Origin: a virus
Virus genome (UHGV): UHGV-0330108
Direction: 5' to 3' (one strand)
Length of the DNA stretch: 42,810 bases
Below are positions 1 through 42,810 of the stretch, piece after piece (positions within the stretch are counted from its first letter, which is position 1; the number at the start of each line of letters is the position of its first letter). The notes under the pieces were generated by a model. It did no database searches. It was not told where the DNA came from and was given only the letters and a program-made list of their open reading frames with translations. The translations under genes and the position numbers were made by a program.

Positions 1-45
1 AAGAACAAGTATCTCAATCGCATGTGGGGAGAGCGTAAAGTATGA
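1..45 (+). CDS. 3' end of a CDS truncated by the window start (hypothetical protein)
   Basis: Frame-1 reading from position 1 is open until TGA at 43-45, overlapping the next ATG (ATGA). It is in frame with the 3'-truncated CDS at 42697-42810 if the molecule is circular. Confidence 0.3.
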   Translation, partial: KNKYLNRMWGERKV

Positions 46-227
46 CTGACCGTGAATACGAAAAGATGATGGTAGAGGCGGTTAGCAGCGGCGTAGACGT
101 AAGCCACGTGATGCACGTCCTGAATACTAAAATCGCAGTAGCGGAGCAAATGGTTGAGTCGCTTTACGAGACGCGCCGTGAACTGATTAACCGCTTCAAC
201 CTGAACAAAGGTGACACCAATGCCTAA
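42..227 (+). CDS. hypothetical protein (61 aa)
   Basis: ORF track; ATG start overlapping upstream stop; part of a same-strand array of short coupled genes. Confidence 0.5.
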   Translation: MTDREYEKMMVEAVSSGVDVSHVMHVLNTKIAVAEQMVESLYETRRELINRFNLNKGDTNA

Positions 228-510
228 AATCACAATCGCATCACTCGAGCGACGTATTCTGGTGCTTGAGTCGGAGAAACAGGTGCTAAACGGGCAGCTG
301 TCAATTAATGGTGAGTTTCAACTGGCAGCGTTTAAAGAGCTTTTGGCTATTAAGACACAAGAGCCGAACGTGTACGCCGGGTTGTTCGTCGGTGAAGACA
401 GTTCTTCTCTGGCTTATTACAACACGGCAACCGCAGCTTCAAAGGACGGGGCTGATGTGATAATCCCCCTGTACGACAATTTTGTCGGGCCAGAAGATGA
501 AAGCGCCTGA
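220..510 (+). CDS. hypothetical protein (~96 aa)
   Basis: ORF track frame 211-510; first ATG at 220 preceded by AAAGG; predicted coiled-coil-like N-terminus. Confidence 0.5.
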   Translation: MPKITIASLERRILVLESEKQVLNGQLSINGEFQLAAFKELLAIKTQEPNVYAGLFVGEDSSSLAYYNTATAASKDGADVIIPLYDNFVGPEDESA

Positions 511-679
511 ACCAGTAGTTATAGACGGCGTCCGGTGGAAGCCCTACTCGGTTAACCACATCGACGCCGATGGGAAGAAGTTCAGTTTCTACATTTTTGC
601 AATTAGCCGTGAGCACGCTGCGTGTGTGGTCGACGATATACGAGAAACGGCGTGGCTTGGCGATGAGATAGTGGGGTGA
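497..679 (+). CDS. hypothetical protein (~60 aa)
   Basis: ORF track frame 482-679; ATG at 497 preceded by GAAG; overlaps the previous gene's stop. Confidence 0.4.
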   Translation: MKAPEPVVIDGVRWKPYSVNHIDADGKKFSFYIFAISREHAACVVDDIRETAWLGDEIVG

Positions 680-683
680 GAGT

Positions 684-767
684 ATGAGTCTTGAGGTGGT
701 TATTGGTCTGGTCGGTCTTAGTTACTTCATTGGGTTATTGGTTGGATTTCTGTGGGGTAGATATTAA
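684..767 (+). CDS. small hydrophobic peptide (27 aa, MSLEVVIGLVGLSYFIGLLVGFLWGRY)
   Basis: Not in the ORF track (<60 aa). ATG at 684 preceded by GGGGTGAGAG; stop TAA overlaps ATG of the next gene at 767; single predicted TM helix. Confidence 0.3.
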   Translation: MSLEVVIGLVGLSYFIGLLVGFLWGRY

Positions 768-1048
768 TGGCGCGTACCGTTGCATCAAGATTCACTGATA
801 TTGAATCCGCGATAGAAGAAGCCGTTTATAGTAAATTCTGCAACCCATCTGCAACACATAACTATGGGGTTATTATTAAATACGGCAATTTTGAAATCAG
901 AAGGGTGCGTGCCGACCGTCCGCAAGAGTTTTTATGGACTACAGAAAGCCTCATTGAGCGATGCCACGTTTACACAAGCGGTGCACATACGATTTTTGTA
1001 GACCTGAACAAGAAAGATATTACCGTCGCTAAAGGAGAGATTAATTGA
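767..1048 (+). CDS. hypothetical protein (93 aa)
   Basis: ORF track; ATG start coupled to upstream stop. Confidence 0.5.
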   Translation: MARTVASRFTDIESAIEEAVYSKFCNPSATHNYGVIIKYGNFEIRRVRADRPQEFLWTTESLIERCHVYTSGAHTIFVDLNKKDITVAKGEIN

Positions 1049-1281
1049 TTACCAGCATTCCGAACCTGATTAAAGAATTTGGCACGATGGCCGAGACATG
1101 CCGTCAAACCGGCATCAACGAAATGACGATTGCTAAGTACAGCAAAGACGTTTATTGCGAGCGCCACGTAATTTATAACAACCGTCTGATGACTCACGTT
1201 AAGACAAGCCCAGTGTTATTCACGCGCCGTGGTATCACTAAAACTGAGCAACGTATTGCAAGAGGGGAGAGTGGAGAATGA
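1045..1281 (+). CDS. putative HTH DNA-binding protein (78 aa)
   Basis: TTG start at 1045 with AAGGAGAG 6 nt upstream; segment GTMAETCRQTGINEMTIAKY resembles a helix-turn-helix. Confidence 0.4.
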   Translation: MITSIPNLIKEFGTMAETCRQTGINEMTIAKYSKDVYCERHVIYNNRLMTHVKTSPVLFTRRGITKTEQRIARGESGE

Positions 1282-1466
1282 ACGAATTTTATGCCGTAGT
1301 CGATGCCTCTGGTGGTATCGTGTCCGTTACCAATAAAGATTATGATACACTCAAAGCTATATTCTTCTCTAAGGAAGAAGCAGAAAAAGCTATAACGAAG
1401 GCCAAACAGAAGACCCCTCAAATATACCTTAGGGTTAAAAGGGTAGGGATTCTGGGACTGGGTTAA
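1278..1466 (+). CDS. hypothetical protein (62 aa)
   Basis: ORF track; ATG preceded by GGGGAGAGTGGAGA; overlaps upstream stop. Confidence 0.5.
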   Translation: MNEFYAVVDASGGIVSVTNKDYDTLKAIFFSKEEAEKAITKAKQKTPQIYLRVKRVGILGLG

Positions 1467-1574
1467 ATGAAGCTACTAATCATCCCGAACGCCTGGGCTA
1501 TCGCTGTAGCTAACGACCCTTACGGCGGCGACGGTAAAAGAGCGCCCCGACACGGCCTATATCCTGACCAACAA

Positions 1575-1596
1575 GCCCTCTACGGAGGGCTTTTCT
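1575..1596 (+). terminator. putative rho-independent terminator (GCCCTC-TACG-GAGGGC + TTTT)
   Basis: 6-bp GC stem, tetraloop and T-run read directly; lies between the small-gene block and the terminase operon. Confidence 0.4.
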
Positions 1597-1690
1597 GTAC
1601 ATCCCGCCCAATCCCCCTATATAATCCCTTTAGACGCGTAGGGCGCGTCTGGTGCGCTCTGATGGTCAGACGCATATGTCAGGGGGTTAT

Positions 1691-2236
1691 ATGAAACTTA
1701 CACTTAAGCAACCATCACCTGAGGTGGTGCAAGCGGCACATGAAGAGGCTGTTAGCGCCAACCGTCGCCGTAAACGACCGCGCGGTAAACAGAGCCTTTA
1801 CCAGTCATCCCGTAATTCCGCCGCGTTGTGGGACCCGGACTATTGCGACGAATTGATTCGTTTCTTCGACCGCACGTCGTGGGAATTCGAGCTTACGCCG
1901 AAAGGTGAAAAACGCGCGCTTATGCAGGATAAACCGCCATCTCTGGTCCGATTCGCACTACACATAGGGGTGACTATCCCAATTATTAATCTGTGGCTGC
2001 GCGAGATTCCTGCATTTGCGGAAGCCTATGAAACCGCGAAAGCGCTTGAAGAGGCTTACTTCCTAGAAAACGGGGCTATCGGAATCTCGGCCAGATTCGC
2101 TGCCGCTAAGCTGGGCCTCGGCAAAGAGAAACCAGTTGAGTCCGCCGAAGAAACAGCACCGACTGAGATTATTTTCAGTGTTGCAGAGCCTGTAGGTAAA
2201 ATTGTAACAACTAACATGGGCGAGGTGGAGGAATGA
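1691..2236 (+). CDS. putative terminase small subunit
   Basis: ORF track frame 1652-2236; ATG at 1691 has AGGGGG upstream; basic stretch ANRRRKRPRGKQ; stop overlaps the large terminase start. Call is positional. Confidence 0.5.
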   Translation: MKLTLKQPSPEVVQAAHEEAVSANRRRKRPRGKQSLYQSSRNSAALWDPDYCDELIRFFDRTSWEFELTPKGEKRALMQDKPPSLVRFALHIGVTIPIINLWLREIPAFAEAYETAKALEEAYFLENGAIGISARFAAAKLGLGKEKPVESAEETAPTEIIFSVAEPVGKIVTTNMGEVEE

Positions 2237-3483
2237 GTATTCAGCTATCTGCACCACAGGCGTTGTTCCTGAACTGCGATAATAAATACAAGGCCTATGT
2301 CGGCGGCTTCGGCAGCGGCAAGACGTTTGTCGGCTGCCTTGACCTGCTTACGTTCATGCTCAAGCACCCCGGTACGCGCCTCGGCTACTTCGGCCCGACA
2401 TACCCGGCTATCCGCGACATCTTCTACCCGACATTCGAGGAAGCGGCTAACCTGCTCGGCCTTGATGTGCTGGTTAAATCCGGCGACAAAGAAGTCGTGG
2501 TTACTCGCGGTAAGACGGTGCTCGGAACTGTTATCTGCCGTTCTATGGACAACCCAGGCTCGATAGTCGGCTTCAAAATCGCCGCTGCTGTCGTGGATGA
2601 GCTGGACGTATTGAGCCGCGAGAAAGCCGAGTTGGCGTGGAACAAAATCGTAGCGCGTATGCGTCTTGTTATTCCTGGTGTAACCAACCACATCTCCGTT
2701 ACCACGACGCCGGAAGGGTTCAAGTTCGTTTACGCCAAGTTCAAAGAGAATCCGACACCGAGTTATTCAATGGTGCAGGCTTCCACTCACGAGAACGCGC
2801 GGTTCCTGCCGCCTGACTACATTAGTTCGCTGACCGAGACTTACCCCGCGCAACTGATTAACGCGTACCTGAACGGGGAGTTCGTCAACCTGACATCCGG
2901 CAGCGTGTACTACGCCTATGACCGCCGTAAGCATCGCAGCAAAGAGACAATTCAACCGGGTGACACGTTGTACATCGGGCAGGACTTCAACGTTACGAAG
3001 AACGCCAGCGCCGTGTATGTACAGCGTAAAGATGGCTGGCACGCGGTGGCGGAACTGAAGGGTCTGTTCGATACGCCAGACACCGTGCGTGTAATTACTG
3101 AGAAGTGGAAGTCCCAAGGACACCGCATCGTCGTTTACCCCGACGCCAGCGGCAAGAACCGCAAGACAAACTCGGCATCAATCTCAGATATCGCATTACT
3201 CCAGCAGGCCGGTTTTGATGTTCGCGCTAAATCGGCCAACCCTCCGGTTAAAGACCGTGTTTTAGCAGTGAATACCGCGCTGGAAAAAGGTAAGCTGTGG
3301 GTTAATGACCACTTATGCCCGGAGATAGCCAAGACGCTGGAGCAGCAGGCATACGACGATAACGGAGAGCCCGCTAAAGACGGCGTTATCGACCATATGG
3401 CGGATGCTCTCGGCTATCCTGTAGTTTACGAGATGCCGGTGGTTAAACCAGTAATCAACATCCCGGTGACTTTCGCACTTTAA
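2233..3483 (+). CDS. terminase large subunit
   Basis: Walker A-like YVGGFGSGKTFVGCL near the N-terminus; 416 aa; sits immediately upstream of the portal gene. Confidence 0.9.
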   Translation: MSIQLSAPQALFLNCDNKYKAYVGGFGSGKTFVGCLDLLTFMLKHPGTRLGYFGPTYPAIRDIFYPTFEEAANLLGLDVLVKSGDKEVVVTRGKTVLGTVICRSMDNPGSIVGFKIAAAVVDELDVLSREKAELAWNKIVARMRLVIPGVTNHISVTTTPEGFKFVYAKFKENPTPSYSMVQASTHENARFLPPDYISSLTETYPAQLINAYLNGEFVNLTSGSVYYAYDRRKHRSKETIQPGDTLYIGQDFNVTKNASAVYVQRKDGWHAVAELKGLFDTPDTVRVITEKWKSQGHRIVVYPDASGKNRKTNSASISDIALLQQAGFDVRAKSANPPVKDRVLAVNTALEKGKLWVNDHLCPEIAKTLEQQAYDDNGEPAKDGVIDHMADALGYPVVYEMPVVKPVINIPVTFAL

Positions 3484-3495
3484 GAGGATTATTCA

Positions 3496-4977
3496 ATGTT
3501 AACTATGAACGGTCAGAATCAGGGTGTTAAGACAAAACACCGGGAATGGCTGCATCACTTCAATAAATGGCAGAAGGTACGCCACGCGCTGGAAGGCGAC
3601 CTTATTCGCTATCTGCGCAACGTCGGGAAGAATGAGCCAGACCAGAAATACGCAGCCCAGCGCCAGGAAGAATACGAGAATGGTGCTATCTGCTACAACT
3701 TCACTAAACGTACCCTGGCGGGGATGGTTGGCAGTGTCATGCGCAAAGACCCCGAGCAGATTATCCCGCCTGAACTGGAGTACCTGTTGCGCAACGCCGA
3801 CGGTTCCGGTGTCGGGCTGTGGCAGCACGCGCAGGATACGCTAATGGAGATTGACTCGGTTGGTCGTGGCGGGTTGCTGGTGGACGCCCCGGAGACAGCC
3901 GCAGCAACGGCGGCAGAGCAGAACGCAGGGTTGTTAAACCCGGTCATCGCATTCTACACCGCAGAGAACATCATCAACTGGCGGCTGACACGCATCGGTT
4001 CAGTTAACCGCGTGACAATGGTCGTGTTGCGTGAGGTGTGGGAATACTCAGAACCGGGTGCAGAGTTCGAAACCAAGTTCGGTGAGCAATACCGCGTTCT
4101 TGATTTGATTGACGGGCGCTACCGCCAGCGCATTTACCGATTCGACGCCGAAGGCGGTGCGCAGAATGAAGTAATCGAAATATTCCCGGAACTTGGCGAA
4201 CAGTTACGCGGCAAAATCCCGTTCACGTTCATTGGCGCAAGCAACAACGACGCCACTATCGACGATGCGCCTTTGCTGCCGTTGGCTGAGCTCAATATCG
4301 GGCATTTCCGTAACAGTGCGGACAACGAGGAATCCAGCTTCGTTGTAGGCCAGCCTACTTTGTTCATCGCCCCTGGTGAGAACATGAGCATGGAGCAGTG
4401 GAAAGAGGCTAACCCGCACGGTGTGCGCATGGGGTCGCGTTCAGGCCATAACATTGGCTACGGCGGCAATGCGTTTCTGGTTCAGGCTGGGGAGAACAAC
4501 CTGGCCAAACAGAACATGCTGGATAAAGAGAATCAGGCAATCCAGATTGGCGCACAGCTTATCACCCCGACGCAGCAAATCACCGCGGAGTCAGCCCGCC
4601 TGCAACGTGGTGCTGATACTTCAGTTATGGCAACAATCGCACGTAACGTAAGCATGGCGTACACTGATGCGCTGCGCTGGGTGGCTGCGATGCTGGGGCT
4701 ACGTGAAGGCACCGAGGTTGAGTTCAAGCTGAATATGGAGTTCTTCCTGCAACCGATGACCGCGCAAGACCGAGCGCAGTGGATGGCGGATATTAACGCT
4801 GGCCTGCTACCAGCTACCGCTTATTATGCTGCGTTGCGTAAAGCTGGCGTAACTGACTGGACAGACGAGGACATTCAGAACGCTATCGAGGATGCACCAT
4901 TGCCGTTGAGGGCCGTTACCCAAGTGGCAGGAGAGATTCCGCAGTCGGCGCAGCAACAGGAAGCCACCCAGCAGTAA
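3496..4977 (+). CDS. portal protein
   Basis: 493 aa ORF directly after the large terminase, AAGAGGA RBS; position and size typical of portal proteins. Confidence 0.8.
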   Translation: MLTMNGQNQGVKTKHREWLHHFNKWQKVRHALEGDLIRYLRNVGKNEPDQKYAAQRQEEYENGAICYNFTKRTLAGMVGSVMRKDPEQIIPPELEYLLRNADGSGVGLWQHAQDTLMEIDSVGRGGLLVDAPETAAATAAEQNAGLLNPVIAFYTAENIINWRLTRIGSVNRVTMVVLREVWEYSEPGAEFETKFGEQYRVLDLIDGRYRQRIYRFDAEGGAQNEVIEIFPELGEQLRGKIPFTFIGASNNDATIDDAPLLPLAELNIGHFRNSADNEESSFVVGQPTLFIAPGENMSMEQWKEANPHGVRMGSRSGHNIGYGGNAFLVQAGENNLAKQNMLDKENQAIQIGAQLITPTQQITAESARLQRGADTSVMATIARNVSMAYTDALRWVAAMLGLREGTEVEFKLNMEFFLQPMTAQDRAQWMADINAGLLPATAYYAALRKAGVTDWTDEDIQNAIEDAPLPLRAVTQVAGEIPQSAQQQEATQQ

Positions 4978-4987
4978 GTTCACCTAT

Positions 4988-5009
4988 AGCCCCGAAAGGG
5001 GCTTTCTTA
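4988..5009 (+). terminator. hairpin / weak terminator between portal and head morphogenesis genes
   Basis: AGCCCC-GAAA-GGGGCT followed by TTCTTA. Confidence 0.35.
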
Positions 5010-5013
5010 TAGT

Positions 5014-6090
5014 ATGCTATTAACTTTAGCGCCACAGGGTTTATCTATGAGCTTACTTACATCACTAATCAGCCACCAGATATGGCTACAACGCACCGCT
5101 TCCGGCGAAGTGAAAGACCTCGCACCGTTTATTCAGGAGATGCGGGACGAAATCAAACGGCAGGTGTTGCTATTCGGTGACGACGACCGCAGCACCGCGC
5201 GACTGAATAAACTGTTACGTGACCTTGAAGAAGCACTGGCAGGACTTACAGGTGACTGGCAAACAAAGCTGACAGAAGACCTTAAGGAACTGGCGGCGTA
5301 TGAGGCTGAGTGGAACGTAAAGACGCTGACGGCTAACGTTAACGCTGAATTTGTTACGCCTACCGCTGAGCAGGTGTGGTCCGCTGCCGAGTTTCAACCC
5401 TTATCATTAAGCGACAAGCCTGTTGATTTCACGAAGCTGATGTCAGGTTGGGGTGAAACGGAAGTAGCACGTCTTGTAACAGGCGTTAAGATGGGCTTTG
5501 TTCAGGGCAAGACTACGCGGCAGATTGTTGCGGAAGTAGTCGGTAAAGGCGGGCTGGCTGACGTATCAGAGAAATACTCGGCTACGGTAATTCGCACCGC
5601 GCTATCACATGTGTCCAATGAAGCCCGTAACGAGACGTATCACCAGAACGACGACATCATCGAGAAGTACGAGTGGGTGTCAACGCTCGATAGCCGTACC
5701 AGTACGATTTGCAGAGCCAGGGACGGGATGACGTGGGAAATAGGTAAAGGCCCAATGCCGCCCGCCCATCCGAATTGCCGAAGCACCACTGCGCCTGTAA
5801 TCAGTTCCGAGTTCGACTTCCTCGATAAAGGTGCAAAACGGGCGGCTAAGGGTGCAGAAGGCGGTACTCAGGTAAGCGCGGACACCACCTATTACGAGTT
5901 CCTTAAACAACAACCGGCATGGTTTCAGGATGAAGCACTCGGGCCAACCCGCGGTAAGATTTTCCGTAACAGCGGTATATCACCGGAAGAGTTTCGCGTA
6001 ATATCTGTAGATGGTTTCGGGAACCCGCTCTCGCTTAAGCAGATGGCGGAACTCGATAAACGTGTTGCTGATTATCTGAAAGGGGATTAA
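5014..6090 (+). CDS. head morphogenesis protein (Mu F / SPP1 gp7-like minor head protein)
   Basis: Motif WVSTLDSRTSTICRARDGMTW...PPAHPNCRST matches the Mu F-family signature; follows the portal gene. Confidence 0.8.
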   Translation: MLLTLAPQGLSMSLLTSLISHQIWLQRTASGEVKDLAPFIQEMRDEIKRQVLLFGDDDRSTARLNKLLRDLEEALAGLTGDWQTKLTEDLKELAAYEAEWNVKTLTANVNAEFVTPTAEQVWSAAEFQPLSLSDKPVDFTKLMSGWGETEVARLVTGVKMGFVQGKTTRQIVAEVVGKGGLADVSEKYSATVIRTALSHVSNEARNETYHQNDDIIEKYEWVSTLDSRTSTICRARDGMTWEIGKGPMPPAHPNCRSTTAPVISSEFDFLDKGAKRAAKGAEGGTQVSADTTYYEFLKQQPAWFQDEALGPTRGKIFRNSGISPEEFRVISVDGFGNPLSLKQMAELDKRVADYLKGD

Positions 6091-6551
6091 TGATGGGCTT
6101 TTTCAAAGTAACTGACGTACCTTCGCGTCGCGTAGTCCAGTACGCCCGCGTGTCTGGCTCTGGCGAGAACGTGGTGTTTATCGAAGACGAAAGTGTACTC
6201 GGCTCACCGGTAGACGATATGCCGTTTGCGGATAAAACCGGTATTGCGTTGCCAGCGGCTGGTATGCTTTACGAGATTCCGTATCTGGCTGACGCTGGCG
6301 ATGTGTATTTCTCGGCGCAACCGCAGGACGCTGAACTGGCAGACGGCGGCGCAACTATCACCGTCGAAGTTAATGCAGGTAAAGCACCGTACGCGCTGAC
6401 CTGGTATAAAGACGGTAAGGAAGTGGTAAACGCCCCGGAAGAGGCTTTATCTCTGACGGTTAATTCAGTCGGCGAATACTTCGTCAAGGTTACCGATGCC
6501 GATGGTGTAGAGGCCGTAAGTAAAGCGGCGAAGGTTACGAAGCCAGAATGA
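6090..6551 (+). CDS. Ig-like domain protein (possible capsid decoration protein)
   Basis: C-terminal segment TVEVNAGKAPYALTWYKDGKEV...GEYFVKVTDADG is Ig-like; start ATGATG overlaps the previous stop. Confidence 0.5.
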   Translation: MMGFFKVTDVPSRRVVQYARVSGSGENVVFIEDESVLGSPVDDMPFADKTGIALPAAGMLYEIPYLADAGDVYFSAQPQDAELADGGATITVEVNAGKAPYALTWYKDGKEVVNAPEEALSLTVNSVGEYFVKVTDADGVEAVSKAAKVTKPE

Positions 6552-6554
6552 TAA

Positions 6555-6585
6555 AAGGCCCCTTACGGGGCCTTAGTTTTATTTG
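6555..6585. terminator. bidirectional rho-independent terminator
   Basis: AAGGCCCC-TTAC-GGGGCCTT flanked by an A-run upstream and AGTTTTATTT downstream, at a convergent gene junction. Confidence 0.55.
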
Positions 6586-6797
6586 AAGAATATCGCGAAT
6601 TTCTTGTAACCCGCTGGCTCGTTGCGCAGACCGTGTTCGTTAGCAAAACGTTGTATATTGTTAAAGTCATTTTCACCCATTCCGTCCGTATCGAACGTAA
6701 AGAAATTACGTTTGTTCCCGATAAGCACACGGCTTGTGATATCAATGCCGTAAAGTTCTTTGATGGCACGTACAACGTTTGCAGTAGCTTTGTTCAT
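6579..6797 (-). CDS. hypothetical protein (72 aa), isolated minus-strand gene
   Basis: ORF track frame 6579-6896; internal ATG at 6797 preceded by TAAGGAATTTGGAA; a TATAAT-containing 23-mer lies ~33 nt upstream. Confidence 0.5.
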   Translation of the reverse strand: MNKATANVVRAIKELYGIDITSRVLIGNKRNFFTFDTDGMGENDFNNIQRFANEHGLRNEPAGYKKFAIFFK

Positions 6798-6829
6798 TTC
6801 CAAATTCCTTATCTCTCGTTTCGATGTAA

Positions 6830-6852
6830 TGAATAGTACCCTATTATATTGG
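6830..6852 (-). promoter_or_regulatory. promoter/operator cassette TGAATAGTACCCTATTATATTGG (minus-strand TATAAT plus palindrome GAATAG-N4-CTATTA)
   Basis: Perfect TATAAT on the minus strand overlapping a 16-bp palindrome; the identical 23-mer recurs at 16043-16065. Confidence 0.45.
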
Positions 6853-6927
6853 TGTCTGCAAACTATTTGTTTACGTATTCCAGTTATTCCACTCAATTGT
6901 AAATGTTGGAATAAACTATTCGAATAG

Positions 6928-6956
6928 TTGACTTTTCACTAAAAATGTGCTAAGCT
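6928..6956 (+). promoter_or_regulatory. putative sigma70-like promoter (TTGACT-N17-TAAGCT, TG-extended) next to palindrome AACTATTCGAATAGTT
   Basis: -35 is a good match, -10 is weak; palindromic half-sites overlap the -35. Confidence 0.3.
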
Positions 6957-7180
6957 CCACCTGAGCTTGTGAAGTATGAACAAGCGACCGCGGCGCGGGC
7001 AGGTAACGGAGCGGGACGTAAGTCCTGAGTGTAGTTACGCTGACGCGTTCGGAAGGGCCATACTCTATTGCTTGTGTAAAAAGTAACTGGTTTACTGAGA
7101 TTACGCCGTTTCTATGTTTAAATGATAAGGACTAGCGCCCCGCTTTATGGCGGGGCTTTACTTATCGAGAAAGGAGAAAC

Positions 7181-7567
7181 ATGAATCTTAAAGCAACTGT
7201 CGTAGCTGGGGCGTGTTTCATCATCCTGGCTTACGCACACGGCATCTACCAGTATCGCACCGGCTGGAACGAAGGCCGGGCGAATCTCGTTTCGCGGCAA
7301 CAGCAGAAAGCACAGGCTGAGTTAGCGAAGAAAACACAACGGCAGCAGCAGGATGAATCAAAGGCCGCGGCCGCTGACAACGAAGGCAAGACGAAATCAG
7401 AGGTAATTACCCGTGAAGTCGTTAAGTACATTAGAACGCCTGGTCGCAGCGTGTGCACTTTCGATAATGCTCGCGTCCTGCTCAAGTCCCGCGCCGTCGC
7501 AAACGCCAATTCCATCCCCGGATACGACGATGATGCAGCCACCGTGCAAACTGGCAGCACCAAGTAG
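7181..7567 (+). CDS. putative i-spanin (Rz-like)
   Basis: N-terminal TM helix (ATVVAGACFIILAYAHGIY) then a charged, Q/A/K-rich periplasmic region; AAGGAG RBS; contains an embedded +1-frame lipoprotein ORF. Confidence 0.6.
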   Translation: MNLKATVVAGACFIILAYAHGIYQYRTGWNEGRANLVSRQQQKAQAELAKKTQRQQQDESKAAAADNEGKTKSEVITREVVKYIRTPGRSVCTFDNARVLLKSRAVANANSIPGYDDDAATVQTGSTK

Positions 7568-7676
7568 CGACGCTGACGAAGATTTAGCCATCGACGTTCA
7601 GAACGCCGAATGTGCACGGCAACTGAGGCTGAAAGTGTTCATGTTGCAGGATTACGTGAGGAATATTCTGGAATAG
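7413..7676 (+). CDS. putative o-spanin (Rz1-like lipoprotein), overlapping the i-spanin gene
   Basis: Signal peptide with lipobox LASC, then a proline-rich mature region (SPAPSQTPIPSPD...MMQPPC); starts inside 7181-7567 in another frame. Confidence 0.6.
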   Translation: MKSLSTLERLVAACALSIMLASCSSPAPSQTPIPSPDTTMMQPPCKLAAPSSDADEDLAIDVQNAECARQLRLKVFMLQDYVRNILE

Positions 7677-7758
7677 TTGCCTTGCATGTTGGAATAATTT
7701 ATTCTTGACATGTAAATCCGGGTGGCCCGGATTCCAACGTCCAGGGGACATACTGACT

Positions 7759-8463
7759 ATGAATCGTTTTTTACGTTATCCGTTCCAGGAAGAAGCTGGG
7801 GCAGAAGATAAATCTGGTGGCGGTGATGCGCCGAAAATGTTCACCGCTGAAGAAGTTCGGGCGCTGATTGAGAAAGAAGTTGCCGGGCTTAAGGCCAATC
7901 AGGAAGCATTACTGGCGGAGAAGAAAGAAGCCGCTCGTAAAGCAAAAGAGGCCGAAGAAGAACGGCAGCGCGCCCACCAGGAGGCGTTAAAAGCCGCTGG
8001 TAAAATGGACGAATTCGAAAAGACGATTCGTAGCCAGTATGACCCGGTGTTAGCCGAGAAAGATGGTCGCATCTCCAGAATGGCAGAGCGCATCCTCGGC
8101 AGCGAACGTAAAGCGGTGTTAGGCTCTTTCGCAGGTGACTTTATTACTCCGGAAGCAGTGGACATCCTCGCGCCGTTCGTTAAGACTGAGTTCGAAGGTG
8201 ATGACGTGGTTACTAAGTTTGTCGGCGCAGATGGCAATGTAATCACGACTGACCCGGAACAGTTCCGCAAATACTTGCGCGAACACAAAGCGTTTTCGCA
8301 TTTGATTAAAGCAAATGCAGCTTCCGGCGGCGGGGCTTCCGGTAGCAAAGGCGGCGGGGCCGCACCAGCGTTTAAAGACATGAGTGAAGCGGAGCGTATT
8401 GCTCTGTACGAATCGAACCCTGCCGAATTTGAACGGCAACTTAAAGCCCTGAGGAAAAAATAA
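7759..8463 (+). CDS. putative scaffolding protein
   Basis: ORF track frame 7705-8463, ATG at 7759; E/K/A-rich predicted coiled coil; immediately upstream of and coupled to the major capsid gene. Confidence 0.6.
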   Translation: MNRFLRYPFQEEAGAEDKSGGGDAPKMFTAEEVRALIEKEVAGLKANQEALLAEKKEAARKAKEAEEERQRAHQEALKAAGKMDEFEKTIRSQYDPVLAEKDGRISRMAERILGSERKAVLGSFAGDFITPEAVDILAPFVKTEFEGDDVVTKFVGADGNVITTDPEQFRKYLREHKAFSHLIKANAASGGGASGSKGGGAAPAFKDMSEAERIALYESNPAEFERQLKALRKK

Positions 8464-9512
8464 TGGCAATTACTACTATCGGTGATATCGTAACTGGTAA
8501 AGAATCGGTCATTCTGTCTTACATGACAGAGGACCCGGTAGAGAAAACCGCGTTCTTCCAGTCCGGTATCCTTACCCCGACTCCGTACGCCGCTGCTATC
8601 GCAAACGGCCCATCCAACAAAGCTGTTCTGCCGTACTGGAAAGCGATTGATACCTCTATCGAGCCGAACTACTCGAACGATGTATATCAGGACGTCGCTA
8701 CCCCGCGTAACGTGCAAACCGGTGAGATGAACGTTCGCGTAGCTTACCTGAACGAAGGTTTTGGTCAGGCGGACCTGACCGTTGAACTTACCCGCCAGGA
8801 CCCGCTGAAATCTGTAGCGGCCCGTCTGGATAACTTCTGGCAGCGTCAGGCACAACGCCGTCTGATTGCTACCGCTCTCGGCCTGTACAACGACAACGTA
8901 GCTGCTGACGATGATTACCACAAGCAGAATGACATGGTTGTTGACGTATCCTCTAGCATGGGCTTCGACGCAGGCGCATTCATCGACGCTACCCAGACTA
9001 TGGGCGATGCGCTGATGGGCGACGGCGGTGAGGTTCTCGGTGCTATCGCGATGCACAGCTTCGTTTATGCACAGGCCCGTAAACAGCAGCTTATTGACTT
9101 CATCAAAGACGCTGACAACGACACCCTGTTCGCCACCTACCAGGGCTACCGCGTGATTGTTGACGACAGCATGACCGTAGTTGGCACCGGCACGAGCCGC
9201 AAGTTCATCTCCATCATCTTCGGTAACGGCGCTATCGGTTACGGTGAAGGTAGCCCGACCAAGCCGCTGGCCTATGAGCGTGAAGAGTCTCGCGGCAACG
9301 GTGGTGGCGTAGAAACCCTGTGGACCCGTAAGACCTGGTTGCTGCATCCGTTTGGTTACAGCTTCACCAGCGCGGTAATCACCGGTAATGGTACTGAGAC
9401 TACCCCGCGCTCTGCTTCATGGCAGGACCTGGCGAACGCCTCCAACTGGAACCGTGTGGTTGAACGTAAGCATGTACCGATTGCCTTCCTGGTAACTGGT
9501 GTCGGTGCTTAA
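8463..9512 (+). CDS. major capsid protein
   Basis: 349 aa ORF after the scaffold gene, followed by a strong terminator; size and position typical of an HK97-fold capsid protein. Confidence 0.8.
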   Translation: MAITTIGDIVTGKESVILSYMTEDPVEKTAFFQSGILTPTPYAAAIANGPSNKAVLPYWKAIDTSIEPNYSNDVYQDVATPRNVQTGEMNVRVAYLNEGFGQADLTVELTRQDPLKSVAARLDNFWQRQAQRRLIATALGLYNDNVAADDDYHKQNDMVVDVSSSMGFDAGAFIDATQTMGDALMGDGGEVLGAIAMHSFVYAQARKQQLIDFIKDADNDTLFATYQGYRVIVDDSMTVVGTGTSRKFISIIFGNGAIGYGEGSPTKPLAYEREESRGNGGGVETLWTRKTWLLHPFGYSFTSAVITGNGTETTPRSASWQDLANASNWNRVVERKHVPIAFLVTGVGA

Positions 9513-9528
9513 GGTTAAGCTATAATCG

Positions 9529-9556
9529 AGAGGGACTTCGGTCCCTCTTTTCATTT
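9529..9556 (+). terminator. rho-independent terminator after the major capsid gene
   Basis: AGAGGGAC-TTCG-GTCCCTCT followed by TTTTCATTT. Confidence 0.6.
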
Positions 9557-9571
9557 ACTAAGAGGTAAATT

Positions 9572-9871
9572 ATGGCCAAGACCGGAAAAGGCTTGCCGCG
9601 CAGCCTTCTGAATGTCGATTTCGGCGACTTTGATATCCCAGTCACGCCTGCTACTATCAGCGTAGTTGGTGGGGTTAAAAAGTCAGCTACTGTGGCTGCA
9701 CCTGCGGCCATTACCGCCGCCGCCGGGGCGCAGTCCTCTGCGGATCCGACTAAAGCCGAGTTCGATGCGCTTGTAGCGGAGTACAACAAACTTCGAACCG
9801 ATGTTACCGCGCTGCGCACTACCGTAGCAAATCTGTTGACTGCGCTTAAAAACGCAGGAACTGTAAGCTAA
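9572..9871 (+). CDS. hypothetical structural protein (99 aa)
   Basis: ORF track; TAAGAGG RBS; Ala-rich. Confidence 0.5.
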   Translation: MAKTGKGLPRSLLNVDFGDFDIPVTPATISVVGGVKKSATVAAPAAITAAAGAQSSADPTKAEFDALVAEYNKLRTDVTALRTTVANLLTALKNAGTVS

Positions 9872-9883
9872 AGGAGCTTAAAA

Positions 9884-10234
9884 ATGGTTGATGTAATCAA
9901 ACGTCGCATTACCGGTGTTTCTGATGATTCTCCTGCCGATGGTCAGGTTGAAATCGACATGGCAAATATCTCGCCAGCATCTTTTTCTACCCCACTGAAC
10001 GCTACCACAGCAGTTACAGCCGGGCAGACTATGACACTGACCGTAGTTGTTACCGGTGGCCTAGCTCCGTACACCTACCAGTGGTACAAGGATAACAACG
10101 CTATCGCGGGGGCTACCGCAGCTAGCTACGCTAAAGCGTCAACCACTACCGCCGATTCAGGTACGTATAAAGTGGTTGTTCACGATGTGTATGGTAATAT
10201 TATCTCCAGCAGCACTGTAGCAACTGTGTCTTAA
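9884..10234 (+). CDS. Ig-like domain protein
   Basis: Motif GGLAPYTYQWYKDNNAI...SGTYKVVVHDVYG parallels the Ig-like segment of 6090-6551; AAAGGAG RBS. Confidence 0.5.
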   Translation: MVDVIKRRITGVSDDSPADGQVEIDMANISPASFSTPLNATTAVTAGQTMTLTVVVTGGLAPYTYQWYKDNNAIAGATAASYAKASTTTADSGTYKVVVHDVYGNIISSSTVATVS

Positions 10235-10270
10235 CACAACGGCCCTTCGGGGCCGTAATAAGGAAAGGTC

Positions 10271-10450
10271 ATGGCAGATAATTATGTAATCCGCGAAAAG
10301 TACACCCACGTCGATATTGTCGATGGTCAGGTGATGCCTGTTCGCGGTGTTGTAGAAGCGGATGAACTGGTTGCGACTCAACCGGACAACGAAGAAGCGC
10401 ACAACAACGGCGGTGGTGCTAAGCGTCGTCGCCGTAAATCAGAGGAATAA
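10271..10450 (+). CDS. hypothetical small protein (59 aa)
   Basis: Not in the ORF track; ATG at 10271 preceded by AAGGAAAGG; basic C-terminus AKRRRRKSEE. Confidence 0.4.
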   Translation: MADNYVIREKYTHVDIVDGQVMPVRGVVEADELVATQPDNEEAHNNGGGAKRRRRKSEE

Positions 10451-10453
10451 TTT

Positions 10454-10966
10454 ATGCCGCTAATCGTGGAAGATGGGTCGATAGTACCTGGCGCCGACAG
10501 TTACATTAGTCTGGCTGACGCCCGCGCGTTAGCGGCTAATTATGGTATTGAGCTACCAACGGACGATACCGCCGCAGAGGTGGCCTTGCGCAACGGGGCT
10601 ACTTATGTCGGGCTTGCAGAACCGCAGATGTGCGGTCGTCGCGTATCCGCTGAACAGTCTCTGGCATATCCTCGCACTGGTGTAACGTTGAACGGTTTCC
10701 CCGTAGCAAACAATGTCATCCCGAAGCAGGTAATTCTCGCGCAGGTAATCGCCGCTGCTACATATGGTGCGGGTACAGAAGTGCGGGCTAACTCTGACGG
10801 CCGCTCAGTACAGACCGAGCGTGTTGAGGCTGCGGCAACAGTGACCTACTTCAACAACGGCAACAGTGGCGCTACTACAGCTATTACTGCCGCCGACGAC
10901 GCCTTACGCCCGTTACTGTGTGGTGGTCTTAACAATGGCTTCTCATTTAACGTGTACCGGGGTTAA
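10454..10966 (+). CDS. putative head-tail adaptor/connector protein
   Basis: Position between capsid and tail genes; 170 aa. Positional call only. Confidence 0.4.
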   Translation: MPLIVEDGSIVPGADSYISLADARALAANYGIELPTDDTAAEVALRNGATYVGLAEPQMCGRRVSAEQSLAYPRTGVTLNGFPVANNVIPKQVILAQVIAAATYGAGTEVRANSDGRSVQTERVEAAATVTYFNNGNSGATTAITAADDALRPLLCGGLNNGFSFNVYRG

Positions 10967-10968
10967 AA

Positions 10969-11583
10969 ATGGCGAAGACTAAAACAGAGATGTTTACCCT
11001 TATCGGAGCGAATCTCCCCGATAACACCACCGGGCTTATCACACCCGAGAAGTTACGCGAGGTAATGACGCAGATGGCTGACTCGCCTATCTACGCCACT
11101 CCTGGTGTTAAAGAGGTTGAAGTTCTCCGCGCCGCGTCTACTGTAATACAAGCGCCAACAGCGACGGACACGGCGTTGCAGTTAACCTTCGGCTCCGCTC
11201 AGGGAAGTGCATCCGACCCGGTAACGATTAATGCCGCCGGGCTGGTTACGTTCAACACAGCAGGTAACTATGCCGTTCGCATCAAGTTACAGGCCGGGCG
11301 CACTGGGGCGAGCGGTACATCAATCTTGCTATCGCGCATTCTTCTGAACGGCGCTCAGTATGGTTCGCCAGCTGCCACGAAACTGGTAAGTGCTGATATT
11401 ACAATCCCGATTGAATCTCGCGTAGTTATTAACCCCGCCGCTGGCCAGACGTTTGCCGTTCAGATTATGCGAGATAGTGCCGGAAGCAACTTTGGTGGCG
11501 TATACCCACAAGCGGCTACCGTAACTGCATGGGGCACAGCTCCGTCTGCGCTACTGGTTATCTCGAGACTGGAGGCCGCGTAA
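10969..11583 (+). CDS. hypothetical structural protein (204 aa)
   Basis: ORF track; lies in the head-tail joining region. Confidence 0.5.
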   Translation: MAKTKTEMFTLIGANLPDNTTGLITPEKLREVMTQMADSPIYATPGVKEVEVLRAASTVIQAPTATDTALQLTFGSAQGSASDPVTINAAGLVTFNTAGNYAVRIKLQAGRTGASGTSILLSRILLNGAQYGSPAATKLVSADITIPIESRVVINPAAGQTFAVQIMRDSAGSNFGGVYPQAATVTAWGTAPSALLVISRLEAA

Positions 11584-11942
11584 TGAGCACCGCTTTCAGT
11601 AAACGTATGCAAGGCGTCGGTACACGCCTGCTAACCAAATTCGGTAGCACGGTATCTCTGATTCGTGCTGGCTCGAAAGTGTGGGATGAAGTTCTCGGCG
11701 AATATGTCTGGTCTGCGGATGAAGTGCTGCCGTTGAAGGCCGTTCCGGTTCCGGTTAATGCCGGGCTGGTGAACGGTACGACGATTCAGGCCGGCGACAT
11801 GATTGTTAAAGCGGATTGCAGTGTCGTCCCGAAAATGGAAGACAAGGTGCAATTCGGCGGCGAGCAATGGTCTGTTGTAGCCATCGAGAAGAAGATGGTT
11901 AACGATGATGTTGTGGCATACTTTATTCAGGTGAGAAAATGA
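11583..11942 (+). CDS. putative head-tail joining protein (~119 aa)
   Basis: ORF track frame 11529-11942; ATG at 11583 overlaps the upstream stop (TAATG), with GGAGG 7 nt upstream. Confidence 0.5.
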   Translation: MSTAFSKRMQGVGTRLLTKFGSTVSLIRAGSKVWDEVLGEYVWSADEVLPLKAVPVPVNAGLVNGTTIQAGDMIVKADCSVVPKMEDKVQFGGEQWSVVAIEKKMVNDDVVAYFIQVRK

Positions 11943-12334
11943 GTTTCGCGCTTGATGTCTCTAAGTTCGTGGAAAAGGCGAAGAAGAACCCTGAGAAGGT
12001 GATGCGTCAGGTGTCTATCAAGCTGTTTTCCGCTATCATAAAGGCAAGTCCGGTAGATACAGGCCGCTTTCGTATGAACTGGATGGCGTCTGGCGGTAAT
12101 CCTGCTTCAGGGGTTACGGATGCTACAGATAAATCAGGAAACATAGCAATCGGAAACGCTACAAGTTTCGTGCTGAAAGCCGCCGACTGGCGCGAGTTCA
12201 CGCTGACAAATAATCTGCCGTATGCTCAACGGCTGGAGTACGGTTGGTCACAACAGGCCCCCGCCGGGGTTGTCAGGACTAATGTGTCTCGCTTCCAGCA
12301 ACTCATTAACGAAGAAGCCAACAAGGTGAAATGA
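11939..12334 (+). CDS. putative neck/tail component (HK97 gp10-like)
   Basis: Motif PVDTGRFRMNW resembles the gp10-family signature; ATGA overlap with the upstream gene. Confidence 0.5.
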   Translation: MSFALDVSKFVEKAKKNPEKVMRQVSIKLFSAIIKASPVDTGRFRMNWMASGGNPASGVTDATDKSGNIAIGNATSFVLKAADWREFTLTNNLPYAQRLEYGWSQQAPAGVVRTNVSRFQQLINEEANKVK

Positions 12335-12747
12335 TGGGCTACTTTGAGGACTTAACAAAAGCGTTTGACGCGCCGCTGGTAGCCTTCGGTACCGCAAACG
12401 GCATCAAGATTGCGCTTGAAAATATCGACGCACCGACGTCAACCGATACGCCGTATCTGGCAAGTTACATGCTACTCGCCGATACGGAACAGGCGGATTT
12501 GTTCTTCACGGAACAACGCTCCGGTGTTTATCAGGTCGACATTAACTACGCATCGGTGAAAGGTAGCGCGCCAATCAATAAAATGGCAGACTTACTTAAC
12601 ACGGCGTTTAAAGCAGGCAAGTCATTTTCGCGTAACGACATCTGCGCCGAGGTTCAATCGGTTAGCCTGGGGCCGCTGATTGTAGAAAACGGATGGGCCA
12701 AACGGCCATTGTCAATTAACTTTATTGCATTCACCAAGAGGCTGTGA
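12331..12747 (+). CDS. putative tail terminator/completion protein
   Basis: 138 aa ORF immediately upstream of the major tail protein gene; positional call. Confidence 0.45.
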   Translation: MMGYFEDLTKAFDAPLVAFGTANGIKIALENIDAPTSTDTPYLASYMLLADTEQADLFFTEQRSGVYQVDINYASVKGSAPINKMADLLNTAFKAGKSFSRNDICAEVQSVSLGPLIVENGWAKRPLSINFIAFTKRL

Positions 12748-13916
12748 ATATGGCTACAACTCCTTTTAAGGGCGCGAATACCGCGCAATTCTATGTGGCG
12801 GAAGTGACCCCGGGCGTAACACCTGCTAACCCGGTCTGGTCGCCGTTGCGTAACACTGGCGGTGTTCCTGCCGTAACCCGCGATGCGCTGACTTCCAACG
12901 AACTGGACGGCAGCCGTGAAACCACATCCATCCGCACTGGTAACAAGCAGGTCAGCGGAGAGTACGCCATTGAGCTTAGCTCCCGTAGCCAGGATGATTT
13001 CCTTGCGGGTGCTATGACTTCTACGTGGCAGGATGGGGTAGAGATTACGGGTGCCGAAATTACGGTCGCCCCAGCAGGTAAAACATTCACCCGCGCTGCC
13101 GGTAGCTTCATTACTGACGGTGTAGAAGTTGGCGACCTGATCGCGTTCACCGACTTAACCGGCGACAACGCAAAACCGTTTATCGTGACCGCGGTCGAGG
13201 CGCTCGTAGTAACAGGCGCAGGTATTCAGCACACGCTGACAGCAGAGACTGTAACCACCGACGCTAAAACTGGCGATAAACTGGAAACTGGTAACGCATG
13301 TAAGACGTTCTCCATCCTGACATGGTTCAAAGGCCAGTGCGGGAACCCTGACGCGTACATGCTGACCAAAGGCGTGGAAATCTCCGGTTTTACTATCGAG
13401 CAGGCCGTAAACGCTATGGTAACCGGCAGCTTCCCGTTCATTGGTCTGAGCCAGGAGATTCTTACCGCTCCGCCGTCCGGCTCTGATTTCTCCCGGGTTA
13501 CGTTCACCGATGAGCCGTTCTCGTCTGTAGATGTGTCTGTGTTCGACGGCTCTGCGCCGTTGCGTTGCGACAGCCTGACCATCACCAACGACAACAGCGC
13601 ATCCGCGCAGTTCGAACTCGGCAACAGTAGCGTCGCGTTCGTGGAACGCGGTCGCGCAGCTAACACCTTCTCCATCTCCGGCAAGCTGTACGACATGGCG
13701 ATGATTCAGAAGTTTATCAACGAACAGCAGGTAGAGATTAACTCTATTCTGGCGGGGGTAAACGGGGCTATGTCTTTCAGCCTGAAACGAGCAGAACTTA
13801 CGGCGGTTACACCAGAGATTGGTGGCCCTGAGTCAATCACTCAGTCTATTGAAGGCCAGGCCACCGGCAACCAGTACCAGTCATCTATCGTAATTCAACG
13901 TATCACCTACGCATAA
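12744..13916 (+). CDS. putative major tail protein
   Basis: 390 aa ORF between connector genes and the chaperone/tape-measure pair; followed by a strong terminator. Confidence 0.65.
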   Translation: MNMATTPFKGANTAQFYVAEVTPGVTPANPVWSPLRNTGGVPAVTRDALTSNELDGSRETTSIRTGNKQVSGEYAIELSSRSQDDFLAGAMTSTWQDGVEITGAEITVAPAGKTFTRAAGSFITDGVEVGDLIAFTDLTGDNAKPFIVTAVEALVVTGAGIQHTLTAETVTTDAKTGDKLETGNACKTFSILTWFKGQCGNPDAYMLTKGVEISGFTIEQAVNAMVTGSFPFIGLSQEILTAPPSGSDFSRVTFTDEPFSSVDVSVFDGSAPLRCDSLTITNDNSASAQFELGNSSVAFVERGRAANTFSISGKLYDMAMIQKFINEQQVEINSILAGVNGAMSFSLKRAELTAVTPEIGGPESITQSIEGQATGNQYQSSIVIQRITYA

Positions 13917-13950
13917 AACTAAGGCCCCAAACGGGGCCTTTTTCTTACTC
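13917..13950. terminator. bidirectional rho-independent terminator cassette
   Basis: AAAACT-AAGGCCCC-AAAC-GGGGCCTT-TTTTCTTACTC; the minus-strand gene's stop codon lies in the T-tract. Near-identical copy at 25239-25277. Confidence 0.65.
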
Positions 13951-14175
13951 ATCAATGTTACTTCTGTACTCCCGTAACTTCTCCAGGCTTTCAATTGCTT
14001 CCGCTAAGTCTGTTCCGGTGTCCTTGTGCCCGCGAAGGCCCATACACAATAATTTCTTCAATGCGTGCTGTAACGCCGGGTCGCGGATGTCGAAAGCGCG
14101 GAGCACATCATAAACGTCTACAGTCATAGTGCTGCCGTGGATGTTTGTCATTGTGCGGTTGTATTTTGAAGTCAT
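13945..14175 (-). CDS. hypothetical protein (76 aa)
   Basis: ORF track; last gene of the minus-strand island. Confidence 0.5.
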   Translation of the reverse strand: MTSKYNRTMTNIHGSTMTVDVYDVLRAFDIRDPALQHALKKLLCMGLRGHKDTGTDLAEAIESLEKLREYRSNIDE

Positions 14176-14188
14176 AAATCACTTTCCC

Positions 14189-14659
14189 CTACTCATGGTT
14201 TTCATGGAAACCGTATTTACTCTCCGCGGCTTTACGCGCGGCAACCGCTAGACCAAAATCGTCGTAAAGCCCTAAATGTACTTGTTTGTAGTTAACTTTT
14301 ATAAACGCGCGCCACTTACCCGCGGCTTTGTGGAAACTTACACCTGTAGCCCCGGATTTATTTATCTTTCGCATAGTTTTATTTTTACTGTTCCCTGTAT
14401 TGTCGGTGGCGCGTAGATTTTCTATTCTATTGTCTAGCCTGTTATGGTTTATGTGGTCTATTTGAGTTTTCCTGTCTAAGTTGCATTTATTATAAAGACA
14501 CCATGCTATGCGGTGGACATACACCGTTTTACCACCCATACCGCAGCACAGATAGCCTCTTACACCAACCGTACCAACCTCAGCGCCAGTAGATATCCTG
14601 GTCACCTGCCCCGTCTCAGGGCAGTATTTAAATTGTTTTGAAACATCAATATATCTCAT
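14189..14659 (-). CDS. HNH homing endonuclease with AP2-like DNA-binding domain
   Basis: HNH core GYLCCGMGGKTVYVHRIAW...IDHINHNRLDNRIENL; C-terminal GVSFHKAAGKWRAFIKVNYKQVHLGLYDDFGLAVAARKAA resembles an AP2 domain. Confidence 0.8.
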   Translation of the reverse strand: MRYIDVSKQFKYCPETGQVTRISTGAEVGTVGVRGYLCCGMGGKTVYVHRIAWCLYNKCNLDRKTQIDHINHNRLDNRIENLRATDNTGNSKNKTMRKINKSGATGVSFHKAAGKWRAFIKVNYKQVHLGLYDDFGLAVAARKAAESKYGFHENHE

Positions 14660-15786
14660 CTTAGCATCTCCGGTGAGATTGAAAGCCTACCTACTTCCCC
14701 GAACTCTGAACTATAGGTTATGACGTTAGCGGACCTCTTAGACATCCACCCGCCGCGAGAAGCATATGCATCTTTCGCCGCGAGAGTGCGATGCTGCTCC
14801 ACTACCATATTCCTACTTTCTACAATCTTTTGGTGGTGGAGATGCCCGACATGCGCATAACTGTACTCGCTTTCGCCAAATGCTTTTCTGAACTTAGCGA
14901 TCATAATGGGTTCTACCACCTCAAACCGGCATTTATGTCCGTGTGTAAAGAACAGCGTCGTTTTGCCGTGTTGCACCATCTTATAAACATCCGGCGACGT
15001 ATCGACGAACACACGAGGCTCATTGTCGTATAGCGTACTGAACATCTCAGCCAACCAAATCATGCCCGATTCGTCGTGGTTCCCTTGCACGATAAGCAAG
15101 CGAACATTTTTATGCTTAACGAGGGCCATATCGACAACACGGCGGACCATACGAATCATGTAGCGCACAAGTTTCTGATAGCGCGTGTCCGCATCTAGAA
15201 CATGACCACTTGCAGGTGTAACGGCATCCAGACTATCGAAGTGTGCAAGGTCCCCCAGCAGATTAATAACTCCTGTTCCAGCGTCAGGCGCTTTCTGAAA
15301 CGCCGCGTCGAACCATCGAGAGAACAGGTCTTCCGCAATCTTCATATCCCAGTCGTCGCCGCTCTCGTCGGCCCAGGCCAGCATACCGAGATGAAAATCA
15401 GATACCGTGTAAAGATTGAGTAGCTTGTCGTCACGTTTGGCGCGAATGGCTTTAACAGGCGCAACAGGGGTAATCTCCGACTTCATACCTTCAATTACGG
15501 CTTTCATCAACTCGACCTGACGTTCGGCATCGGTGTCAGTCTTAACCCATTGCAGTTTAGTATTGCCGAACTCGTCAACAAGTGACGACGTCCCTTTAAT
15601 CTTGTAGCCGTCCGGTACAAGGTGACTAACGTCGCGCCCGTGGCCTACGCCTTTCTTAGCCAGCTTCGCTTTACGGATGCGAATTACGCGGTCTGAGATG
15701 CCGTATTTACGGGCGATGTCGATATTCTTCATACCGGCGTTCAATTCTTCCTGCAACTGCTCGTCGGTTATTTTCTTCCGGGCCAT
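14656..15786 (-). CDS. calcineurin-like metallophosphoesterase with N-terminal HTH domain
   Basis: Phosphoesterase motifs in order: SDFHLG, LLGDLAHFD, QGNHDE, FFTHGH, GHLHH; N-terminal NIDIARKYGISDRVIRIRKAK is HTH-like. Confidence 0.7.
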   Translation of the reverse strand: MARKKITDEQLQEELNAGMKNIDIARKYGISDRVIRIRKAKLAKKGVGHGRDVSHLVPDGYKIKGTSSLVDEFGNTKLQWVKTDTDAERQVELMKAVIEGMKSEITPVAPVKAIRAKRDDKLLNLYTVSDFHLGMLAWADESGDDWDMKIAEDLFSRWFDAAFQKAPDAGTGVINLLGDLAHFDSLDAVTPASGHVLDADTRYQKLVRYMIRMVRRVVDMALVKHKNVRLLIVQGNHDESGMIWLAEMFSTLYDNEPRVFVDTSPDVYKMVQHGKTTLFFTHGHKCRFEVVEPIMIAKFRKAFGESEYSYAHVGHLHHQKIVESRNMVVEQHRTLAAKDAYASRGGWMSKRSANVITYSSEFGEVGRLSISPEMLR

Positions 15787-15823
15787 GCTTATTCCTCGTG
15801 CTTAGGATTTGTCCTATACTAGC

Positions 15824-16015
15824 TTACTTCTCGTTAACATTCGAGTTGCAAGCCCAGATTAAAATAAATACCCACGGCAGCAGAATCCAACCAAGAAACA
15901 GATTGGCCATGAATATCGCCAACTTCGCTTTATGGTTGCGGAAATACGCAACCAGGAAAGGTGCGAAATAGGCGAGCAGTGCAAACAGAATTAAGGAAAC
16001 TGGTAAACTTGACAT
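15824..16015 (-). CDS. small membrane protein (63 aa from MSSLP...)
   Basis: ORF track frame 15824-16030; second ATG at 16015 has GGAGGG 8 nt upstream; two predicted TM helices. Confidence 0.5.
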   Translation of the reverse strand: MSSLPVSLILFALLAYFAPFLVAYFRNHKAKLAIFMANLFLGWILLPWVFILIWACNSNVNEK

Positions 16016-16042
16016 TTTAAATCCCTCCATTGTTGGTGTGGG

Positions 16043-16065
16043 TGAATAGTACCCTATTATATTGG
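16043..16065 (-). promoter_or_regulatory. promoter/operator cassette TGAATAGTACCCTATTATATTGG, identical to 6830-6852
   Basis: Exact 23-mer repeat with minus-strand TATAAT and the palindrome, directly upstream of the island's first gene. Confidence 0.45.
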
Positions 16066-16181
16066 GGCGCGCAAGTAGTGTGCTAGAATAGGTTTGCGCC
16101 TAGTGTCGCACACGAAAAGCGGGTGGTTCCCGTCTGGCGCATCAACCTTAACCCGTAACCTCTTAACCAAAGGATTAAAGA

Positions 16182-16598
16182 ATGAAACTTTCTGATTTTT
16201 ATTTCGAAGAGAAAGCACTGGTGGGCAAGAAGATGCCGATTCTGCTACCAAATGGTGAAGACTCAGGGGAGTGGCTTAACGTTGTAAGCCCTGATGCGGA
16301 TGCCGCCGTTAAAGCCGGGCGTGCTTTCATTATCGCGTACCGCCGCGGGCTGGCGCGTTTCGAAGAACTGGAAAAAGCCGCCAAAGAATCCGGCGACTAT
16401 ACTGAATATAACCTGGCGGTCAACGAACTGGCGGAAGACCTCAACCGGCAACTTGCCGCAGAAGTAGTAAACGGCTGGAGCTTTGATGAGCCTTTCTCTA
16501 AAGAAGCATTTAGCAAATTGCTGGACCAGTTCAAGGCATTAGGTACACAGGTGGCGGCGTTCCATAACGCCGAGCGCAAAGCATTACAGGAAAAGTAG
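16182..16598 (+). CDS. tail assembly chaperone
   Basis: 138 aa acidic protein immediately upstream of the tape measure gene; ends in GGAAAAG followed by TAG. Confidence 0.6.
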   Translation: MKLSDFYFEEKALVGKKMPILLPNGEDSGEWLNVVSPDADAAVKAGRAFIIAYRRGLARFEELEKAAKESGDYTEYNLAVNELAEDLNRQLAAEVVNGWSFDEPFSKEAFSKLLDQFKALGTQVAAFHNAERKALQEK

Positions 16599-16963
16599 AC
16601 GCGCTGTACAGGTTCGCCACCTATGAGTTCGTTGATAAGCATAAAATCAGAGAGTTTGATTCTATAGCTGACGGACACGAGCAGGCGCTTATCGCGATGG
16701 GTGTAATCGATAAGAAAAAACGTGCAGCGCGACGGGGTGGGCCAGAATGCCCGCCCCTTTTTATATCCACCTTTGAGACGTACTGTGACATTAAGTTTAC
16801 GCGACACGTGGGCGAGGACGCTGTAGTATTGTTCGCAAGAGAATCCGTTACGTGGCAAGACCTGAAAGCCTATCTCGATGTTACGCAAAAACAGCTTAGC
16901 CTGTTCGAGATAGACATTATCATGGGCTTAGAAGCAATCTTTGAAGGTAGAAATCATGGCTGA
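16568..16963 (+). CDS. putative -1 frameshift extension of the tail assembly chaperone
   Basis: The -1 frame is open from 16568 to 16963 and overlaps the end of the chaperone; candidate slippery site G GAA AAG at 16589-16595 next to the 0-frame stop. Confidence 0.4.
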   Translation, partial: RRAQSITGKVDALYRFATYEFVDKHKIREFDSIADGHEQALIAMGVIDKKKRAARRGGPECPPLFISTFETYCDIKFTRHVGEDAVVLFARESVTWQDLKAYLDVTQKQLSLFEIDIIMGLEAIFEGRNHG

Positions 16964-19235
16964 TACCGCTAGCTTGATAGTACGAGTATCATCGACCGGC
17001 GTCGATAAAACTACATCACAACTGAACGGCCTTACCAAGGCGGCGGGGGCCGCTGCCGCTGCCGTTGTCAGTCTGGAAACCGCTAAGCAGGTTTTCAGCG
17101 CGCTGGTGGACTCTCAGCGCAACTTCGATAAGCTAAATTCCGGCCTTATCACGATGACCGGAAGCGCAGAGAATGCGGCTAAGGCTTTCAGCGTCCTGCA
17201 ACAGTTCGCAAAAGAAACCCCGTATGGACTCAATCAGGCGGTAGAGGGTTTCACTAAACTTGTAGCCCTCGGCCTTAACCCCAGCAAAGAAGCGTTAATC
17301 TCCTACGGCAACACCGCCGCGGCTATGGGCAAAGACCTTAATCAGATGATTGAGGCCGTAGCGGACGCCAGTACCTTTGAGTTTGAGCGACTGAAAGAGT
17401 TTGGCATCAAGTCGTCACAGCAGGCAGATACAGTTTCGTTCACTTTCCGCGGTGTCACCACCACGGTTAAGAAGAACTCAGAAGAGATTCAGAAATACCT
17501 GCTAAATATCGGTAACACTGATTTCGCAGGAGCGATGGAAACGCGCTCGAAAACCTTAGATGGTCAGTTATCGAGCCTGGCGGACTCCTTCGACAGCCTT
17601 GTTCTTGCGGTAGCGCAGTCTGGTTTTGGCGATGCCGTAGGCGAGCAAGCTGCGACAGCGGAAGATGCTATCACGGCGCTTACCGACGCCATTGCGTCTA
17701 ACGAGATAGCGGCCACGCTCCAGGACTGGGTGACACTGTTCAATGAGTCGTTCAAGTTTATTTCTGATGCCCTGAATGACCTGGCATTCGATACAGAGGA
17801 CAAATCCGTTGATATGTCCGACTCGCTGGGGACTATCCCTGATGCCATCCGTGAGTGGTTGCCCGACATCCAGCAGACATTCCACGAGGTTATCGCATGG
17901 TTTCAGCGCATTGACGATTACGCCGTAGCGCTTGGCCAGACCCTTGCCGACGTGTTTGACCCGAGCAAAACGGCGGCGCTCACATTTAAAAAACTGACCG
18001 CAGAGGCTGACGCCGCATACGACGCCAGCATAAAACGCGCAGAGGCCGAATCACAGGCCATTACCAACAGGTCTAAGCAGCACAAGAAAGAAATTGAGGA
18101 ACAGCGCAAGCAGTACAACGAGCGCAAGAAGCAAGAAATTGACCTAGCCAGCCTTGTTAATGGGAAGGGGGGAACTGGTGGGGCTGGTGGAACAGGAAAC
18201 ACCAACGACAAAGACGCGAAAGCCGCCGCTAAGAAAGCGGAGCAATTGCGTAAACAGGCGCAAGATTATCTCGATACTCTGGCCCGTCAGAACAACGACG
18301 AGTTAAAGGCCATTGATGCGCAGGAACAGCAGAAACTGGCTAAGGCAAAAGAGTTCTACAGCCAGGGCGCGTTGTCTCTGAAAGAATACGAGCAAGCAAA
18401 AACGGCTATTGTCCTCGAAGCCGGACAAAACCGACAAGATGAACTGGATAAACGCCAGAAAGAAGCCCAGGAAAAGCAGCAGAAAGGTGAAGACTTCATG
18501 GCCCAGATTATGGGCCAGAACGCCGCCGAGCTTGAGCTTCTCGACATCCAGGAACAGCAGAAACTGGCGGTAGCGGATAAGTACCGTGAGCAGGGTCTGA
18601 TTAACGAGGAACAGTATCAAGCGGCGCTTAACGCTATCAATGAGCAGTATGCCACGAAACGTGCGGATGCTTTAGGTAGCTCTTTTGGTGATATGGCGGC
18701 TAATGCTAAAACAGCATTCGGCGAGGCGTCCACCGCGTATAAAGCGTTCGCTATTGCACAGGCAACTATCGCCACGTACACATCGGCTATTGAGGCATAT
18801 AAGTCAACGGCTGCTATCCCTGTTGTCGGCCCATTCCTGGCTCCTGTAGCTGCCGCCACTGCCGTCGCCGCGGGGCTGGCTAATATCGCCAAAATCCGCT
18901 CGGCGCGTGAACAGGGTGGTCAGTTATCAGCGGGCCAGATGTCTACAATAGCGGAGCGTGGCAAGCCAGAAGTTATCATGCCCGCGGGGGCGTCACGCGT
19001 GCGCACCGCGCAGCAGATGAAAGAGATTATGGGGCAAAACGGTGGCCAGTCCGGCGGTGATAACGTCACCATAGTCAACAACACCACCGGACGTGTGGAT
19101 TCTGCCGTAACAGAACGTGACGACGAAGGGCGTTTGCGTATTATAATCAGCGAAACAGTAGCGTCGCAGTTACAGGATAACAACTCACCGATTTCTAAAG
19201 CTCGCCGCGCTACCCGCGGTCAGCCGGGGTACTGA
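16956..19235 (+). CDS. tape measure protein
   Basis: ORF track frame 16941-19235; ~760 aa, Ala/Gln/Glu/Lys-rich predicted coiled coil; located after the chaperone. Confidence 0.85.
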   Translation: MADTASLIVRVSSTGVDKTTSQLNGLTKAAGAAAAAVVSLETAKQVFSALVDSQRNFDKLNSGLITMTGSAENAAKAFSVLQQFAKETPYGLNQAVEGFTKLVALGLNPSKEALISYGNTAAAMGKDLNQMIEAVADASTFEFERLKEFGIKSSQQADTVSFTFRGVTTTVKKNSEEIQKYLLNIGNTDFAGAMETRSKTLDGQLSSLADSFDSLVLAVAQSGFGDAVGEQAATAEDAITALTDAIASNEIAATLQDWVTLFNESFKFISDALNDLAFDTEDKSVDMSDSLGTIPDAIREWLPDIQQTFHEVIAWFQRIDDYAVALGQTLADVFDPSKTAALTFKKLTAEADAAYDASIKRAEAESQAITNRSKQHKKEIEEQRKQYNERKKQEIDLASLVNGKGGTGGAGGTGNTNDKDAKAAAKKAEQLRKQAQDYLDTLARQNNDELKAIDAQEQQKLAKAKEFYSQGALSLKEYEQAKTAIVLEAGQNRQDELDKRQKEAQEKQQKGEDFMAQIMGQNAAELELLDIQEQQKLAVADKYREQGLINEEQYQAALNAINEQYATKRADALGSSFGDMAANAKTAFGEASTAYKAFAIAQATIATYTSAIEAYKSTAAIPVVGPFLAPVAAATAVAAGLANIAKIRSAREQGGQLSAGQMSTIAERGKPEVIMPAGASRVRTAQQMKEIMGQNGGQSGGDNVTIVNNTTGRVDSAVTERDDEGRLRIIISETVASQLQDNNSPISKARRATRGQPGY

Positions 19236-19238
19236 TTA

Positions 19239-19733
19239 ATGAGCGATTTAAGATTCCCTATGTCCCTTCGTCCGATAGTTTCGAAGGGGTACTCCCAGAC
19301 CAGGGGGAGTAATATCTGGCGCACCGAGGTCCAGGGGGGCTTTCCCCGCCAGGGGCGAGACACGTACTTTGAACCAGTGCCGATTAGCGTTACGCTCGTC
19401 GTGTCTTCTCTCGGTCGTCAGGCGTTTTATAGCTTCCTGAACAACATCGACGGCGGGGCGTCCTCGTTTATCATGCCGCATGATACAGGTATGGGCATCG
19501 AGGACCACCAGGTACTCATCACCTCTACGATTAGCGACAGCACCGACGACGGAAAGAACTGGGTAATTACATTCACTGCCACGGCGGAGCGAACAGCGAT
19601 TCAGGAAGACACATGTCTTACTAAGAATCTGCCGGATTTGTTCGGTTGTTATGGCGATTGCTTAGGCGGTTTCCTTAAGGCATACGGAACCGCGCAGTCA
19701 ACGTTTCCACGAATTTGGGACCCAATGCAATGA
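19239..19733 (+). CDS. minor tail protein (lambda gpM-like)
   Basis: Follows the tape measure gene; segments GYSQTRG and SVTLVV resemble conserved gpM features. Confidence 0.55.
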   Translation: MSDLRFPMSLRPIVSKGYSQTRGSNIWRTEVQGGFPRQGRDTYFEPVPISVTLVVSSLGRQAFYSFLNNIDGGASSFIMPHDTGMGIEDHQVLITSTISDSTDDGKNWVITFTATAERTAIQEDTCLTKNLPDLFGCYGDCLGGFLKAYGTAQSTFPRIWDPMQ

Positions 19734-20245
19734 GTCAGGAATCAGTAGAAGCCGCTTATCGCCGTAAGCTGGCGTCAAACCCAGATGGCGAACTGGATTA
19801 CATTACTCTTGAAATAACGCACCCGCTTCTCTCGAAGCGGTGGTTGCTTGTGCGCGGGACGTCTGACCTTACCGCTACTCTTGAAACTGGCGAAACTGTT
19901 ACGTTTGAGGCTACGCCTATGGACGCTAAGAACGCCGCAAACAATAATGACCTGGACCAGACCGCCTCGTTCTCACTGCCGGATGTTCTTAACATTCTCG
20001 ATGAAGAGATGGACCGCATCCCTTACAGCAATACGGAGTTACCTAAATTCATATTCCGACGCTACGTAAGCACAGACCTGTCATACCCGTGCGACGGCCC
20101 TGTAGTGTACGAGTTGCAGACTTTGACGCAAGAAAAAGGCGTGTTCACCGCAGAGACCGGAACACCTATGCTCAACCAACAGCAGACAGGAATACTGATG
20201 ACACCGGAAGAAATACCGCTGTTACGTGGGGTGCTTTTGTCATGA
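19730..20245 (+). CDS. minor tail protein (gpL-like position)
   Basis: ORF track frame 19715-20245; ATG at 19730 overlaps the upstream stop (ATGA). Confidence 0.5.
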   Translation: MSQESVEAAYRRKLASNPDGELDYITLEITHPLLSKRWLLVRGTSDLTATLETGETVTFEATPMDAKNAANNNDLDQTASFSLPDVLNILDEEMDRIPYSNTELPKFIFRRYVSTDLSYPCDGPVVYELQTLTQEKGVFTAETGTPMLNQQQTGILMTPEEIPLLRGVLLS

Positions 20246-20607
20246 GTATCACTGACTATACGGGCCTCCCTTATGACTTCCGTCGTTACAATTGTTGGCA
20301 TCACGTACGCAGGGTGCGCGGTGATGTTGGCCTATCTACGCCAAATTTCGACGTAACCTCCCCAACGGCTATAGACGCGGCGTTTGATGCAGGGCACTCC
20401 GACCCGAAAGGTCTGGAACGCGCTGACAGTCCGCAGAATTACGATGCCGTGTTGCTGGGTACTTATCACAGAGGGCGTGTAGTGTGGCATGCAGGCGTGT
20501 ATTATGATGGAATGGTGAGCCACTGTGAGTTGGCGTCCAGACAAGTTCGCCTTGACCGCCTGGACGATTTACGCGACACATATCAGGAGATTGAATTTTG
20601 GCGATAG
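20242..20607 (+). CDS. tail assembly protein (gpK-like, possible NlpC/P60-type Cys-His fold)
   Basis: ORF track frame 20089-20607; ATG at 20242 overlaps the upstream stop; motif RRYNCWHHV carries a candidate catalytic Cys. Confidence 0.5.
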   Translation: MSITDYTGLPYDFRRYNCWHHVRRVRGDVGLSTPNFDVTSPTAIDAAFDAGHSDPKGLERADSPQNYDAVLLGTYHRGRVVWHAGVYYDGMVSHCELASRQVRLDRLDDLRDTYQEIEFWR

Positions 20608-23147
20608 TCATCCACTACACCCGCAACGAAGACGGGACGTTCTCGCAAAAACGGCATAACGACTCGCCGCTGAATTTCGTCGTAAACCACATCCCTGATG
20701 GTGTGCCGTTTCGCGTTTTCCTCGAAGAGATAGGAGAGGATAACGACGTAACAGAAGATTTTGACGCCTTAAAACAGGATGCCGTTTTTCACGTCCTGGA
20801 AGGTGCTGGCGGTGGGGTAGTCAAAGGCGTGATGAAAGTATTTAGCATCATCCTTAAACCGCTGGCTAAATTACTCGCACCCTCAACAAAGGGCGCGTCT
20901 AACAATCTCGCTAACCAGCAAGCAGACTCTCCGAACAACAGCCTGACAGACCGGAATAACAAGGCCCGCCCATACGAGCGAACTTATGACATCTGCGGTA
21001 GGGTGCAGACAATACCTAATAACCTTATGACCACTTATAAGGTTTTCGATAACGCGGGCCGCATCATTGAGTATGGCTACTATGATGCCGGGCGCGGGTA
21101 TCTTGACGTTAAAGCAGAAGACATCACCGACGGTGACACCAAAGTCCAGGAGATAACCGGAACTTCTGTAGCGGTGTACGCCCCGTACACATCACCCAAT
21201 AACACAAGCTCTCCGCAACTTCTTGTCGGCGAACCTATCGACCAAAAGTTGTATATCACCATCGCATCTAATGAAGTAGACGGTGCGGTACTGAAAGCTC
21301 AAAACGGCATAAGAGTAAACCCAAGCGACACCGGCGAGATATCGCTGCAAGGGACAACAGGTATTGTACGTGATGCAACCGGGGATTCCGCGTTTACAGA
21401 AATTCTGTCAGTTGGCGATGTGGCCGTTTTCAATCTCATTCTGGTAAAAGATGTTGCTAACGTAAGCGGTAATTATACAGTTACTTACGTTGACGATTTC
21501 GAGGTTAGAGTCGCGGTAGGTGGTATGCTCACCGAATGGCAGAAGTTGCCGTCTGGTTTTACCCGGCTGACGCAGGGCAATGAGGCGTGGATTTCACCCT
21601 CAAACACGTATGATAAGTCATTGACGGACTGGACGACACTCAACCGTCTGCCGGTAGAGCGCATCGTTGCCAATATCGCCGCCGCTAACGGCATGTATAA
21701 AGACAACGGCAGTAAACTAAGGGCGTCTGTCACAGTCGAGTTGCAGTACCAGTTACTCGATTCCACAGGAACTCCTTACGGGCCTGTATATAGTAAGCAA
21801 GGAACTATATCAGGGCGCTCCTCGGACTACACAGGTGTGACAATCTACGCTGACCTGCCATCATCGTCTAATGTTCGTGTACGGGCGCGCAGGGTGACAA
21901 ACCTTGACCTTGCTTTCGATGGTACAGTGGTTGATGAGGTTTCGTACATAAACCTGTACGGGCAAATACGCGACACCACACCTAACTACGGCAACAGAAC
22001 CACCGTGCATTCCGCACGTAAACAGACACCAAGGGCCGCAGAGGTTAAACAGCCACAATTGCGAATGGTAGTAACTGAGATGGTGTACAAATATCTCGGT
22101 AACGGTGTTTTTGACTCCGTAAGAACGCCAAACACGCAAGCGGTACAGTCGCTGATTCGTCTTGCCCGTGACCCGGATGTCGGCGCGTTGAATCTGACAA
22201 CGGCAAATATGGATAAACTTCTGGCGGTACAAAGCGAAATTGAGAGTTATTTCGGTAGCGCATCCGCAGGAGAGTTTTGCTATACGTTTGACGATTACAA
22301 AACTACGATGCAGGACATAGTAACTACGATAGCGGAAGCAATTTTCTGCACTCCATACCGGAGAGGAGCGGATATTCTTCTGGACTTTGAACGCCCGCGG
22401 ATTGGTCCTGAGATGGTATTCACCCACCGCAGCAAAACTACCGCTACGGAGAAGTGGACACGTACGTTTAACGACGCCCAGGTATACGATAGCCTTAAGT
22501 TTTCATACATCGACCCAGATACTAACGTCAAAGAGACTATTAGCATACCGGCAGAAGGCGGGGTTAATACTGAAACGTACGACTCTAAGGGTATCAGGAA
22601 TTATCGTCAGGCATACTGGGCGGCGTACCGCCGGTATCAGAAAAACCTGTTGAAGAAGGTGGCGGTGTCATTCACGGCGACAGAAGAAGGGATTTTTGCG
22701 ATGCCAGGACGTGCCGTAAGTGTGGTGAAAGGTTCTCGCATGGCCCCCCAGGATGGCTATATAATCGCCGTTAACGGCCTGACGCTTACGTTATCACAAC
22801 CTGTTACGTTTACCCCCGGAGATGACCATTCACTCATCCTTAAGAAGCGAGACGGCGGAGTTCAAAGTGTTGCCGTTGTGCCTGGAAGCCACGACCGTGA
22901 AGTGGTTATGCTCTCCGCGCCTCAGGAGGCGATATACACAGGGAATAGCGCACTAAAAACTGAGTTTTCATTCGGCAACGAAGCAAGGCATAATGCTCAG
23001 ATGATTCTTGTTTCTACAGTTGACCCCGGAGACGACAGAACGGTTAAGATTACCGGGGTTAACTACGAAGCGGATTTCTACAAATACGACGGCGTCGCGC
23101 CTTTTGGTCGCGGTTTCTCCGACGGATTCAGTAACGGTTTTAGTTAA
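20598..23147 (+). CDS. tail tip / central tail fibre protein (gpJ-like, possibly with a gpI-like N-terminal region)
   Basis: 849 aa ORF after the M/L/K-like genes; TTG start with AGGAG upstream; N-terminal GAGGGVVKGVMKVF segment. Confidence 0.65.
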   Translation: MAIVIHYTRNEDGTFSQKRHNDSPLNFVVNHIPDGVPFRVFLEEIGEDNDVTEDFDALKQDAVFHVLEGAGGGVVKGVMKVFSIILKPLAKLLAPSTKGASNNLANQQADSPNNSLTDRNNKARPYERTYDICGRVQTIPNNLMTTYKVFDNAGRIIEYGYYDAGRGYLDVKAEDITDGDTKVQEITGTSVAVYAPYTSPNNTSSPQLLVGEPIDQKLYITIASNEVDGAVLKAQNGIRVNPSDTGEISLQGTTGIVRDATGDSAFTEILSVGDVAVFNLILVKDVANVSGNYTVTYVDDFEVRVAVGGMLTEWQKLPSGFTRLTQGNEAWISPSNTYDKSLTDWTTLNRLPVERIVANIAAANGMYKDNGSKLRASVTVELQYQLLDSTGTPYGPVYSKQGTISGRSSDYTGVTIYADLPSSSNVRVRARRVTNLDLAFDGTVVDEVSYINLYGQIRDTTPNYGNRTTVHSARKQTPRAAEVKQPQLRMVVTEMVYKYLGNGVFDSVRTPNTQAVQSLIRLARDPDVGALNLTTANMDKLLAVQSEIESYFGSASAGEFCYTFDDYKTTMQDIVTTIAEAIFCTPYRRGADILLDFERPRIGPEMVFTHRSKTTATEKWTRTFNDAQVYDSLKFSYIDPDTNVKETISIPAEGGVNTETYDSKGIRNYRQAYWAAYRRYQKNLLKKVAVSFTATEEGIFAMPGRAVSVVKGSRMAPQDGYIIAVNGLTLTLSQPVTFTPGDDHSLILKKRDGGVQSVAVVPGSHDREVVMLSAPQEAIYTGNSALKTEFSFGNEARHNAQMILVSTVDPGDDRTVKITGVNYEADFYKYDGVAPFGRGFSDGFSNGFS

Positions 23148-23159
23148 AGAGGACTCTAT

Positions 23160-25238
23160 ATGTCAAGCGGATGCGGTGACGTTTTAAGCCTGGCGGATTT
23201 ACAAACAGCCAAGAAACACCAGATTTTCGAAGCTGAAGTTATCACCGGTAAGTCCGGCGGCGTTGCGGGCGGTGCTGATATCGATTACGCGACCAACGCG
23301 GTTACAGGGCAGACGCAGAAAACTCTACCTGCTGTTTTACGCGATGCAGGCTTTTCTCCTGTGTCATGGGACTTCTCAACCGGCGGAACTTTAACTGTTA
23401 ACGACCGTGACAAAGTGGTTTACGACCCTGTGAGCAAAACGTGGTATTCGTACGCAGGTGCACTTCCTGTTACAGTTCCTGCTGGTTTTAACCCTGTTGG
23501 TAATGCGGACTGGAAACCACAGACAGACCCGGATTTACGTGGTGACCTATCTGACCCTAACGGCGCTACAACGCACCCGGAGTTTCAGCTTGCACGTTGG
23601 CGAGAAATTGGGGACCCGCGAGGTTGGGGTGGGGTTGGTGATGGCGTAGCCGACGACACTACAGCAGTATCATCAGCATTACAAACAGGAAAACTTAACC
23701 TCGGCGGTAAGACATGGAAAATTACTAGCCAAATAACAAAGACAGGTAAAGTTAGCATAACCGGTCCTGGCACCATTATCTCACCAACTATTGCTATTAA
23801 GGTTACTGATGGCTCCGGTAGCGTAGTCGATAATGTGACGTTTATGCCAGATAAAGTACCATATACCATCCGCCGTGACCACGGAACCTGGGCTATGGTT
23901 GGCACTTGGGAGCAACGCTATGATGGGTATATACCTACTCCGCAAGATGTCGATATTTGGTCTTCTGTCCCTTCTGATGTGCGTACATATAACACCGGCA
24001 TAGGTACAGGGGTACTTTTCACCGTATCCTCTCCAGCTGGCGGCAGTAATGTTAAGGTGTCCCGAATAAGCGGGTCACAGGTTAATATCATCTTAGAGGG
24101 CTATACCGACTCTACGGTCGATGAATGCTCTTGCGGAGTTGGGCAGCTTACACTTGGTGGTATATTTTTCCATAATGGGGTTATGCGTGCTTATAATCAG
24201 GCGTTATTAGGGTTCAGGTTACCGAGAGGAGCCGGAAACAAAGTAACAAATTGCTCTATAAAATACTCTAGTTTGTGCGGTATTGTTTTTGGTGGGAACG
24301 ATTATTTTACGATATCCGGGAATACATCAACCGACCATGCGGAATCCGCGTATAAATTATTGCAGTATGATGCCGTCGAGGGTATTACTGACGACGAAGA
24401 GGTGATGTGCCGCCGCGGCAACATATACGGTAACTCTGCAGGTTTTTGCTACTATGATGGGTTTGATTTACAGTCGATTTACGGTGCTGGCTTTAAGTTT
24501 GTTTTCGGTGGACACACGATAACCGGGAATATTTCCGAAAGAAACAGATTAACAGGATTTCACACGAACTCAGCCTACAACAATGTAACAGCAAACATCG
24601 CAAATGTTTGTGGAGATACTGGAATAAATGTAATAGGCACAGGTAACACTGTACAAGGGAACAAAGCTATGGATTGTGCGCTGGCCCCATCTAACCCTCA
24701 GGCCTTTCAGATTGCCGTGCAAGGGGATGACTGTGTTAGCTTTGGGAATAGCATTAAGAAAACAACAGCATACTCTACGTATGATTACATCCATACGGGT
24801 TTACTTGGAGCAGAGCCAACAAGCTCACACGAGGGTATTGATTTTGGTAACTACTGTGAAGAAGGGTCCGCAAGAATTTATGTGTCCAGCAGCATAAAAT
24901 CCCAACGCAATACGTTTAATGCCGCGATTAAAGCAGTTACCTTATCTGCTAATGGTCCGACCACTGTCACGGGTAACTACACGGTCACAGAAACAGATTA
25001 TGCACTGTCATTCTTTACTACATCGGGCGCTGTAGTGACACTGCCGCCTGCGTCGGCTAACAAAGGCCGAGTTTTAGAAATGCGCAACACGTCTGCTTAC
25101 GGTGTGGTTTCGGCCTCAAATAACGTAGGACAGATTTCTGGCGGTAGCCCAACAAATGCGATTCTACCGGACACTGTAGGTTCGTGGTGTAAGCTACAAT
25201 CTAACGGTTCAGAATGGCTCATCATGGCAAAAGGGTAA
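23160..25238 (+). CDS. tailspike / receptor-binding protein with beta-helix-like repeats (candidate polysaccharide depolymerase)
   Basis: 692 aa; GAGGA RBS; central region has periodic G/N/T-rich repeats (e.g. GNTSTDH, GNISERN, GNTVQGN); last structural gene before a bidirectional terminator. Confidence 0.75.
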   Translation: MSSGCGDVLSLADLQTAKKHQIFEAEVITGKSGGVAGGADIDYATNAVTGQTQKTLPAVLRDAGFSPVSWDFSTGGTLTVNDRDKVVYDPVSKTWYSYAGALPVTVPAGFNPVGNADWKPQTDPDLRGDLSDPNGATTHPEFQLARWREIGDPRGWGGVGDGVADDTTAVSSALQTGKLNLGGKTWKITSQITKTGKVSITGPGTIISPTIAIKVTDGSGSVVDNVTFMPDKVPYTIRRDHGTWAMVGTWEQRYDGYIPTPQDVDIWSSVPSDVRTYNTGIGTGVLFTVSSPAGGSNVKVSRISGSQVNIILEGYTDSTVDECSCGVGQLTLGGIFFHNGVMRAYNQALLGFRLPRGAGNKVTNCSIKYSSLCGIVFGGNDYFTISGNTSTDHAESAYKLLQYDAVEGITDDEEVMCRRGNIYGNSAGFCYYDGFDLQSIYGAGFKFVFGGHTITGNISERNRLTGFHTNSAYNNVTANIANVCGDTGINVIGTGNTVQGNKAMDCALAPSNPQAFQIAVQGDDCVSFGNSIKKTTAYSTYDYIHTGLLGAEPTSSHEGIDFGNYCEEGSARIYVSSSIKSQRNTFNAAIKAVTLSANGPTTVTGNYTVTETDYALSFFTTSGAVVTLPPASANKGRVLEMRNTSAYGVVSASNNVGQISGGSPTNAILPDTVGSWCKLQSNGSEWLIMAKG

Positions 25239-25277
25239 AAAAAAACTAAGGCCCCAAACGGGGCCTTTTCTTTACTC
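25239..25277. terminator. bidirectional rho-independent terminator cassette
   Basis: A9-CT-AAGGCCCC-AAAC-GGGGCCTT-TTCTTTACTC; core identical to 13917-13950; contains the stop codon of a minus-strand small gene. Confidence 0.65.
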
Positions 25278-25409
25278 TTCTGATAACTTCTCAAGTACAA
25301 ACGCCAGTTGCGCATTAGCGGCGTCTCTTTGCTGGCGTAGTCGTAGAACCTCCTCCTCGAGTTCCTTGATACGTTTTTGCAATGCTGGAATCGGGGCTAT
25401 GATGTTCAT
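25272..25409 (-). CDS. small coiled-coil protein (45 aa, MNIIAPIPALQKRIKELEEEVLRLRQQ...)
   Basis: Not in the ORF track; ATG overlaps the helicase stop (ATGA); GAGGTAAG upstream. Confidence 0.4.
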   Translation of the reverse strand: MNIIAPIPALQKRIKELEEEVLRLRQQRDAANAQLAFVLEKLSEE

Positions 25410-26839
25410 TTCTTACCTCGTCTCTTCATGTAATTGAGTAATTCTTCCTGGACCGATTTCTTCTCGTCAGTGCGTGCGGCAACAACCTCGTCCAGCGTGT
25501 CTTTAGCAACGATGCGGTAGAGGAACACCGGGCGCTCGTGTCCCGCCTGTTTCTGGCGCACAGGACCTATGCGCTCCACGACCTGCAAATAGTGCTCAAG
25601 GTTCCAGCCTTGCGAAATAAACGCCAGATGATGGCCGCCGTCCTGTAAATTCAAACCATGGCCGGCTGACGCAGGGTGCACACATAAGATTTCGATTTCT
25701 CCTCGGTTCCACGCTTCCATCTGCTTATTGCCTTTAGCACCTTTGGCGAACGCCTGTGCCTGCGGGAAACGTTTCAGGATGCGTTCCAGTTCGTGCTTGA
25801 ACTGATAGGCGACCAGTAGCGGTGCGCCCTGTAACTCCTCCACAATTGACTCCAGCGCATCCAGTTTCGTATCGTGCACTTTCTCCCAGTCTTTGGTTGC
25901 TTCTCCGTCAGGCCCCGATACATATACGGCACCAGATGCAATCTGCAGACACTTTGACGTCTTCGCCGCAGCGTTAGCCGCTTCAACTTCCCCGCTCTCG
26001 AGTTCCGCAAATAACTTCTCTTCCATATCTACGTACGCCTGACGCGCTTTCTTCGGCAGGTCGATTTCAACCGGTACAATAATCGGCGCTTCGCATCCGA
26101 ACCACTCAGCGGCGTCAATCGTGAGACTAATGTCCTTCATCTTCTGGTGGATTTCATTATCAGCACCAGGGCGGGCATGATACTCACGCGCCATAGCAGA
26201 TTTGCCTTTCTGCACCGAGTTAAACCAGCGGTCGGTGAATGCCGTGTACGACGACCCCAGGCGCTCGCCCGCGTCGATAAACCAGTTCTGGCCCCACAAG
26301 TCCTTGAGGCCGTTTGGTGACGGTGTGCCTGTCAGGTTAATGAAACGTTTAACCTTTCCGAACGCCACTTTACTAAGCGCCTTTGCCCTCTTGCTACCGC
26401 CCGAACGGCTACGGAATGATTTCAGCTTCGTGCTTTCATCGGCGACTATAACCGTAAAAGGCCAGTCGTCTTTGCCGTAGTAGTCAATAAGCCACTCGAT
26501 AACTTCGTAGTTCGTGCATACCACGTTAGCGTCCGACTCCAGCGCCGCGATGCGGCGCTTCTCGGAATCGGTCGCATCTACGACGCGCAGACACGGGAAA
26601 CCCCACTTAGTTTGTTCTGATGGCCATGTACCAGACGCAACTCGCAGCGGGGCGAGGATTAACACGCGGTCATCATCATCATTAAGTTGGCCGTTGCGGA
26701 ACAGTCGGTTAAGCACCCACATAGTTGCGGAACTTTTGCCCGCGCCCATCGAAGCCCAAATATTACAGCGCGGATGTTGCAGCATGAACGAAGTCATGAG
26801 CTTTTGGTACTCTCGACGGATAAATTTAGACATAATCAA
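25406..26839 (-). CDS. SNF2/DEAD-box-like ATP-dependent helicase
   Basis: Walker A SMGAGKSS, DExx box VADEST, NLTGTPSPN, and late motif HPASAGHGLNLQ. Confidence 0.8.
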   Translation of the reverse strand: MIMSKFIRREYQKLMTSFMLQHPRCNIWASMGAGKSSATMWVLNRLFRNGQLNDDDDRVLILAPLRVASGTWPSEQTKWGFPCLRVVDATDSEKRRIAALESDANVVCTNYEVIEWLIDYYGKDDWPFTVIVADESTKLKSFRSRSGGSKRAKALSKVAFGKVKRFINLTGTPSPNGLKDLWGQNWFIDAGERLGSSYTAFTDRWFNSVQKGKSAMAREYHARPGADNEIHQKMKDISLTIDAAEWFGCEAPIIVPVEIDLPKKARQAYVDMEEKLFAELESGEVEAANAAAKTSKCLQIASGAVYVSGPDGEATKDWEKVHDTKLDALESIVEELQGAPLLVAYQFKHELERILKRFPQAQAFAKGAKGNKQMEAWNRGEIEILCVHPASAGHGLNLQDGGHHLAFISQGWNLEHYLQVVERIGPVRQKQAGHERPVFLYRIVAKDTLDEVVAARTDEKKSVQEELLNYMKRRGKK

Positions 26840-27030
26840 CCCTTAATGTAGAGTACCAGCTCTTTACGCCCGAACGCCGTAACGTTACCGGTTACGTCTT
26901 CAATAACCAGTTTACCGTTCGACTCGACGTACACCGTATCAACGGCAACAGGCTGTCGAGTCTTAACGTTGAAAATCATGTCGCCAGGTACGATGTCACG
27001 CGCTGGTTTGCGGTCATATTCGTGTTTCAT
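26836..27030 (-). CDS. hypothetical protein (64 aa)
   Basis: ORF track; initiation region TAAGGAATTGAGAAATG is identical to that of 27045-27338. Confidence 0.5.
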   Translation of the reverse strand: MKHEYDRKPARDIVPGDMIFNVKTRQPVAVDTVYVESNGKLVIEDVTGNVTAFGRKELVLYIKG

Positions 27031-27044
27031 TTCTCAATTCCTTA

Positions 27045-27338
27045 TCAGTACATTAATTCGTTTATTTTCTTATCCAAAGATTCTTTTGAGTAAAAGAAAC
27101 CCATGTGTCTCCCCTTAAATACGAGCCTGTACACATTCTCATCATCTTCAGTAGTAGAAAGGAAAACCCTACAACTAGTTCGGAACTCTCTTACTTTGTC
27201 ACCAAACGCCAATTGCTCCCATTTTACTAAAGGAAATTCTTTTAACATATTGGCGTACAAGTCATTCGCAGTAGCCACTAAGCCCGCATCTAATAGTATG
27301 GCTATTCTCTGCGCGTAATCTAAAAGGACCTTATTCAT
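27045..27338 (-). CDS. hypothetical protein (97 aa), AT-rich cassette
   Basis: ORF track; flanked by 18-bp direct repeats CATTTCTCAATTCCTTAT; visibly more AT-rich than neighbours. Confidence 0.5.
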   Translation of the reverse strand: MNKVLLDYAQRIAILLDAGLVATANDLYANMLKEFPLVKWEQLAFGDKVREFRTSCRVFLSTTEDDENVYRLVFKGRHMGFFYSKESLDKKINELMY

Positions 27339-27341
27339 TTC

Positions 27342-27653
27342 TCAATTCCTTATATTGTTGGTGCAGGGATAACTATAATAGTTCGCTATTAGGTCGTCAA
27401 CCTCTTCTTTTGTTCCTACTACAAAAACATTTGCGTCACGTTTACGAAGCCGTTTGTGTTCCCGCAACTGATGGGCCTCCGGTTCCGTGTTTTCGTCTTT
27501 CTTCACCTCGACGAACCATATAACCCCTCCAGGAAGGGCTACCAGCAGGTCAGGCGCTCCGTTTCTACCCTCATAAGACAGCTTACGAACGAGGCCACCA
27601 ATGGCCTCGAATTGCTCTTTTGCGTATTTCTGTATTTTTCCTTCCGGGGTCAT
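27342..27653 (-). CDS. VRR-NUC domain nuclease
   Basis: ORF track frame 27342-27668; ATG at 27653; motif GAPDLLVALPGGVIWFVEVKKDE fits the VRR-NUC/PD-(D/E)XK signature. Confidence 0.7.
   Translation of the reverse strand: MTPEGKIQKYAKEQFEAIGGLVRKLSYEGRNGAPDLLVALPGGVIWFVEVKKDENTEPEAHQLREHKRLRKRDANVFVVGTKEEVDDLIANYYSYPCTNNIRN
27372..27400 (-). promoter_or_regulatory. sigma70-like promoter (minus: TTGACG-N17-TATAGT) with palindrome TAATAGTTCGCTATTA in the spacer
   Basis: Read on the reverse complement; lies inside the 3' end of the VRR-NUC gene, upstream of 27045-27338. Confidence 0.55.
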
Positions 27654-27802
27654 GAGCGCAGAACCCAAGTAAGGAAAGACCCTCCGAGAACGGCAACGCC
27701 CGCAAACTTAAAGAACAGGCCATAGCAGAACATCGCGGCTATTCCCGCACCGAGTAACAGTGCGATCATGGTTACTATCGTCCAAAATACAAACATTGTC
27801 AT
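27650..27802 (-). CDS. small membrane protein (50 aa)
   Basis: Not in the ORF track; ATG at 27802 with GGGAGGG 9 nt upstream; stop overlaps the VRR-NUC ATG (ATGA); hydrophobic. Confidence 0.35.
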   Translation of the reverse strand: MTMFVFWTIVTMIALLLGAGIAAMFCYGLFFKFAGVAVLGGSFLTWVLRS

Positions 27803-27884
27803 AATACACATCCCTCCCGTTTGGTATGCTCAATACCACATCGCGGACAGATTCGGCAGTCTTCTCCATAAAACCAGTAAATTT

Positions 27885-28016
27885 TCATTCCAGCACCCAT
27901 AGATAAATTGCGATGAACATGCCCAATATAGCAACCATCATGCCGTATTGGCCCTCGTGACAGTAGACACCGGCAGCGAATCCCGCCAGTACCGCGATAA
28001 TCAGTTTACTTGGCAT
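27885..28016 (-). CDS. small membrane protein (43 aa)
   Basis: Not in the ORF track; ATG at 28016 just after the DNA polymerase stop, GGAG upstream; hydrophobic. Confidence 0.35.
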   Translation of the reverse strand: MPSKLIIAVLAGFAAGVYCHEGQYGMMVAILGMFIAIYLWVLE

Positions 28017-30207
28017 AACGCTTCATCTCCGCACCTTCCGCGACCAAAGGGAACCCATCTGCCCACTCGGGCAACGCACACATTAATTTTTCCAGTTCAG
28101 CCACCGTGTATTCAGGTGTGTCTGGAGTTTCACACACCAGTTCATCGTGTACCGAAAGTACGATAGGATACCCACCGCCCTCAACATTAATCATCGCATA
28201 TGCGAGTAAATCACGGCACAGCGCCTGAACAATGTTTTCGCAGGCTTTGCCGCCGTGGGTGTACAGGGTAGTCCATTGGCGGGTTAACTGGTTTTCACCC
28301 TGATACTTGATTCGCACATTCGTGTTTACCCGGCCGTCTTCATCTGTCTCCTTTGTCACACTAACGCCGATTCCCGGATAAGAGAGGATGCGGCCCGACG
28401 GCAACTCCATGCATAACCACCAACCAGGAACCTTCCTTCCGGATGAATCAAATTCTACAGTACGCCATATGCGGATAGCCCTTTCGCCATTCCTGCGCAA
28501 GTGCGCTCCCGCCCAAAATTCACGACCTGGGTTACGGACAGCGGCTAAAATTCCGTCTTTAAGGTCACGCCAGAACGCTACTGTTTCCGGGTGTGACTCG
28601 CGCCACATACGCTTGATTGCGTCGCAGGTACGCCACACTTTTTTGTCCAGAATATACGATGGTCTGTCGTCCTTTTCACCTGGATGCGGTGGGCGCTTGG
28701 CTTCCTGGATGCGCGCCCATTCATATCCTCTCGCGGTGGCTGACCAGATGTGGTCGGGGAATGTACCGTCCATTGTTTTTGCCATCTCGATAAGGTCAAG
28801 ACCTAAGTTTTTGGCGAACGTAACGAACGCTCCGACGCCGCCCTCATAGCCGAGGCCAAGCTCGCAAGCCTTGCCTATCTGTCTGATTTCCTTGAAGTTT
28901 TTCTTAATATCGTCGGGGTCCATGCCGAACATCTTACCTGCGGTTACGCAGTAAATATCCAGTCCAGCGCGGAAAGTATCGAGCGCGGTTTCTTCACCAG
29001 CCAGCCACGCAAGCCCCCGGCCTTCAACGTTCGAGTAATCGGCGACGACAAACTTATGCCCTGCTTCCGGAATGATGCAACTACGCACCGTAGATGCTGT
29101 TAGCTTGGCTACATCGAAACGGCGATGAGCACGGCCTTTAAGTAACGCAGAAATGCCTTTATCCAGTTCATCATCGTGATAGTACCCACGCGCCAGGTTC
29201 TGCGGCTGGAAGCCTTTACCGGCCCATCGCAGAGTACGTTTTGCCCCGCCGTACTGCAAGCAACCACGACGGCGGTCGTCCGACGAGCGGCCCAACAGCA
29301 GCGGGTTATATTTCGTTGATGCGGTGGACGCCGCCCCGAGGCGCATTTCGATAATCGTACGCGCGTCGTCAGGTAAATCATCATCTGCCAGCAGGTCGTT
29401 AAGCGTAGACTTCTGCGCATTGTGGATGCGGTGCGCGGGCGCAAGTTCACGCAGAATAGGAAGGAAGTCTTTACCGGTAAGAGAGCCGCCGTATTTGCGT
29501 TGGGCTTCTTCCTGTAGCTGCGCTTTGTGCTTCTCCACGGCTTCAATTGCGGCTTCCGCCAGTGCAACGTCAACCTTAAACCCGCGGTCATTGATTACCT
29601 GGTCCAGTTCCAGCACACGGTCTTCGAACTCAGAGTTACCCCAACGCGGCAGTTTATGGAAGACTTCACGCATCGCAGTGATGTCGCTCACGGCGTACTT
29701 GATGAACAGCGCCCACTCGTCTGGGTGCGTTTCTGCTGTGTAACGGCGGATTTTGTAGTTCTTCGGCGTAGGTTTAGAAAAACGCTGAATCAGCGCCTTG
29801 CCGCGTTTATCTTTCGCGTTGTCTGCAGATACGCCCAGCACTTCGCACAACGCATCGAGAGAACCCGGAAGCGCGTGACGAAACGCCCAAATCATCGTAT
29901 CAATGGTGTTGCTTACCGGAATATCAAAGCCCCAGCAATGCTTCATGATGAGCCTGTCGAAAAGTCCACCGTTGTGCCATACCATCTTAATACGGCTGTT
30001 CGGCTTCACCAGACGGCGTAACGCGCGATGCAGGTCCCCTGGCATGTCGCTGCCGTCGGTGCAATCCCATACCTGTACAGGCTCGTCGTCAAAAGCATAG
30101 GTGCAGATAAGCACTTCTGTAGTCTGGTGTTCGGCGTAAGCGTAGGAACCGACTTTCTTTAAATCGGCTTCGGAGAATGTTTCAAAGTCTAAGAACAGGT
30201 AACTCAT
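28006..30207 (-). CDS. DNA polymerase, family A, with 3'-5' exonuclease domain
   Basis: Exo I motif LFLDFETFS; motif A VADYSNVEGRGLAWLAGE; motif B RQIGKACELGLGYEGG; motif C LSVHDELVCE. Confidence 0.9.
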   Translation of the reverse strand: MSYLFLDFETFSEADLKKVGSYAYAEHQTTEVLICTYAFDDEPVQVWDCTDGSDMPGDLHRALRRLVKPNSRIKMVWHNGGLFDRLIMKHCWGFDIPVSNTIDTMIWAFRHALPGSLDALCEVLGVSADNAKDKRGKALIQRFSKPTPKNYKIRRYTAETHPDEWALFIKYAVSDITAMREVFHKLPRWGNSEFEDRVLELDQVINDRGFKVDVALAEAAIEAVEKHKAQLQEEAQRKYGGSLTGKDFLPILRELAPAHRIHNAQKSTLNDLLADDDLPDDARTIIEMRLGAASTASTKYNPLLLGRSSDDRRRGCLQYGGAKRTLRWAGKGFQPQNLARGYYHDDELDKGISALLKGRAHRRFDVAKLTASTVRSCIIPEAGHKFVVADYSNVEGRGLAWLAGEETALDTFRAGLDIYCVTAGKMFGMDPDDIKKNFKEIRQIGKACELGLGYEGGVGAFVTFAKNLGLDLIEMAKTMDGTFPDHIWSATARGYEWARIQEAKRPPHPGEKDDRPSYILDKKVWRTCDAIKRMWRESHPETVAFWRDLKDGILAAVRNPGREFWAGAHLRRNGERAIRIWRTVEFDSSGRKVPGWWLCMELPSGRILSYPGIGVSVTKETDEDGRVNTNVRIKYQGENQLTRQWTTLYTHGGKACENIVQALCRDLLAYAMINVEGGGYPIVLSVHDELVCETPDTPEYTVAELEKLMCALPEWADGFPLVAEGAEMKRYAK

Positions 30208-30227
30208 TATTTTCGACCCTTAGTAAA

Positions 30228-30247
30228 AAGGCCCAATGAAGGGCCTT
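30228..30247 (-). terminator. intra-operon hairpin / weak terminator between the SSB-like gene and the DNA polymerase gene
   Basis: Minus-strand AAGGCCC-TTCATT-GGGCCTT followed by TTTACTA. Confidence 0.35.
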
Positions 30248-30266
30248 AGTTAAATTAATTCAGATA

Positions 30267-30896
30267 TTAACGACGGCGGCGTTCGCGGCGCGGTGCTCCA
30301 TCTTCTTCGTCGTCTTCCAGGTCGTCAGTGCTCGCTACTACACTGGAGCCGCCGAAGCGTTTACCTTCGCCCATATACTTGATGCCGAGGATGGTAGCGC
30401 ACAGGTTTTTCCAATCTTTGTGCCACCATAATTCTACAGATACGTTTGCGACACATCCGCTATACACCTGCTCGCCTTCTATTTCCTTTCCATCGATGTT
30501 GAAATCAGGCTCGGTTTGTTTTTCACCTTTAGCTGATGTCATAATTACCGGCTGGCGGTTGTTAGTAGCACGGAAATACAGACCTTCTTCAAAATCCTCA
30601 ATCGGATTGTCACGCATTGCCAGGTCGCGTACGCAGCATTTATCCGCATGGTGGTCTACGCCGTAGTTAGCCTTCATCCATTTCTCGGCGGCAGCTGCCC
30701 CGATTGCCTCTGTTACAACTTCCATAGCGGTGTCGTAAAGTGCATCGATTTGAGGATGATCTGGCTGCATAAGAACAGTAACCTGGTATTTACCCTTAAT
30801 CAGTTTACCGGTTTTCTTATCCTCAGAGTCCGCAGCACGTTCGAATACGTTAACCCAGGCAGTGTTTACTTTACGCAGATTCAGTTTAATACCCAT
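30267..30896 (-). CDS. putative ssDNA-binding protein (T7 gp2.5-like architecture)
   Basis: 209 aa with an acidic tail DDLEDDEEDG and replication-module context; assignment is tentative. Confidence 0.4.
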   Translation of the reverse strand: MGIKLNLRKVNTAWVNVFERAADSEDKKTGKLIKGKYQVTVLMQPDHPQIDALYDTAMEVVTEAIGAAAAEKWMKANYGVDHHADKCCVRDLAMRDNPIEDFEEGLYFRATNNRQPVIMTSAKGEKQTEPDFNIDGKEIEGEQVYSGCVANVSVELWWHKDWKNLCATILGIKYMGEGKRFGGSSVVASTDDLEDDEEDGAPRRERRRR

Positions 30897-30949
30897 CGTG
30901 ATTTCTCGCTTTTCAGTTTACTCCGGGAACTGCCCGGCCAGTTATTAGA

Positions 30950-30978
30950 ACTATAATAGTTAACTATTCAGGTGTCAA
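30950..30978 (-). promoter_or_regulatory. sigma70-like promoter (minus: TTGACA-N17-TATAGT) with perfect palindrome GAATAGTTAACTATTA in the spacer
   Basis: Consensus -35, near-consensus -10, 17-bp spacer; ~45 nt upstream of the ATG at 30896. Confidence 0.6.
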
Positions 30979-31211
30979 CCCTTCCAGCCAGTTATTTTCT
31001 CGACTAGCCAGATATACTTGTTTGGCCAGTTCAAATTGCGTACCCACTCAACTTCTTTGGTGTACACCAACTCCTCTAGTTCTATTTTCCTGCACTTAAA
31101 GGCGGTATACACGAAAAACGGAAGAAGCATTATAACTAGCGGCAGTATCAGAGCGTGATAAGTTAAAAACGCCACAAAACCGCCAATTACTCTGAACATT
31201 TTACGAATCAT
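30975..31211 (-). CDS. small membrane protein (78 aa from MIRKMF...)
   Basis: ORF track frame 30975-31241; ATG at 31211 overlaps the exonuclease stop, with GAGGAGGA upstream; hydrophobic core. Confidence 0.45.
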   Translation of the reverse strand: MIRKMFRVIGGFVAFLTYHALILPLVIMLLPFFVYTAFKCRKIELEELVYTKEVEWVRNLNWPNKYIWLVEKITGWKG

Positions 31212-32473
31212 TCCAAATCCTCCTCTGTTACCTGATTCCACTCAGGCCGTTTGTCGTCTGCCGTTGCAACACATGGCGCGCCTGGTTTACGGGTAATAAA
31301 CGGCTCAAGCGCTGCCATCTCATCCGCCGAAAGAACTTTTGCTGCCTCCGTAGGGGACATCAATACCTCTTTTTTTAGAATGTCGCCGTGTGACACTTCA
31401 ATCGCATCGGCATCTTTCCACGCACGATTACCGGGACGGCCTTCAACCAGTTTGTACCCCGGCACTTTCTTGCCGGAATGCAAAGCAGCAGCCATCGCTT
31501 TCTCAACCTTGCCGATGTGCTGGCGCAACAACGGCAACTTCTCATACTCAGCTACGAGTTGCTCTGGCGTAAGTTCCAGCACAAAGTCGTCTTCCGGTTC
31601 TTCTGCCAGTACCGCGTTAACGGTTTTTGTACGCGCAGCGCATTGTTCTGAGAAACGACACCACTGACAACCATCGACCGAAGGCTTAAAGTCTGACGCT
31701 TTAAGGTTCTTCTTGCCGCGGGAATAGGCGTCAAGAGCCAACAGTGCACGTTTCTGTGCAAACTTAGCAAACAGTTCAAGGCCTTTAACCGAGATGTCCC
31801 ACTCCGACGCGCCACCGGCGCACGGCTGGAAGATGACCAGACGAACGGTTGTTATGTTATAACGTCTCTTGAGTCTGCGATAAACACCGAGAGCGTAAAG
31901 CATAAGCTGCTTGTTTTCTTTCGCTTCGACACGATGCCGTCCTGTTTTAAGGTCACCGATAATGAGCATGTGCTCGTCTGTGTTAGCCAGTTCCTGTACG
32001 GCAACAAGGTCGGCGGTTCCGAATGTCTCAACGCCTTCGTACCCTGGATGTAATACCTCAGTAAGATTGACACGCATTTCCAGCTTGACGTAAGTAGCAA
32101 CGTCGATAATCGGTTTGCAGTAGTCGGTGTACTTTCGCACCTGCTCAATCATGTCAGCCGTAATTAGTACAGCGCCTTTCATATGGCTGATTAGCGCCTT
32201 AATCTGGCCTTTACCCTCATCCAGCACGTAAGCGCCGACTTCACGCTCTAACGGCAACGCGGTTCCGCGAATATAGGCGTTTAGATGTACCTCGGCTATG
32301 GTGTGCATGGCCGTGCCTAATACGGCGGCTTTACCGGACGTGTTAGGGATGTCTTTTTCACAGGCCAGCGATGCACTGCACGCCAGCCACTTTTTAGCGC
32401 CTGACGGCGACAGTAAGGCGTGTACGTCGTTATTGCCGCCGCGTTCCTTTAAAATCATACCCTGTTCTCCCAC
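31208..32473 (-). CDS. PD-(D/E)XK exonuclease (RecB/Cas4-like, with Cys cluster)
   Basis: Motifs GTADLV...IGDLKTG...KQLMLYALG; N-terminal LSPSGAKKWLACSASLAC and C-terminal CQWCRFSEQC cysteines. Confidence 0.75.
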   Translation of the reverse strand: MGEQGMILKERGGNNDVHALLSPSGAKKWLACSASLACEKDIPNTSGKAAVLGTAMHTIAEVHLNAYIRGTALPLEREVGAYVLDEGKGQIKALISHMKGAVLITADMIEQVRKYTDYCKPIIDVATYVKLEMRVNLTEVLHPGYEGVETFGTADLVAVQELANTDEHMLIIGDLKTGRHRVEAKENKQLMLYALGVYRRLKRRYNITTVRLVIFQPCAGGASEWDISVKGLELFAKFAQKRALLALDAYSRGKKNLKASDFKPSVDGCQWCRFSEQCAARTKTVNAVLAEEPEDDFVLELTPEQLVAEYEKLPLLRQHIGKVEKAMAAALHSGKKVPGYKLVEGRPGNRAWKDADAIEVSHGDILKKEVLMSPTEAAKVLSADEMAALEPFITRKPGAPCVATADDKRPEWNQVTEEDLE

Positions 32474-32727
32474 TGGTCAATTAAATGTCGCGTCTTGTGG
32501 TCACAATGCATAGCCCATCCATACATCGACTCGAAGACATAAAAATCAGGTTTAGCGAAAGTCGTGCGCTTAATCTGTGACACGTGACGGCCTATATCTT
32601 TAGGCCGCGGTACTTTGCCTAAGTACGCCATCTCTTCCATCTGGTGCGCACCGGACGGCGCACGTAACAGCCATAGTGCCTCTGTGTTATCCCGCCTGTC
32701 TACGGCGCGGTAGAGTTGGTAAATCAT
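32455..32727 (-). CDS. hypothetical protein (90 aa)
   Basis: ORF track; overlaps neighbours in operon fashion. Confidence 0.5.
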   Translation of the reverse strand: MIYQLYRAVDRRDNTEALWLLRAPSGAHQMEEMAYLGKVPRPKDIGRHVSQIKRTTFAKPDFYVFESMYGWAMHCDHKTRHLIDQWENRV

Positions 32728-32954
32728 TCGGCGTCCCTCGCTTCCAGCATTGCATCAGCCATGATGTACGCCATCTGAGCTACTTGCGCGGTGTTCCCCG
32801 CGGCTACAGGGTGAACTGCATCCGCTGGGTAACTAGCAAGCCACCCTTGAAGAGCTTTAGCCGCGAAGTAATCGCGCAATGACATGCCTTCTTCGGCATA
32901 ATTATGGTCTGACCCTGCAACAGGAAAAGCCTGTCCGCCTGTATTTTTACGCAT
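32724..32954 (-). CDS. hypothetical protein (76 aa)
   Basis: ORF track; ATGA-type coupling to the downstream gene. Confidence 0.5.
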   Translation of the reverse strand: MRKNTGGQAFPVAGSDHNYAEEGMSLRDYFAAKALQGWLASYPADAVHPVAAGNTAQVAQMAYIMADAMLEARDAE

Positions 32955-32997
32955 AATTCCGACCCTCGGTTAAAGCGGCCCGAAGGCCGCGAGATAG

Positions 32998-33453
32998 TTA
33001 TTCTTCTTCGAAATACTTGTTCTTGATTGCCGTCAGGCGTTCCAGATATTCAACCAGGTCTTCGTCTTTAATCGCGGCAATCTTCATCTTCTTACCGGTG
33101 AACTCTTCCAGCAGTTCATCGGAATCATCGCACGCGGCATCGCTTGGGCCTTCGTTAATCGCATCGTCGATAGCCTGAATCTGGTCACGCAGAGACTGAT
33201 AATCGACCTCTTCTTCCGGCTCTGGCGTTGGCTCCTCTACTTTAGCTTTACGCGGCTTGCGTTTTGGCTTCTCTTCTTCTTCTGCCGGTTTAGTGTCAAC
33301 GAGGTCTTCACCTTCGACCGGGATTTCTTTTGTTGCAACATTAGGCGTGATTGTTGCAGTTTCAGCAACGACAACCTGTTTTGCGCTGTTCGCGGCAATC
33401 AGTTCGTGCGCAACTACGAAACGTTCCAGTAATACTAAGAATTTCTCTAACAT
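32998..33453 (-). CDS. hypothetical acidic protein (151 aa)
   Basis: ORF track; GAGGAGAG RBS; first gene downstream of the promoter at 33486-33515. Confidence 0.5.
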   Translation of the reverse strand: MLEKFLVLLERFVVAHELIAANSAKQVVVAETATITPNVATKEIPVEGEDLVDTKPAEEEEKPKRKPRKAKVEEPTPEPEEEVDYQSLRDQIQAIDDAINEGPSDAACDDSDELLEEFTGKKMKIAAIKDEDLVEYLERLTAIKNKYFEEE

Positions 33454-33485
33454 TTTGTTTCTCTCCTCTCGTTTGGTATGGGCTA

Positions 33486-33515
33486 ACTATAATAGCGAAC
33501 TATTCATGTTGTCAA
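33486..33515 (-). promoter_or_regulatory. sigma70-like promoter (minus: TTGACA-N18-TATAGT) with palindrome GAATAGTTCGCTATTA
   Basis: Same architecture as 27372-27400 and 30950-30978; divergent from the XRE regulator gene. Confidence 0.55.
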
Positions 33516-33520
33516 TGGGC

Positions 33521-33549
33521 TTTTCTAAAATAATTAATATGGTACTATT
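33521..33549 (+). promoter_or_regulatory. putative promoter of the XRE regulator gene (-10 TACTAT within AATATGGTACTATTCA, weak -35)
   Basis: -10-like hexamer inside an operator-like half-palindrome, ~30 nt upstream of TAAGGAG. Confidence 0.35.
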
Positions 33550-33579
33550 CACATACCAACTGACTAAGGAGTAATTGAC

Positions 33580-33795
33580 ATGCAACCATCTGAACTAGGC
33601 ATCCGTGTAGAACAACGCCGCAAAGAACTTGGCATCTCCCAGCGCCGTCTGGCTGTCATGGCTGGCGTTTCCCAGGGCGCAATTAACCAGCTGGCACTTG
33701 GAGTAACTCAGGACGTCCGCCCGGCAACGCTGTTTAAACTGGCGGAAGTGCTTGAAGTAGACGCCAAGTGGCTGGCGTTCGGTGAAGGGGCTTAA
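33580..33795 (+). CDS. XRE-family HTH transcriptional regulator (Cro/CI-like, 71 aa)
   Basis: HTH segment ISQRRLAVMAGVSQGAINQLALG; TAAGGAG RBS; lone plus-strand gene with its own promoter and terminator. Confidence 0.75.
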   Translation: MQPSELGIRVEQRRKELGISQRRLAVMAGVSQGAINQLALGVTQDVRPATLFKLAEVLEVDAKWLAFGEGA

Positions 33796-33810
33796 CGCCC
33801 CTTTATTTTT
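33786..33810 (+). terminator. rho-independent terminator after the XRE regulator gene
   Basis: AGGGGC-TTAAC-GCCCCT followed by TTTATTTTT; the stop codon sits in the loop. Confidence 0.6.
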
Positions 33811-33812
33811 AC

Positions 33813-36083
33813 CTATTCCAAATCCTCCTCCGTCACCACCAGCATTTCATTCGGTTCGTATATTGTCTTCGGAATCTTGTTATCGTTTATACCCCACGGC
33901 AACCGGTATTGCTTAGGGATCGGCCTGTTGTTGTTATCCAGCCCAGAGACTATAACCCCAGCCTCGTGCATCTCTTCCAGTTTCTTTCGAAGGTCGTTAT
34001 TAGCGTTAATCGGTACGCCGTAACTATCTTCTTTCGCCGCTTTGACGATAGCAGACATAGAAAATCCTCGCTTGTCGTCGCCCTGCTCCTGCAATTTACC
34101 CAATGCGTAGATAACCGTAGCCTCTTTGGTATCCAGTTTCTCGAACTGACCTACCTTTTCTTTAACAGCCGCTTTACCTTCTTTAGTTAACCCTTCTTCC
34201 CGCTCTTTCTCCTCGTCAGTCTTAAACGGCTCAAAGCCCCACGGCATCAACACAAGCGCCTTATGCGGCTCAGGCAGGTCGAGGTTTACGATTATGCCGT
34301 ATTCCTCTGTACTACCCAGGAACTCAACCGCGCGGTATTCTTTCGGCGGCGGGGCTTCACGGAACTGTACCGACTCCAGCACCATGCCAACCGTCTTCTG
34401 CTGCGGCCCGTGCTTAAATTTTGAGTGGTATACGTTTATCTGTCGGTCGGTAGCGCGTTCGATTGTCAGTTCCACATCGACACCCGCATACAGAGCGCCG
34501 CTGCCACGGGCTTTCTTTCCGCCTTTCGGTGTGTGGTGAACGACGCCCACCGCGGCTTTAGTCGCGTCACGCACTTCTTTCAGGATGGCGATAACTTTAC
34601 CCATGCCGATTGCCGTTGATGAGCTGTTCTCGTCGAACTTATCAATAGTCAGTGCCAGGGTCTGGTTGAGGGTGTCAAACGCGACCATGCCGATTGGCTC
34701 GTCGCCAGCAGTTTCGCGCATTAACTTAATCAGGCTCTTCAGTTTGCCGACTTCACCCATGTCTATGACATGTATATAATCTTTACCTTCCGCGCCGTAT
34801 TTAGCCGCGAGCGCATCAATACGTGTACGTGTGGCTGCACCACCTTCACCGTCGATATAGAAATGGTGGCAACGCTGGGTGTCCGCCCCTGCGAAGCGAT
34901 AGCCTGCGGCGCTGAGGTACATCATCCCCAGCGTATAGAATGATTTGTACGTGCCTGATTCCCCGACGATATCCCAGATACAATCTGACGGCATGTACCC
35001 TTCTACGACGAAATCAGCCTTTACAGGTTCCGGTAGCTCGTCCTCCTCGGAGTCTTCGTCATCTTCCAGGTCGTCCAGGCTACACGAAACAGATTCACGC
35101 GCGCCCCATCCGATTGCCTCAGCAACTTCACTGAACGGCAGACCAGTCGCATCGCACGCATACTTCCACACCTCTTTCGGTGACATGCCCTCGGTTGCCG
35201 TAATGTCGGTGTCGTGGATCATGGTTACGTTAGGCGCTTCGTACCCTTCGCGCGGGAAGCACAGCAGGAAGTCATCCGGGCGCGGCGTAGGGTCGCTGTA
35301 GTTCTCTGCGTGCTCCGGTGTAGCGGGCATCTTAAGGCCGCGCGGCGTCATGACGCCACCATACTCAAACGCCAGTGCTTCGAACGCGTCCGTAAACGCG
35401 GTGCGCAGTTCTTCCGGTATCTGGTAATCCGATGCGCTGCTCACCTCGTAATCCGGTACGCCTTCCAGTAACTCTTCCGGGTCAATCAGGTCGTTGCGAC
35501 GCGACCAGATAACAGTAGCACCGACCGGCGGCAGATACATCGGCTGCGACAGAGTGAACCCGCTGCGGTCCGCACCCATGCCTTTGAAGAAGTGCTCAAG
35601 CAACCCATGACGAACGCGAATGATGTCACCACCTTCAACCGGGCGGGCCAGCGGCATGACGACACGAAAGCGAGGGGACTCGTCGGTATGCGATGCCGTG
35701 GTGTAGATGCACATCGCCCGGCGGCTGCGCTTAACCAGGCGCACAGCTTCCTGATACTCTTCCGGCGTTGCACTGTCGAAGTCCAGATACGCCAGCGACG
35801 ATTTGCTTACAGACGCATCGCAGCGATAGAAGAAACCTTTACGCGCTTCCTTAAAGTCACCGGTTTCCGGGTCTTTTACGGTGCTGTGTGTGGAGTCACA
35901 CGCGCCGGTGATGTAGCCCGGCGCGGTCTTCGGGTTAATCCCGTCACGAACGGCATCAAGCGGCTGGATTAACTCTTTCAGGTCGTCCAGTGTTGCCGTG
36001 TGTGTGGTTCTGACGTTTATATCCTTTTTCTCTGCCCGCGCGTTGCGACGAGACCACGAGTAGGATAAAATCACATCGGACAT
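33813..36083 (-). CDS. primase-helicase-like replication protein (RecA-fold ATPase with N-terminal primase-like region)
   Basis: Walker A-like VGESGTYKS, HFYIDGEGG and VVHHTPKGGKKARGSGALYAGVDVE; 756 aa. Confidence 0.7.
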   Translation of the reverse strand: MSDVILSYSWSRRNARAEKKDINVRTTHTATLDDLKELIQPLDAVRDGINPKTAPGYITGACDSTHSTVKDPETGDFKEARKGFFYRCDASVSKSSLAYLDFDSATPEEYQEAVRLVKRSRRAMCIYTTASHTDESPRFRVVMPLARPVEGGDIIRVRHGLLEHFFKGMGADRSGFTLSQPMYLPPVGATVIWSRRNDLIDPEELLEGVPDYEVSSASDYQIPEELRTAFTDAFEALAFEYGGVMTPRGLKMPATPEHAENYSDPTPRPDDFLLCFPREGYEAPNVTMIHDTDITATEGMSPKEVWKYACDATGLPFSEVAEAIGWGARESVSCSLDDLEDDEDSEEDELPEPVKADFVVEGYMPSDCIWDIVGESGTYKSFYTLGMMYLSAAGYRFAGADTQRCHHFYIDGEGGAATRTRIDALAAKYGAEGKDYIHVIDMGEVGKLKSLIKLMRETAGDEPIGMVAFDTLNQTLALTIDKFDENSSSTAIGMGKVIAILKEVRDATKAAVGVVHHTPKGGKKARGSGALYAGVDVELTIERATDRQINVYHSKFKHGPQQKTVGMVLESVQFREAPPPKEYRAVEFLGSTEEYGIIVNLDLPEPHKALVLMPWGFEPFKTDEEKEREEGLTKEGKAAVKEKVGQFEKLDTKEATVIYALGKLQEQGDDKRGFSMSAIVKAAKEDSYGVPINANNDLRKKLEEMHEAGVIVSGLDNNNRPIPKQYRLPWGINDNKIPKTIYEPNEMLVVTEEDLE

Positions 36084-36141
36084 GTTGTATTTCCTTCAGC
36101 AAGTAATTTAGCCTCGGCGTTCACCGCGTCGGGGCTTTCTT

Positions 36142-36375
36142 TTATTCCAGGTCTTCTAAAGTAGCGGTCATTCCGCGAACTTCAGCAACGGCGCTATATT
36201 TCCCGCCAACGTTTTTCACGACACCGGATTTAACCAGTACACGTAACGACGCTTCAATAATGGCTGAACTATAGTACTTAAAATAACTACGGCGCAAGTC
36301 GATAACGCTGCACGACCCTTTTTTACGTGTTAACGAAACGACCGCCGTAAATACGCGTGACTGGAACTCGGTCAT
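36142..36375 (-). CDS. hypothetical protein (77 aa) with C-terminal LEDLE
   Basis: ORF track; coupled to the upstream HTH gene. Confidence 0.45.
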   Translation of the reverse strand: MTEFQSRVFTAVVSLTRKKGSCSVIDLRRSYFKYYSSAIIEASLRVLVKSGVVKNVGGKYSAVAEVRGMTATLEDLE

Positions 36376-36542
36376 TTCACGTTCTCCTTAATCCACGCTT
36401 CCACTTTCTCCGGGTCGAACGTACCCGGCTGACGGCGACCCATAATACGAATACAGCAATCCGGGAACTTCCCACTCTTTAACCAGTTATTCAGCGTACG
36501 GCGGGTAACCCCGATACGCTCCGCTACCTCATTCTGTGTCAT
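36372..36542 (-). CDS. small HTH DNA-binding protein (56 aa from MTQNEV...)
   Basis: ORF track frame 36372-36575 starts at TTG; ATG at 36542 has GAGGGT upstream; HTH-like EVAERIGVTRRTLNNWLKSGKFP. Confidence 0.55.
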   Translation of the reverse strand: MTQNEVAERIGVTRRTLNNWLKSGKFPDCCIRIMGRRQPGTFDPEKVEAWIKENVK

Positions 36543-36574
36543 TCTCAAACCCTCATTATCAGTTAACGAAACCA

Positions 36575-36603
36575 AGTATACATTGCGAATAATGGGAAAT
36601 CAA
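36575..36603 (-). promoter_or_regulatory. putative promoter of the minus-strand replication operon (TTGATT-N17-TATACT)
   Basis: Read on the reverse complement ~35 nt upstream of the ATG at 36542; coordinates approximate. Confidence 0.35.
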
Positions 36604-36983
36604 ACATAATTGCACCTATTGACATTATGAAAATCTTCGTTTAAGGTGCTTCTATATCTTAGTTACTTTGATTCCTGTTCACCTTGTAAAACCGCTTAAA
36701 ACGCAGCTGCGCGCAGCGCAAGCAAAGTGTTAAGCGCAAGTTTACTGAACATGAGAATTATCATAACTTTCCTCCCTAAGTATCTCCGGTTGCCCTGGGC
36801 AAGCTCTATTCCCATCGGCAGCATATCTCTTAAGTATCTGATTTTCTTAATGTGCCGTAGATTCACAACCGTAAAAATGTAACGATTATTGGGCAGGCTT
36901 AAGGCCTGCCCTTTAGTTACCAAGTAATAAGAATAAAGGCACAACCCTACCTGAAGAATCACAACGGCAACGTAACTATTCTC

Positions 36984-37012
36984 TTGCACATCCCAACATA
37001 ATAGGATACTAT
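36984..37012 (+). promoter_or_regulatory. putative promoter (TTGCAC-N17-TACTAT) with palindrome TAATAGGATACTATTC over the -10
   Basis: Same hexamers, spacing and operator placement as 38498-38526; ~35 nt upstream of the 37046 gene; coordinates approximate. Confidence 0.45.
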
Positions 37013-37045
37013 TCACTTATCGAAACAAGACAGAGGAGTGGGGGT

Positions 37046-37231
37046 ATGTTTAAGAAGGGTCAGTTGGTGAAAACGAAAGATTTCGGTTATTACGGTGTTA
37101 TAGAACAAATTTCAAGTAAGGTTAACGGGATGTGCTACATCCGTACACCTAACCAGCGTTTCGGTAAGTGGTGCTTCGGGGACGAGATAAAACTCATCGG
37201 CAACAATTTTAAATTCAAAGGGGCGAAGTGA
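37046..37231 (+). CDS. hypothetical protein (61 aa)
   Basis: ORF track; GAGGAGTGGGGG RBS. Confidence 0.5.
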   Translation: MFKKGQLVKTKDFGYYGVIEQISSKVNGMCYIRTPNQRFGKWCFGDEIKLIGNNFKFKGAK

Positions 37232-37434
37232 TGGAAGAATTATTTGAAGAACTGAAACACCATAGACTGGAGAAAGTGCACTTCCAGGTAAACAGATACG
37301 AGGTTGTTTTATTAGACGGCCCAACTATTTCTTCCGGGACATGTGAGATCTTGTTAAAAGTTTTACGTGCGCTACGAACGGCATCGAATCATGATGCTCG
37401 TGCCGATGACTCTGAGGGAGGTTGCCGTGAATAA
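37228..37434 (+). CDS. hypothetical protein (68 aa)
   Basis: ORF track; start overlaps the upstream stop. Confidence 0.5.
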   Translation: MMEELFEELKHHRLEKVHFQVNRYEVVLLDGPTISSGTCEILLKVLRALRTASNHDARADDSEGGCRE

Positions 37435-37455
37435 TATTTTAATTGTGGGGGTGAT

Positions 37456-37650
37456 ATGAGTCAGTATAACCAATTTCGCTTACGCCGTCTGGTTGACGGT
37501 CTGCGCGCCGCCGAGTTTGTAGTTAAATGCTGGGAAAAGGCCGAGTGCACCTATATGGGGTCGTGGCATTTGGCTCATGCTAAGGCGGTAGCGCAATATC
37601 GCGAGTACAAGTTGAACAGTTTCCTTAAGCACCATGGGGTAGAGTTATGA
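37456..37650 (+). CDS. hypothetical protein (64 aa)
   Basis: ORF track; GTGGGGGTGA upstream of the ATG. Confidence 0.5.
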   Translation: MSQYNQFRLRRLVDGLRAAEFVVKCWEKAECTYMGSWHLAHAKAVAQYREYKLNSFLKHHGVEL

Positions 37651-37838
37651 GAATTCGTATAACTGATGTTGATTATGTTCCGCCGCCGGATTATGGCGAC
37701 CCTTCGTTACGTGACTTCGGTATCTCAGTCGGAGATGAGTTCGAGGTCACATTCAGTAATGTTTATGGTCACCTAGTTGAACACCGTGGCGAGGAACTGT
37801 TAATACGCGACCGTGAATGTGAAGTTCTGGAGGACTAA
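37647..37838 (+). CDS. hypothetical protein (63 aa)
   Basis: ORF track; ATGA overlap with the upstream gene. Confidence 0.5.
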   Translation: MRIRITDVDYVPPPDYGDPSLRDFGISVGDEFEVTFSNVYGHLVEHRGEELLIRDRECEVLED

Positions 37839-37841
37839 GTT

Positions 37842-37985
37842 ATGCGAGAAGCATTCGAACGGTGGGCCGTCGTCGAGGGTCTGCCGGTTAACAAGGGTTC
37901 TAAGAAAGAGTACCTGAACGTTAAGACGCGTCTCGCGTGGCGGGCATGGAAAGCTGGTGTGTTGTTTATCACGAATCAGAGGTGA
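37842..37985 (+). CDS. hypothetical small protein (47 aa)
   Basis: Not in the ORF track; ATG at 37842 with GGAGGA upstream; fills the gap between flanking genes. Confidence 0.4.
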   Translation: MREAFERWAVVEGLPVNKGSKKEYLNVKTRLAWRAWKAGVLFITNQR

Positions 37986-37988
37986 TTT

Positions 37989-38192
37989 ATGGGTGAGTGG
38001 GTTAAGTGTAGTGAGCGGATGCCGGAGCCGGGTCAACCAGTTTTGGTCGTCAGTAGTATGGGCGGGGTGGTCAAGAAACATGTGTACGATTGGGATGGGA
38101 TGACTTGGTGCGATTTCTACGGGGAACACGCGGAATGCGGGCGGGAAGTGTTTTCTCACTGGATGCCATTACCGGAGCCGCCAGAAGCGTGA
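37989..38192 (+). CDS. DUF551-like protein, paralog 1
   Basis: Shares WVKCSERMPE...SHWMPLPEPPEA framework with 38676-38873; pattern resembles DUF551. Confidence 0.55.
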   Translation: MGEWVKCSERMPEPGQPVLVVSSMGGVVKKHVYDWDGMTWCDFYGEHAECGREVFSHWMPLPEPPEA

Positions 38193-38226
38193 TGTTCAAT
38201 AGTTTAAGATTTTACTGAGTGACTTA

Positions 38227-38256
38227 CGCTGCTACACAGCAGCGTATCATTTTTCT
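38227..38256 (+). terminator. putative rho-independent terminator
   Basis: CGCTGC-TACACA-GCAGCG followed by a T-rich tract. Confidence 0.4.
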
Positions 38257-38316
38257 CATTTTTGTTCTATTTCACCAAACGCAACAATCGAAGCGACTAT
38301 TGCAGGAGATGCAACA

Positions 38317-38490
38317 ATGATTACTAAAGAACAGGCTGAGCGACTAATCACGTTAATCGACACGATGATTGATGTAAAAATCGATTTAGCAACGGCAACA
38401 GAGGAATCCGCTACCTGGTCGCTTGAAGAAAGAGAAGCAGAAGCGGAACGGGAGTTACTGGCATTCATCGACTCCATAACACACCAATAA
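38317..38490 (+). CDS. hypothetical small acidic protein (57 aa)
   Basis: Not in the ORF track; ATG at 38317 with AGGAG 8 nt upstream; the track's minus ORF 38256-38477 is its antisense shadow. Confidence 0.4.
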   Translation: MITKEQAERLITLIDTMIDVKIDLATATEESATWSLEEREAEAERELLAFIDSITHQ

Positions 38491-38497
38491 AATTTAC

Positions 38498-38526
38498 TTG
38501 CACACTGATATAGAATAGGCTACTAT
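38498..38526 (+). promoter_or_regulatory. putative promoter (TTGCAC-N17-TACTAT) with palindrome GAATAGGCTACTATTC over the -10
   Basis: Same architecture as 36984-37012; ~30 nt upstream of GGGAGGAGAG and the ATG at 38558. Confidence 0.5.
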
Positions 38527-38557
38527 TCATTTACACAAATGGGAGGAGAGACAGAAG

Positions 38558-38692
38558 ATGACTAACTACGGTAGTCAGACTTTAGGCGAACTTGACGATG
38601 CATACGAAACGTCTAGGTGCACGTCTGTATGCGACGGTGATACACGCGAAATAGTAATGGGGGTAGAGGGTGAATATGAGCAAGTGGATTAA
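38558..38692 (+). CDS. hypothetical small protein (44 aa)
   Basis: Not in the ORF track; strong RBS GGGAGGAGAG; 3' end overlaps the next gene. Confidence 0.35.
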   Translation: MTNYGSQTLGELDDAYETSRCTSVCDGDTREIVMGVEGEYEQVD

Positions 38693-38873
38693 GTGTAGTG
38701 AGAAGATGCCGGAAGGTTTTACGGATGTACTTGTTACCGACGGCTCCTATGTGGAAATTATGACGCTACTTGGTGACGGTATCTGGCTTGTGTTGCTGGA
38801 GGAGTGGTCTACCTGCGTTTCTGTTGACAACATAACTCACTGGATGCCATTACCAGAGCCACCGGAAGAGTGA
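38676..38873 (+). CDS. DUF551-like protein, paralog 2
   Basis: ORF track frame 38670-38873; ATG at 38676 with GAGGGTG upstream; same framework as paralog 1. Confidence 0.55.
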   Translation: MSKWIKCSEKMPEGFTDVLVTDGSYVEIMTLLGDGIWLVLLEEWSTCVSVDNITHWMPLPEPPEE

Positions 38874-38960
38874 TGTTATGGTGCGGGTAATTATTGCGGG
38901 TGAGAAGATATACCGCACGCAAACGGTAAGTTCGAGTTAATAGATGTAGGAGAGCAGATT

Positions 38961-39458
38961 ATGAGTAACAAAAACGAAGTATTCGAGTACCTGATTGACC
39001 AACTACGGCAGCAGGTAAACAGCAACCAGTGCGAAGACCTGACGCATGAGGTGCAGTCACTTAAGAATCAGTTACGTGACGCTTCGGCGCTGGTGGCTGA
39101 GTTGCAAGAAACAATAAAACTAATGAACGAGGACTTCAACCGCGTAACCAGACGCGGCGGCTCACTGCCTAAAGGGCAGAGCTACGTAGTAGGTGAACAC
39201 GGATCCGAGCAATCAGGTTGCCGTAAGGAAGATACTCAGGAATGTGAGCACTCTTGGATTATTATGCCCGGGTTGTTTCTCAGTGAAGGCAATCCGAACA
39301 ACGTTCCTGGTAGCGAGCTTTGTTCTAAATGTGGTAAACGTGAGTGGGATGACGAGGAATATAAACCGAAAAACGATACACAGGAATGCGAGCACGATTG
39401 GGTTCTTGATGCCGACGAGGATTATTTTGTGTGCCGCGCATGTGGAGAGACAACATGA
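38961..39458 (+). CDS. cysteine-rich protein with internal repeat (putative zinc-binding)
   Basis: Internal repeat DTQECEHSW / DTQECEHDW plus CSKCGK and CRACGE pairs. Confidence 0.5.
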   Translation: MSNKNEVFEYLIDQLRQQVNSNQCEDLTHEVQSLKNQLRDASALVAELQETIKLMNEDFNRVTRRGGSLPKGQSYVVGEHGSEQSGCRKEDTQECEHSWIIMPGLFLSEGNPNNVPGSELCSKCGKREWDDEEYKPKNDTQECEHDWVLDADEDYFVCRACGETT

Positions 39459-39658
39459 CCAGCATCCTTTTTATCTGGGTATTGTCAGCGGGCCAGATGC
39501 AACTGGCGGCAACAGAAACGTTTTACTCGATGGAGGCGTGCCAGTCAGCGGCACGCGCCGCAGAGAACGCGCACTTCCTGTTTCAGGGCGACAAGCCAAG
39601 CGATTCAGAGGTACGCGCTATCTGCTCACCTAAGCGACTCGGTAAACAGGAGAAGTGA
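39455..39658 (+). CDS. small protein with signal-peptide-like N-terminus (67 aa)
   Basis: ORF track frame 39431-39658; ATG at 39455 overlaps the upstream stop; hydrophobic N-terminus MTSILFIWVLSAGQMQLAA. Confidence 0.5.
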   Translation: MTSILFIWVLSAGQMQLAATETFYSMEACQSAARAAENAHFLFQGDKPSDSEVRAICSPKRLGKQEK

Positions 39659-39663
39659 TTATG
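39620..39663 (+). repeat. 44-bp gene-junction repeat, copy 1 (ATCTGCTCACCTAAGCGACTCGGTAAACAGGAGAAGTGATTATG)
   Basis: 41/44 identical to 40039-40082; spans C-terminal codons, stop, RBS and start. Confidence 0.7.
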
Positions 39664-39963
39664 AGCACCGAAGCGATGAAGAAAAAGGTTTTGAACGCTT
39701 TGCAAGAAGCTGTGAACTATGGTGCTATCAAAACGTTCACAGAAAGGCACGTCGGTGAAGTGACAATTCACGGATTTAATAATAACAAAAACGGAATTGC
39801 AGCAATCATGCTTTTAAAGAATAGTGGTGATACATTTATCATTTACGTTGGCGGATATGAGCTTATCGTTGATGATGTGTTCATCACCTGCGCCGATGGA
39901 CTTAATCCCATGTTAGCGTTTGAGCGTCGCGGAATACGTGTTGCAACATTTGGAGGGAAGTGA
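39661..39963 (+). CDS. hypothetical protein (100 aa), AT-rich
   Basis: ORF track frame 39655-39963; ATG at 39661 preceded by AGGAG inside the junction repeat. Confidence 0.5.
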   Translation: MSTEAMKKKVLNALQEAVNYGAIKTFTERHVGEVTIHGFNNNKNGIAAIMLLKNSGDTFIIYVGGYELIVDDVFITCADGLNPMLAFERRGIRVATFGGK

Positions 39964-40038
39964 ATATTATGACATCCAACCTTAAGGCCCGTTTGTTACC
40001 CATAAAGCCTCACGTGCTGTATAAGATGGACCAGCTCT

Positions 40039-40082
40039 ATCTGCTCACCCAAGCGACTTGGTAAACAGGAGAAATGATTATG
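40039..40082 (+). repeat. 44-bp gene-junction repeat, copy 2
   Basis: Three mismatches to copy 1, all at third codon positions of the frame encoding ICSPKRLGKQEK. Confidence 0.7.
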
Positions 40083-40262
40083 GTACAGCGATATACCTAC
40101 GACCAGATATTTGGGTTCACTCCTGATGTTGAGGGCGTGTTAGTGCTTTACGAAGATTACGCGAAACTTGAAGCCGAGTTACAGAAATACAAAGACCAGT
40201 TCCCGGATTATGTCGAGTGCGCGAACTGTGGGTCAGTTACACATGTGGAAGGGGTGGAGTGA
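40080..40262 (+). CDS. hypothetical protein, MVQRY paralog A (60 aa)
   Basis: ORF track frame 40074-40262; shares MVQRY and YEDYA-LE-EL segments with 40262-40453. Confidence 0.5.
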   Translation: MVQRYTYDQIFGFTPDVEGVLVLYEDYAKLEAELQKYKDQFPDYVECANCGSVTHVEGVE

Positions 40263-40453
40263 TGGTACAGAGATACGAAGTGCGAGGAACTGAATTAGGT
40301 GGTGACGCATTCTACGAAGATTGGGTTGAGGTGGTTCGCCAAGAAGATTACGCGGAGCTGGAGCGAAAACTGCGTAACTTCGCCGACCAAGTATTGTACG
40401 CACCTTGCTCGAAAGTTACCGAAGAAATGGCGATGGAGATTCTCGGCCTATGA
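40262..40453 (+). CDS. hypothetical protein, MVQRY paralog B (63 aa)
   Basis: ORF track frame 40217-40453; ATG at 40262 overlaps the upstream stop (TGATG). Confidence 0.5.
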   Translation: MVQRYEVRGTELGGDAFYEDWVEVVRQEDYAELERKLRNFADQVLYAPCSKVTEEMAMEILGL

Positions 40454-40743
40454 GCCTCGCAACTGACATCCTGAAACGAAGCGGTCTTGCGCCGCTGTCA
40501 CCGAGAGCGAACACCCAGATATACAAGCGTCGCCGTAACGCGCTGTACCCAGAGATTCAGGCCAGATGCAAAGCGGTCCGCGCCTGTGGATTCCAGAACG
40601 GGAAGGCCGTGAATCTCGGAGAGTTCAAGACAAAGGAACGCGCCGCTATCGCTAATCGGTTATTTAATTACTGGAAATCGCTGGGCTACGATGATATCCC
40701 GACGAAACCACAGAGACGACAATATATCTGGCGTCATAAATAA
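40450..40743 (+). CDS. hypothetical basic protein (97 aa)
   Basis: ORF track frame 40405-40743; ATG at 40450 overlaps the upstream stop. Confidence 0.5.
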   Translation: MSLATDILKRSGLAPLSPRANTQIYKRRRNALYPEIQARCKAVRACGFQNGKAVNLGEFKTKERAAIANRLFNYWKSLGYDDIPTKPQRRQYIWRHK

Positions 40744-40773
40744 ACCGTTATTAGGATAATTCCTACCCGTGGT

Positions 40774-40813
40774 ATCCTCCAGTTACTGCATACTTAATAC
40801 GCACCTGGAGGAT
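40774..40813 (+). promoter_or_regulatory. inverted repeat ATCCTCCAG-N22-CTGGAGGAT predicted to sequester the holin RBS
   Basis: The downstream arm contains the GGAGG 7 nt upstream of the holin TTG start; the upstream arm contains the complementary CCTCC. Confidence 0.4.
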
Positions 40814-40818
40814 TCATC

Positions 40819-41127
40819 TTGGATAAATTTACTGAAACAGTTACGGGGTGGCTTCTCGCTGCCGCACTAGCCGGAGGGGTAATCGGACTACGACAACATA
40901 AGTCCGTTATTTCTGGCCCTATCGATGGCTTCTGCTTTATCGCAACCGGCTTCACTTGCGCCGTATTTGGCGCACCCCTCGCGGCTCAATGGTTCGGCAT
41001 TACCGGGGAACGCGAGATAGCTGGCCTCGGATTTATCATCGCTGTCCTCTGGATGCCCATCTATTCTCGCCTTTCTGGCATCGTCGCCGGAGAATACATC
41101 GCACGTCGAGGAGGACCGCATGACTGA
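40819..41127 (+). CDS. putative holin (three predicted TM segments)
   Basis: TTG start with GGAGGA 7 nt upstream; three hydrophobic helices; sits upstream of the endolysin. Confidence 0.55.
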   Translation: MDKFTETVTGWLLAAALAGGVIGLRQHKSVISGPIDGFCFIATGFTCAVFGAPLAAQWFGITGEREIAGLGFIIAVLWMPIYSRLSGIVAGEYIARRGGPHD

Positions 41128-41392
41128 GCTATTCTGGTTTGTCGTAATGCTGGCAATGGGCGCTTCGTCCCTGTTCAACGTGTATAATGAACGTGTGGGC
41201 GACGGATTATTTGGCCGTGTGCTCTATATCCTGACCGCTATTGTCTGCGCCGCAGGATGTATCCACCTGTTACAGGGCAGCATGTCACCTACGCTGCCTG
41301 AGACATTAATAACATTAGTTGCGCTGCGTCAGATTCGTCAGGCGTGGTTGTCGTACGGAGGACATAAGCGTGTCTCGAAACATTTCAGATAA
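41120..41392 (+). CDS. second lysis-cassette membrane protein (holin/antiholin-like, two TM segments)
   Basis: ATG overlaps the holin stop; hydrophobic helices LFWFVVMLAMGASSLF and VLYILTAIVCAAGCIHLL. Confidence 0.45.
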   Translation: MTELFWFVVMLAMGASSLFNVYNERVGDGLFGRVLYILTAIVCAAGCIHLLQGSMSPTLPETLITLVALRQIRQAWLSYGGHKRVSKHFR

Positions 41393-41855
41393 TGGATTGC
41401 ATTTTACCGCCGCGTTCGAGGGATTCCGCGGAACTGCGTACCGCGCGACGCCGAACGAGAAGTATCTGACCATCGGCTACGGAAGCTATGGTCCGCACGT
41501 TAAGACGGGCCAGACCATCACCCCGGGGCAGGGCCTCCTGTTACTGAATCGCGATATGGCTAAAGCCGTAGCTGCGGTTGACGCAGCAGCTCACCATTCA
41601 CTGACACAGGCACAGTTCGACGCCATGTGTGACCTTGTATACAACGCGGGGGCTGGTGTGATTGCCGCTACTACCGGTACGGGCAAGGCGCTGCGTTCTG
41701 GTGATATCGCGACGCTGCGGGCTAAGCTGACGCTGTTCATCAACCAGAACGGCAAACCGTTACTCGGCCTGCGTCGCCGCACGGCTGGACGGCTGGCGCT
41801 GTTCGATGGTAAACCGTGGCAGGAGGCAGAGGTTATTGGGAGGGCTGTTAAGTGA
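41370..41855 (+). CDS. endolysin (phage lysozyme, GH24-like)
   Basis: ORF track frame 41319-41855; GTG at 41370 with GGAGGA 7 nt upstream; motifs ISDNGLHFTAAFEGFRGTAY...TIGYG and C-terminal GLRRRTAGRLALF. Confidence 0.85.
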   Translation: MSRNISDNGLHFTAAFEGFRGTAYRATPNEKYLTIGYGSYGPHVKTGQTITPGQGLLLLNRDMAKAVAAVDAAAHHSLTQAQFDAMCDLVYNAGAGVIAATTGTGKALRSGDIATLRAKLTLFINQNGKPLLGLRRRTAGRLALFDGKPWQEAEVIGRAVK

Positions 41856-41944
41856 CAGAGTTTGACTTCATTCTGTTGTCTATAGGCGCTGGTGCGGTAG
41901 TTGGCGTGATTTGGGGTATGATTGGCGGGAGTAGTAAAGGTTGA
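41852..41944 (+). CDS. small membrane peptide (30 aa) coupled to the endolysin
   Basis: Not in the ORF track; GTG overlaps the endolysin stop; GGGAGGG 7 nt upstream; hydrophobic. Confidence 0.3.
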   Translation: MTEFDFILLSIGAGAVVGVIWGMIGGSSKG

Positions 41945-42010
41945 CACCTAAGACTAATCCGACGATACTTAAATCACCTCCTGCTCCATCCCTCTGCTCT
42001 CCAGTTTTAT

Positions 42011-42042
42011 CCCGGCCCTGACCCAGCCGGGATTTTTTTTTT
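42011..42042 (+). terminator. rho-independent terminator after the lysis cassette
   Basis: CCCGGC-CCTGACCCA-GCCGGG followed by a T10 run. Confidence 0.7.
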
Positions 42043-42064
42043 ATCTATTTTCTGTAATGACTAG

Positions 42065-42093
42065 TTGACTATTACCTACGACCCTACTATATT
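42065..42093 (+). promoter_or_regulatory. putative sigma70-like promoter (TTGACT-N17-TATATT)
   Basis: Good hexamers and spacing ~35 nt upstream of the 42127 gene. Confidence 0.5.
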
Positions 42094-42126
42094 TACTCCA
42101 TCGACAACGAGAACGGAGTAGAGAAG

Positions 42127-42339
42127 ATGAAATTATATTTGGTAGAAGCAGACTGGTGTTACTATGACCAATACGATTCTTTTGTGGTATGGGCTAAGTC
42201 GCCGGATGAAGCCTTGAGCCTGGTTCGCGCTAAGGATGACCCAACAACCATGAATAACTTCAACGATAACGTAAAAGTTACCGAAATCAAGAAACCAAAA
42301 GAAAGTGGCATCGTACTTGGCTCATTCAACGCGGGATAA
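42127..42339 (+). CDS. hypothetical protein (70 aa)
   Basis: ORF track; GGAG upstream. Confidence 0.5.
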   Translation: MKLYLVEADWCYYDQYDSFVVWAKSPDEALSLVRAKDDPTTMNNFNDNVKVTEIKKPKESGIVLGSFNAG

Positions 42340-42344
42340 TAAAG

Positions 42345-42494
42345 ATGAAAATCACAGATATCGAAGCATTCGAAGACGCACAACTGATGGCACGCATCGC
42401 CGTCAATAACATGAGCAGCAATATCCCGGCTGACGCGTTCTGGTCCGCTGCGATGCAGGCGCTGAAAGCAGCTTACGCAGGAGAGAAGAAATGA
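42345..42494 (+). CDS. hypothetical small protein (49 aa)
   Basis: Not in the ORF track; weak RBS; stop overlaps the next ATG (ATGA); ends AGEKK like its neighbour. Confidence 0.35.
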   Translation: MKITDIEAFEDAQLMARIAVNNMSSNIPADAFWSAAMQALKAAYAGEKK

Positions 42495-42700
42495 GCGACG
42501 TTATCGTTGGCGGCATCTATAGGAGTAATTACTCGTGGGGCGATGCTGGTGAAGTTAGTTTCATTGTAACTGCGGTTGGGTTGGACCATATACTTATCGC
42601 CGACTACCCATTGATAAAATTCAATGAATCCTATTTGGAATATTGTGTTGGTAGAAAGGAGTTCGAGGCTAAATTTAAGTTTGCAGGAGAGAAGAAATGA
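42491..42700 (+). CDS. hypothetical protein (69 aa)
   Basis: ORF track; preceded by the junction 23-mer GCAGGAGAGAAGAAATGAGCGA. Confidence 0.5.
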   Translation: MSDVIVGGIYRSNYSWGDAGEVSFIVTAVGLDHILIADYPLIKFNESYLEYCVGRKEFEAKFKFAGEKK

Positions 42701-42810
42701 GCGAACAAGGTCCAGTAAGCCAACCGTTACGAGTAGGCCGTAAAGTCAGTCACACCCCGTTCCCGTCACGCGAGGAACTGATGAAACGTAACAGTTTCCC
42801 GGGGCCGGAC
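42697..42810 (+). CDS. 5' part of a CDS truncated by the window end (hypothetical protein)
   Basis: ATG at 42697 inside the second copy of the junction 23-mer; frame is open to the last base of the window. Confidence 0.4.
   Translation, partial: MSEQGPVSQPLRVGRKVSHTPFPSREELMKRNSFPGPD

What the first reader, a model, noticed from the sequence alone, without database searches (positions are those of the whole stretch)
16568..16963. Putative programmed -1 frameshift in the tail assembly chaperone (G/GT-like)
The chaperone ORF ends ...CAG GAA AAG TAG. The -1 frame is open from 16568 for ~130 codons up to the tape measure start. The sequence G GAA AAG lets the Lys-tRNA re-pair AAG to AAA and sits directly at the 0-frame stop, a layout conserved in tailed phages.
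Basis: partly seen in the sequence, partly recalled or inferred. Interest (0 to 1): 0.5.

Follow-up and report, generated by a model that had tools for sequence, protein, structure and literature searches.

The report
Tail chaperone frameshift with long-range stem
This is the programmed -1 ribosomal frameshift that lets a K1G-like coliphage make both a short and a long tail-assembly chaperone from one start codon; public records of close relatives already annotate it, but it uses a minimal slip site (A_AAG next to the stop codon) followed by a conserved long-range RNA stem that I could not find described.

Summary
The G-like chaperone ORF (16182-16598) ends CAG GAA AAG TAG. The -1 frame is open from 16568 to 16963 and overlaps the tape-measure ATG at 16956.

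The window is a Kagunavirus, about 96% identical to phage K1G. My predicted fusion junction (...QEK|VDALY...) reproduces exactly the fusion proteins deposited for K1G, fKuEco01, Shelanagig and fFiEco02. The frameshift itself is therefore already annotated, though I found no experiment on it.

Evidence from 103 related loci (81 distinct sequences):
- A_AAG followed by TAG or TAA is invariant.
- The codon before AAG is always NNA, although its amino acid varies (E, A, G, S, K).
- The -1 frame shows a coding signature from its first codon and has no conserved start codon.

The canonical tandem-slip heptamer is not conserved; only the A_AAG tetramer is.

New detail: synonymous sites are frozen from -1 to +13 around the slip codon. 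This segment is the 5' arm of a long-range stem supported by covariation. In the window, 16600-16609 pairs with 16722-16731, starting 4 nt after AAG. Relatives place the 3' arm at one of two positions (about +130 or about +205). A stimulatory role for the stem is inferred, not shown.

The parts
16182..16598 (+). G-like tail assembly chaperone ORF (138 aa, 15.4 kDa), stop TAG at 16596-98
   Evidence: ORF list. Pfam PF08748 Phage_TAC_4, E 6.9e-6, above its cutoff. phrog_15027 positions 1-138/259, E 2e-71. The ORF is 417 nt in the annotated relatives fetched.
16592..16595 (+). Slip site A_AAG: the last A of GAA plus the last sense codon AAG. Context is CAG GAA AAG (heptamer 16589-16595).
   Evidence: Invariant in 81 distinct relatives, while the preceding codon is GAA 64, GCA 12, AAA 2, GGA 1, TCA 1. 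Third-position entropy is 0 at -1 and +2 against 1.5-2 bits elsewhere. In some relatives the -1 frame opens only 16 nt before the G stop, which leaves no other candidate site.
16596..16598 (+). 0-frame stop TAG directly after the slip codon; possible 'shifty stop' contributor
   Evidence: The stop is adjacent in 80 of 81 distinct sequences and one codon later in the L020/L072 lineage. Counts: TAG 63, TAA 18, TGA 0. The next base is A 65, C 15, T 1, G 0.
16595..16963 (+). T extension read in the -1 frame (122 codons, VDALYRF...EGRNHG, then TGA at 16961-63). The fusion G-T is 260 aa, 29.4 kDa.
   Evidence: Translation. Pfam PF23812 Phage_TAC_18, E 2.4e-19. phrog_15027 positions 139-259. Homology runs from residue 1 in relatives at 39-55% identity. 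Coding signature and absence of a conserved start codon.
16600..16609 (+). 5' arm of the long-range stem (CGCGCUGUAC), 4 nt after the AAG codon; encodes part of T residues D2-A3-L4-Y5
   Evidence: Synonymous sites of GCG and YTG are invariant. Duplex of -20.2 kcal/mol with 16722-16731, the best of 2915 windows within about 1.5 kb either side. It closes the MFE fold of 16596-16736. RNAalifold and pair counts on alignment A4.
16722..16731 (+). 3' arm of the long-range stem (GUGCAGCGCG); lies in the variable linker of T (residues R43-A44-A45-R46)
   Evidence: Ten bp, one of them G.U. The homologous position in Snoke-type and Shelanagig-type phages carries compensatory changes: CUGUAC/GUGCAG versus UUGUUUC/GAAACAA versus UUGCUCC/GGAAGCAA.
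16956..19235 (+). Tape measure protein gene; its ATG overlaps the end of the T frame by 8 nt
   Evidence: phrog_1538, E 2e-190; Pfam TMP_3.
12744..13916 (+). Tail tube (major tail) protein gene; synteny partner, separated from G by reverse-strand genes
   Evidence: Pfam PF18906 Phage_tube_2, E 2.9e-38.

Best explanation
Most ribosomes translating the chaperone gene (16182-16598) terminate at TAG and release G (138 aa).

A minority slip back one base while tRNA-Lys is on the last sense codon: AAG at 16593-95 re-pairs to AAA at 16592-94. These ribosomes then read GUA GAC GCG CUG ... in the -1 frame to the TGA at 16961-63. The product is a 260-aa G-T fusion whose C-terminal T domain is a Phage_TAC_18 module.

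By analogy with lambda gpG/gpGT, G and the G part of G-T would coat the tape measure protein, and T would recruit the tube protein. Neither would end up in the virion.

The slip signal is the tetramer A_AAG, not a full X_XXY_YYZ heptamer. I infer that slipping is promoted by a conserved long-range RNA stem. Its 5' arm (16600-16609) starts 4 nt after the AAG codon and pairs with 16722-16731, closing a domain of about 112 nt. With AAG in the A site, the base of the stem would sit at the mRNA entrance of the ribosome. The stop codon directly after AAG may add a kinetic pause.

Shown here: the sequence layout, the coding signature, the conservation, and the covariation of the stem. Inferred: that a fusion protein is made, how efficiently, that the stem stimulates slipping, and the functions of the proteins.
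For: Identity and synteny:
- Tube gene, then G, then T, then tape measure. G is Phage_TAC_4, T is Phage_TAC_18, and both halves match one 259-position PHROG profile.

Slip site:
- A_AAG plus a stop is invariant in 81 distinct sequences whose G proteins are roughly 50% identical to the window's or less.
- The preceding codon is always NNA across five different amino acids.
- AAG is used at the last position although AAA is the commoner Lys codon (65%) in G.

Entry into the -1 frame must be at the junction:
- T homology and the synonymous-substitution signature start at residue 1.
- The first canonical start codon in the -1 frame is at T residue 4, 11, 13, 32, 35 ... up to 109, depending on the phage.
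- In the window there is none before residue 35, yet residues 21-33 contain invariant positions.
- The Leu codon inside the 5' arm is always CTG or TTG in the representative and distinct junction sequences. It is a Leu codon in every lineage and is never replaced by ATG or GTG.

Deposited fusion proteins of four relatives equal my junction exactly.

Stem:
- RNAalifold independently predicts it in both classes.
- 95.6% and 97.6% of cells are paired, against 11-54% when the partner is slid by 1-3 columns.
- Three pairs with compensatory changes in each class.
- 0 of 500 shuffles reach the observed covariation score.
- All 73 distinct segments have the stem at one of two positions.
- Class A uses rare NUA codons (AUA, CUA, GUA) opposite the Tyr codon.
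- The window's own 141-nt fold has z = -2.34.

Literature:
- A_AA.G is by far the most shift-prone tetramer in E. coli, reaching 5.6% with a downstream stimulator but only about background without one (PMC4066793).
- NNA_AAG sites are used in B. subtilis cdd and in IS1222 (PMC5009743).
Against: - I found no proteomic or reporter evidence for a G-T fusion in any Guernseyvirinae phage.
- One genome announcement for a relative states there is 'no canonical slippery sequence' (PMC6776780).
- In the window, the P-site codon GAA re-pairs only imperfectly to GGA.
- The first three T codons are constrained at the RNA level (GUA by the overlap, GCG by the stem). Their conservation therefore does not prove they are translated.
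- The stem's loop is long (112-175 nt). The window's duplex energy alone (-20.2 kcal/mol) falls within the range reached by some control arms. Its support comes from cross-clade covariation.
- Within the K1G clade both arms are invariant, so there is no covariation at that scale.
- The 4-nt spacer is shorter than in classic bacterial examples; that comparison rests on my own recollection.
Confidence: 0.8

Rival explanations
1. Termination-reinitiation. Ribosomes terminate at TAG and restart 5 nt downstream at the CUG/UUG codon (16604-06), making T as a separate protein. The long-range stem would hide this weak start from free ribosomes, so that only terminating ribosomes could use it.
For: - The YUG codon lies inside the invariant 5' arm, with its second and third bases fixed.
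- Several depositors annotate T as a separate CDS starting at this codon (Snoke, Eta, Jersey, Kenya-K22, Bas74).
- The three codons between the junction and YUG are constrained at the RNA level, so they give no independent proof of translation.
Against: - The codon is CUG, a very poor initiator in E. coli, in about 90% of representatives. It is never AUG or GUG, although a start codon would be free to change.
- There is no conserved SD-like sequence upstream.
- This model leaves unexplained the invariance of A_AAG, the NNA codon before it, and the choice of AAG over AAA.
Confidence: 0.07
2. Independent initiation at the first ATG of the -1 frame (16697), giving the 88-aa ORF that automatic gene callers report.
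For: The ORF list shows 16697..16963 as an ATG-initiated ORF. Database clusters hold many T fragments of 87-119 aa called this way.
Against: - The 34 codons upstream of that ATG are homologous across the family, with invariant F21, D22, I24, H28 and I33, and they carry a coding signature.
- The position of the first start codon is not conserved, and in two loci it falls at T residue 109.
- By eye, there is no SD-like sequence before 16697 (GCGCTTATCGCG ATG).
Confidence: 0.02
3. The frameshift is real, but the long-range stem serves another purpose, such as mRNA stability or processing, blocking internal initiation, or pacing translation before the tape measure gene. The slip would then depend only on A_AAG and the adjacent stop codon (a P-site 'shifty stop' slip).
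For: - The stop is adjacent in 80 of 81 distinct sequences, is never TGA, and the base after it is A or C in 80 of 81.
- If the slip happens with AAG in the P site, the stem would begin only 1-2 nt after the A-site codon. That is too close to act as a classic roadblock.
- The loop is unusually long.
Against: - The 5' arm starts at the same distance from AAG (+7/+8) in every lineage, even though the 3' arm sits at two different places. This points to a constraint tied to the slip site.
- In E. coli, tetramer sites are barely above background without a downstream stimulator (PMC4066793).
- In the L020/L072 lineage the stop has moved one codon away, but A_AAG and the stem are retained.
Confidence: 0.2
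4. Transcriptional slippage: RNA polymerase adds or drops an A in the A run, rather than the ribosome slipping.
For: The site contains an A run, AAAA in GGAAAAG.
Against: The run is only 3 A in the GCA AAG and TCA AAG lineages and 4 in most others. From my own knowledge, efficient polymerase slippage needs runs of roughly 7 or more; I did not test this.
Confidence: 0.01

Closest known systems
Phage lambda gpG / gpGT tail assembly chaperones (-1 frameshift at G_GGA_AAG); Levin 1993 and Xu 2004, as summarised in PMC5009743
   Same: - Two overlapping ORFs directly upstream of the tape measure gene.
- A short product plus a -1 fusion made from one start codon.
- The A-site slip codon is AAG, read by tRNA-Lys.
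- One relative, RP180 (L018), even carries the lambda heptamer G_GGA_AAG.
   Different: - G and T belong to different Pfam families here (Phage_TAC_4 and Phage_TAC_18).
- The heptamer is not conserved; only A_AAG is.
- The slip codon is the last sense codon.
- A covarying long-range stem follows the site.
- The tube gene is separated from G by about 2.2 kb of reverse-strand genes.
Annotated frameshift of Escherichia phage K1G ORF22A/ORF22B (YP_009168805.1 / YP_009168804.1), with the same annotation in fKuEco01, fFiEco02 and Shelanagig
   Same: The same genus, about 95-96% nucleotide identity, an identical junction sequence and an identical fusion architecture.
   Different: These are annotations only. 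Other records of the same family annotate two separate genes, and one paper denies that a slippery sequence exists.
Hexanucleotide NNA_AAG -1 frameshift sites: B. subtilis cdd (A_CGA_AAG) and IS1222 (G_CGA_AAG); PMC5009743
   Same: A single-tRNA slip of tRNA-Lys on A_AAG, with a P-site codon that cannot fully re-pair. Efficiency depends on the identity of the 5' codon.
   Different: The 5' codon here is GAA, GCA, GGA, TCA or AAA rather than CGA. I have no efficiency data for this site.
IS911 / IS3-family -1 frameshift stimulators (downstream pseudoknot or three-way junction after A_AAA_AAG or A_AAG); reference B48 in PMC4066793
   Same: A lysine slip site followed, a few nucleotides later, by a stem that closes a larger branched domain. 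The window's MFE fold is a three-way junction.
   Different: - There is no upstream SD-like element here.
- The closing stem spans 112-175 nt of coding sequence.
- The 3' arm has two alternative locations in different clades.
- The internal branches are not supported by covariation.
Burkholderia phage KL1 gp18/gp19 (predicted GGGAAAC immediately upstream of the TGA stop); PMC3483164
   Same: A predicted chaperone slip site that abuts the 0-frame stop codon.
   Different: KL1 has a canonical heptamer. It is an unrelated phage group, and its stem-loop rests on an mfold prediction only.

Membership tests
G/GT-type tail assembly chaperone frameshift (lambda-like) | Two overlapping ORFs located between the major tail (tube) gene and the tape measure gene, with the second in the -1 frame | tested here: met
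   G is 16182-16598. The -1 ORF runs to 16963 and overlaps the TMP ATG at 16956. The tube gene is at 12744-13916. One deviation: reverse-strand genes at 13945-16030 lie between tube and G.
G/GT-type tail assembly chaperone frameshift (lambda-like) | A slippery sequence within the short overlap that allows tRNA re-pairing in the -1 frame | tested here: met
   A_AAG at 16592-95 is the only candidate in the overlap and is invariant in 81 distinct relatives. The full X_XXY_YYZ heptamer is not met in the window (G_GAA_AAG) and is not conserved.
G/GT-type tail assembly chaperone frameshift (lambda-like) | The downstream ORF lacks its own conserved translation start and is coding right up to the junction | tested here: met
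   The first canonical start codon varies from T residue 4 to 109. The coding signature begins at the junction. Homology runs from residue 1.
G/GT-type tail assembly chaperone frameshift (lambda-like) | The arrangement is conserved in diverged relatives | tested here: met
   In 102 of 103 loci T is in the -1 frame relative to G. The exception, L057, is an old record with indels in G and the same junction.
G/GT-type tail assembly chaperone frameshift (lambda-like) | A fusion protein is made at a low fixed ratio and is needed for tail assembly | not testable with these tools
   No proteomic or genetic data were found for this phage group.
Pfam Phage_TAC_4 (G) and Phage_TAC_18 (T) | Score above the curated gathering threshold | tested here: met
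   G scores 26.7 bits against a cutoff of 21.1. T scores 69.7 bits against a cutoff of 27.
Structured -1 PRF stimulator (stem, pseudoknot or three-way junction a few nt 3' of the slip site) | A conserved base-paired element supported by covariation, at a fixed short distance from the slip site | tested here: met
   The 5' arm starts at +7/+8 from the first A of AAG in all 73 distinct segments. Pairing is 95.6-97.6%. Each class has three compensatory pairs. 0 of 500 shuffles reach the covariation score.
Structured -1 PRF stimulator (stem, pseudoknot or three-way junction a few nt 3' of the slip site) | Disrupting the structure lowers frameshifting, and compensatory mutations restore it | not testable with these tools
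   This needs a reporter assay.
dnaX / IS911-type signal with upstream SD-like enhancer | An SD-like sequence about 10-14 nt 5' of the slip site | tested here: not met
   Mean anti-SD duplex energy is -2.25 kcal/mol against a background of -2.7. Only the Jersey type (AAGGAG, -8.0) and L075 have such a sequence.

The most novel reading that the evidence does not exclude
In the whole Guernseyvirinae / Sarkviridae-like group, the chaperone frameshift would be driven by a bare A_AAG tetramer at the last sense codon plus a long-range stem that closes 112-175 nt of T-coding RNA, rather than by a canonical heptamer.

The 5' arm is fixed. The 3' arm has been relocated during evolution between two sites: the variable linker at about +130, and the K-F-(I/V/L)-Q-R codons at about +205. 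The need to pair dictates the protein sequence and forces rare codons (AUA, CUA) in T.

If so, this would be a clear covariation-supported stimulator for a phage tail-chaperone frameshift, and an example of 'arm switching' in a recoding signal.
Probability: 0.55. Interest if true: 0.5.

Novelty: already known. Interest (0 to 1): 0.3.

Why it matters
The frameshift itself is routine. It matters mainly for annotation. Gene callers and many GenBank records split T into 87-119-aa 'hypothetical proteins', and one paper denies that a slip site exists. The comparative evidence here settles where the junction is.

The added point of interest is mechanistic. A minimal A_AAG site that is barely shifty on its own is paired, in every relative examined, with a covarying long-range stem whose 3' partner differs between clades. 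That gives a compact natural system, about 150 nt and E. coli-native, for three tests:
- how tetramer sites are boosted;
- how a stop codon and a structure cooperate;
- how RNA pairing constrains an overlapping protein sequence.

Tried and rejected
- **Local downstream hairpin or pseudoknot.** Folding 16596-16690 gave z = -1.25. RNAalifold on -9..+105 over 12 diverse relatives gave -0.81 kcal/mol with only trivial 3-bp helices. I rejected a local structure. The real partner lies further downstream and was found only after the synonymous-site profile and a column-wise helix search.
- **Candidate partners at +67..+70 (CAGC) and +90..+95.** They recur in single-sequence folds, but they are not conserved and are absent in the window's clade. 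Rejected.
- **Pairing of the 5' arm with upstream G sequence.** At most 50% of representatives form it. Rejected.
- **Upstream SD-like enhancer.** Not conserved.
- **Rfam.** No family matches 16400-17000 at E up to 1.
- **Solved structures.** Only a marginal 33-residue match to 7uek_A (E about 0.001), which is not informative.
- **Bacterial genome scan for prophage copies.** One hit only, a Jerseyvirus-like contig in a Taishania assembly.
- **Literature.** No paper in the library combines Kagunavirus with frameshift. The Jerseyvirinae paper (PMID 25663216), which a GenBank note cites for a predicted secondary structure at this spot, is not held. Prior description of some structure there cannot be excluded.
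- **Not run.** I skipped structure prediction of G and T, and the large protein searches, because the Pfam and PHROG matches and the exact-sequence look-up already answered the identity question.
Full report
**What the window is.** The region 16100-17100 matches 117 phage records at 80-99% identity, almost all of them Escherichia phages of the genus Kagunavirus (Guernseyvirinae; K1G, K1ind1-3, RP180 and others).

The local gene order is as follows:
- tail tube gene, 12744-13916, Pfam Phage_tube_2;
- a block of reverse-strand genes, 13945-16030: an HNH endonuclease, a metallophosphoesterase and a superinfection-immunity protein;
- the 138-aa ORF 16182-16598;
- the overlapping -1 ORF;
- the tape measure gene, whose ATG is at 16956.

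**Checking the observation.** The sequence reads CAG GAA AAG TAG, with the TAG at 16596-98. The -1 frame is closed by a TAA at 16565-67 and is then open for 132 codons to the TGA at 16961-63. The only correction concerns the tape measure ATG, which lies at 16956-58; the -1 ORF therefore overlaps it by 8 nt. The fusion is 260 aa and 29.4 kDa, against 15.4 kDa for G alone.

**Identity of the two parts.**
- G matches Pfam Phage_TAC_4 (26.7 bits, cutoff 21.1).
- The -1 extension matches Phage_TAC_18 (E 2.4e-19).
- The two halves match positions 1-138 and 139-259 of a single 259-position PHROG profile annotated 'tail assembly chaperone' (phrog_15027).

**It is already annotated.** RefSeq K1G carries a joined CDS (ORF22B) beside ORF22A.

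I built fusions by reading AAG as Lys and then re-reading its G as the first base of GUA. For K1G, Shelanagig and fFiEco02, these exact sequences are in the protein collection under ADA82267.1/YP_009168804.1/QNO11738.1, YP_010747304.1 and YP_010749005.1.

Other depositors annotate two separate genes (Bas74, Snoke, Tsm2, Eta, Jersey, STP03, Kenya-K22). The short literature disagrees with itself. The Shelanagig announcement says the phage 'contains the slippery sequence' (PMC6763656). The Shashou announcement says there is 'no canonical slippery sequence' (PMC6776780). I found no experiment on the fusion in this group.

**Comparative test of the slip site.** I collected 103 loci with both G and T from IMG/VR and GenBank. 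T identity falls to about 38%, and G alignment scores fall to about a third of the self score.

- In 102 loci T is in the -1 frame. The exception, L057, is an old record with two indels inside G and an unchanged junction.
- Among 81 distinct G..T sequences, the last sense codon is AAG in 80. The remaining lineage (L020/L072) has AAG TTA TAG, so only its stop has moved.
- The codon before AAG is GAA 64, GCA 12, AAA 2, GGA 1, TCA 1. These encode five different amino acids and all end in A.
- The stop is TAG 63, TAA 18, TGA 0. The base after it is A 65, C 15, T 1, G 0.
- Elsewhere in G, Lys is 65% AAA, Ala is 22% GCA and Gly is 11% GGA.
- In some genomes the -1 frame opens only 16 nt before the stop. 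That leaves A_AAG as the only possible site.
- GCA and TCA cannot re-pair in the -1 frame, so tandem slippage on a heptamer is not the conserved mechanism. RP180 happens to carry the lambda heptamer G_GGA_AAG.

This fits what is known for E. coli. A_AA.G is by far the most shift-prone tetramer (PMC4066793). NNA_AAG sites are used by B. subtilis cdd and IS1222 (PMC5009743).

**Is T entered at the junction?**
- The T alignment has invariant residues from position 1, including F21, D22, I24, H28 and I33. All of these lie upstream of the window's first -1-frame ATG at 16697.
- In the 31 codons after the junction, 44.6% of differing codon pairs are synonymous in the T frame and there are no stops. 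The other frames give 11% and 7% synonymous, with 71 and 175 stops.
- The first canonical start codon in the open -1 frame is at T residue 4, 11, 13, 32, 35 or later, up to 109, depending on the phage.

Independent initiation at a conserved start is therefore excluded.

**A conserved RNA element.** In 30 representatives below 90% identity, third codon positions are saturated (1.5-2.0 bits) across 180 nt. The exception is a sharp dip from -1 to +13 relative to the first A of AAG: A AAG UAR NN GCG YUG. The Ala codon there is always GCG (one ACG), and the Leu codon is always CUG or UUG.

Local folds did not explain this. A column-wise helix search and duplex calculations showed that this segment is the 5' arm of a long-range stem.

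- **Class A** (36 distinct segments). Positions +8..+18 (GCGCUGUAUGA) pair with +201..+211 (UCAUACAGCGC), which are the codons for F-(I/V/L)-Q-R. Duplexes are -18 to -28 kcal/mol. The hydrophobic codon opposite the Tyr codon is a rare NUA codon, and UAU/AUA changes to UAC/GUA.
- **Class B** (36 distinct segments, plus L070 with 8 bp). This class includes the window. The same 5' arm pairs with +129..+137, in the variable linker of T. Compensatory changes occur between clades: CUGUAC/GUGCAG in the K1G type, UUGUUUC/GAAACAA in the Shelanagig type and UUGCUCC/GGAAGCAA in the Snoke type. In twelve diverse lineages the 3' arm always ends at +137/+138.

RNAalifold predicts both stems without guidance. 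Pair counts are as follows:

| Class | Cells paired | Paired when partner slid 1-3 columns | Pairs changed on both sides | Shuffles reaching the covariation score |
|---|---|---|---|---|
| B (alignment A4) | 95.6% | 24-53% | 3 | 0 of 500 |
| A (alignment A5) | 97.6% | 11-54% | 3 | 0 of 500 |

In the window the stem is 16600-16609 (CGCGCUGUAC) with 16722-16731 (GUGCAGCGCG): 10 bp, -20.2 kcal/mol, and the best of 2915 candidate windows within about 1.5 kb either side. It closes the MFE structure of 16596-16736, which is -44.5 kcal/mol with z = -2.34 and is equalled or beaten by 5 of 200 shuffles.

Both arms are unchanged in relatives 92% identical to the window. No upstream SD-like element is conserved, and no Rfam family matches.

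**Most likely mechanism.** With GAA in the P site and AAG in the A site, the base of the stem lies 10-11 nt from the first P-site nucleotide. From general knowledge of -1 frameshifting, that is where stimulatory structures meet the mRNA entrance. Tetramer sites need such a stimulator to rise above background in E. coli.

I therefore propose that the stem resists translocation. tRNA-Lys slips from AAG to AAA, and the ribosome continues with GUA in the -1 frame. Ribosomes that do not slip terminate at once at UAG.

The adjacent stop may add a pause. It is conserved, it is never UGA, and it is followed by A or C. However, it has moved by one codon in one lineage that keeps both A_AAG and the stem. 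I cannot decide its role from sequence alone.

The protein functions (G coats the tape measure protein, T recruits the tube protein) are taken by analogy from lambda (PMC5009743).

**Rivals.**
- *Reinitiation at the CUG/UUG codon 5 nt after the stop* cannot be excluded by conservation of the first three T codons, because those are constrained at the RNA level. Against it: the codon is never AUG or GUG, there is no SD, and the model does not explain A_AAG, the NNA codon or the choice of AAG.
- *Initiation at ATG 16697* is excluded by the upstream coding signature.
- *Transcriptional slippage* is unlikely on runs of 3-4 A.
- *The stem might have another role*, such as stability, masking of internal starts or pacing. 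The fixed distance of its 5' arm from the slip codon, despite two different 3' partners, argues for a link to the frameshift. This remains an inference.

**Verdict.** The feature is a G/GT-type chaperone frameshift that public records of near-identical phages already annotate, so as a finding it is ordinary.

This check adds three things:
- the conserved signal is the tetramer A_AAG at the last sense codon, not a heptamer;
- the junction can be fixed with confidence across the family;
- a covariation-supported long-range stem with two alternative 3' arms follows the site.

I could not find this stem described. A GenBank note for phage Snoke cites a 2015 paper, not available to me, for a 'predicted secondary structure' at this place.

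Noticed in passing
window 14189-14659 (- strand): A 156-aa HNH_3 + AP2-like endonuclease sits directly upstream (in its own orientation) of the metallophosphoesterase gene. K1G and fKuEco01 have a polynucleotide kinase/phosphatase at that position. It looks like a homing-endonuclease replacement or insertion specific to this isolate's lineage.
   Followed up: partly
window 13945-16030 (- strand): A reverse-strand block lies between the tail tube gene and the chaperone gene, interrupting the usual tube-G-T-TMP order. It holds a 76-aa ORF with no family match, the HNH endonuclease, a 376-aa metallophosphoesterase ('DNA repair exonuclease') and a 68-aa Imm_superinfect membrane protein.
   Followed up: partly
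L110 (NZ_JACVEL010000023.1, Taishania pollutisoli scaffold23, 13 kb): This was the only hit in 185,579 bacterial and archaeal genomes. It is a contig whose chaperone region matches the Salmonella Jerseyvirus type, with the same junction and a 138-aa G. It is probably phage contamination of that assembly rather than a prophage.
   Followed up: partly
L057 (IMGVR_UViG_638275545_000001) 320-600: An old 40.8-kb phage record has two indels inside the G gene that break the ORF, while the junction CAG GAA AAG TAG is intact. These are probably sequencing errors.
   Followed up: partly
L113 (PP107912.1, Klebsiella phage vB_kpnM_D1, UNVERIFIED); equivalent to window 16714-16719: One A is missing from the A6 run inside the T linker, which splits the tblastn match into two pieces. 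This is either a sequencing error or a real frameshift in T.
   Followed up: partly
Alignment A5 columns 49-53 with 74-78 (about +38..+42 with +63..+67 from the AAG codon; window about 16631-16660): RNAalifold also predicts a 5-bp inner hairpin (GUCGA / UCGAC, in the F-V-D and F-D-S codons) that is kept in nearly all class A sequences, with only one-sided changes. A weaker version appears in class B. It may be a branch of the domain closed by the long-range stem, or simply a result of protein conservation.
   Followed up: no
window 16596-16599 and relatives: The stop after the slip codon is TAG in 63 and TAA in 18 of 81 distinct sequences, and never TGA, even though TGA would also keep Val (GUG) in the -1 frame. 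The following base is A or C in 80 of 81. This may reflect selection for a particular termination context, or simply shared ancestry.
   Followed up: partly
Protein clusters: Public collections hold hundreds of 87-, 88-, 110- and 119-aa 'hypothetical proteins' that are N-terminally truncated calls of the T frame. This is a systematic annotation artefact for the family.
   Followed up: no
window fusion protein residues 205-237 (T part): There is a marginal sequence match (E about 0.001, 22 bits) to PDB 7uek chain A ('OT3'). I did not examine it further; it is probably chance.
   Followed up: no

What the first reader, a model, noticed from the sequence alone, without database searches (positions are those of the whole stretch)
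23160..25238. Tailspike with compositionally distinct central beta-helix region (possible domain swap)
The N-terminal ~150 codons look compositionally like the rest of the late operon, whereas the central part (roughly 24100-24700) is noticeably more AT-rich and encodes periodic G/N/T-rich repeats typical of a beta-helix. This points to a mosaic receptor-binding protein with an exchanged enzymatic domain; the substrate cannot be inferred.
Basis: partly seen in the sequence, partly recalled or inferred. Interest (0 to 1): 0.45.

Follow-up and report, generated by a model that had tools for sequence, protein, structure and literature searches.

The report
Kagunavirus tailspike with swapped receptor-binding cassette
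This is the tailspike gene of a Kagunavirus-type phage: the first ~130 codons are the genus-specific anchor and everything after them is a sugar-cutting, host-recognising cassette also found in unrelated phages, which is an ordinary, already-described way for phages to change host.

Summary
The ORF is real: 23160..25238 (+), 692 aa, directly after the J-like tail-tip gene of a Kagunavirus genome whose closest backbone is Raoultella phage RP180.

The AT-rich centre exists but is weak. GC at 24100-24899 is 0.438 against 0.507 for the genome (z = -2.0). An internal change-point is only marginal (16 of 200 permutations). It sits in codon positions 1+2, so it reflects amino-acid content, and it is the same in all homologues. 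GC3 is low over the whole gene (0.42 vs 0.56 ± 0.06).

Homology, not composition, proves the mosaic:
- aa 1-130 is the Kagunavirus anchor.
- nt ~23550-25238 (neck, beta-helix, C-terminal domain) is one cassette. It is ~92% nt identical to T1-like siphovirus contigs and ~85% aa identical to T7-like Enterobacter phage EP1. It also occurs in at least three further backbones.
- The junctions lie after the DPDLR motif and between the stop codon and a conserved terminator.

Verdict: a new member of a known kind, of low to moderate interest.

The parts
23160..25238 (+). Tailspike gene, 692 aa. It lies directly downstream of the J-like tail-tip gene (20598..23147) and is convergent with the early genes.
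   Evidence: ORF list; RBS AAAGAGGA at 23147-23154; PHROG tail spike families; same position as the RP180, ST20 and AV104 tailspikes.
23160..23549 (+). Genus-specific N-terminal anchor, aa 1-130. It ends with the DPDLR motif (aa 123-127). It contains a small beta-sandwich (aa 66-121) related to Pfam Tail_spike_N.
   Evidence: 87-94% aa identity to the listed Kagunavirus tailspikes that carry unrelated C-termini, with matches ending at aa 131-141. 73% identity to RP180. DNA identity to ST20, AV104 and RP180 stops at about 23549. PF18668 hit over aa 77-112, E 1.4e-4, below the cut-off.
23550..23639 (+). Helical neck or linker, aa 131-160 (SDPNGATTHPEFQLARWREIGDPRGWGG). This is the left exchange junction. 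A similar neck ends the otherwise unrelated anchors of the other carriers.
   Evidence: Protein and DNA alignments. The model has helices at 123-156 with low pLDDT. PDB 9vvr_A matches aa 72-181 only.
23640..24899 (+). Right-handed parallel beta-helix, aa 161-~580, a P22/9NA/Det7-type glycanase domain.
24342..24467 (+). Predicted catalytic residues: E395 (24342-24344), D433 (24456-24458) and D436 (24465-24467). K399 and G434 are also invariant.
   Evidence: Invariant in the 61-sequence alignment A1. They align to the GESGVK and WDGFDL motifs of P22 tailspike, which hold Glu359, Asp392 and Asp395. The active-site assignment is cited in bioRxiv 10.1101/2021.09.20.461090.
23774..23888 (+). Small recombination patch inside the cassette. 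Here the window follows the EP1/L013/L004 allele instead of the L003/L008 allele that it follows elsewhere.
   Evidence: 14 consecutive informative sites. In this block 14 of 16 sites are B-like, against 16 of 217 elsewhere (Fisher p = 1.4e-12). Identity bins.
24945..25235 (+). Autonomous C-terminal beta-sandwich domain, aa 596-692. It follows a low-confidence linker (aa 585-595). It is a widespread terminal module of phage fibres and spikes.
25248..25267 (.). Bidirectional intrinsic terminator hairpin (AAGGCCCC-AAAC-GGGGCCTT). The right exchange junction lies between the stop codon (25236-25238) and this element.
   Evidence: Terminator scan on both strands. All Kagunaviruses share the sequence from about 25243 onward whatever their receptor-binding domain, and identity to L003/L008 ends at the stop codon.

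Best explanation
The gene encodes the single tailspike of a Kagunavirus (Guernseyvirinae siphovirus). It is built from two units with different histories.

Codons 1-130 are the genus-specific anchor that fixes the spike to the tail tip. Everything from the neck to the stop codon (nt ~23550-25238) is a receptor-binding cassette that moves horizontally between unrelated phage lineages. It sits here between two conserved landing sites: the DPDLR/neck segment on the left and the stop codon plus bidirectional terminator on the right.

The cassette has three parts:
- a helical neck;
- a right-handed beta-helix that is a distant homologue of the P22/9NA/Det7 tailspike endoglycosidases and keeps their Glu/Asp/Asp active site (E395/D433/D436);
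- a separate C-terminal beta-sandwich domain of a type common in phage fibres.

Likely mechanism (inferred): a trimeric spike binds a surface polysaccharide of an enterobacterial host, either O-antigen or capsule, and hydrolyses it. This lets the phage reach the outer membrane. The specificity is shared with Enterobacter phage EP1 and the other carriers.

The mild AT-richness of the centre is a by-product of the Gly/Asn/Thr/Ser-rich beta-helix residues. It is not the mark of the swap.

Shown here: gene, domain borders, cross-lineage sharing, junctions, fold, and homology to P22-type spikes with conserved catalytic residues. Inferred: trimer, hydrolase activity, glycan target, host.
For: Backbone and gene position:
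- The backbone is Kagunavirus, with RP180 the closest at 90% nt.
- The gene order matches RP180, ST20 and AV104.

Anchor:
- aa 1-131/141 are 87-94% identical to the listed Kagunavirus tailspikes whose C-termini differ.
- RP180 matches aa 1-131 only.

Cassette:
- EP1 (Kayfunavirus, T7-like) matches over the cassette but has its own N-terminus.
- Contigs L003 and L008 have a T1-like gene order (SSB, ERF/AAA_24, DUF3799, helicase, primase). They are 0.87-0.99 nt identical from 23610 to the stop codon, against 0.13-0.54 over the anchor.
- The same cassette occurs in two further podovirus contexts (L011/L012, L013) and in ~71-kb and ~50-kb contigs.

Junctions and assembly:
- Both junctions are resolved at the nucleotide level.
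- An assembly artefact is excluded. Contig L010, from another sample, is 99-100% identical across both junctions, and L004, L005 and L009 have the same architecture.

Fold and homology:
- AF2 model and fold searches.
- Profile and hhalign comparisons with P22-type spikes.
- 14 of 61 family members hit Pfam PhageP22-tail directly, best E 1.5e-25.
- The catalytic residues are invariant.

Composition.

Literature: the anchor/RBD modularity of Kaguna- and Kayfunavirus is described in PMC10408124. The glycan dependence of Kagunavirus is described in PMC11990801.
Against: - There is no biochemical or host-range evidence for this protein.
- The window protein on its own does not reach Pfam PF09251. 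Identity to P22-type spikes is only about 17%, so the substrate cannot be transferred from them.
- The C-terminal third differs from P22: hhalign ends at aa 523.
- The structure model is a monomer.
- The direction and timing of the transfers are unknown. The cassette's GC (0.45-0.47) resembles the 46%-GC backbones of L003, L008 and L013 more than the 51% of Kagunavirus, which is only a hint.
- No prophage copies were found that could name a host.
Confidence: 0.88

Rival explanations
1. Only the central stretch (about 24100-24700) is foreign. On this view a catalytic sub-domain was inserted into an otherwise native tailspike, and the AT-richness marks the insert.
For: GC is 0.438 in 24100-24899 against 0.49-0.51 on either side. 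Identity to the subtype-B alleles (L004, EP1, L013) falls from 0.8-1.0 to about 0.7 at roughly 23950 and, for L004, rises again at about 25100.
Against: - No breakpoint lies at 24100 or 24700 in any comparison.
- Homology to L003/L008 runs uninterrupted from about 23610 to the stop codon.
- Kagunaviruses with other receptor-binding domains lose all homology already at 23549.
- GC3 is flat along the gene, and the dip is in positions 1+2 with the same value in every homologue.
Confidence: 0.04
2. No horizontal exchange took place. The gene was inherited vertically, and the C-terminal part diverged quickly under host selection.
For: Receptor-binding domains do evolve fast. The anchor is conserved in the genus.
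Against: The cassette is about 92% nt identical to that of T1-like contigs, whose anchors and flanks are unrelated (0.13-0.54 identity, the level of chance alignment). Sister Kagunaviruses show no detectable similarity over the same stretch.
Confidence: 0.02
3. The cassette is a binding-only spike, or uses a different chemistry (lyase, deacetylase or epimerase), rather than being a P22-type hydrolase.
Confidence: 0.15
4. The mosaic is an assembly chimera of two phages from a mixed sample.
For: None beyond the general risk that comes with metagenome-derived sequences.
Against: The same junctions appear in independent contigs from other samples: L010 at 99-100% identity, and L004, L005 and L009 with the same architecture. 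The reading frame is intact, and the cassette ends exactly at the stop codon.
Confidence: 0.01

Closest known systems
Kagunavirus / Guernseyvirinae tailspikes (e.g. K1G endosialidase spike, ST20, AV104, RP180 ORF29), as analysed by Pas et al. 2023 (PMC10408124)
   Same: Same locus, directly after the J-like tail-tip gene. Same N-terminal anchor (73-94% aa). Same DPDLR-type junction and the same downstream terminator. Same principle of a genus-conserved anchor plus a horizontally exchanged beta-helix receptor-binding domain.
   Different: The cassette is not found in any named Kagunavirus in GenBank. Among deposited phages only Enterobacter phage EP1, from a different family, carries it.
Enterobacter phage EP1 tail spike UNA02557.1 (Kayfunavirus, Autographiviridae)
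   Same: About 85% aa and about 78% nt identity over the neck, beta-helix and C-terminal domain. The glycan specificity is presumably the same or closely related.
   Different: EP1 has a T7 gp17-type N-terminus instead of the Kagunavirus anchor and is 780 aa long. It carries the subtype-B allele, about 70% nt identical over 23970-25140.
P22 / 9NA / Det7 tailspike endorhamnosidases (Pfam PF09251; CAZy GH90 from my own knowledge)
   Same: Right-handed beta-helix. Profile homology over window aa 183-523, aligned to P22 150-496. The catalytic Glu359/Asp392/Asp395 align to E395/D433/D436.
   Different: About 17% identity. There is no P22 head-binding domain. The C-terminal part is a separate beta-sandwich domain rather than the P22 C-terminal region. 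The single sequence is below the Pfam threshold. The substrate is unlikely to be the Salmonella A/B/D1 O-antigen.
Classic cross-morphotype spike sharing (K1 endosialidases of K1F, K1E/K1-5 and K1G; Det7, described as 'a podoviral tailspike in a myovirus')
   Same: One enzymatic receptor-binding module grafted onto lineage-specific anchors in sipho- and podoviruses.
   Different: A different enzyme family. Here at least six backbones carry the module, and there is an extra small conversion patch inside it.

Membership tests
Kagunavirus tailspike | N-terminal anchor homologous to the genus anchor | tested here: met
   87-94% aa identity over aa 1-131/141 to the listed Kagunavirus spikes. PHROG 29731 E 2.7e-49.
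Kagunavirus tailspike | Encoded directly downstream of the J-like central tail-fibre gene, at the end of the late operon and convergent with the helicase/polymerase block | tested here: met
   ORF map. phrog_469 tail protein upstream. Same order in RP180, ST20, AV104 and L004.
Kagunavirus tailspike | Variable C-terminal beta-helix receptor-binding domain that follows host glycan rather than phage taxonomy | tested here: met
   The cassette is shared with T1-like, T7-like and other backbones and is absent from sister Kagunaviruses.
P22-type tailspike endoglycosidase (PF09251 / GH90) | Right-handed parallel beta-helix homologous to P22, 9NA and Det7 | tested here: met
P22-type tailspike endoglycosidase (PF09251 / GH90) | The single sequence passes the Pfam PF09251 threshold | tested here: not met
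   There is no PF09251 hit for the window protein at E <= 0.1. 14 of 61 relatives do hit it.
P22-type tailspike endoglycosidase (PF09251 / GH90) | Catalytic Glu359, Asp392 and Asp395 conserved | tested here: met
   They align to E395, D433 and D436, which are invariant in A1. The active site is cited.
P22-type tailspike endoglycosidase (PF09251 / GH90) | P22 head-binding N-terminal domain (PF09008) and P22-type C-terminal trimerisation region | tested here: not met
   No PF09008 hit. hhalign ends at aa 523. The C-terminus is a separate beta-sandwich of gp10/XD-like type.
P22-type tailspike endoglycosidase (PF09251 / GH90) | Endorhamnosidase activity on O-antigen | not testable with these tools
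   This needs purified protein and LPS or capsule from a susceptible host.
Horizontally exchanged RBP cassette (anchor/RBD modularity) | High nucleotide identity of the RBD between phages whose anchors and flanks are unrelated, with definable junctions | tested here: met
   0.87-0.99 identity over the cassette against 0.13-0.54 over the anchor with L003/L008. Junctions at about 23549 and 25238-25243.

The most novel reading that the evidence does not exclude
The cassette may define a so far uncharacterised specificity class of P22-like (GH90-type) endoglycosidase, directed at an Enterobacter-group surface glycan and capped by a gp10/XD-like terminal domain. The conserved neck (LR..DPN..PE.Q..RWRE.GDPRGWGG) may act as a shared recombination adaptor. 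That adaptor would let the same cassette be plugged into at least six otherwise unrelated sipho- and podovirus lineages.
Probability: 0.4. Interest if true: 0.35.

Novelty: new member of a known kind. Interest (0 to 1): 0.25.

Why it matters
The practical value is moderate.
- It maps exact swap junctions and a portable cassette that could be used to retarget small Kagunavirus chassis phages.
- It links a poorly annotated spike (EP1's is deposited as a hypothetical protein) to the P22 endoglycosidase family, with testable catalytic residues.
- It is a caution that a local GC dip in a beta-helix gene reflects amino-acid content, not proof of foreign origin.

Conceptually it only adds another example to a well-described rule of tailspike modularity.

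Tried and rejected
- Exact look-up of the window protein in the assembly index found nothing. The near-identical P0001 contig L010 was used instead.
- The search for related loci with the 61-sequence alignment failed because no stretch was conserved enough.
- Scans of 185,579 representative bacterial genomes found no close relative, only a 28%-identical Pedobacter protein. A pattern scan of IMG/VR found none. No prophage therefore gave a host clue.
- A sequence search of PDB with the C-terminal domain profile found nothing. Only the fold search was informative.
- Pfam on the single protein gave only sub-threshold Beta_helix, Tail_spike_N and End_N_terminal hits.
- Two literature searches for the P22 catalytic residues came back empty or narrow. 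The citation used is indirect.
- The promoter scan inside the gene was at chance level: 4 found against 3.4 expected.
- Rejected explanations: an insert limited to the central region, vertical divergence, and an assembly chimera (see rivals).

Full report
**The object**

The finding's ORF exists exactly as stated: 23160..25238 on the + strand, 692 aa. A good ribosome-binding site (AAAGAGGA) lies 5 nt upstream. It follows an 849-aa J-like tail-tip protein (phrog_469, E 4e-252). It is convergent with a minus-strand block made of a 45-aa ORF, an SNF2 helicase and DNA polymerase.

The window is a Kagunavirus (Guernseyvirinae) genome. Over 15000-30000 the best match is Raoultella phage RP180 (90% nt, 83% covered), followed by Klebsiella phage vB_kpnM_D1, Escherichia phage 26, K1G and others. 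PHROGs call the protein a tail spike.

**Checking the composition claim**

GC is 0.438 in 24100-24699 and in 24100-24899. The first 131 codons have 0.509 and the whole window 0.507. Among all 800-nt windows this gives z = -2.0, and 2.9% of windows are as low. Other regions are as low or lower.

A scan for the lowest-GC interval inside the gene picks codons 167-621 (0.444 inside against 0.529 outside). Sixteen of 200 codon permutations do as well. For third positions there is no internal interval at all (107 of 200).

Splitting by codon position explains the dip:
- GC at positions 1+2 falls from 0.55 in the anchor to 0.456 in aa 271-580.
- It has the same value (0.450-0.461) in all nine homologues compared, whether their backbone is 46% or 52% GC.
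- The region is rich in Gly (14.5%) and Asn (9.5%), with GN motifs every 20-40 residues.

So the central AT-richness is real, modest, and a consequence of beta-helix amino-acid content.

The gene does stand out in GC3 as a whole. At 0.421 it is the lowest of 25 ORFs of at least 150 aa (others 0.560 ± 0.056). The anchor is included in this (0.457).

**The mosaic, shown by homology**

At the DNA level, 106 phage records match the gene, but none covers 80% of it. About a hundred Kagunavirus genomes match only nt 1-380 of the gene. One T7-like phage, Enterobacter phage EP1 (Kayfunavirus), matches nt 436-1643.

At the protein level:
- aa 1-131/141 are 87-94% identical to the listed Kagunavirus tailspikes, whose remainders are unrelated.
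- RP180, the closest backbone, matches aa 1-131 only.
- EP1's 780-aa spike is about 85% identical from aa ~139 to the end but has its own N-terminus.

A search of 5.8 billion proteins found only 25 clusters with this C-terminal part. They carry at least six different N-termini. Their contigs give these contexts:

| Carrier | Backbone |
|---|---|
| L004, L005, L009, L010 | Kagunavirus (L010 is 99-100% identical to the window) |
| L003, L008 | T1-like siphovirus gene order (SSB, ERF/AAA_24, DUF3799, helicase, primase) |
| L011, L012 | T7-type podovirus, spike encoded after the lysozyme |
| L013 | another podovirus |
| P0012, P0014, P0016-18 | ~71-kb and ~50-kb contigs |

**Junctions**

A codon-aware alignment gives nt identity to L003/L008 of 0.13-0.54 over the anchor and 0.87-0.99 from 23610 to the stop codon.

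- Left side: ST20, AV104 and RP180 follow the window up to about 23549, just after the motif DPDLR (aa 123-127), and are then unalignable. L003 and EP1 become near-identical from about 23600. In between lies a helical neck (SDPNGATTHPEFQLARWREIGDPRGWGG) that recurs in diverged form at the end of the other anchors.
- Right side: identity to L003/L008 ends at the stop codon. From about 25243 all Kagunaviruses share the sequence again, whatever their cassette. That shared sequence starts with a bidirectional terminator at 25248-25267.

The exchanged unit is therefore about 23550-25238. No breakpoint lies at 24100 or 24700.

Inside the cassette there are two alleles: A (window, L010, L003, L008) and B (L004, EP1, L013). 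They are about 70% identical over 23970-25140. A patch at 23774-23888 in the window is B-like, with 14 consecutive informative sites (Fisher p = 1.4e-12). Homologous recombination therefore also shuffles the cassette internally.

**What the cassette is**

An AlphaFold2 model built on a 61-sequence alignment has mean pLDDT 88. It shows:
- a poorly defined N-terminus;
- a beta-sandwich (aa 66-121);
- neck helices (aa 123-156);
- a long right-handed beta-helix (aa 161-~575);
- a low-confidence linker (aa 585-595);
- a compact C-terminal domain.

More decisively, a profile of the family hits 9NA (E 1.2e-36), P22 (about 1e-29) and Det7 (1e-25) in PDB. hhalign against P22 gp9 gives 99.3% probability over window aa 183-523, aligned to P22 150-496. 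Fourteen of the 61 relatives hit Pfam PhageP22-tail directly. The window protein alone does not.

The P22 motifs GESGVK and WDGFDL hold the active-site residues Glu359, Asp392 and Asp395 (assignment cited). They align to AESAYK and YDGFDL in the window. E395, K399, D433, G434 and D436 are invariant in all 61 sequences. I therefore infer a retained endoglycosidase site.

**Mechanism and host**

Kagunaviruses depend on O-antigen or capsule glycans and carry only this spike as receptor-binding protein (PMC11990801). The most likely function is binding and hydrolysis of a surface polysaccharide.

The only cultured carrier of the cassette, EP1, is specific for an Enterobacter isolate. Its authors noted that the spike's C-terminus had no known relatives (PMC9765668). 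The glycan itself cannot be named. No prophage copy was found that could point to a host.

**Comparison with what is known**

Pas et al. 2023 (PMC10408124) describe exactly this architecture for Kaguna- and Kayfunaviruses: anchors follow taxonomy, and receptor-binding domains follow host serotype through horizontal transfer.

The present gene is a new member of that kind. It has a rare cassette that is a divergent P22-type enzyme. The stated location and the compositional reasoning are not.

**Verdict**

This is an ordinary, well-understood phenomenon, now mapped precisely. Interest 0.25.

Noticed in passing
window 26900-27400: This is the strongest low-GC stretch near the finding (GC 0.37-0.41), lower than anything in the tailspike. 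It covers small minus-strand ORFs 26836..27030 (phrog_4879, unknown function) and 27045..27338 (no PHROG hit). RP180 carries a cytosine methyltransferase between its helicase and endonuclease genes, and the window has none there.
   Followed up: partly
window 14189..14659 (-): A 156-aa HNH endonuclease (phrog_99, E 7e-55) with GC 0.433 and the second-lowest GC3 of the genome. It sits on the opposite strand next to the late genes and is probably a homing endonuclease.
   Followed up: partly
window 25272..25409 (-): A 45-aa ORF not listed at the 60-aa cut-off. It matches phrog_5915 (E 2e-27) and corresponds to RP180 ORF30. RP180 has an extra 516-nt ORF31 before its helicase, which the window lacks.
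   Followed up: partly
window 24945-25235 (aa 596-692 of the tailspike): The C-terminal ~95-aa domain is an autonomous module found at the very end of many otherwise unrelated proteins, sometimes in several copies. It has no Pfam or PDB sequence match. Its fold resembles the domain in Acinetobacter phage Solidus gp83 and gp10/XD-type domains.
   Followed up: yes
window 23774-23888: A short tract inside the receptor-binding cassette follows the EP1/L013/L004 allele, while the rest follows the L003/L008 allele (p = 1.4e-12). This points to small-scale recombination within the cassette.
   Followed up: yes
window 7899..9347 (-): A 482-aa minus-strand ORF overlaps the plus-strand late genes 7705..8463 and 8463..9512. 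It is probably a spurious shadow ORF.
   Followed up: no
L003 14914-16470: The helicase gene of the T1-like carrier contig has a weak precomputed Pfam hit to Intein_splicing (PF14890).
   Followed up: no

What the first reader, a model, noticed from the sequence alone, without database searches (positions are those of the whole stretch)
27028..27353. AT-rich gene flanked by 18-bp direct repeats of a translation-initiation region
CATTTCTCAATTCCTTAT occurs at 27028-27045 and 27336-27353, so genes 26836-27030 and 27045-27338 have identical RBS and start context. The enclosed gene is visibly more AT-rich than its neighbours. This is the footprint expected for cassette insertion by recombination between short conserved junction sequences.
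Basis: seen in the sequence. Interest (0 to 1): 0.5.

Follow-up and report, generated by a model that had tools for sequence, protein, structure and literature searches.

The report
Phage gene cassette flanked by duplicated ribosome-binding sites
A small AT-rich gene of unknown function sits in a variable slot of a Salmonella/E. coli phage genome, bracketed by two identical copies of the neighbouring gene's translation start signal; this is the footprint of gene gain and loss by recombination at short conserved gene-boundary sequences, a known process seen here in a clean new example.

Summary
The repeat is exact and 20 nt long (27026-27045 and 27334-27353). Read on the coding (-) strand it is ATAAGGAATTGAGAAATGAA, a Shine-Dalgarno site, spacer and start codon. 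It brackets a 97-aa gene of 37.8% GC in a 50.7% GC genome.

The window is a Guernseyvirinae (Kagunavirus/Jerseyvirus-like) phage. Relatives such as fPoEco01 lack exactly these 308 bp and keep one copy of the motif. The gene is in only 3 of about 450 related GenBank records and 1 of 50 IMG/VR loci. In other relatives the same slot holds an 84-aa gene, a 67-aa gene, or both in tandem separated by the motif.

Among carriers, the cassette's synonymous divergence is lower than that of its flanks. The closest relatives of carriers have empty sites. One mosaic breakpoint maps to within 28 nt at the motif. Distant homologues of the gene sit in unrelated phages without the motif.

Two more repeat-bounded cassettes of this kind are in the same window. 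The protein's function is unknown.

This is a new example of the known boundary-sequence (PeSL-like) kind of gene shuffling, of moderate interest.

The parts
27334..27353 (-). Upstream copy of the 20-nt junction repeat (TIR1). It serves as SD, spacer and ATG of the 97-aa gene and contains the VRR-NUC stop codon TGA (27342-27344).
27045..27338 (-). 97-aa AT-rich ORFan, the cargo of the 308-bp cassette. It is a real protein-coding gene under purifying selection and belongs to a small family found in several unrelated enterobacterial phages. Function unknown.
27026..27045 (-). Downstream copy of the 20-nt junction repeat (TIR2). This is the resident TIR of the conserved 64-aa gene and is kept exactly in 47 of 50 relatives.
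26836..27030 (-). Conserved 64-aa gene (g64, phrog_4879, unknown function). Its TIR is the duplicated sequence.
27342..27668 (-). VRR-NUC / Holliday-junction-resolvase-like nuclease gene. The ORF is listed from a TTG; an ATG at 27653 is the more likely start. Its 3' end is the variable left border of the slot.
27372..27400 (-). Sigma-70-like promoter (TTGACG-17-TATAGT) inside the 3' end of VRR-NUC. It is one of three copies of a repeated promoter-like motif, the others at 30949-30980 and 33480-33504. Its position makes the slot promoter-proximal, and it is not part of the duplication.
25406..26839 (-). SNF2-family helicase gene, the downstream conserved flank. In some relatives a methylase or HNH gene lies between it and g64.
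6793..6812 (-). Third, 90%-identical copy of the TIR motif (ATAAGGAATTTGGAAATGAA). It drives another AT-rich variable gene at 6579-6797.
42477..42704 (+). Second cassette of the same kind. An exact 22-nt junction repeat GCAGGAGAGAAGAAATGAGCGA (42477-42498 and 42683-42704) brackets the 69-aa gene 42491-42700 (41% GC). fFiEco03 lacks exactly these 206 bp and has one copy of the repeat.
39615..40082 (+). Third cassette of the same kind. A 49-nt, 92%-identical junction repeat ending in GGAGAA(G/A)TGATTATG (39615-39663 and 40034-40082) brackets the 102-aa gene 39655-39963. fTaEco01 has a single junction.

Best explanation
The window is a lytic Guernseyvirinae siphovirus. Between the VRR-NUC nuclease gene and a conserved 64-aa gene (g64), just downstream of a phage promoter, lies a slot for accessory genes. 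Here it holds a 308-bp cassette: a 294-bp ORF (97 aa, AT-rich, foreign family) plus 14 nt. The cassette is bracketed by two identical copies of the g64 translation initiation region (TIR). The ORF was captured without its own expression signals and is translated from a copy of the resident TIR, while g64 keeps the other copy. The cassette entered this phage group horizontally. It now moves between related genomes, and can be lost precisely, by recombination. Some events use the short conserved junction (20-28 nt around the TIR) and others use larger flanking homology. A crossover between the two TIR copies deletes the cassette and leaves exactly the single-copy empty site seen in most relatives. 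A crossover between the TIR of one genome and a TIR of another inserts, swaps or stacks cassettes. What is shown: the anatomy, the precise empty site, the alternative and tandem occupants, a breakpoint at the junction, the lower dS of the cassette, and the foreign homologues. What is inferred: the enzymology (phage or host short-homology recombination, possibly through a circular TIR+ORF intermediate), the first capture event, and the protein's role, which I guess to be a host-interaction or anti-defence accessory function.
For: Repeat and anatomy.
Composition.
Phage identity.
Precise empty site with one motif copy: (fPoEco01). Of 50 IMG/VR relatives, 41 are empty, 8 carry the 84-aa cassette and 1 carries the 97-aa cassette, and 47 of 50 keep the exact 18-mer.
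Rarity: 3 of about 450 records carry the 97-aa gene, 14 the 84-aa gene and 7 the 67-aa gene.
Alternative occupants: the 84-aa gene is also bracketed by the motif (CATTTCTCAATTCCTTAT and CATTTTATAATTCCTTAT). EF2-1 carries 84aa-TIR-67aa in tandem, which is the product expected from an unequal crossover in the 20-nt TIR.
Breakpoint: L006 and L007 are 100% identical from 9 nt upstream of TIR1 through the cassette, g64 and about 145 bp of the helicase gene, but only 87% identical in VRR-NUC right up to that point.
Age: median dS among carriers is 0.26 for the cassette, against 0.46 for VRR-NUC, 0.43 for g64 and 0.84 for the helicase.
Nearest relatives of carriers have empty sites. For SETP13, the polymerase 3' end is 99.8% identical to L161 and the helicase 96.7% identical to L137, and both are empty. 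For the window, the nearest are fPoEco01 and L123. SETP13 carries the cassette on a foreign block that begins near the start of VRR-NUC.
Real gene: dN/dS is 0.02-0.14.
Foreign family: 17 clusters in all, found in a PAS7-like podovirus, as a classical moron with its own promoter and terminator in a Hafnia TS33-like phage, and in two other phage contexts. None of these has the motif.
Two further repeat-bounded cassettes in the same window have matching single-copy sites in relatives.
The phage encodes recombination-type proteins: a PD-(D/E)XK/DUF2800 nuclease, an Enc34-type ssDNA-binding protein and VRR-NUC.
Against: An empty site with one repeat copy is equally the product of deletion from an ancestral carrier. 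dS rests on only about 65 synonymous sites in an AT-biased gene, so its lower value could partly reflect codon constraint. Only one breakpoint (L006 versus the L007 group) was mapped to the junction, and in SETP13 the transfer used longer flanking homology. In phage D1 the upstream copy is the ATA variant otherwise seen with the 84-aa cassette, and a simple TIR crossover does not explain this. The first capture event and any circular intermediate are not observed. The protein has no functional assignment: Pfam, PHROG, NCBIfam and PADLOC searches and three fold searches were all uninformative.
Confidence: 0.78

Rival explanations
1. The 97-aa gene is ancestral to Guernseyvirinae. Most lineages have lost it independently by slippage or short-homology deletion between the two 20-nt direct repeats, and there has been no horizontal gain.
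For: Direct repeats of 20 nt favour precise deletion, and every empty site has exactly the predicted single copy. The gene is present in both Jerseyvirus (SETP13) and Kagunavirus-like genomes.
Against: The gene is present in only about 1-2% of relatives. It is AT-rich. Its dS is lower than that of either flank in nearly all 21 carrier pairs. The nearest backbone relatives of carriers are empty. SETP13 carries it on a visibly foreign block. Homologues occur in unrelated phages. This rival also leaves the origin of the TIR duplication unexplained. Loss by this route probably does occur, but alongside gain rather than instead of it.
Confidence: 0.12
2. The cassette is an autonomous or non-autonomous mobile element (transposon or MITE-like, or driven by a homing endonuclease), and the repeat is a target-site duplication made by staggered cleavage.
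For: The insertion is precise and flanked by a duplication of target sequence. HNH homing-endonuclease genes occur nearby in some relatives: fFiEco03 and L008.
Against: There are no terminal inverted repeats. The 97-aa protein matches no transposase, nuclease or any other family. The duplicated length differs at each of the three sites (20, 22 and 49 nt) and always coincides with a TIR or stop-start junction. Family members elsewhere show no such duplication.
Confidence: 0.04
3. The identity of the two 20-mers is convergence or coincidence. Both genes were independently selected for the same optimal ribosome-binding site, and this is unrelated to how the gene arrived.
For: The motif is a good SD (TAAGGA) with an 8-nt spacer, and a third gene (6579-6797) has a 90% similar TIR.
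Against: The identity covers all 20 nt, including a spacer that need not be constrained. Only 3 of about 140 ORF starts in the window resemble the motif, and the rest match at 13 of 20 positions or fewer. The indel boundaries in relatives coincide exactly with the repeat. Two other cassettes in the window show the same pattern with unrelated junction sequences.
Confidence: 0.02
4. The structure arose by tandem duplication of g64 together with its TIR, after which one copy diverged into the 97-aa gene.
For: A tandem duplication would naturally duplicate the TIR.
Against: The two proteins show no detectable similarity. The 97-aa family exists in phages that have no g64 neighbour. The two genes also differ in composition.
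Confidence: 0.01

Closest known systems
[quoted passage not shown] 2010, PMC2839356; Comeau et al. 2014, PMC4122927)
   Same: An ORFan is flanked by two copies of a conserved regulatory motif in one phage and replaced by a single copy of the motif in a close relative. The authors propose reversible excision and insertion by recombination between the motifs. The events cluster in plastic regions and the cargo has unknown function.
   Different: The repeated unit here is a 20-nt translation initiation region (22 and 49 nt at the other two sites), not a roughly 100-bp promoter-plus-terminator composite. The promoter upstream of the slot is not duplicated. The host phage is a 43-kb siphovirus with about 51% GC. 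No mini-circles have been shown.
Short conserved boundary (linker) sequences in lambdoid phages (Susskind and Botstein's modular theory; Clark et al. 2001) and the Island3 gp68 case in Cluster I mycobacteriophages (Hatfull et al. 2011, PMC3029335)
   Same: Homologous recombination at short conserved sequences at gene boundaries produces mosaic joints. In Island3 an extra small gene is bracketed by a repeated sequence that is present once in the relative Brujita, and the authors could not decide between insertion and deletion.
   Different: Here the repeat is the TIR itself. Several alternative cassettes and a tandem array occupy one slot. The direction (gain) can be argued from dS, composition and outgroup homologues.
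Morons (Juhala et al. 2000; Hendrix et al. 2000). This comparison rests on my own knowledge.
   Same: An extra gene lies between two genes that are adjacent in relatives. It has deviating base composition and an accessory function. A family member in a Hafnia TS33-like phage is a textbook moron with its own promoter and terminator.
   Different: The copy in this window has neither its own promoter nor its own terminator. It uses the resident promoter and a duplicated resident TIR.
Integron gene cassettes
   Same: Promoterless ORF-sized cassettes are stacked at a promoter-proximal site and bounded by a repeated recombination sequence.
   Different: The region studied has no integrase, no attC-like imperfect palindromes and no attI. 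The repeat is a plain TIR, and exchange is presumably by general or short-homology recombination.

Membership tests
Boundary-sequence-mediated modular exchange in phages | A short sequence at a gene boundary is conserved across otherwise diverged relatives | tested here: met
   47 of 50 IMG/VR relatives keep the exact 18-mer in front of g64, while the adjacent VRR-NUC 3' end varies.
Boundary-sequence-mediated modular exchange in phages | Mosaic breakpoints coincide with the conserved sequence | tested here: met
   Between L006 and L007 the last mismatch lies 9 nt upstream of the repeat and 100% identity follows. The EF2-1 tandem array is joined at the TIR. SETP13's block breakpoint lies elsewhere, so not every event uses the motif.
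Boundary-sequence-mediated modular exchange in phages | Alternative modules at one site are bounded by the same sequence | tested here: met
   The slot is empty or holds the 97-aa, 84-aa, 67-aa or 84+67-aa genes.
PeSL cassettes (T4-type phages) | The repeated unit is a composite of a strong sigma-70 early promoter and a stem-loop terminator of about 100 bp | tested here: not met
   The repeat is 20 nt of SD, spacer and ATG. The promoter-like site at 27372-27400 lies outside the duplication, and no terminator is found on the - strand.
PeSL cassettes (T4-type phages) | An ORFan is flanked by two motif copies in one genome and by a single copy in a close relative | tested here: met
PeSL cassettes (T4-type phages) | Excised mini-circles carry the ORFan plus one motif | not testable with these tools
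   This needs outward-facing PCR or deep sequencing of lysates.
Moron | An extra gene lies between genes that are adjacent in relatives and has deviating composition | tested here: met
Moron | The gene has its own promoter and terminator | tested here: not met
   There is no private promoter or terminator in 27026-27353. The L115 homologue does have both.
Transposable element with target-site duplication | Terminal inverted repeats and/or an encoded transposase | tested here: not met
   There are no terminal inverted repeats and no transposase-like domain.
Homing-endonuclease gene | An encoded LAGLIDADG, HNH, GIY-YIG or similar nuclease | tested here: not met
   No family match was found. The fold is a small helical and beta domain with no nuclease hit.
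Integron cassette | An attC site and an associated tyrosine integrase | not tested
   No palindromic attC-like element lies at the cassette ends. The whole window was not scanned for an integrase.

The most novel reading that the evidence does not exclude
Guernseyvirinae may run a general, integrase-free cassette system. In it, translation-initiation or stop-start junctions double as recombination sites. ORF-sized units (TIR+ORF) would excise as small circles or be exchanged by the phage's own short-homology recombination machinery (DUF2800 nuclease, Enc34-type ssDNA-binding protein, VRR-NUC). They would re-insert at any resident copy of the junction, arriving ready to be expressed. Three such cassettes in one 43-kb genome would be the visible trace of this process, and duplicated junctions would mark recently acquired accessory genes such as candidate anti-defence genes.
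Probability: 0.25. Interest if true: 0.6.

Novelty: new member of a known kind. Interest (0 to 1): 0.35.

Why it matters
The case documents how small accessory genes are gained, swapped, stacked and lost in a phage group that is widely isolated for therapy against E. coli and Salmonella.

It gives a simple sequence signature for finding recently acquired phage genes: duplicated start-signal junctions with a single-copy site in relatives.

It also points to natural, promoter-proximal landing pads where payload genes could be inserted without disturbing neighbouring genes.

The 97-aa family is a small, mobile, strongly conserved phage gene with no known function, which makes it a reasonable candidate for a host-interaction factor.

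Tried and rejected

Rfam on 26000-28500 found nothing.

Paralogy with g64 was rejected.

I tested whether D1's ATA-variant upstream TIR came from an 84-aa-cassette genome. D1's VRR-NUC allele is not especially close to those genomes (86-87%, against 92% to empty ones). The ATA variant in IMG/VR Guernseyvirinae occurs only with the 84-aa cassette, and the many other matches are chance hits in AT-rich contigs. This remains unexplained.

I looked for microhomology that could explain the first capture. The native upstream sequence of the L004 homologue matches the TIR at 15 of 20 positions, or 9 of 14 outside ATGAAT. That is the highest score among the 22 L004 ORF starts listed, but it is not compelling because all TIRs share SD-like bias.

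A literature search on Guernseyvirinae recombination found no description of this junction.

A regex mislabelled L006, L007, L009 and L010 as empty; they are carriers and I read that table accordingly.

Full report
**What is there**

The window is a roughly 43-kb Guernseyvirinae siphovirus. Region 26300-28100 matches about 450 Jerseyvirus and Kagunavirus records at 80-90% identity. All genes discussed here lie on the - strand, in this order:
- a family-A DNA polymerase (28006-30207);
- small ORFs;
- a VRR-NUC / Holliday-junction-resolvase-like nuclease (27342-27668);
- a 97-aa ORF (27045-27338);
- a conserved 64-aa gene, g64 (26836-27030);
- an SNF2 helicase (25406-26839).

The identity extends to 20 nt, TTCATTTCTCAATTCCTTAT, at 27026-27045 and 27334-27353, with a spacing of 308. 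On the coding strand it reads ATAAGGAATTGAGAA-ATG-AA. That is a Shine-Dalgarno site (TAAGGA), an 8-nt spacer, the start codon and two more bases.

The duplicated unit is therefore a translation initiation region (TIR). The insert is 308 bp: the 294-bp ORF including its stop codon, plus 14 nt of TIR. AAGGAATT occurs only three times in 42.8 kb, each time as a TIR. Apart from those three, no ORF start in the window matches the 20-mer at more than 13 of 20 positions.

The enclosed gene has 37.8% GC, against 50.7% for the window. That is the lowest 0.35% of 294-bp windows. Its GC3 is 41.8%, against 54-60% for g64, the helicase and the polymerase (48% for VRR-NUC).

A sigma-70-like promoter (TTGACG-17-TATAGT, 27400-27372) lies in the 3' end of VRR-NUC just upstream of the first TIR. 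It is one of three copies of a repeated promoter-like motif. The slot is therefore the first position after a promoter.

**Comparison with relatives**

Escherichia phage fPoEco01 has, at the same place...gtgttt-CATTTCTCAATTCCTTAT-attgttgg.... That is the left flank of the window's copy 1, a single motif, and the right flank of copy 2, so exactly 308 bp are absent.

Of 50 IMG/VR loci that encode g64:
- 47 keep the exact 18-mer in front of g64;
- 41 have VRR-NUC directly upstream (empty site);
- 8 carry an 84-aa gene with a terminator;
- 1, which is SETP13 itself, carries the 97-aa gene.

In the GenBank phage collection the 97-aa gene is found only in SETP13 (two records) and Klebsiella phage D1. 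It also occurs in about nine metagenomic contigs.

The same slot holds other occupants in other phages:
- a 67-aa gene in XY1, 7 records;
- an 84-aa gene in phiSD1, 14 records, bracketed by CATTTCTCAATTCCTTAT and CATTTTATAATTCCTTAT;
- both genes in tandem in EF2-1, joined exactly at the TIR.

The EF2-1 arrangement is what an unequal crossover within the roughly 20-nt TIR between a phiSD1-type and an XY1-type genome would produce.

**Direction and mode of change**

An empty site with one repeat copy is compatible with either insertion or deletion. Five observations favour horizontal gain.

1. The cassette is rare and compositionally foreign.
2. Among seven carriers, synonymous divergence of the cassette (median dS 0.26, range 0-0.33) is below that of VRR-NUC (0.46), g64 (0.43) and the helicase (0.84). 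dN/dS of 0.02-0.14 shows that the gene is real and constrained.
3. The closest backbone relatives of carriers have empty sites. SETP13's polymerase 3' end is 99.8% identical to L161 and its helicase 96.7% identical to L137, and both are empty. SETP13's cassette, by contrast, is 96% identical to copies in Kagunavirus-like contigs whose flanks are only 78-92% identical to SETP13's. SETP13's near-identity to L161 stops near the start of VRR-NUC, so there the cassette arrived on a larger foreign block.
4. L006 and the L007 group are 100% identical from 9 nt upstream of the TIR through the cassette, g64 and about 145 bp of helicase. They are only 87% identical in VRR-NUC right up to that point. To place one cassette next to two VRR-NUC alleles, a crossover must have occurred within the 28-nt conserved junction.
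5. The protein family is small: 17 clusters at 90% identity and 4 representatives at 50%. It occurs in unrelated contexts:
   - a PAS7-like podovirus;
   - a Hafnia TS33-like siphovirus, where it is a classical moron with its own promoter and terminator on the opposite strand;
   - two other phage types.

   None of these has the TIR motif, so the duplication derives from the target and not from the donor.

Precise loss by recombination or slippage between the repeats is also expected and probably happens.

**Generality within the window**

Two further cassettes show the same footprint with unrelated junction sequences.

- An exact 22-nt repeat, GCAGGAGAGAAGAAATGAGCGA, covers the last five codons of the upstream gene, an ATGA stop-start overlap and the first codons of the next gene. 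It brackets the 69-aa gene 42491-42700 (41% GC). fFiEco03 has one copy and lacks exactly 206 bp.
- A 49-nt, 92%-identical repeat ending in a TIR brackets the 102-aa gene 39655-39963. fTaEco01 has a single junction.

Junction duplication is therefore a recurrent mode of accessory-gene turnover in this phage.

**Mechanism: inferred steps**

The phage encodes a PD-(D/E)XK/DUF2800 nuclease, an Enc34-type ssDNA-binding protein and VRR-NUC. These are plausible agents of short-homology recombination, but this was not tested.

A circular TIR+ORF intermediate that integrates by a single crossover at the resident TIR would generate the TIR-ORF-TIR structure directly, as proposed for PeSL mini-circles. 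Unequal crossover between genomes, or template switching, would generate it as well.

The first capture from a foreign phage is unresolved. The native upstream region of the L004 homologue resembles the TIR at 15 of 20 positions, which is only suggestive.

D1 carries the ATA variant of the upstream TIR, which is otherwise linked to the 84-aa cassette. This remains unexplained.

**Function of the cargo**

The function is unknown. No Pfam, PHROG, NCBIfam or PADLOC family matches. A confident AlphaFold model (pLDDT 90) shows three helices, a three-stranded sheet and a C-terminal helix. It has no informative structural neighbour.

The gene is mobile, occurs in moron form elsewhere, and is under strong purifying selection. 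These features suggest a host-interaction accessory role, but that is a guess.

**Relation to known systems**

The closest analogues are PeSL-mediated modular shuffling in T4-type phages (PMC2839356), the boundary-sequence model for lambdoid phages, and the Island3 gp68 case in mycobacteriophages (PMC3029335).

The present case works like these but is not a PeSL. The repeat is a bare TIR, and the nearby promoter is not duplicated. It is not a transposon, because it has no inverted repeats and no transposase. It is not a tandem gene duplication either.

**Verdict**

This is a new, well-documented member of a known kind, of moderate interest.

Noticed in passing
window 42477-42704: An exact 22-nt junction repeat (GCAGGAGAGAAGAAATGAGCGA) brackets the 69-aa gene 42491-42700 (41% GC). 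Both the inserted gene and the upstream gene end in AGEKK*. fFiEco03 (L168 326-347) has a single copy and lacks exactly 206 bp.
   Followed up: yes
window 39615-40082: A 49-nt, 92%-identical repeat ending in GGAGAA(G/A)TGATTATG brackets the 102-aa gene 39655-39963 plus a roughly 70-nt spacer. fTaEco01 (L169) has one junction. Most relatives lose similarity exactly at the end of copy 1.
   Followed up: partly
window 6552-6861: A 72-aa AT-rich gene on the opposite strand (6579-6797) lies between structural and lysis genes. Its TIR, ATAAGGAATTTGGAAATGAA, is 90% identical to the repeat. A promoter-like repeat at 6830-6861 also occurs at 16043-16074. The gene shows 70-78% nucleotide similarity to 'internal head protein' genes of T4-like phages. 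It is absent from, or located elsewhere in, most Guernseyvirinae.
   Followed up: partly
window 27371-27402, 30949-30980, 33480-33504: A promoter-like motif is repeated three times on the - strand (TTGAC.-17-TATAGT/TATTAT). Each copy precedes a gene of the replication module. The first copy lies inside the VRR-NUC coding sequence.
   Followed up: partly
L003 (Klebsiella phage D1), about 3201-3218; L014 1319-1336: In D1 the upstream TIR copy is the ATA variant (AAGGAATTATAAAATG), which otherwise accompanies the 84-aa cassette. In the frame of VRR-NUC used by that allele, the variant creates the stop codon (..YKEL*). Its origin is unexplained.
   Followed up: partly
L003 2024-2707; L016 828-1325; L008 3497-4153 and 5567-6058: A second variable slot lies between g64 and the helicase gene, and there is another after the helicase. 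In different relatives these hold a cytosine methyltransferase (227 aa) or HNH homing-endonuclease genes. The slot between g64 and the helicase is empty in the window.
   Followed up: no
window 37988-38877: Two pairs of 39-42-nt repeats at 85-90% identity, spaced 681-687 bp apart, suggest tandemly duplicated paralogous genes.
   Followed up: no
window 13915-13953 and 25242-25280 (also 6549-6587): Near-identical GC-rich stem-loop terminators (AAGGCCCCAAACGGGGCCTT followed by a T-run) are repeated at module ends. A similar hairpin ends the 84-aa cassette in relatives.
   Followed up: no

What the first reader, a model, noticed from the sequence alone, without database searches (positions are those of the whole stretch)
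27650..28016. Two unannotated, translationally coupled small membrane-protein genes in the replication arm
ORFs of 43 aa (27885-28016) and 50 aa (27650-27802) lie on the minus strand between the DNA polymerase and the VRR-NUC gene. Both are strongly hydrophobic, have GGAG-type RBSs, and the second overlaps the VRR-NUC start (ATGA). They fall below the 60-aa cutoff of the ORF track.
Basis: seen in the sequence. Interest (0 to 1): 0.45.

Follow-up and report, generated by a model that had tools for sequence, protein, structure and literature searches.

The report
Known small phage membrane-protein genes

Summary
ORF A (43 aa, 27885-28016) and ORF C (50 aa, 27650-27802) lie on the minus strand, are strongly hydrophobic, carry GGAG-type ribosome-binding sites, and C's stop overlaps the nuclease start (ATGA).

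B overlaps both neighbours by ATGA, so the real unit is a chain of overlapping cistrons: polymerase, A, B, C, nuclease.

All three frames are under purifying selection (dN/dS 0.09-0.20, like the flanking genes; off-frames 0.75-2.9). They match full-length PHROG families 10404, 38225 and 14925, all of unknown function. They are annotated as hypothetical proteins in many Kagunavirus and Jerseyvirus records, so they are not unannotated as a family.

Both membrane families are confined to Guernseyvirinae. A has no remote relative among 1.84 billion representative proteins.

A and C are dispensable. The slot is mosaic (C, a 23-25 aa membrane peptide, a 64 aa soluble protein, an HNH nuclease, or nothing), and viable phage Ent1 keeps only a fusion of seven A codons to B.

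Most likely they are accessory inner-membrane microproteins made early by coupled translation. I infer, without a test, that they act on a membrane target in host takeover or exclusion.

This is ordinary, low-novelty phage content.

The parts
28006..30207 (-). Family-A DNA polymerase gene (733 aa). Its last 11 nt overlap the start of ORF A.
   Evidence: ORF list. Annotated as DNA polymerase in all relatives.
28027..28030 (-). GGAG Shine-Dalgarno sequence for ORF A, lying inside the polymerase coding sequence, 10 nt before the ATG.
   Evidence: Sequence. Duplex energy -6.6 kcal/mol, about the 5th percentile of random positions. GGAG or GAGG is kept in 30 loci although the polymerase C-terminus varies.
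27885..28016 (-). ORF A, 43 aa: a hydrophobic microprotein with two helices, a G12xxxG16 motif and the conserved polar loop Y-C-H-E-G-Q-Y. PHROG 10404.
   Evidence: PHROG match E 4.5e-32, full length. Found in 224 phage records. dN/dS 0.20, P 4e-9. AlphaFold helices 2-20 and 22-42, pLDDT 87. Insertion energies. No remote relatives.
27799..27888 (-). PHROG 38225.
   Evidence: PHROG match E 4.5e-21. Found in 445 phage records, the most conserved of the three. dN/dS 0.09, P 3e-11. Only weak, non-significant zinc-finger or zinc-ribbon similarities in the PDB.
27812..27818 (-). GGGAGGG Shine-Dalgarno sequence for ORF C, lying inside ORF B, 9 nt before the ATG at 27802.
   Evidence: Duplex energy -10.8 kcal/mol, beyond the 1st percentile of random positions. 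GAGGGG is conserved in all loci, whichever cassette follows.
27650..27802 (-). ORF C, 50 aa: a very hydrophobic microprotein with an invariant G18-A19-G20 and G41 (G40 nearly invariant). Its stop overlaps the nuclease start. PHROG 14925.
   Evidence: PHROG match E 1.9e-32, full length. Found in 121 phage records. 86 protein clusters, nearly all of 45-52 aa. dN/dS 0.16, P 6e-8. AlphaFold predicts a helix over residues 2-49, pLDDT 85.
27342..27653 (-). VRR-NUC / PD-(D/E)xK-type nuclease gene (103 aa). Its ATG has no properly spaced SD of its own when it follows C, so its translation probably depends on coupling.
   Evidence: PHROG 93 endonuclease, E 3e-30. Annotated as VRR-NUC or Holliday junction resolvase in relatives. 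SD duplex only -3.1 kcal/mol. Homology across cassettes begins exactly at this ATG.
30950..30978 (-). Sigma-70-like promoter candidate (11 of 12 consensus positions), the likely start of the transcript that carries the polymerase, A, B, C and the nuclease.
   Evidence: Consensus scan only. No minus-strand terminator-like site was found between here and 25267-25248.

Best explanation
A and C are real, translated accessory genes of a Kagunavirus-like (Guernseyvirinae) siphophage.

Shown by sequence:
- They sit in one minus-strand replication transcript as links of a chain of overlapping cistrons: polymerase (-11 nt), A (ATGA), B (ATGA), C (ATGA), nuclease.
- A and C have their own SD sites. B and the nuclease have weak ones, so they are probably translated by termination-reinitiation from the upstream ORF.

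Inferred from sequence and models:
- Both products are almost entirely hydrophobic helices, each with one strongly membrane-competent segment and one shorter, marginal one.
- Both carry GxxxG or small-xxx-small packing motifs, and A has a conserved polar loop.
- They should therefore insert into the host inner membrane as 1-2-span microproteins.

Inferred from comparison with relatives:
- They are lineage-restricted and frequently lost or swapped among viable close relatives, so they are not part of the replication machinery.

Not shown: I judge it most likely that they bind and modulate a larger inner-membrane protein. This is how bacterial small membrane proteins such as AcrZ, MgrB and SgrT work, and how T4 Imm-type exclusion proteins work. 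The purpose would be host takeover, exclusion of competing phages, or evasion of a membrane-based defence.
For: - Coordinates, sequences and overlaps.
- Purifying selection only in the named frames: pooled dN/dS is A 0.20, B 0.09, C 0.16, against polymerase C-terminus 0.10 and nuclease 0.12. Off-frames give 0.75-2.9. The excess of synonymous events has P = 4e-9, 3e-11 and 6e-8.
- Full-length PHROG matches. Hundreds of phage records hold them.
- Hydrophobicity far above chance. Insertion energies: A 26-42 is -2.75 and A 5-19 is -0.77; C 3-17 is -2.86 and C 34-48 is +1.2.
- Confident helical models.
- Invariant G12 and a nearly invariant loop in A; invariant G18-A19-G20 and G41, with G40 nearly invariant, in C.
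- SD strengths, and the weak SD at the nuclease start.
- In every cassette architecture the upstream stop overlaps the nuclease ATG.
- Dispensability: the slot is mosaic in 30 loci. A is in 224 and C in 121 of the 445 records that hold B. Isolated phage Ent1 has only a 36-aa fusion of seven A codons to B between the polymerase and the nuclease.
- Restricted to Guernseyvirinae.
- The lysis cassette, with two holins, lies elsewhere.
Against: - There is no direct evidence of translation, membrane insertion or any phenotype. No paper on these genes was found.
- Topology is uncertain. The second hydrophobic segment of each protein is short or marginal, and AlphaFold draws C as one 48-residue helix.
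- The proposed mode of action rests only on analogy and on the accessory distribution. No partner protein is identified.
- The dN/dS values pool non-independent pairs of related sequences.
Confidence: 0.55

Rival explanations
1. Membrane tether for replication. A and/or C, perhaps together with B, anchor the replisome or the nuclease to the inner membrane, as phi29 p16.7 and p1 do in Bacillus.
For: The genes sit between the DNA polymerase and a structure-specific nuclease, in the same transcript and translationally chained to both.
Against: A and C have essentially no soluble domain that could bind DNA or protein. Both are absent from many viable relatives, including the isolated phage Ent1. 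Neither co-occurs obligatorily with the other.
Confidence: 0.07
2. Lysis-related or membrane-depolarising peptides: holin, antiholin or pinholin-like proteins, or type-I-toxin-like peptides, that permeabilise the inner membrane.
For: Their size, extreme hydrophobicity and glycine-rich helices resemble pinholins and Hok/TisB-type peptides.
Against: The dedicated lysis cassette (two holins plus an endolysin) lies on the other strand about 13 kb away, at window ~40819-41855. A and C lack the charged C-terminal tail typical of holins. They are co-transcribed with early or middle replication genes, where hole formation would be harmful.
Confidence: 0.08
3. The peptides themselves do not matter. The ORFs exist only as translated spacers that relay ribosomes from the polymerase to the nuclease.
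For: All junctions overlap in all architectures, and the nuclease start after C lacks a usable SD.
Against: The amino-acid sequences are constrained (dN/dS 0.16-0.20), with invariant glycines and a conserved loop. Genomes without A or C achieve coupling with far shorter arrangements.
Confidence: 0.07
4. Chance ORFs or a non-coding RNA element rather than genes.
For: They are very short ORFs, and no Pfam family matches them.
Against: The frames are conserved in 121-445 records. Purifying selection is frame-specific. Chance expectation is 0.02 such ORFs per window. There is no Rfam match and no unusual RNA folding, z = -1.1.
Confidence: 0.02

Closest known systems
PHROG families 10404 (A), 38225 (B) and 14925 (C): hypothetical proteins of Kagunavirus and Jerseyvirus, e.g. 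fFiEco02 FE2_041/040/039 and Bas73_0041/0040/0039
   Same: Full-length matches with the same lengths, order and overlaps, in the same position between the DNA polymerase and the VRR-NUC nuclease. A is 100% identical to the translated sequence at the same site in phages KMB35 and fTaEco01.
   Different: Nothing substantive. This window has an extra in-frame ATG 9 nt upstream of C and one 12 nt upstream of B, and neither is conserved.
Bacterial small inner-membrane regulators (AcrZ 49 aa, MgrB 47 aa, SgrT 43 aa) and small phage membrane proteins (T4 Ac 51 aa, T4 Imm 83 aa). These comparisons come from my own knowledge.
   Same: The size class, a nearly all-hydrophobic helical build and small-xxx-small packing motifs. 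T4 Ac appears among the non-significant fold matches (E 3.4).
   Different: There is no sequence or significant fold similarity. No partner or phenotype is known for A or C.
phi29 p16.7 and p1, membrane organisers of phage DNA replication (from my own knowledge)
   Same: They are membrane proteins encoded among early replication genes.
   Different: p16.7 has a cytoplasmic DNA-binding domain, whereas A and C have no soluble domain and are dispensable across relatives.
Class II holins and pinholins (e.g. S21 68)
   Same: Two short hydrophobic helices with glycine-rich faces.
   Different: A and C are not next to the endolysin, have no charged C-terminal tail, and are expressed with replication genes. 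The phage has its own two holins elsewhere.

Membership tests
PHROG 10404 (ORF A) | Significant full-length match to the family profile | tested here: met
   E 4.5e-32, residues 1-43 against profile positions 1-43 of 43.
PHROG 14925 (ORF C) | Significant full-length match to the family profile | tested here: met
   E 1.9e-32, residues 1-50 against profile positions 1-50 of 50.
PHROG 38225 (ORF B) | Significant match to the family profile | tested here: met
   E 4.5e-21, residues 1-28 against profile positions 5-32 of 36.
Integral membrane microprotein (generic class) | At least one segment predicted to insert into the membrane | tested here: met
Kyte-Doolittle 19-residue windows score 2.16 and 2.27. 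Experimental insertion was not tested.
Integral membrane microprotein (generic class) | Two-span hairpin topology | tested here: inconclusive
   The second segments are short or marginal: A 5-19 at -0.77 and C 34-48 at +1.2. AlphaFold gives two helices for A but a single long helix for C.
Holin / pinholin | Encoded next to the endolysin in the lysis cassette | tested here: not met
   The holins and endolysin of the close relative Bas73 are at 40615-41764 on the other strand, which corresponds to window ORFs 40819-41855.
Holin / pinholin | Hydrophilic, charged C-terminal tail | tested here: not met
   A ends ...WVLE and C ends ...WVLRS.
Lipoprotein-type exclusion proteins (T5 Llp, T1 Cor) | Signal peptide followed by a lipobox [LVI][ASTVI][GAS]C with an invariant Cys | tested here: not met
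   A has G-V-Y-C, with Tyr at position -1. Cys19 is replaced by Tyr or Arg in several homologues.
phi29 p16.7-like replication organiser | Membrane anchor plus a cytoplasmic DNA-binding or dimerisation domain | tested here: not met
   There is no soluble domain in the 43 or 50 residues.
Pfam EMC6 (PF07019) | Score at or above the gathering threshold | tested here: not met
   19.8 bits against a cut-off of 23.3. This is most likely compositional similarity between glycine/alanine-rich hairpins.
Zinc-ribbon / zinc-knuckle microprotein (ORF B) | Four conserved metal ligands | tested here: inconclusive
   The candidate ligands are C11, C14, C17, H21 and C27. Single loci have lost C11, C17 or H21. 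The PDB gives only weak zinc-finger hits, best E 0.037.
Superinfection-exclusion membrane proteins (T4 Imm type) | Blocks DNA entry of a superinfecting phage | not testable with these tools
   This needs infection assays.

The most novel reading that the evidence does not exclude
A and C are lineage-specific microproteins, possibly born de novo, that block DNA entry by competing Guernseyvirinae or disarm a membrane-embedded host defence. The always-retained Cys-rich B would be the core partner, and A-B-C would form a modular membrane-plus-zinc-microprotein unit whose cassettes are exchanged exactly at the ATGA junctions.
Probability: 0.1. Interest if true: 0.5.

Novelty: already known. Interest (0 to 1): 0.18.

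Why it matters
The finding adds little new. The genes are already catalogued as hypothetical proteins, with identical or near-identical copies in GenBank. Its practical value is for annotation and engineering. First, the stretch between the polymerase and the nuclease holds three coupled microgenes, not two, and B is often left unannotated in Jerseyvirus records. Second, A and C are naturally dispensable, so the slot is a candidate payload site in Kagunavirus chassis phages. Third, any edit there must keep the stop/start overlaps, because the nuclease start after C has no usable SD. The function of such conserved phage membrane microproteins remains an open general question, but this locus offers no special handle on it.

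Tried and rejected
- Pfam: no family reached threshold for A, B or C. The EMC6 and SPC12 hits are sub-threshold and I rejected them as compositional.
- Word-indexed search of 5.8 billion proteins: it returned only close relatives on ~40-45 kb phage contigs, at least 73% identical apart from a few partial or fused variants.
- Exhaustive profile search with the A alignment against 1.84 billion representatives: it returned only the family itself plus truncated or fused variants.
- Foldseek of the A model against the PDB and BFVD: no match with E below 0.7, only generic helical hairpins.
- PDB sequence search with B: weak, non-significant zinc-finger or zinc-ribbon hits.
- RNA-element alternative: no Rfam hit and no unusual folding.
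- Alternative starts. The C ATG at 27811 was rejected because the SD abuts it and it is not an ATG in relatives. The nuclease TTG at 27668 was rejected because it is not conserved and homology across cassettes begins at the ATG. The B ATG at 27900 was rejected because Jerseyvirus loci have an in-frame TGA just before the conserved ATG.
- Out-of-frame 53-aa ORF at 27708-27869: it is interrupted in most relatives and shows no selection in that frame.
- Literature searches on Kagunavirus and Jerseyvirus small membrane proteins, transcriptomics and essentiality found nothing on these genes.

Full report
**What the window is.** The region is 88% identical to Escherichia phage fBC-Eco01. It matches about 400 Kagunavirus and Jerseyvirus (Guernseyvirinae) genomes. 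The finding lies in the minus-strand replication block. That block holds a Gp2.5-like SSB, a family-A DNA polymerase (28006-30207), a small nuclease annotated as VRR-NUC or Holliday junction resolvase (27342-27653), and an SNF2-type helicase.

**Check of the observation.** Both ORFs exist exactly as described.
- A is 27885-28016, 43 aa, GRAVY 1.35.
- C is 27650-27802, 50 aa, GRAVY 1.67.
- A has GGAG 10 nt upstream (duplex -6.6 kcal/mol).
- C has GGGAGGG 9 nt upstream (-10.8 kcal/mol, beyond the 1st percentile of random positions).
- C's TGA overlaps the nuclease ATG.
- These are the only two ORFs of 40-60 aa in the window with GRAVY above 1.3. Shuffled windows give 0.02 on average.

The 82 nt between A and C are not a spacer. 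They encode ORF B (27799-27888, 29 aa, MKIYWFYGEDCRICPRCGIEHTKREGCVL). B's ATG overlaps A's TGA, and B's TGA overlaps C's ATG. A's ATG also lies 11 nt inside the polymerase gene. The real unit is therefore a chain of overlapping cistrons: polymerase, A, B, C, nuclease.

**Are they genes?** I compared 30 related loci: 27 IMG/VR contigs and three GenBank phages.
- A is intact in 28 of the 30 related loci, B in 29 (once as a fusion to the first seven codons of A) and C in 17.
- Pooled Nei-Gojobori dN/dS is 0.20 for A, 0.09 for B and 0.16 for C. The polymerase C-terminus gives 0.10 and the nuclease 0.12.
- The two other frames of each ORF give 0.75-2.9.
- A minimum-event count shows an excess of synonymous change, with P = 4e-9, 3e-11 and 6e-8, in the named frame only.
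- There is no Rfam match and no unusual RNA structure.
- The 53-aa out-of-frame ORF at 27708-27869 is not conserved.

All three are real coding genes.

**Are they unannotated or new?** They are not.
- Each matches a full-length PHROG family of unknown function: 10404, 38225 and 14925, with E from 1e-21 to 1e-32.
- tblastn finds A in 224 phage records, B in 445 and C in 121. Nearly all are Kagunavirus or Jerseyvirus phages of Escherichia and Salmonella.
- Most rows shown for A and C carry a 'hypothetical protein' feature under the match. Some records, such as K1G, K1H and SETP3, lack it, and B is often unannotated in Jerseyvirus.
- fFiEco02 (FE2_041/040/039) and Bas73 (0041/0040/0039) annotate all three.
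- A is 100% identical to the translated sequence at the same site in phages KMB35 and fTaEco01.

**Phylogenetic reach.** The large protein database returns only close relatives, at least 73% identical apart from a few partial or fused variants. Nearly all are the same length, and the longest contigs are ~40-45 kb phage genomes. An exhaustive profile search with the A alignment against 1.84 billion representatives returns only the family itself and truncated or fused variants. Pfam gives nothing above threshold. Fold searches give only generic helical hairpins at E above 0.7. A and C are lineage-restricted ORFan families.

**Protein anatomy.**
- *A.* The AlphaFold model is confident (pLDDT 87), with helices at 2-20 and 22-42. 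Residues 26-42 form a strongly membrane-competent segment (dG about -2.75), and residues 5-19 a shorter one (-0.77). G12 is invariant within a G12xxxG16 motif, and the loop Y18-C-H-E-G-Q-Y24 is nearly invariant.
- *C.* The model shows helix over residues 2-49 (pLDDT 85). Residues 3-23 are a strong membrane segment and residues 34-48 a marginal one (+1.2). G18-A19-G20 and G41 are invariant, and G40 nearly so.
- Membrane insertion is therefore likely. A two-span hairpin is plausible but not established.
- A's Cys19 is not a lipobox cysteine: the preceding residues are G-V-Y, and Cys19 is replaced by Tyr or Arg in some homologues.
- *B.* It is soluble and Cys/His-rich, with only weak zinc-finger or zinc-ribbon similarities.

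**Expression logic.**
- A sigma-70-like promoter (11 of 12 positions) lies at 30978-30950. No minus-strand terminator-like site appears before 25267-25248, so A, B and C are probably co-transcribed with the polymerase and the nuclease.
- In all 30 loci the junctions are conserved: polymerase/A at -11 nt, A/B at -4, and B/next gene at -4. Whatever gene precedes the nuclease ends in an overlap with its ATG (-1, -4, -8 or -11).
- After C, the nuclease start has no usable SD (-3.1 kcal/mol, near the random median). After the other cassettes a GGAG or AAGG lies at a suitable distance.
- Nuclease translation downstream of C thus probably relies on termination-reinitiation. This is an inference from sequence.

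**Dispensability.** The slot between B and the nuclease is mosaic. It can hold:
- C;
- a 23-25 aa single-span peptide, possibly a deletion derivative of C;
- a 64 aa soluble protein (PHROG 25645), alone or together with C;
- an HNH endonuclease;
- nothing at all.

HNH genes also sit between the polymerase and A in some genomes. In phage vB_SenS-Ent1 a single unannotated 36-aa ORF lies between the polymerase and the nuclease: MLSKLIIYYFHEEDCRICPRCGIEHTKREGCIDEYA, which is seven codons of A fused to B; a similar 33-aa fusion occurs in L008, where C is retained. Ent1 is an isolated, viable phage. A's membrane body and C are therefore non-essential, while B is retained in all 445 records. A and C also occur independently of each other.

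**Mechanism.** The best-supported reading has three parts.
- A and C are accessory inner-membrane microproteins.
- They are made during the replication phase by coupled translation.
- They are not part of the replication machinery.

I infer the mode of action by analogy, and it is untested. I think they most likely bind a larger inner-membrane protein through small-xxx-small helix packing. AcrZ, MgrB, SgrT and T4 Imm/Ac act this way (from my own knowledge). The purpose would be host takeover, exclusion of competing phages or evasion of a defence.

The rivals are each weakened:
- A phi29 p16.7-like replication tether: A and C have no soluble domain and are dispensable.
- Holin-like or depolarising peptides: the lysis cassette with two holins is elsewhere, and A and C have no charged tail.
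- Pure translational spacers: the peptide sequences are under constraint.
- Chance ORFs: refuted by the selection tests.

No literature on these genes was found.

**Verdict.** The feature is real and already catalogued, its function is unknown, and its novelty is low.

Noticed in passing
window 684-767 (+): A 27-aa, very hydrophobic ORF (MSLEVVIGLVGLSYFIGLLVGFLWGRY, GRAVY 1.52) with an SD-like GGGGTGAGAG just upstream. Its TAA overlaps the next gene's ATG (TAATG). It is conserved by tblastn in 63 phage records, down to 77% identity, and none of the 8 records shown has a feature under the match. Unlike A, B and C, this looks like a genuinely unannotated small membrane-peptide gene.
   Followed up: partly
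window 27799-27888 (-): ORF B, a 29-aa Cys-rich (CxxCxxC-H-C) microprotein between the two ORFs of the finding. It is the most conserved gene of the trio (445 records, dN/dS 0.09), and many Jerseyvirus records leave it unannotated.
   Followed up: yes
L006 1953-2648; L020 2265-2780; L026 and L028 2508-3005; L031 (Bas73) 27518-28213: The interval between the polymerase and the nuclease is a hotspot for HNH or endonuclease-VII-type homing endonuclease insertions. They occur either between the polymerase and A or between B and the nuclease, always with overlapping or closely abutting junctions.
   Followed up: partly
L009, L027, L001, L015, L017 and L019 (e.g. L009 2810-3004): An alternative 63-64 aa soluble Cys-containing cassette (PHROG 25645; sub-threshold A2L zinc-ribbon hit) occupies the slot instead of C or in front of it.
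   Followed up: partly
L005 2924-3001, L030 2924-3001, L018 2930-3001: A 23-25 aa single-span peptide replaces C. The 25-aa form (L005, L030) shares C's first codons (ATGACAATG) and a GTTTxxxGGxGTTGCCGTT stretch, so it may be an internal-deletion derivative of C.
   Followed up: partly
window 27372-27400 (-): A sigma-70-like promoter (TTGACG-17-TATAGT, 10 of 12 positions) lies inside the 3' end of the nuclease gene, upstream of the 97-aa ORF. fBC-Eco01 carries a PHIRE-predicted phage promoter at the equivalent place.
   Followed up: no
L032 (Salmonella phage vB_SenS-Ent1, NC_019539) 1-599 and 1193-1284: The DNA polymerase and helicase of Ent1 are annotated with 'extein' mat_peptides, which means they contain inteins. 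The window's polymerase (733 aa) has none.
   Followed up: no
window 27342-27653 (-): My Pfam scan of the 103-aa nuclease did not return VRR_NUC, only a weak pPIWI_RE_REase hit (E 0.0018). PHROG 93 (endonuclease) matches at E 3e-30, and relatives annotate the gene as VRR-NUC or Holliday junction resolvase. The PDLLV...VEVK motif fits a PD-(D/E)xK nuclease.
   Followed up: partly

What the first reader, a model, noticed from the sequence alone, without database searches (positions are those of the whole stretch)
30950..30978. Recurring promoter design TTGAC(A/G)-N17/18-TATAGT with a 16-bp palindrome (T/G)AATAG-N4-CTATT(C/A) in the spacer
Three minus-strand sites (27372-27400, 30950-30978, 33486-33515) share the same hexamers, spacing and an embedded palindrome over ~35 bp. 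The same palindrome consensus is also present at 6830-6852, 16043-16065, ~36999-37014 and 38513-38528. One DNA-binding dimer could therefore control a regulon covering the replication genes and several accessory units.
Basis: seen in the sequence. Interest (0 to 1): 0.7.

Follow-up and report, generated by a model that had tools for sequence, protein, structure and literature searches.

The report
Cro-like operator set on phage promoters
A 14-base palindrome sits on nearly every early and replication promoter of this "strictly lytic" E. coli phage and is most likely the binding site of the phage's own small 434-Cro-like repressor, a familiar kind of switch that published work on a related phage had mislabelled as phage RNA-polymerase promoters.

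Summary
AATAG-N4-CTATT occurs 7 times exactly (0.02-0.03 expected), and TTGACR-N17/18-TATAGT occurs 3 times (0.06 expected). The window is a Kagunavirus-like phage (Guernseyvirinae).

The palindrome always overlaps a sigma-70-type core promoter, in three registers:
- in the spacer, abutting the -10 (27377, 30955, 33491);
- over a TACTAT -10 (6832, 16045, 37000, 38514, plus a one-mismatch copy at 33536);
- as one-mismatch copies over a TTGACT -35 (6923, 42060).

In about 55 related loci the arms are invariant at orthologous promoters while the central 4 bp vary.

The best candidate binder is the 71-aa HTH_3 protein at 33580-33795. It is about 40% identical to phage 434 Cro, is transcribed divergently from the 33491 promoter, and has the 33536 copy on its own promoter. 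The other HTH protein (HTH_17, 36372-36542) is excluded: phage ST20 lacks it yet keeps the sites. Three variants of the 71-aa protein go with three operator variants in Kaguna-, Jersey- and Cornellvirus.

Binding and repression are inferred, not shown. The motif was already published (fBC-Eco01) as "phage RNAP promoters", but no RNA polymerase is annotated in a close relative, and the motif's symmetry and shifting register do not fit that reading. I rate it a new member of a known kind, of moderate interest.

The parts
30950..30978 (-). Class 1 promoter/operator: TTGACA (30978-30973), 17-bp spacer, TATAGT (30955-30950), operator GAATAGTTAACTATTA at 30955-30968. It drives the Enc34-type ssDNA-binding protein gene (30896-30267) and, past a hairpin at 30228-30247, the DNA polymerase gene (30207-28006).
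   Evidence: orthologous alignment of 43 unique upstream regions
27372..27400 (-). Class 1 promoter/operator: TTGACG-N17-TATAGT, operator TAATAGCGAACTATTA at 27377-27390. It lies in the last codons of ORF 27342-27668 and drives a 97-aa ORF (27338-27045), a 64-aa ORF and the large helicase gene (26839-25406).
   Evidence: helicase identified from the annotations of relatives
33486..33515 (-). Class 1 promoter/operator O1: TTGACA-N18-TATAGT, operator GAATAGTTCGCTATTA at 33491-33504. It drives a 151-aa ORF (33453-32998), small ORFs and the PD-(D/E)XK nuclease gene (32473-31208). It is divergent from the regulator gene.
   Evidence: the operator is exact in 35 of 35 unique Kagunavirus upstream regions
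33520..33549 (+). The regulator's own promoter, with one-mismatch operator O2 (AATATGGTACTATT, 33536-33549). The -35 is weak (CTTTTC, 33520-33525) and the -10 is TACTAT (33543-33548). The G-to-T 'mismatch' creates a TGn extended -10.
   Evidence: invariant in 35 Kagunavirus loci and kept as AATATGCTACTATT in the 78-80% protein variants
33580..33795 (+). Candidate operator-binding protein: 71-aa HTH_3 (XRE/Cro-type) gene, monocistronic, followed by a terminator-like hairpin at 33785-33804.
   Evidence: Pfam HTH_3 E=1.1e-12; best PDB sequence hit is 434 Cro, E=3.7e-7 over the full length; AF2 model pLDDT 83.7 with five helices; Foldseek top hit 2cro, 41% identity, TM 0.75/0.81; terminator
6832..6861 (-). 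Class 2 promoter/operator: TTGCAG (6861-6856), 17-bp spacer, TACTAT (6838-6833) inside the operator TAATAGGGTACTATTC (6832-6845). It drives a 72-aa ORF (6797-6579), which ends at the bidirectional terminator 6555-6574.
16045..16074 (-). Class 2 promoter/operator: TTGCGC-N17-TACTAT, operator at 16045-16058. It drives the superinfection-immunity gene (about 16015-15824), the gene annotated as a metallophosphoesterase in relatives (15786-14656), an HNH endonuclease gene (14659-14189) and a 76-aa ORF, up to terminator 13921-13940.
36984..37013 (+). Class 2 promoter/operator: TTGCAC-N17-TACTAT, operator TAATAGGATACTATTC at 37000-37013. It drives the rightward block of small early-type ORFs starting at 37046.
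   Evidence: conserved in 25 of 29 unique upstream regions
38498..38527 (+). Class 2 promoter/operator: TTGCAC-N17-TACTAT, operator GAATAGGCTACTATTC at 38514-38527. It drives ORFs from 38558 onward, with the lysis genes further downstream.
42060..42093 (+). Class 3: one-mismatch operator ACTAGTTGACTATT (42060-42073) centred on the -35 of TTGACT-N17-TATATT (42065-42093). It follows a terminator and drives small ORFs and then the terminase and head genes.
   Evidence: invariant in about 27 Kagunavirus loci; Jerseyvirus has AATAGTTGACTAGT, the mirror-image mismatch
6923..6956 (+). Class 3: one-mismatch operator AATAGTTGACTTTT (6923-6936) centred on the -35 of TTGACT-N17-TAAGCT (6928-6956). It lies upstream of the spanin, scaffold and capsid genes.
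36372..36542 (-). Rejected candidate binder: 56-aa HTH_17 protein gene, with its own operator-free promoter TTGATT-N17-TATACT (36603-36575).
   Evidence: absent from the complete ST20 genome, which keeps the operators
16062..16089 (+). Speculative tail-operon promoter TTGGGG-N16-(TGc)TAGAAT. It overlaps the leftward 16074-16046 promoter. The operator leaves it free and is centred about 44 bp upstream of its inferred start.
   Evidence: inference only, and no equivalent was found in Jerseyvirus Ent2

Best explanation
The palindrome (T/G)AATAG-N4-CTATT(A/C) is the operator of the phage's own 71-aa 434-Cro-like HTH protein (33580-33795). A dimer of this protein would bind it, one recognition helix per AATAG arm, leaving the central 4 bp uncontacted. 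Every copy overlaps the -35, the spacer or the -10 of a host sigma-70-type promoter. Occupancy should therefore exclude RNA polymerase and turn down the three replication/recombination units, the two rightward early units, the superinfection-immunity unit and a 72-aa gene. Weaker one-mismatch copies on the regulator's own promoter and on two rightward promoters would respond only at higher protein levels, giving graded shut-off and self-limitation. What is shown: the motif, its excess over chance, its geometry, its conservation, the fold and family of the protein, and the exclusion of the HTH_17 protein. What is inferred: that this protein is the binder, that it binds as a dimer, that the effect is repression, and the timing.
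For: (1) The excess over chance and the promoter overlap are clear. (2) Footprint-like conservation: 171 exact sites in 37 Kagunavirus loci and 41 in 13 Jerseyvirus loci. At orthologous promoters the arms are invariant and the central N4 varies; 28 different centres occur in Kagunavirus. (3) The same 14 bp occurs in three registers relative to the promoter, so it is an independent module rather than a promoter element. (4) The adjacent protein is HTH_3 (E=1.1e-12). Its best PDB hit by sequence and by fold is 434 Cro, a 71-aa chain matched over nearly its whole length. From memory, 434 Cro binds a 14-bp operator of the same layout. (5) In the alignment, 434-repressor residues Q28, Q33 and R43 align with identical residues here, while Q29 aligns with G33. 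From memory of the 434 complexes, Q28, Q29 and Q33 contact operator bases and R43 the central minor groove. The half-sites ACAAG and AATAG differ at bp 2-3. (6) The gene is divergent from O1, carries the weakened O2 on its own -10, and has its own terminator. (7) Covariation. Protein variants at 78-99% identity share an identical recognition helix and the same operator set, even where the O1-O2 intergenic DNA has diverged. The Jersey-type protein (52% identity) goes with strictly TAATAG half-sites, including three mosaic loci whose ssb promoter flanks are otherwise Kaguna-like. The Cornell-type protein (41% identity) goes with ATTAG-N4-GTATT: 9 sites at one mismatch or fewer against 2.04 expected, in the same three registers and on its own promoter. 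(8) The only other clear DNA-binding protein, HTH_17, is absent from ST20 and from Cornellvirus. (9) In RNA-seq of a related Kagunavirus, the only annotated early-peaking gene is an HTH-domain gene (PMC12645636). That this gene is the XRE homologue is my inference.
Against: There is no binding or expression data. The AATAG core is unchanged between Kaguna- and Jerseyvirus although their proteins are only 52% identical and differ at three recognition-helix positions. The Cornellvirus motif is consistently asymmetric, which is odd for a symmetric homodimer. The class 2 promoters match the sigma-70 consensus only about 7 of 12, and no transcription start is mapped. Repression of the promoters upstream of the terminase and capsid genes by the class 3 sites is counter-intuitive for late genes. 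An unrecognised small phage protein or a host factor is not excluded.
Confidence: 0.6

Rival explanations
1. The sites are operators, but the binder is another factor: an unrecognised small phage protein conserved in all three genera, or a host (E. coli/Salmonella) transcription factor.
For: The core half-site is identical in Kaguna- and Jerseyvirus despite 52% identity of the XRE protein. Many small ORFs have no Pfam hit. The hosts of both genera share most transcription factors.
Against: Apart from HTH_17, Pfam finds only a weak sub-threshold NinH-like HTH among the small ORFs scanned. The operator variants track the XRE variants, and Salmonella-infecting Cornellvirus has a different motif from Salmonella-infecting Jerseyvirus. 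The weakened copy on the XRE promoter is invariant. I know of no E. coli factor with this consensus (memory only; TrpR's ACTAGT-based operator is the nearest).
Confidence: 0.2
2. The same protein has two roles. It represses at most sites, but at the 16045 divergent region its binding flips two overlapping promoters from leftward (imm) to rightward (tail operon) transcription. This could work by relieving RNA-polymerase competition or by direct contact, in the manner of lambda CI at PRM or the R-M controller proteins.
For: The best plus-strand promoter candidate upstream of the tail genes, TTGGGG-N16-TGcTAGAAT (16062-16089), overlaps the leftward promoter core. The operator covers only the leftward -10 and is centred about 44 bp upstream of the rightward start. 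Controller proteins appear among the fold matches.
Against: The rightward promoter is a weak consensus match and has no counterpart in Jerseyvirus Ent2. The offset is 2-3 bp away from the classic -41.5/-42 activator position. The other late-type promoters are not arranged this way.
Confidence: 0.12
3. The 56-aa HTH_17 (MerR/AlpA/excisionase-like) protein binds the palindrome in the promoter spacer, as a MerR-type activator or an AlpA/Q-like factor that loads onto RNA polymerase.
For: It is 81-87% identical between Kaguna- and Jerseyvirus, matching the conserved core, and it is absent from Cornellvirus, which lacks the exact motif. The class 1 sites lie in the spacer.
Against: The complete ST20 genome and loci L024/L025 have no HTH_17 gene; in L025 and ST20 the module is seen replaced by 47-aa and 149-aa genes. 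Yet ST20 keeps 6 exact and 3 one-mismatch sites. The spacers are 17-18 bp, not the 19-20 bp typical of MerR-type promoters. Cornellvirus has an analogous regulon without this protein.
Confidence: 0.03
4. The motif is a promoter for a phage-encoded RNA polymerase. This is the published reading for fBC-Eco01: PHIRE consensus tgAATAGTa-ccTATTat-T.
For: PMC9825357 lists seven such 'phage RNAP promoters'. The motif is phage-specific and lies upstream of genes.
Against: No RNA polymerase is annotated among the 77 genes of the close relative fFiEco02. The window ORFs longer than about 400 aa occupy the positions of that relative's terminase, structural protein, tape measure, tail, tailspike, helicase, DNA polymerase, nuclease and primase genes. 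The motif is a palindrome, sits at three different offsets from genes, and is embedded in sigma-70-type -35/-10 pairs.
Confidence: 0.02

Closest known systems
Phage 434 Cro and its 14-bp operators (OR1-3, OL1-3; ACAAG-N4-CTTGT type)
   Same: The 434 Cro chain and this protein are both 71 aa, about 40% identical, with a five-helix HTH_3 fold. The operator has the same layout: 14 bp, conserved 5-bp arms and a variable 4-bp centre. It overlaps early promoters. Graded operator strengths include a weaker site on the regulator's own promoter.
   Different: The half-site is AATAG rather than ACAAG. No CI partner, immunity switch or integrase is evident. The gene is a monocistronic unit divergent from the early genes, which is the position cI occupies, rather than the first gene of the early operon. 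There are about ten dispersed single operators across a 43-kb genome instead of two tripartite clusters.
Lambda and P22 Cro, the shut-off of early promoters during lytic growth
   Same: The proposed role is the same: a small dimeric HTH protein turns down early and replication transcription from host-polymerase promoters.
   Different: Lambda Cro has a different fold. Here the regulon reaches replication, immunity and possibly late promoters, in a phage regarded as strictly virulent.
Controller (C) proteins of restriction-modification systems (C.AhdI, C.Esp1396I, C.BclI)
   Same: They are small XRE-type dimers and appear among the fold matches. They use operators of graded affinity on their own promoter to create a timed switch.
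   Different: C proteins act on one locus with paired operators and are activators first. Here there are many dispersed single operators that overlap core promoter elements.
'Phage-specific promoters' found by PHIRE in Kagunavirus genomes (fBC-Eco01, PMC9825357; seven unlisted PHIRE promoters in vB_EcoS-Golestan, PMC7203180)
   Same: For fBC-Eco01 it is the same sequence element and the same count of seven per genome. For Golestan only the count of seven is given.
   Different: fBC-Eco01 assigns them to a phage RNA polymerase. The evidence here points to operators laid over host-type promoters.

Membership tests
XRE / HTH_3 (Cro/CI-type) transcription regulators | HTH_3 domain detectable by profile | tested here: met
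   Pfam PF01381, E=1.1e-12, 48.2 bits against a cut-off of 23
XRE / HTH_3 (Cro/CI-type) transcription regulators | Five-helix 434-Cro/repressor-like fold | tested here: met
   AF2 model pLDDT 83.7 with helices at 5-17, 21-28, 32-39, 48-57 and 62-67. Foldseek top hit 2cro, TM 0.75/0.81, 41% identity. phmmer hit to 434 Cro, E=3.7e-7.
XRE / HTH_3 (Cro/CI-type) transcription regulators | Binds a palindromic operator as a homodimer | not testable with these tools
   Only indirect evidence: a 14-bp palindrome beside the gene, and covariation of operator and protein variants
Repressor operators overlapping sigma-70 promoters | The site overlaps the -35, spacer or -10 of a promoter with consensus-like hexamers and a 17±1 bp spacer | tested here: met
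   Class 1 sites match 10-11 of 12 consensus positions with 17-18 bp spacers. Class 2 is TTGCnn-N17-TACTAT and class 3 has TTGACT as the -35. Transcription starts are not mapped.
Repressor operators overlapping sigma-70 promoters | Arms conserved and centre free among orthologues (footprint-like pattern) | tested here: met
   the arm columns show 1 base (rarely 2) and the centre columns 2-3 bases. O1 is exact in 35 of 35 unique Kagunavirus upstream regions.
Lambdoid immunity region (CI/Cro bistable switch) | A CI-type repressor with a C-terminal oligomerisation/S24 domain, paired with Cro | tested here: not met
   The only XRE-type gene is 71 aa. The relatives' annotations list a single transcriptional repressor (the homologue of this 71-aa protein) and no integrase, and the Pfam scans of small ORFs gave no such hit.
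Lambdoid immunity region (CI/Cro bistable switch) | Operators between divergent promoters, one serving the regulator gene | tested here: met
   O1 (33491-33504) and O2 (33536-33549) lie between the leftward 33515-33486 promoter and the regulator's own promoter. There are two sites rather than three.
Single-subunit phage RNA-polymerase promoters (published reading) | The phage encodes its own RNA polymerase | tested here: not met
   None of the 77 annotated genes of the close relative fFiEco02 is an RNA polymerase. The window ORFs over about 400 aa correspond by position to that relative's known functions. This rests on annotation, not on a dedicated profile search of every ORF.
Single-subunit phage RNA-polymerase promoters (published reading) | An asymmetric motif at a fixed distance and orientation from the transcription start | tested here: not met
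   The motif is a palindrome, found at three offsets relative to the flanking hexamers and start codons
MerR-type spacer operators | A palindrome in an over-long (19-20 bp) spacer, bound by a MerR-family protein | tested here: not met
   Spacers are 17-18 bp. The MerR-like HTH_17 gene is dispensable for keeping the motif.

The most novel reading that the evidence does not exclude
One Cro-sized protein times the whole lytic programme of phages regarded as having no repressor. In this reading, exact operators shut the early and replication promoters first, and one-mismatch operators act later on the regulator's own promoter and on the promoters upstream of the terminase and capsid genes. At the 16045 region, operator occupancy would flip two overlapping promoters from the leftward immunity unit to the rightward tail operon. 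That would give an early-to-late switch with no sigma factor, antiterminator or dedicated late activator. A further possibility not excluded by the evidence is that high levels of the protein allow a reversible, non-integrated quiescent state. This would matter because Kaguna- and Jerseyviruses are used as therapeutic and biocontrol phages.
Probability: 0.15. Interest if true: 0.6.

Novelty: new member of a known kind. Interest (0 to 1): 0.4.

Why it matters
Kaguna- and Jerseyviruses are among the phages most often isolated for E. coli and Salmonella therapy and biocontrol. Genome papers commonly state that they carry no repressor (for example PMC12919940). One paper labels this motif as a promoter for a phage RNA polymerase (PMC9825357).

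Recognising a Cro-like regulator with about ten operators has three uses. It corrects those annotations. It gives a concrete, testable transcription map for the subfamily. It also offers a compact part for engineering: a 71-aa repressor with a 16-bp operator that appears to work in three promoter registers. The three natural protein/operator variants form a ready-made series for studying how HTH specificity evolves.

Tried and rejected
- **HTH_17 protein as the binder.** It looked attractive at first. It is 81-87% conserved between the two genera that share the motif, and it is absent from Cornellvirus. I rejected it because phage ST20 and loci L024/L025 lack it but keep the sites.
- **77-aa ORF 36142-36375 as the binder.** I considered it and rejected it for the same reason: ST20-type phages replace it with a dissimilar 149-aa protein. 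Neither protein has a Pfam hit.
- **RNA-level function.** Rejected. With the proposed promoters the palindrome lies upstream of the transcription start, and a 5-bp stem is too weak.
- **De novo search for a gapped 5-N4-5 or 9-mer repeat in Cornellvirus loci.** It found nothing. The Cornellvirus motif emerged only by aligning orthologous promoters.
- **Palindrome scan upstream of more distant XRE homologues at 31-45% identity.** It gave no informative pattern.
- **RNA-seq paper on vB_Eco_K1B4.** Its supplement, as held, does not give phage gene coordinates, so I could not verify that K1B4_008 is the XRE homologue.
- **Host-genome motif search.** Not possible: collection scans need at least 14 specified bases and the motif has only 10-12.
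- **One-mismatch copy at 5008 (TATAGTATGCTATT).** It spans the start codon of the head-morphogenesis gene. I treat it as probable chance.

Full report
**What the window is.** The 7.2-kb replication region matches 455 phage records at roughly 85-90% identity. The best matches are Escherichia phages EcoPhCCP1 and fFiEco02 and other members of Kagunavirus (Guernseyvirinae); Salmonella Jerseyviruses match more distantly. Gene order follows fFiEco02. Terminase, head and tail genes are on the plus strand. Three minus-strand blocks are embedded among them. A minus-strand replication block spans about 25.4-36.6 kb, and a rightward block of small early-type ORFs plus lysis genes starts at 37 kb.

**Checking the observation.**
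That compares with 0.02 expected and 0.03 in 300 of my own dinucleotide shuffles.
- TTGACR-N16-19-TATAGT occurs three times against 0.06 expected. These three are the best sigma-70-like matches in the right half of the window.
- It is the commonest short palindrome in the genome. The runner-up, AAGGCCCC-N4-GGGGCCTT, marks bidirectional terminators.

**Anatomy.** In context the palindrome takes three registers relative to a promoter.
- **Class 1 (27377, 30955, 33491; minus strand).** The design is TTGAC(A/G)-N4/5-palindrome, with the last T of the palindrome serving as the first base of TATAGT. The operator fills the spacer.
- **Class 2 (6832 and 16045 on the minus strand; 37000 and 38514 on the plus strand).** The design is TTGC(A/G)(C/G)-N17-TACTAT, with the -10 occupying palindrome positions 8-13. 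Each is followed 30-45 nt later by a ribosome-binding site and start codon.
- **One-mismatch copies.** There are four against 1.03 expected, and three of them lie on promoters:
  - 33536 (AATATGGTACTATT) has class 2 geometry in front of the only plus-strand gene in the replication block.
  - 6923 (AATAGTTGACTTTT) and 42060 (ACTAGTTGACTATT) are centred on the -35 hexamer TTGACT of two rightward promoters. I call these class 3.
- One 14-bp module in three registers is what an operator looks like. A promoter element would keep a fixed register.
- The promoter of the HTH_17/primase-helicase unit (TTGATT-N17-TATACT, 36603-36575) carries no copy.

**Conservation.** I fetched 75 loci around homologues of the neighbouring HTH gene and several complete genomes.
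- 37 Kagunavirus loci hold 171 exact copies and 13 Jerseyvirus loci hold 41.
- At the orthologous ssb promoter, 29 of 30 unique Kagunavirus and 8 of 10 unique Jerseyvirus upstream regions have exact arms, while the four central columns vary. O1, next to the HTH gene, is exact in 35 of 35.
- The class 3 site at 42060 is invariant in about 27 Kagunavirus loci although its spacer varies freely. Jerseyvirus has AATAGTTGACTAGT there, which is the mirror-image position of the same A-to-C change. This suggests a deliberately weakened operator.

**Which protein binds.** Pfam finds two clear DNA-binding proteins among the small ORFs scanned.
- *HTH_17 (56 aa, 36372-36542).* It is 81-87% conserved between the two genera and missing from Cornellvirus Shemara, which lacks the exact motif. 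That made it a serious candidate.
- It fails a direct test. The complete genome of Escherichia phage ST20 has no HTH_17 gene (best tblastn E=0.05), and loci L024 and L025 have no hit either. In L025 and ST20 the module is replaced by unrelated 47-aa and 149-aa genes. ST20 nevertheless keeps six exact and three one-mismatch sites, and its XRE protein is 97% identical.
- *HTH_3/XRE (71 aa, 33580-33795).* It is present in every motif-bearing locus.
  - Its best PDB match by sequence is phage 434 Cro, a 71-aa chain (E=3.7e-7, nearly full length).
  - A single-sequence AlphaFold model (pLDDT 83.7, five helices) finds 434 Cro as the top structural hit (41% identity, TM 0.75/0.81).
  - From memory, 434 Cro and repressor bind 14-bp operators of the form ACAAG-N4-CTTGT. 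Q28, Q29 and Q33 read the arms, R43 lies in the central minor groove, and the centre is uncontacted.
  - In the alignment, Q28, Q33 and R43 align with Q32, Q37 and R47 here, while Q29 aligns with G33. The half-sites ACAAG and AATAG differ at bp 2-3. From memory, Q29 is the residue that reads that part of the 434 half-site.
  - The gene is monocistronic. It has a terminator-like hairpin over its stop codon and is divergent from the O1 promoter.
  - It carries O2 on its own -10. The invariant G-to-T 'mismatch' in O2 creates a TGn extended -10 that could offset the poor -35. In the 78-80% protein variants the centre changes (TGG to TGC) but the TG is kept.

**Covariation.**
- A database search found XRE variants at 78-86% identity in syntenic phage contigs. 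Their recognition helix is identical and the whole operator set is the same, although the O1-O2 intergenic DNA has diverged.
- Jersey-type proteins (52% identity, helix SQSLITH instead of SQGAINQ) go with strictly TAATAG half-sites. Kagunavirus sites typically pair one GAATAG half with one TAATAG half.
- Three loci with a Jersey-type protein but Kaguna-like ssb promoter flanks have T rather than G at that flanking position.
- Cornellviruses (41% identity, no HTH_17) have ATTAG-N4-GTATT at the homologous promoters. Shemara has nine sites with one mismatch or fewer against 2.04 expected, in the same three registers and on the XRE promoter. That pattern was derived post hoc and is oddly asymmetric.
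- Three protein types with three operator variants is what one expects if this protein is the binder. The unchanged AATAG core between Kaguna- and Jerseyvirus is the main counter-argument.

**Mechanism.** All copies overlap core promoter elements, so the simplest outcome of occupancy is exclusion of RNA polymerase. Exact operators cover these units:
- the three replication/recombination units: a 151-aa ORF through the nuclease gene; the SSB gene, with the DNA polymerase gene downstream; and a 97-aa ORF through the helicase gene;
- the two rightward early units;
- the imm/phosphoesterase/HNH unit;
- a 72-aa gene.

One-mismatch operators sit on the regulator's own promoter and on the promoters upstream of the terminase/head and capsid genes, which suggests graded, concentration-dependent control.

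A published RNA-seq series on a related Kagunavirus reports an HTH-domain gene as the only annotated early-peaking gene (PMC12645636). That it is the XRE homologue is my inference, and the time course looks asynchronous.

One speculative extension concerns 16045. The operator there covers the -10 of the leftward promoter but leaves free an overlapping rightward candidate, TTGGGG-N16-TGcTAGAAT, in front of the tail operon. Occupancy could switch direction. The candidate is weak and has no counterpart in Jerseyvirus.

**Prior knowledge.** The fBC-Eco01 genome paper found the same seven sites with PHIRE (consensus tgAATAGTa-ccTATTat-T; Table S2) and called them promoters for a phage-encoded RNA polymerase. 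The Golestan genome paper reports seven PHIRE promoters but does not list their sequences in the text.

No RNA polymerase is annotated in the close relative fFiEco02. The palindromic symmetry, the three registers and the embedding sigma-70 hexamers also argue against that reading. I found no paper in the held library that proposes an operator/repressor reading or tests it.

**Verdict.** The element is real, functional by every comparative criterion, and best explained as the operator set of an orphan 434-Cro-like regulator. It is a new member of a well-known kind. The motif itself was already noticed, but its published interpretation needs correcting.

My confidence that these are protein operators on host-type promoters is about 0.9. 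My confidence that the 71-aa XRE protein is the binder and acts as a repressor is about 0.6.

Noticed in passing
window 6555-6574, 13921-13940, 25248-25267 (variant at 30228-30247): A recurring perfect hairpin, AAGGCCCC-N4-GGGGCCTT, flanked by T-runs on both strands. It sits exactly where convergent transcription units meet and is probably a family of bidirectional terminators. The same hairpin family also occurs in fFiEco02 and, as the shorter GCCCC/GGCCCC forms, in Ent2 and Shemara.
   Followed up: partly
window 30920-30942 (minus strand, 5' leader of the ssb gene): A conserved hairpin, CCGGGCAGTTCCCGG, lies about 8-30 nt downstream of the 30955 -10 hexamer. fFiEco02 and Shemara have CCTGG...CCAGG, a compensatory double change. 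It may be a stabilising 5' stem-loop or a translational operator for the ssDNA-binding protein.
   Followed up: partly
window 36142-36542; L025 12559-13144; L079 (ST20) 6954-7539: The HTH_17 gene and the following 77-aa gene, located upstream of the primase-helicase gene, are replaced as a block in ST20-like Kagunaviruses. The replacement is a 47-aa CxxC...CxxC protein and a 149-aa protein, neither with a Pfam hit.
   Followed up: partly
window 6579-6861; compare L014, L016, L025, L033 upstream of the 61-aa gene homologue: The 72-aa gene (MNKATA...) sits between the head genes in this window. In several other Kagunaviruses it lies directly downstream of the 37000-type promoter instead. It looks like a relocating gene cassette.
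   Followed up: no
window 41941-42042: A good sigma-70-like promoter (TTGACA-N17-GATACT, 41941-41969) is followed about 45 nt later by a strong terminator (stem 42011-42031 plus a T-run), with no ORF between them. It could encode a small RNA of about 60-80 nt.
   Followed up: no
window 6914-6929: An everted arrangement of the operator arms, AACTATTCGAATAGTT (CTATT-N2-AATAG), abuts the -35 of the 6928 promoter. It is conserved in fFiEco02 and ST20. Its meaning is unclear.
   Followed up: no
window 16100-16150: The leader upstream of the tail-assembly-chaperone gene contains a block, GTCGCAC...AAAAGCGGGTGGTTCCCG(T/C)CTGGCGC, conserved between Kaguna- and Jerseyvirus. Shemara keeps the position but has diverged in sequence. 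It may be an RNA structure or a protein site.
   Followed up: no
L003 (Shemara) 6873, 8264, 27878, 31402, 35221, 35285, 38487, 39103: Cornellvirus has its own promoter-associated motif, ATTAG-N4-GTATT. It is consistently asymmetric and occurs in both orientations relative to promoters. In Shemara the XRE gene is followed by an overlapping 61-aa ORF (35548-35733), which might be a partner protein.
   Followed up: partly
window 30937-30946 and 30987-30996: A direct repeat, AATAACTGGC, flanks the ssb promoter. The upstream copy is shared with loci L010 and L034, while the downstream position reads AATCACTGGC in most relatives. It is probably of low significance.
   Followed up: no
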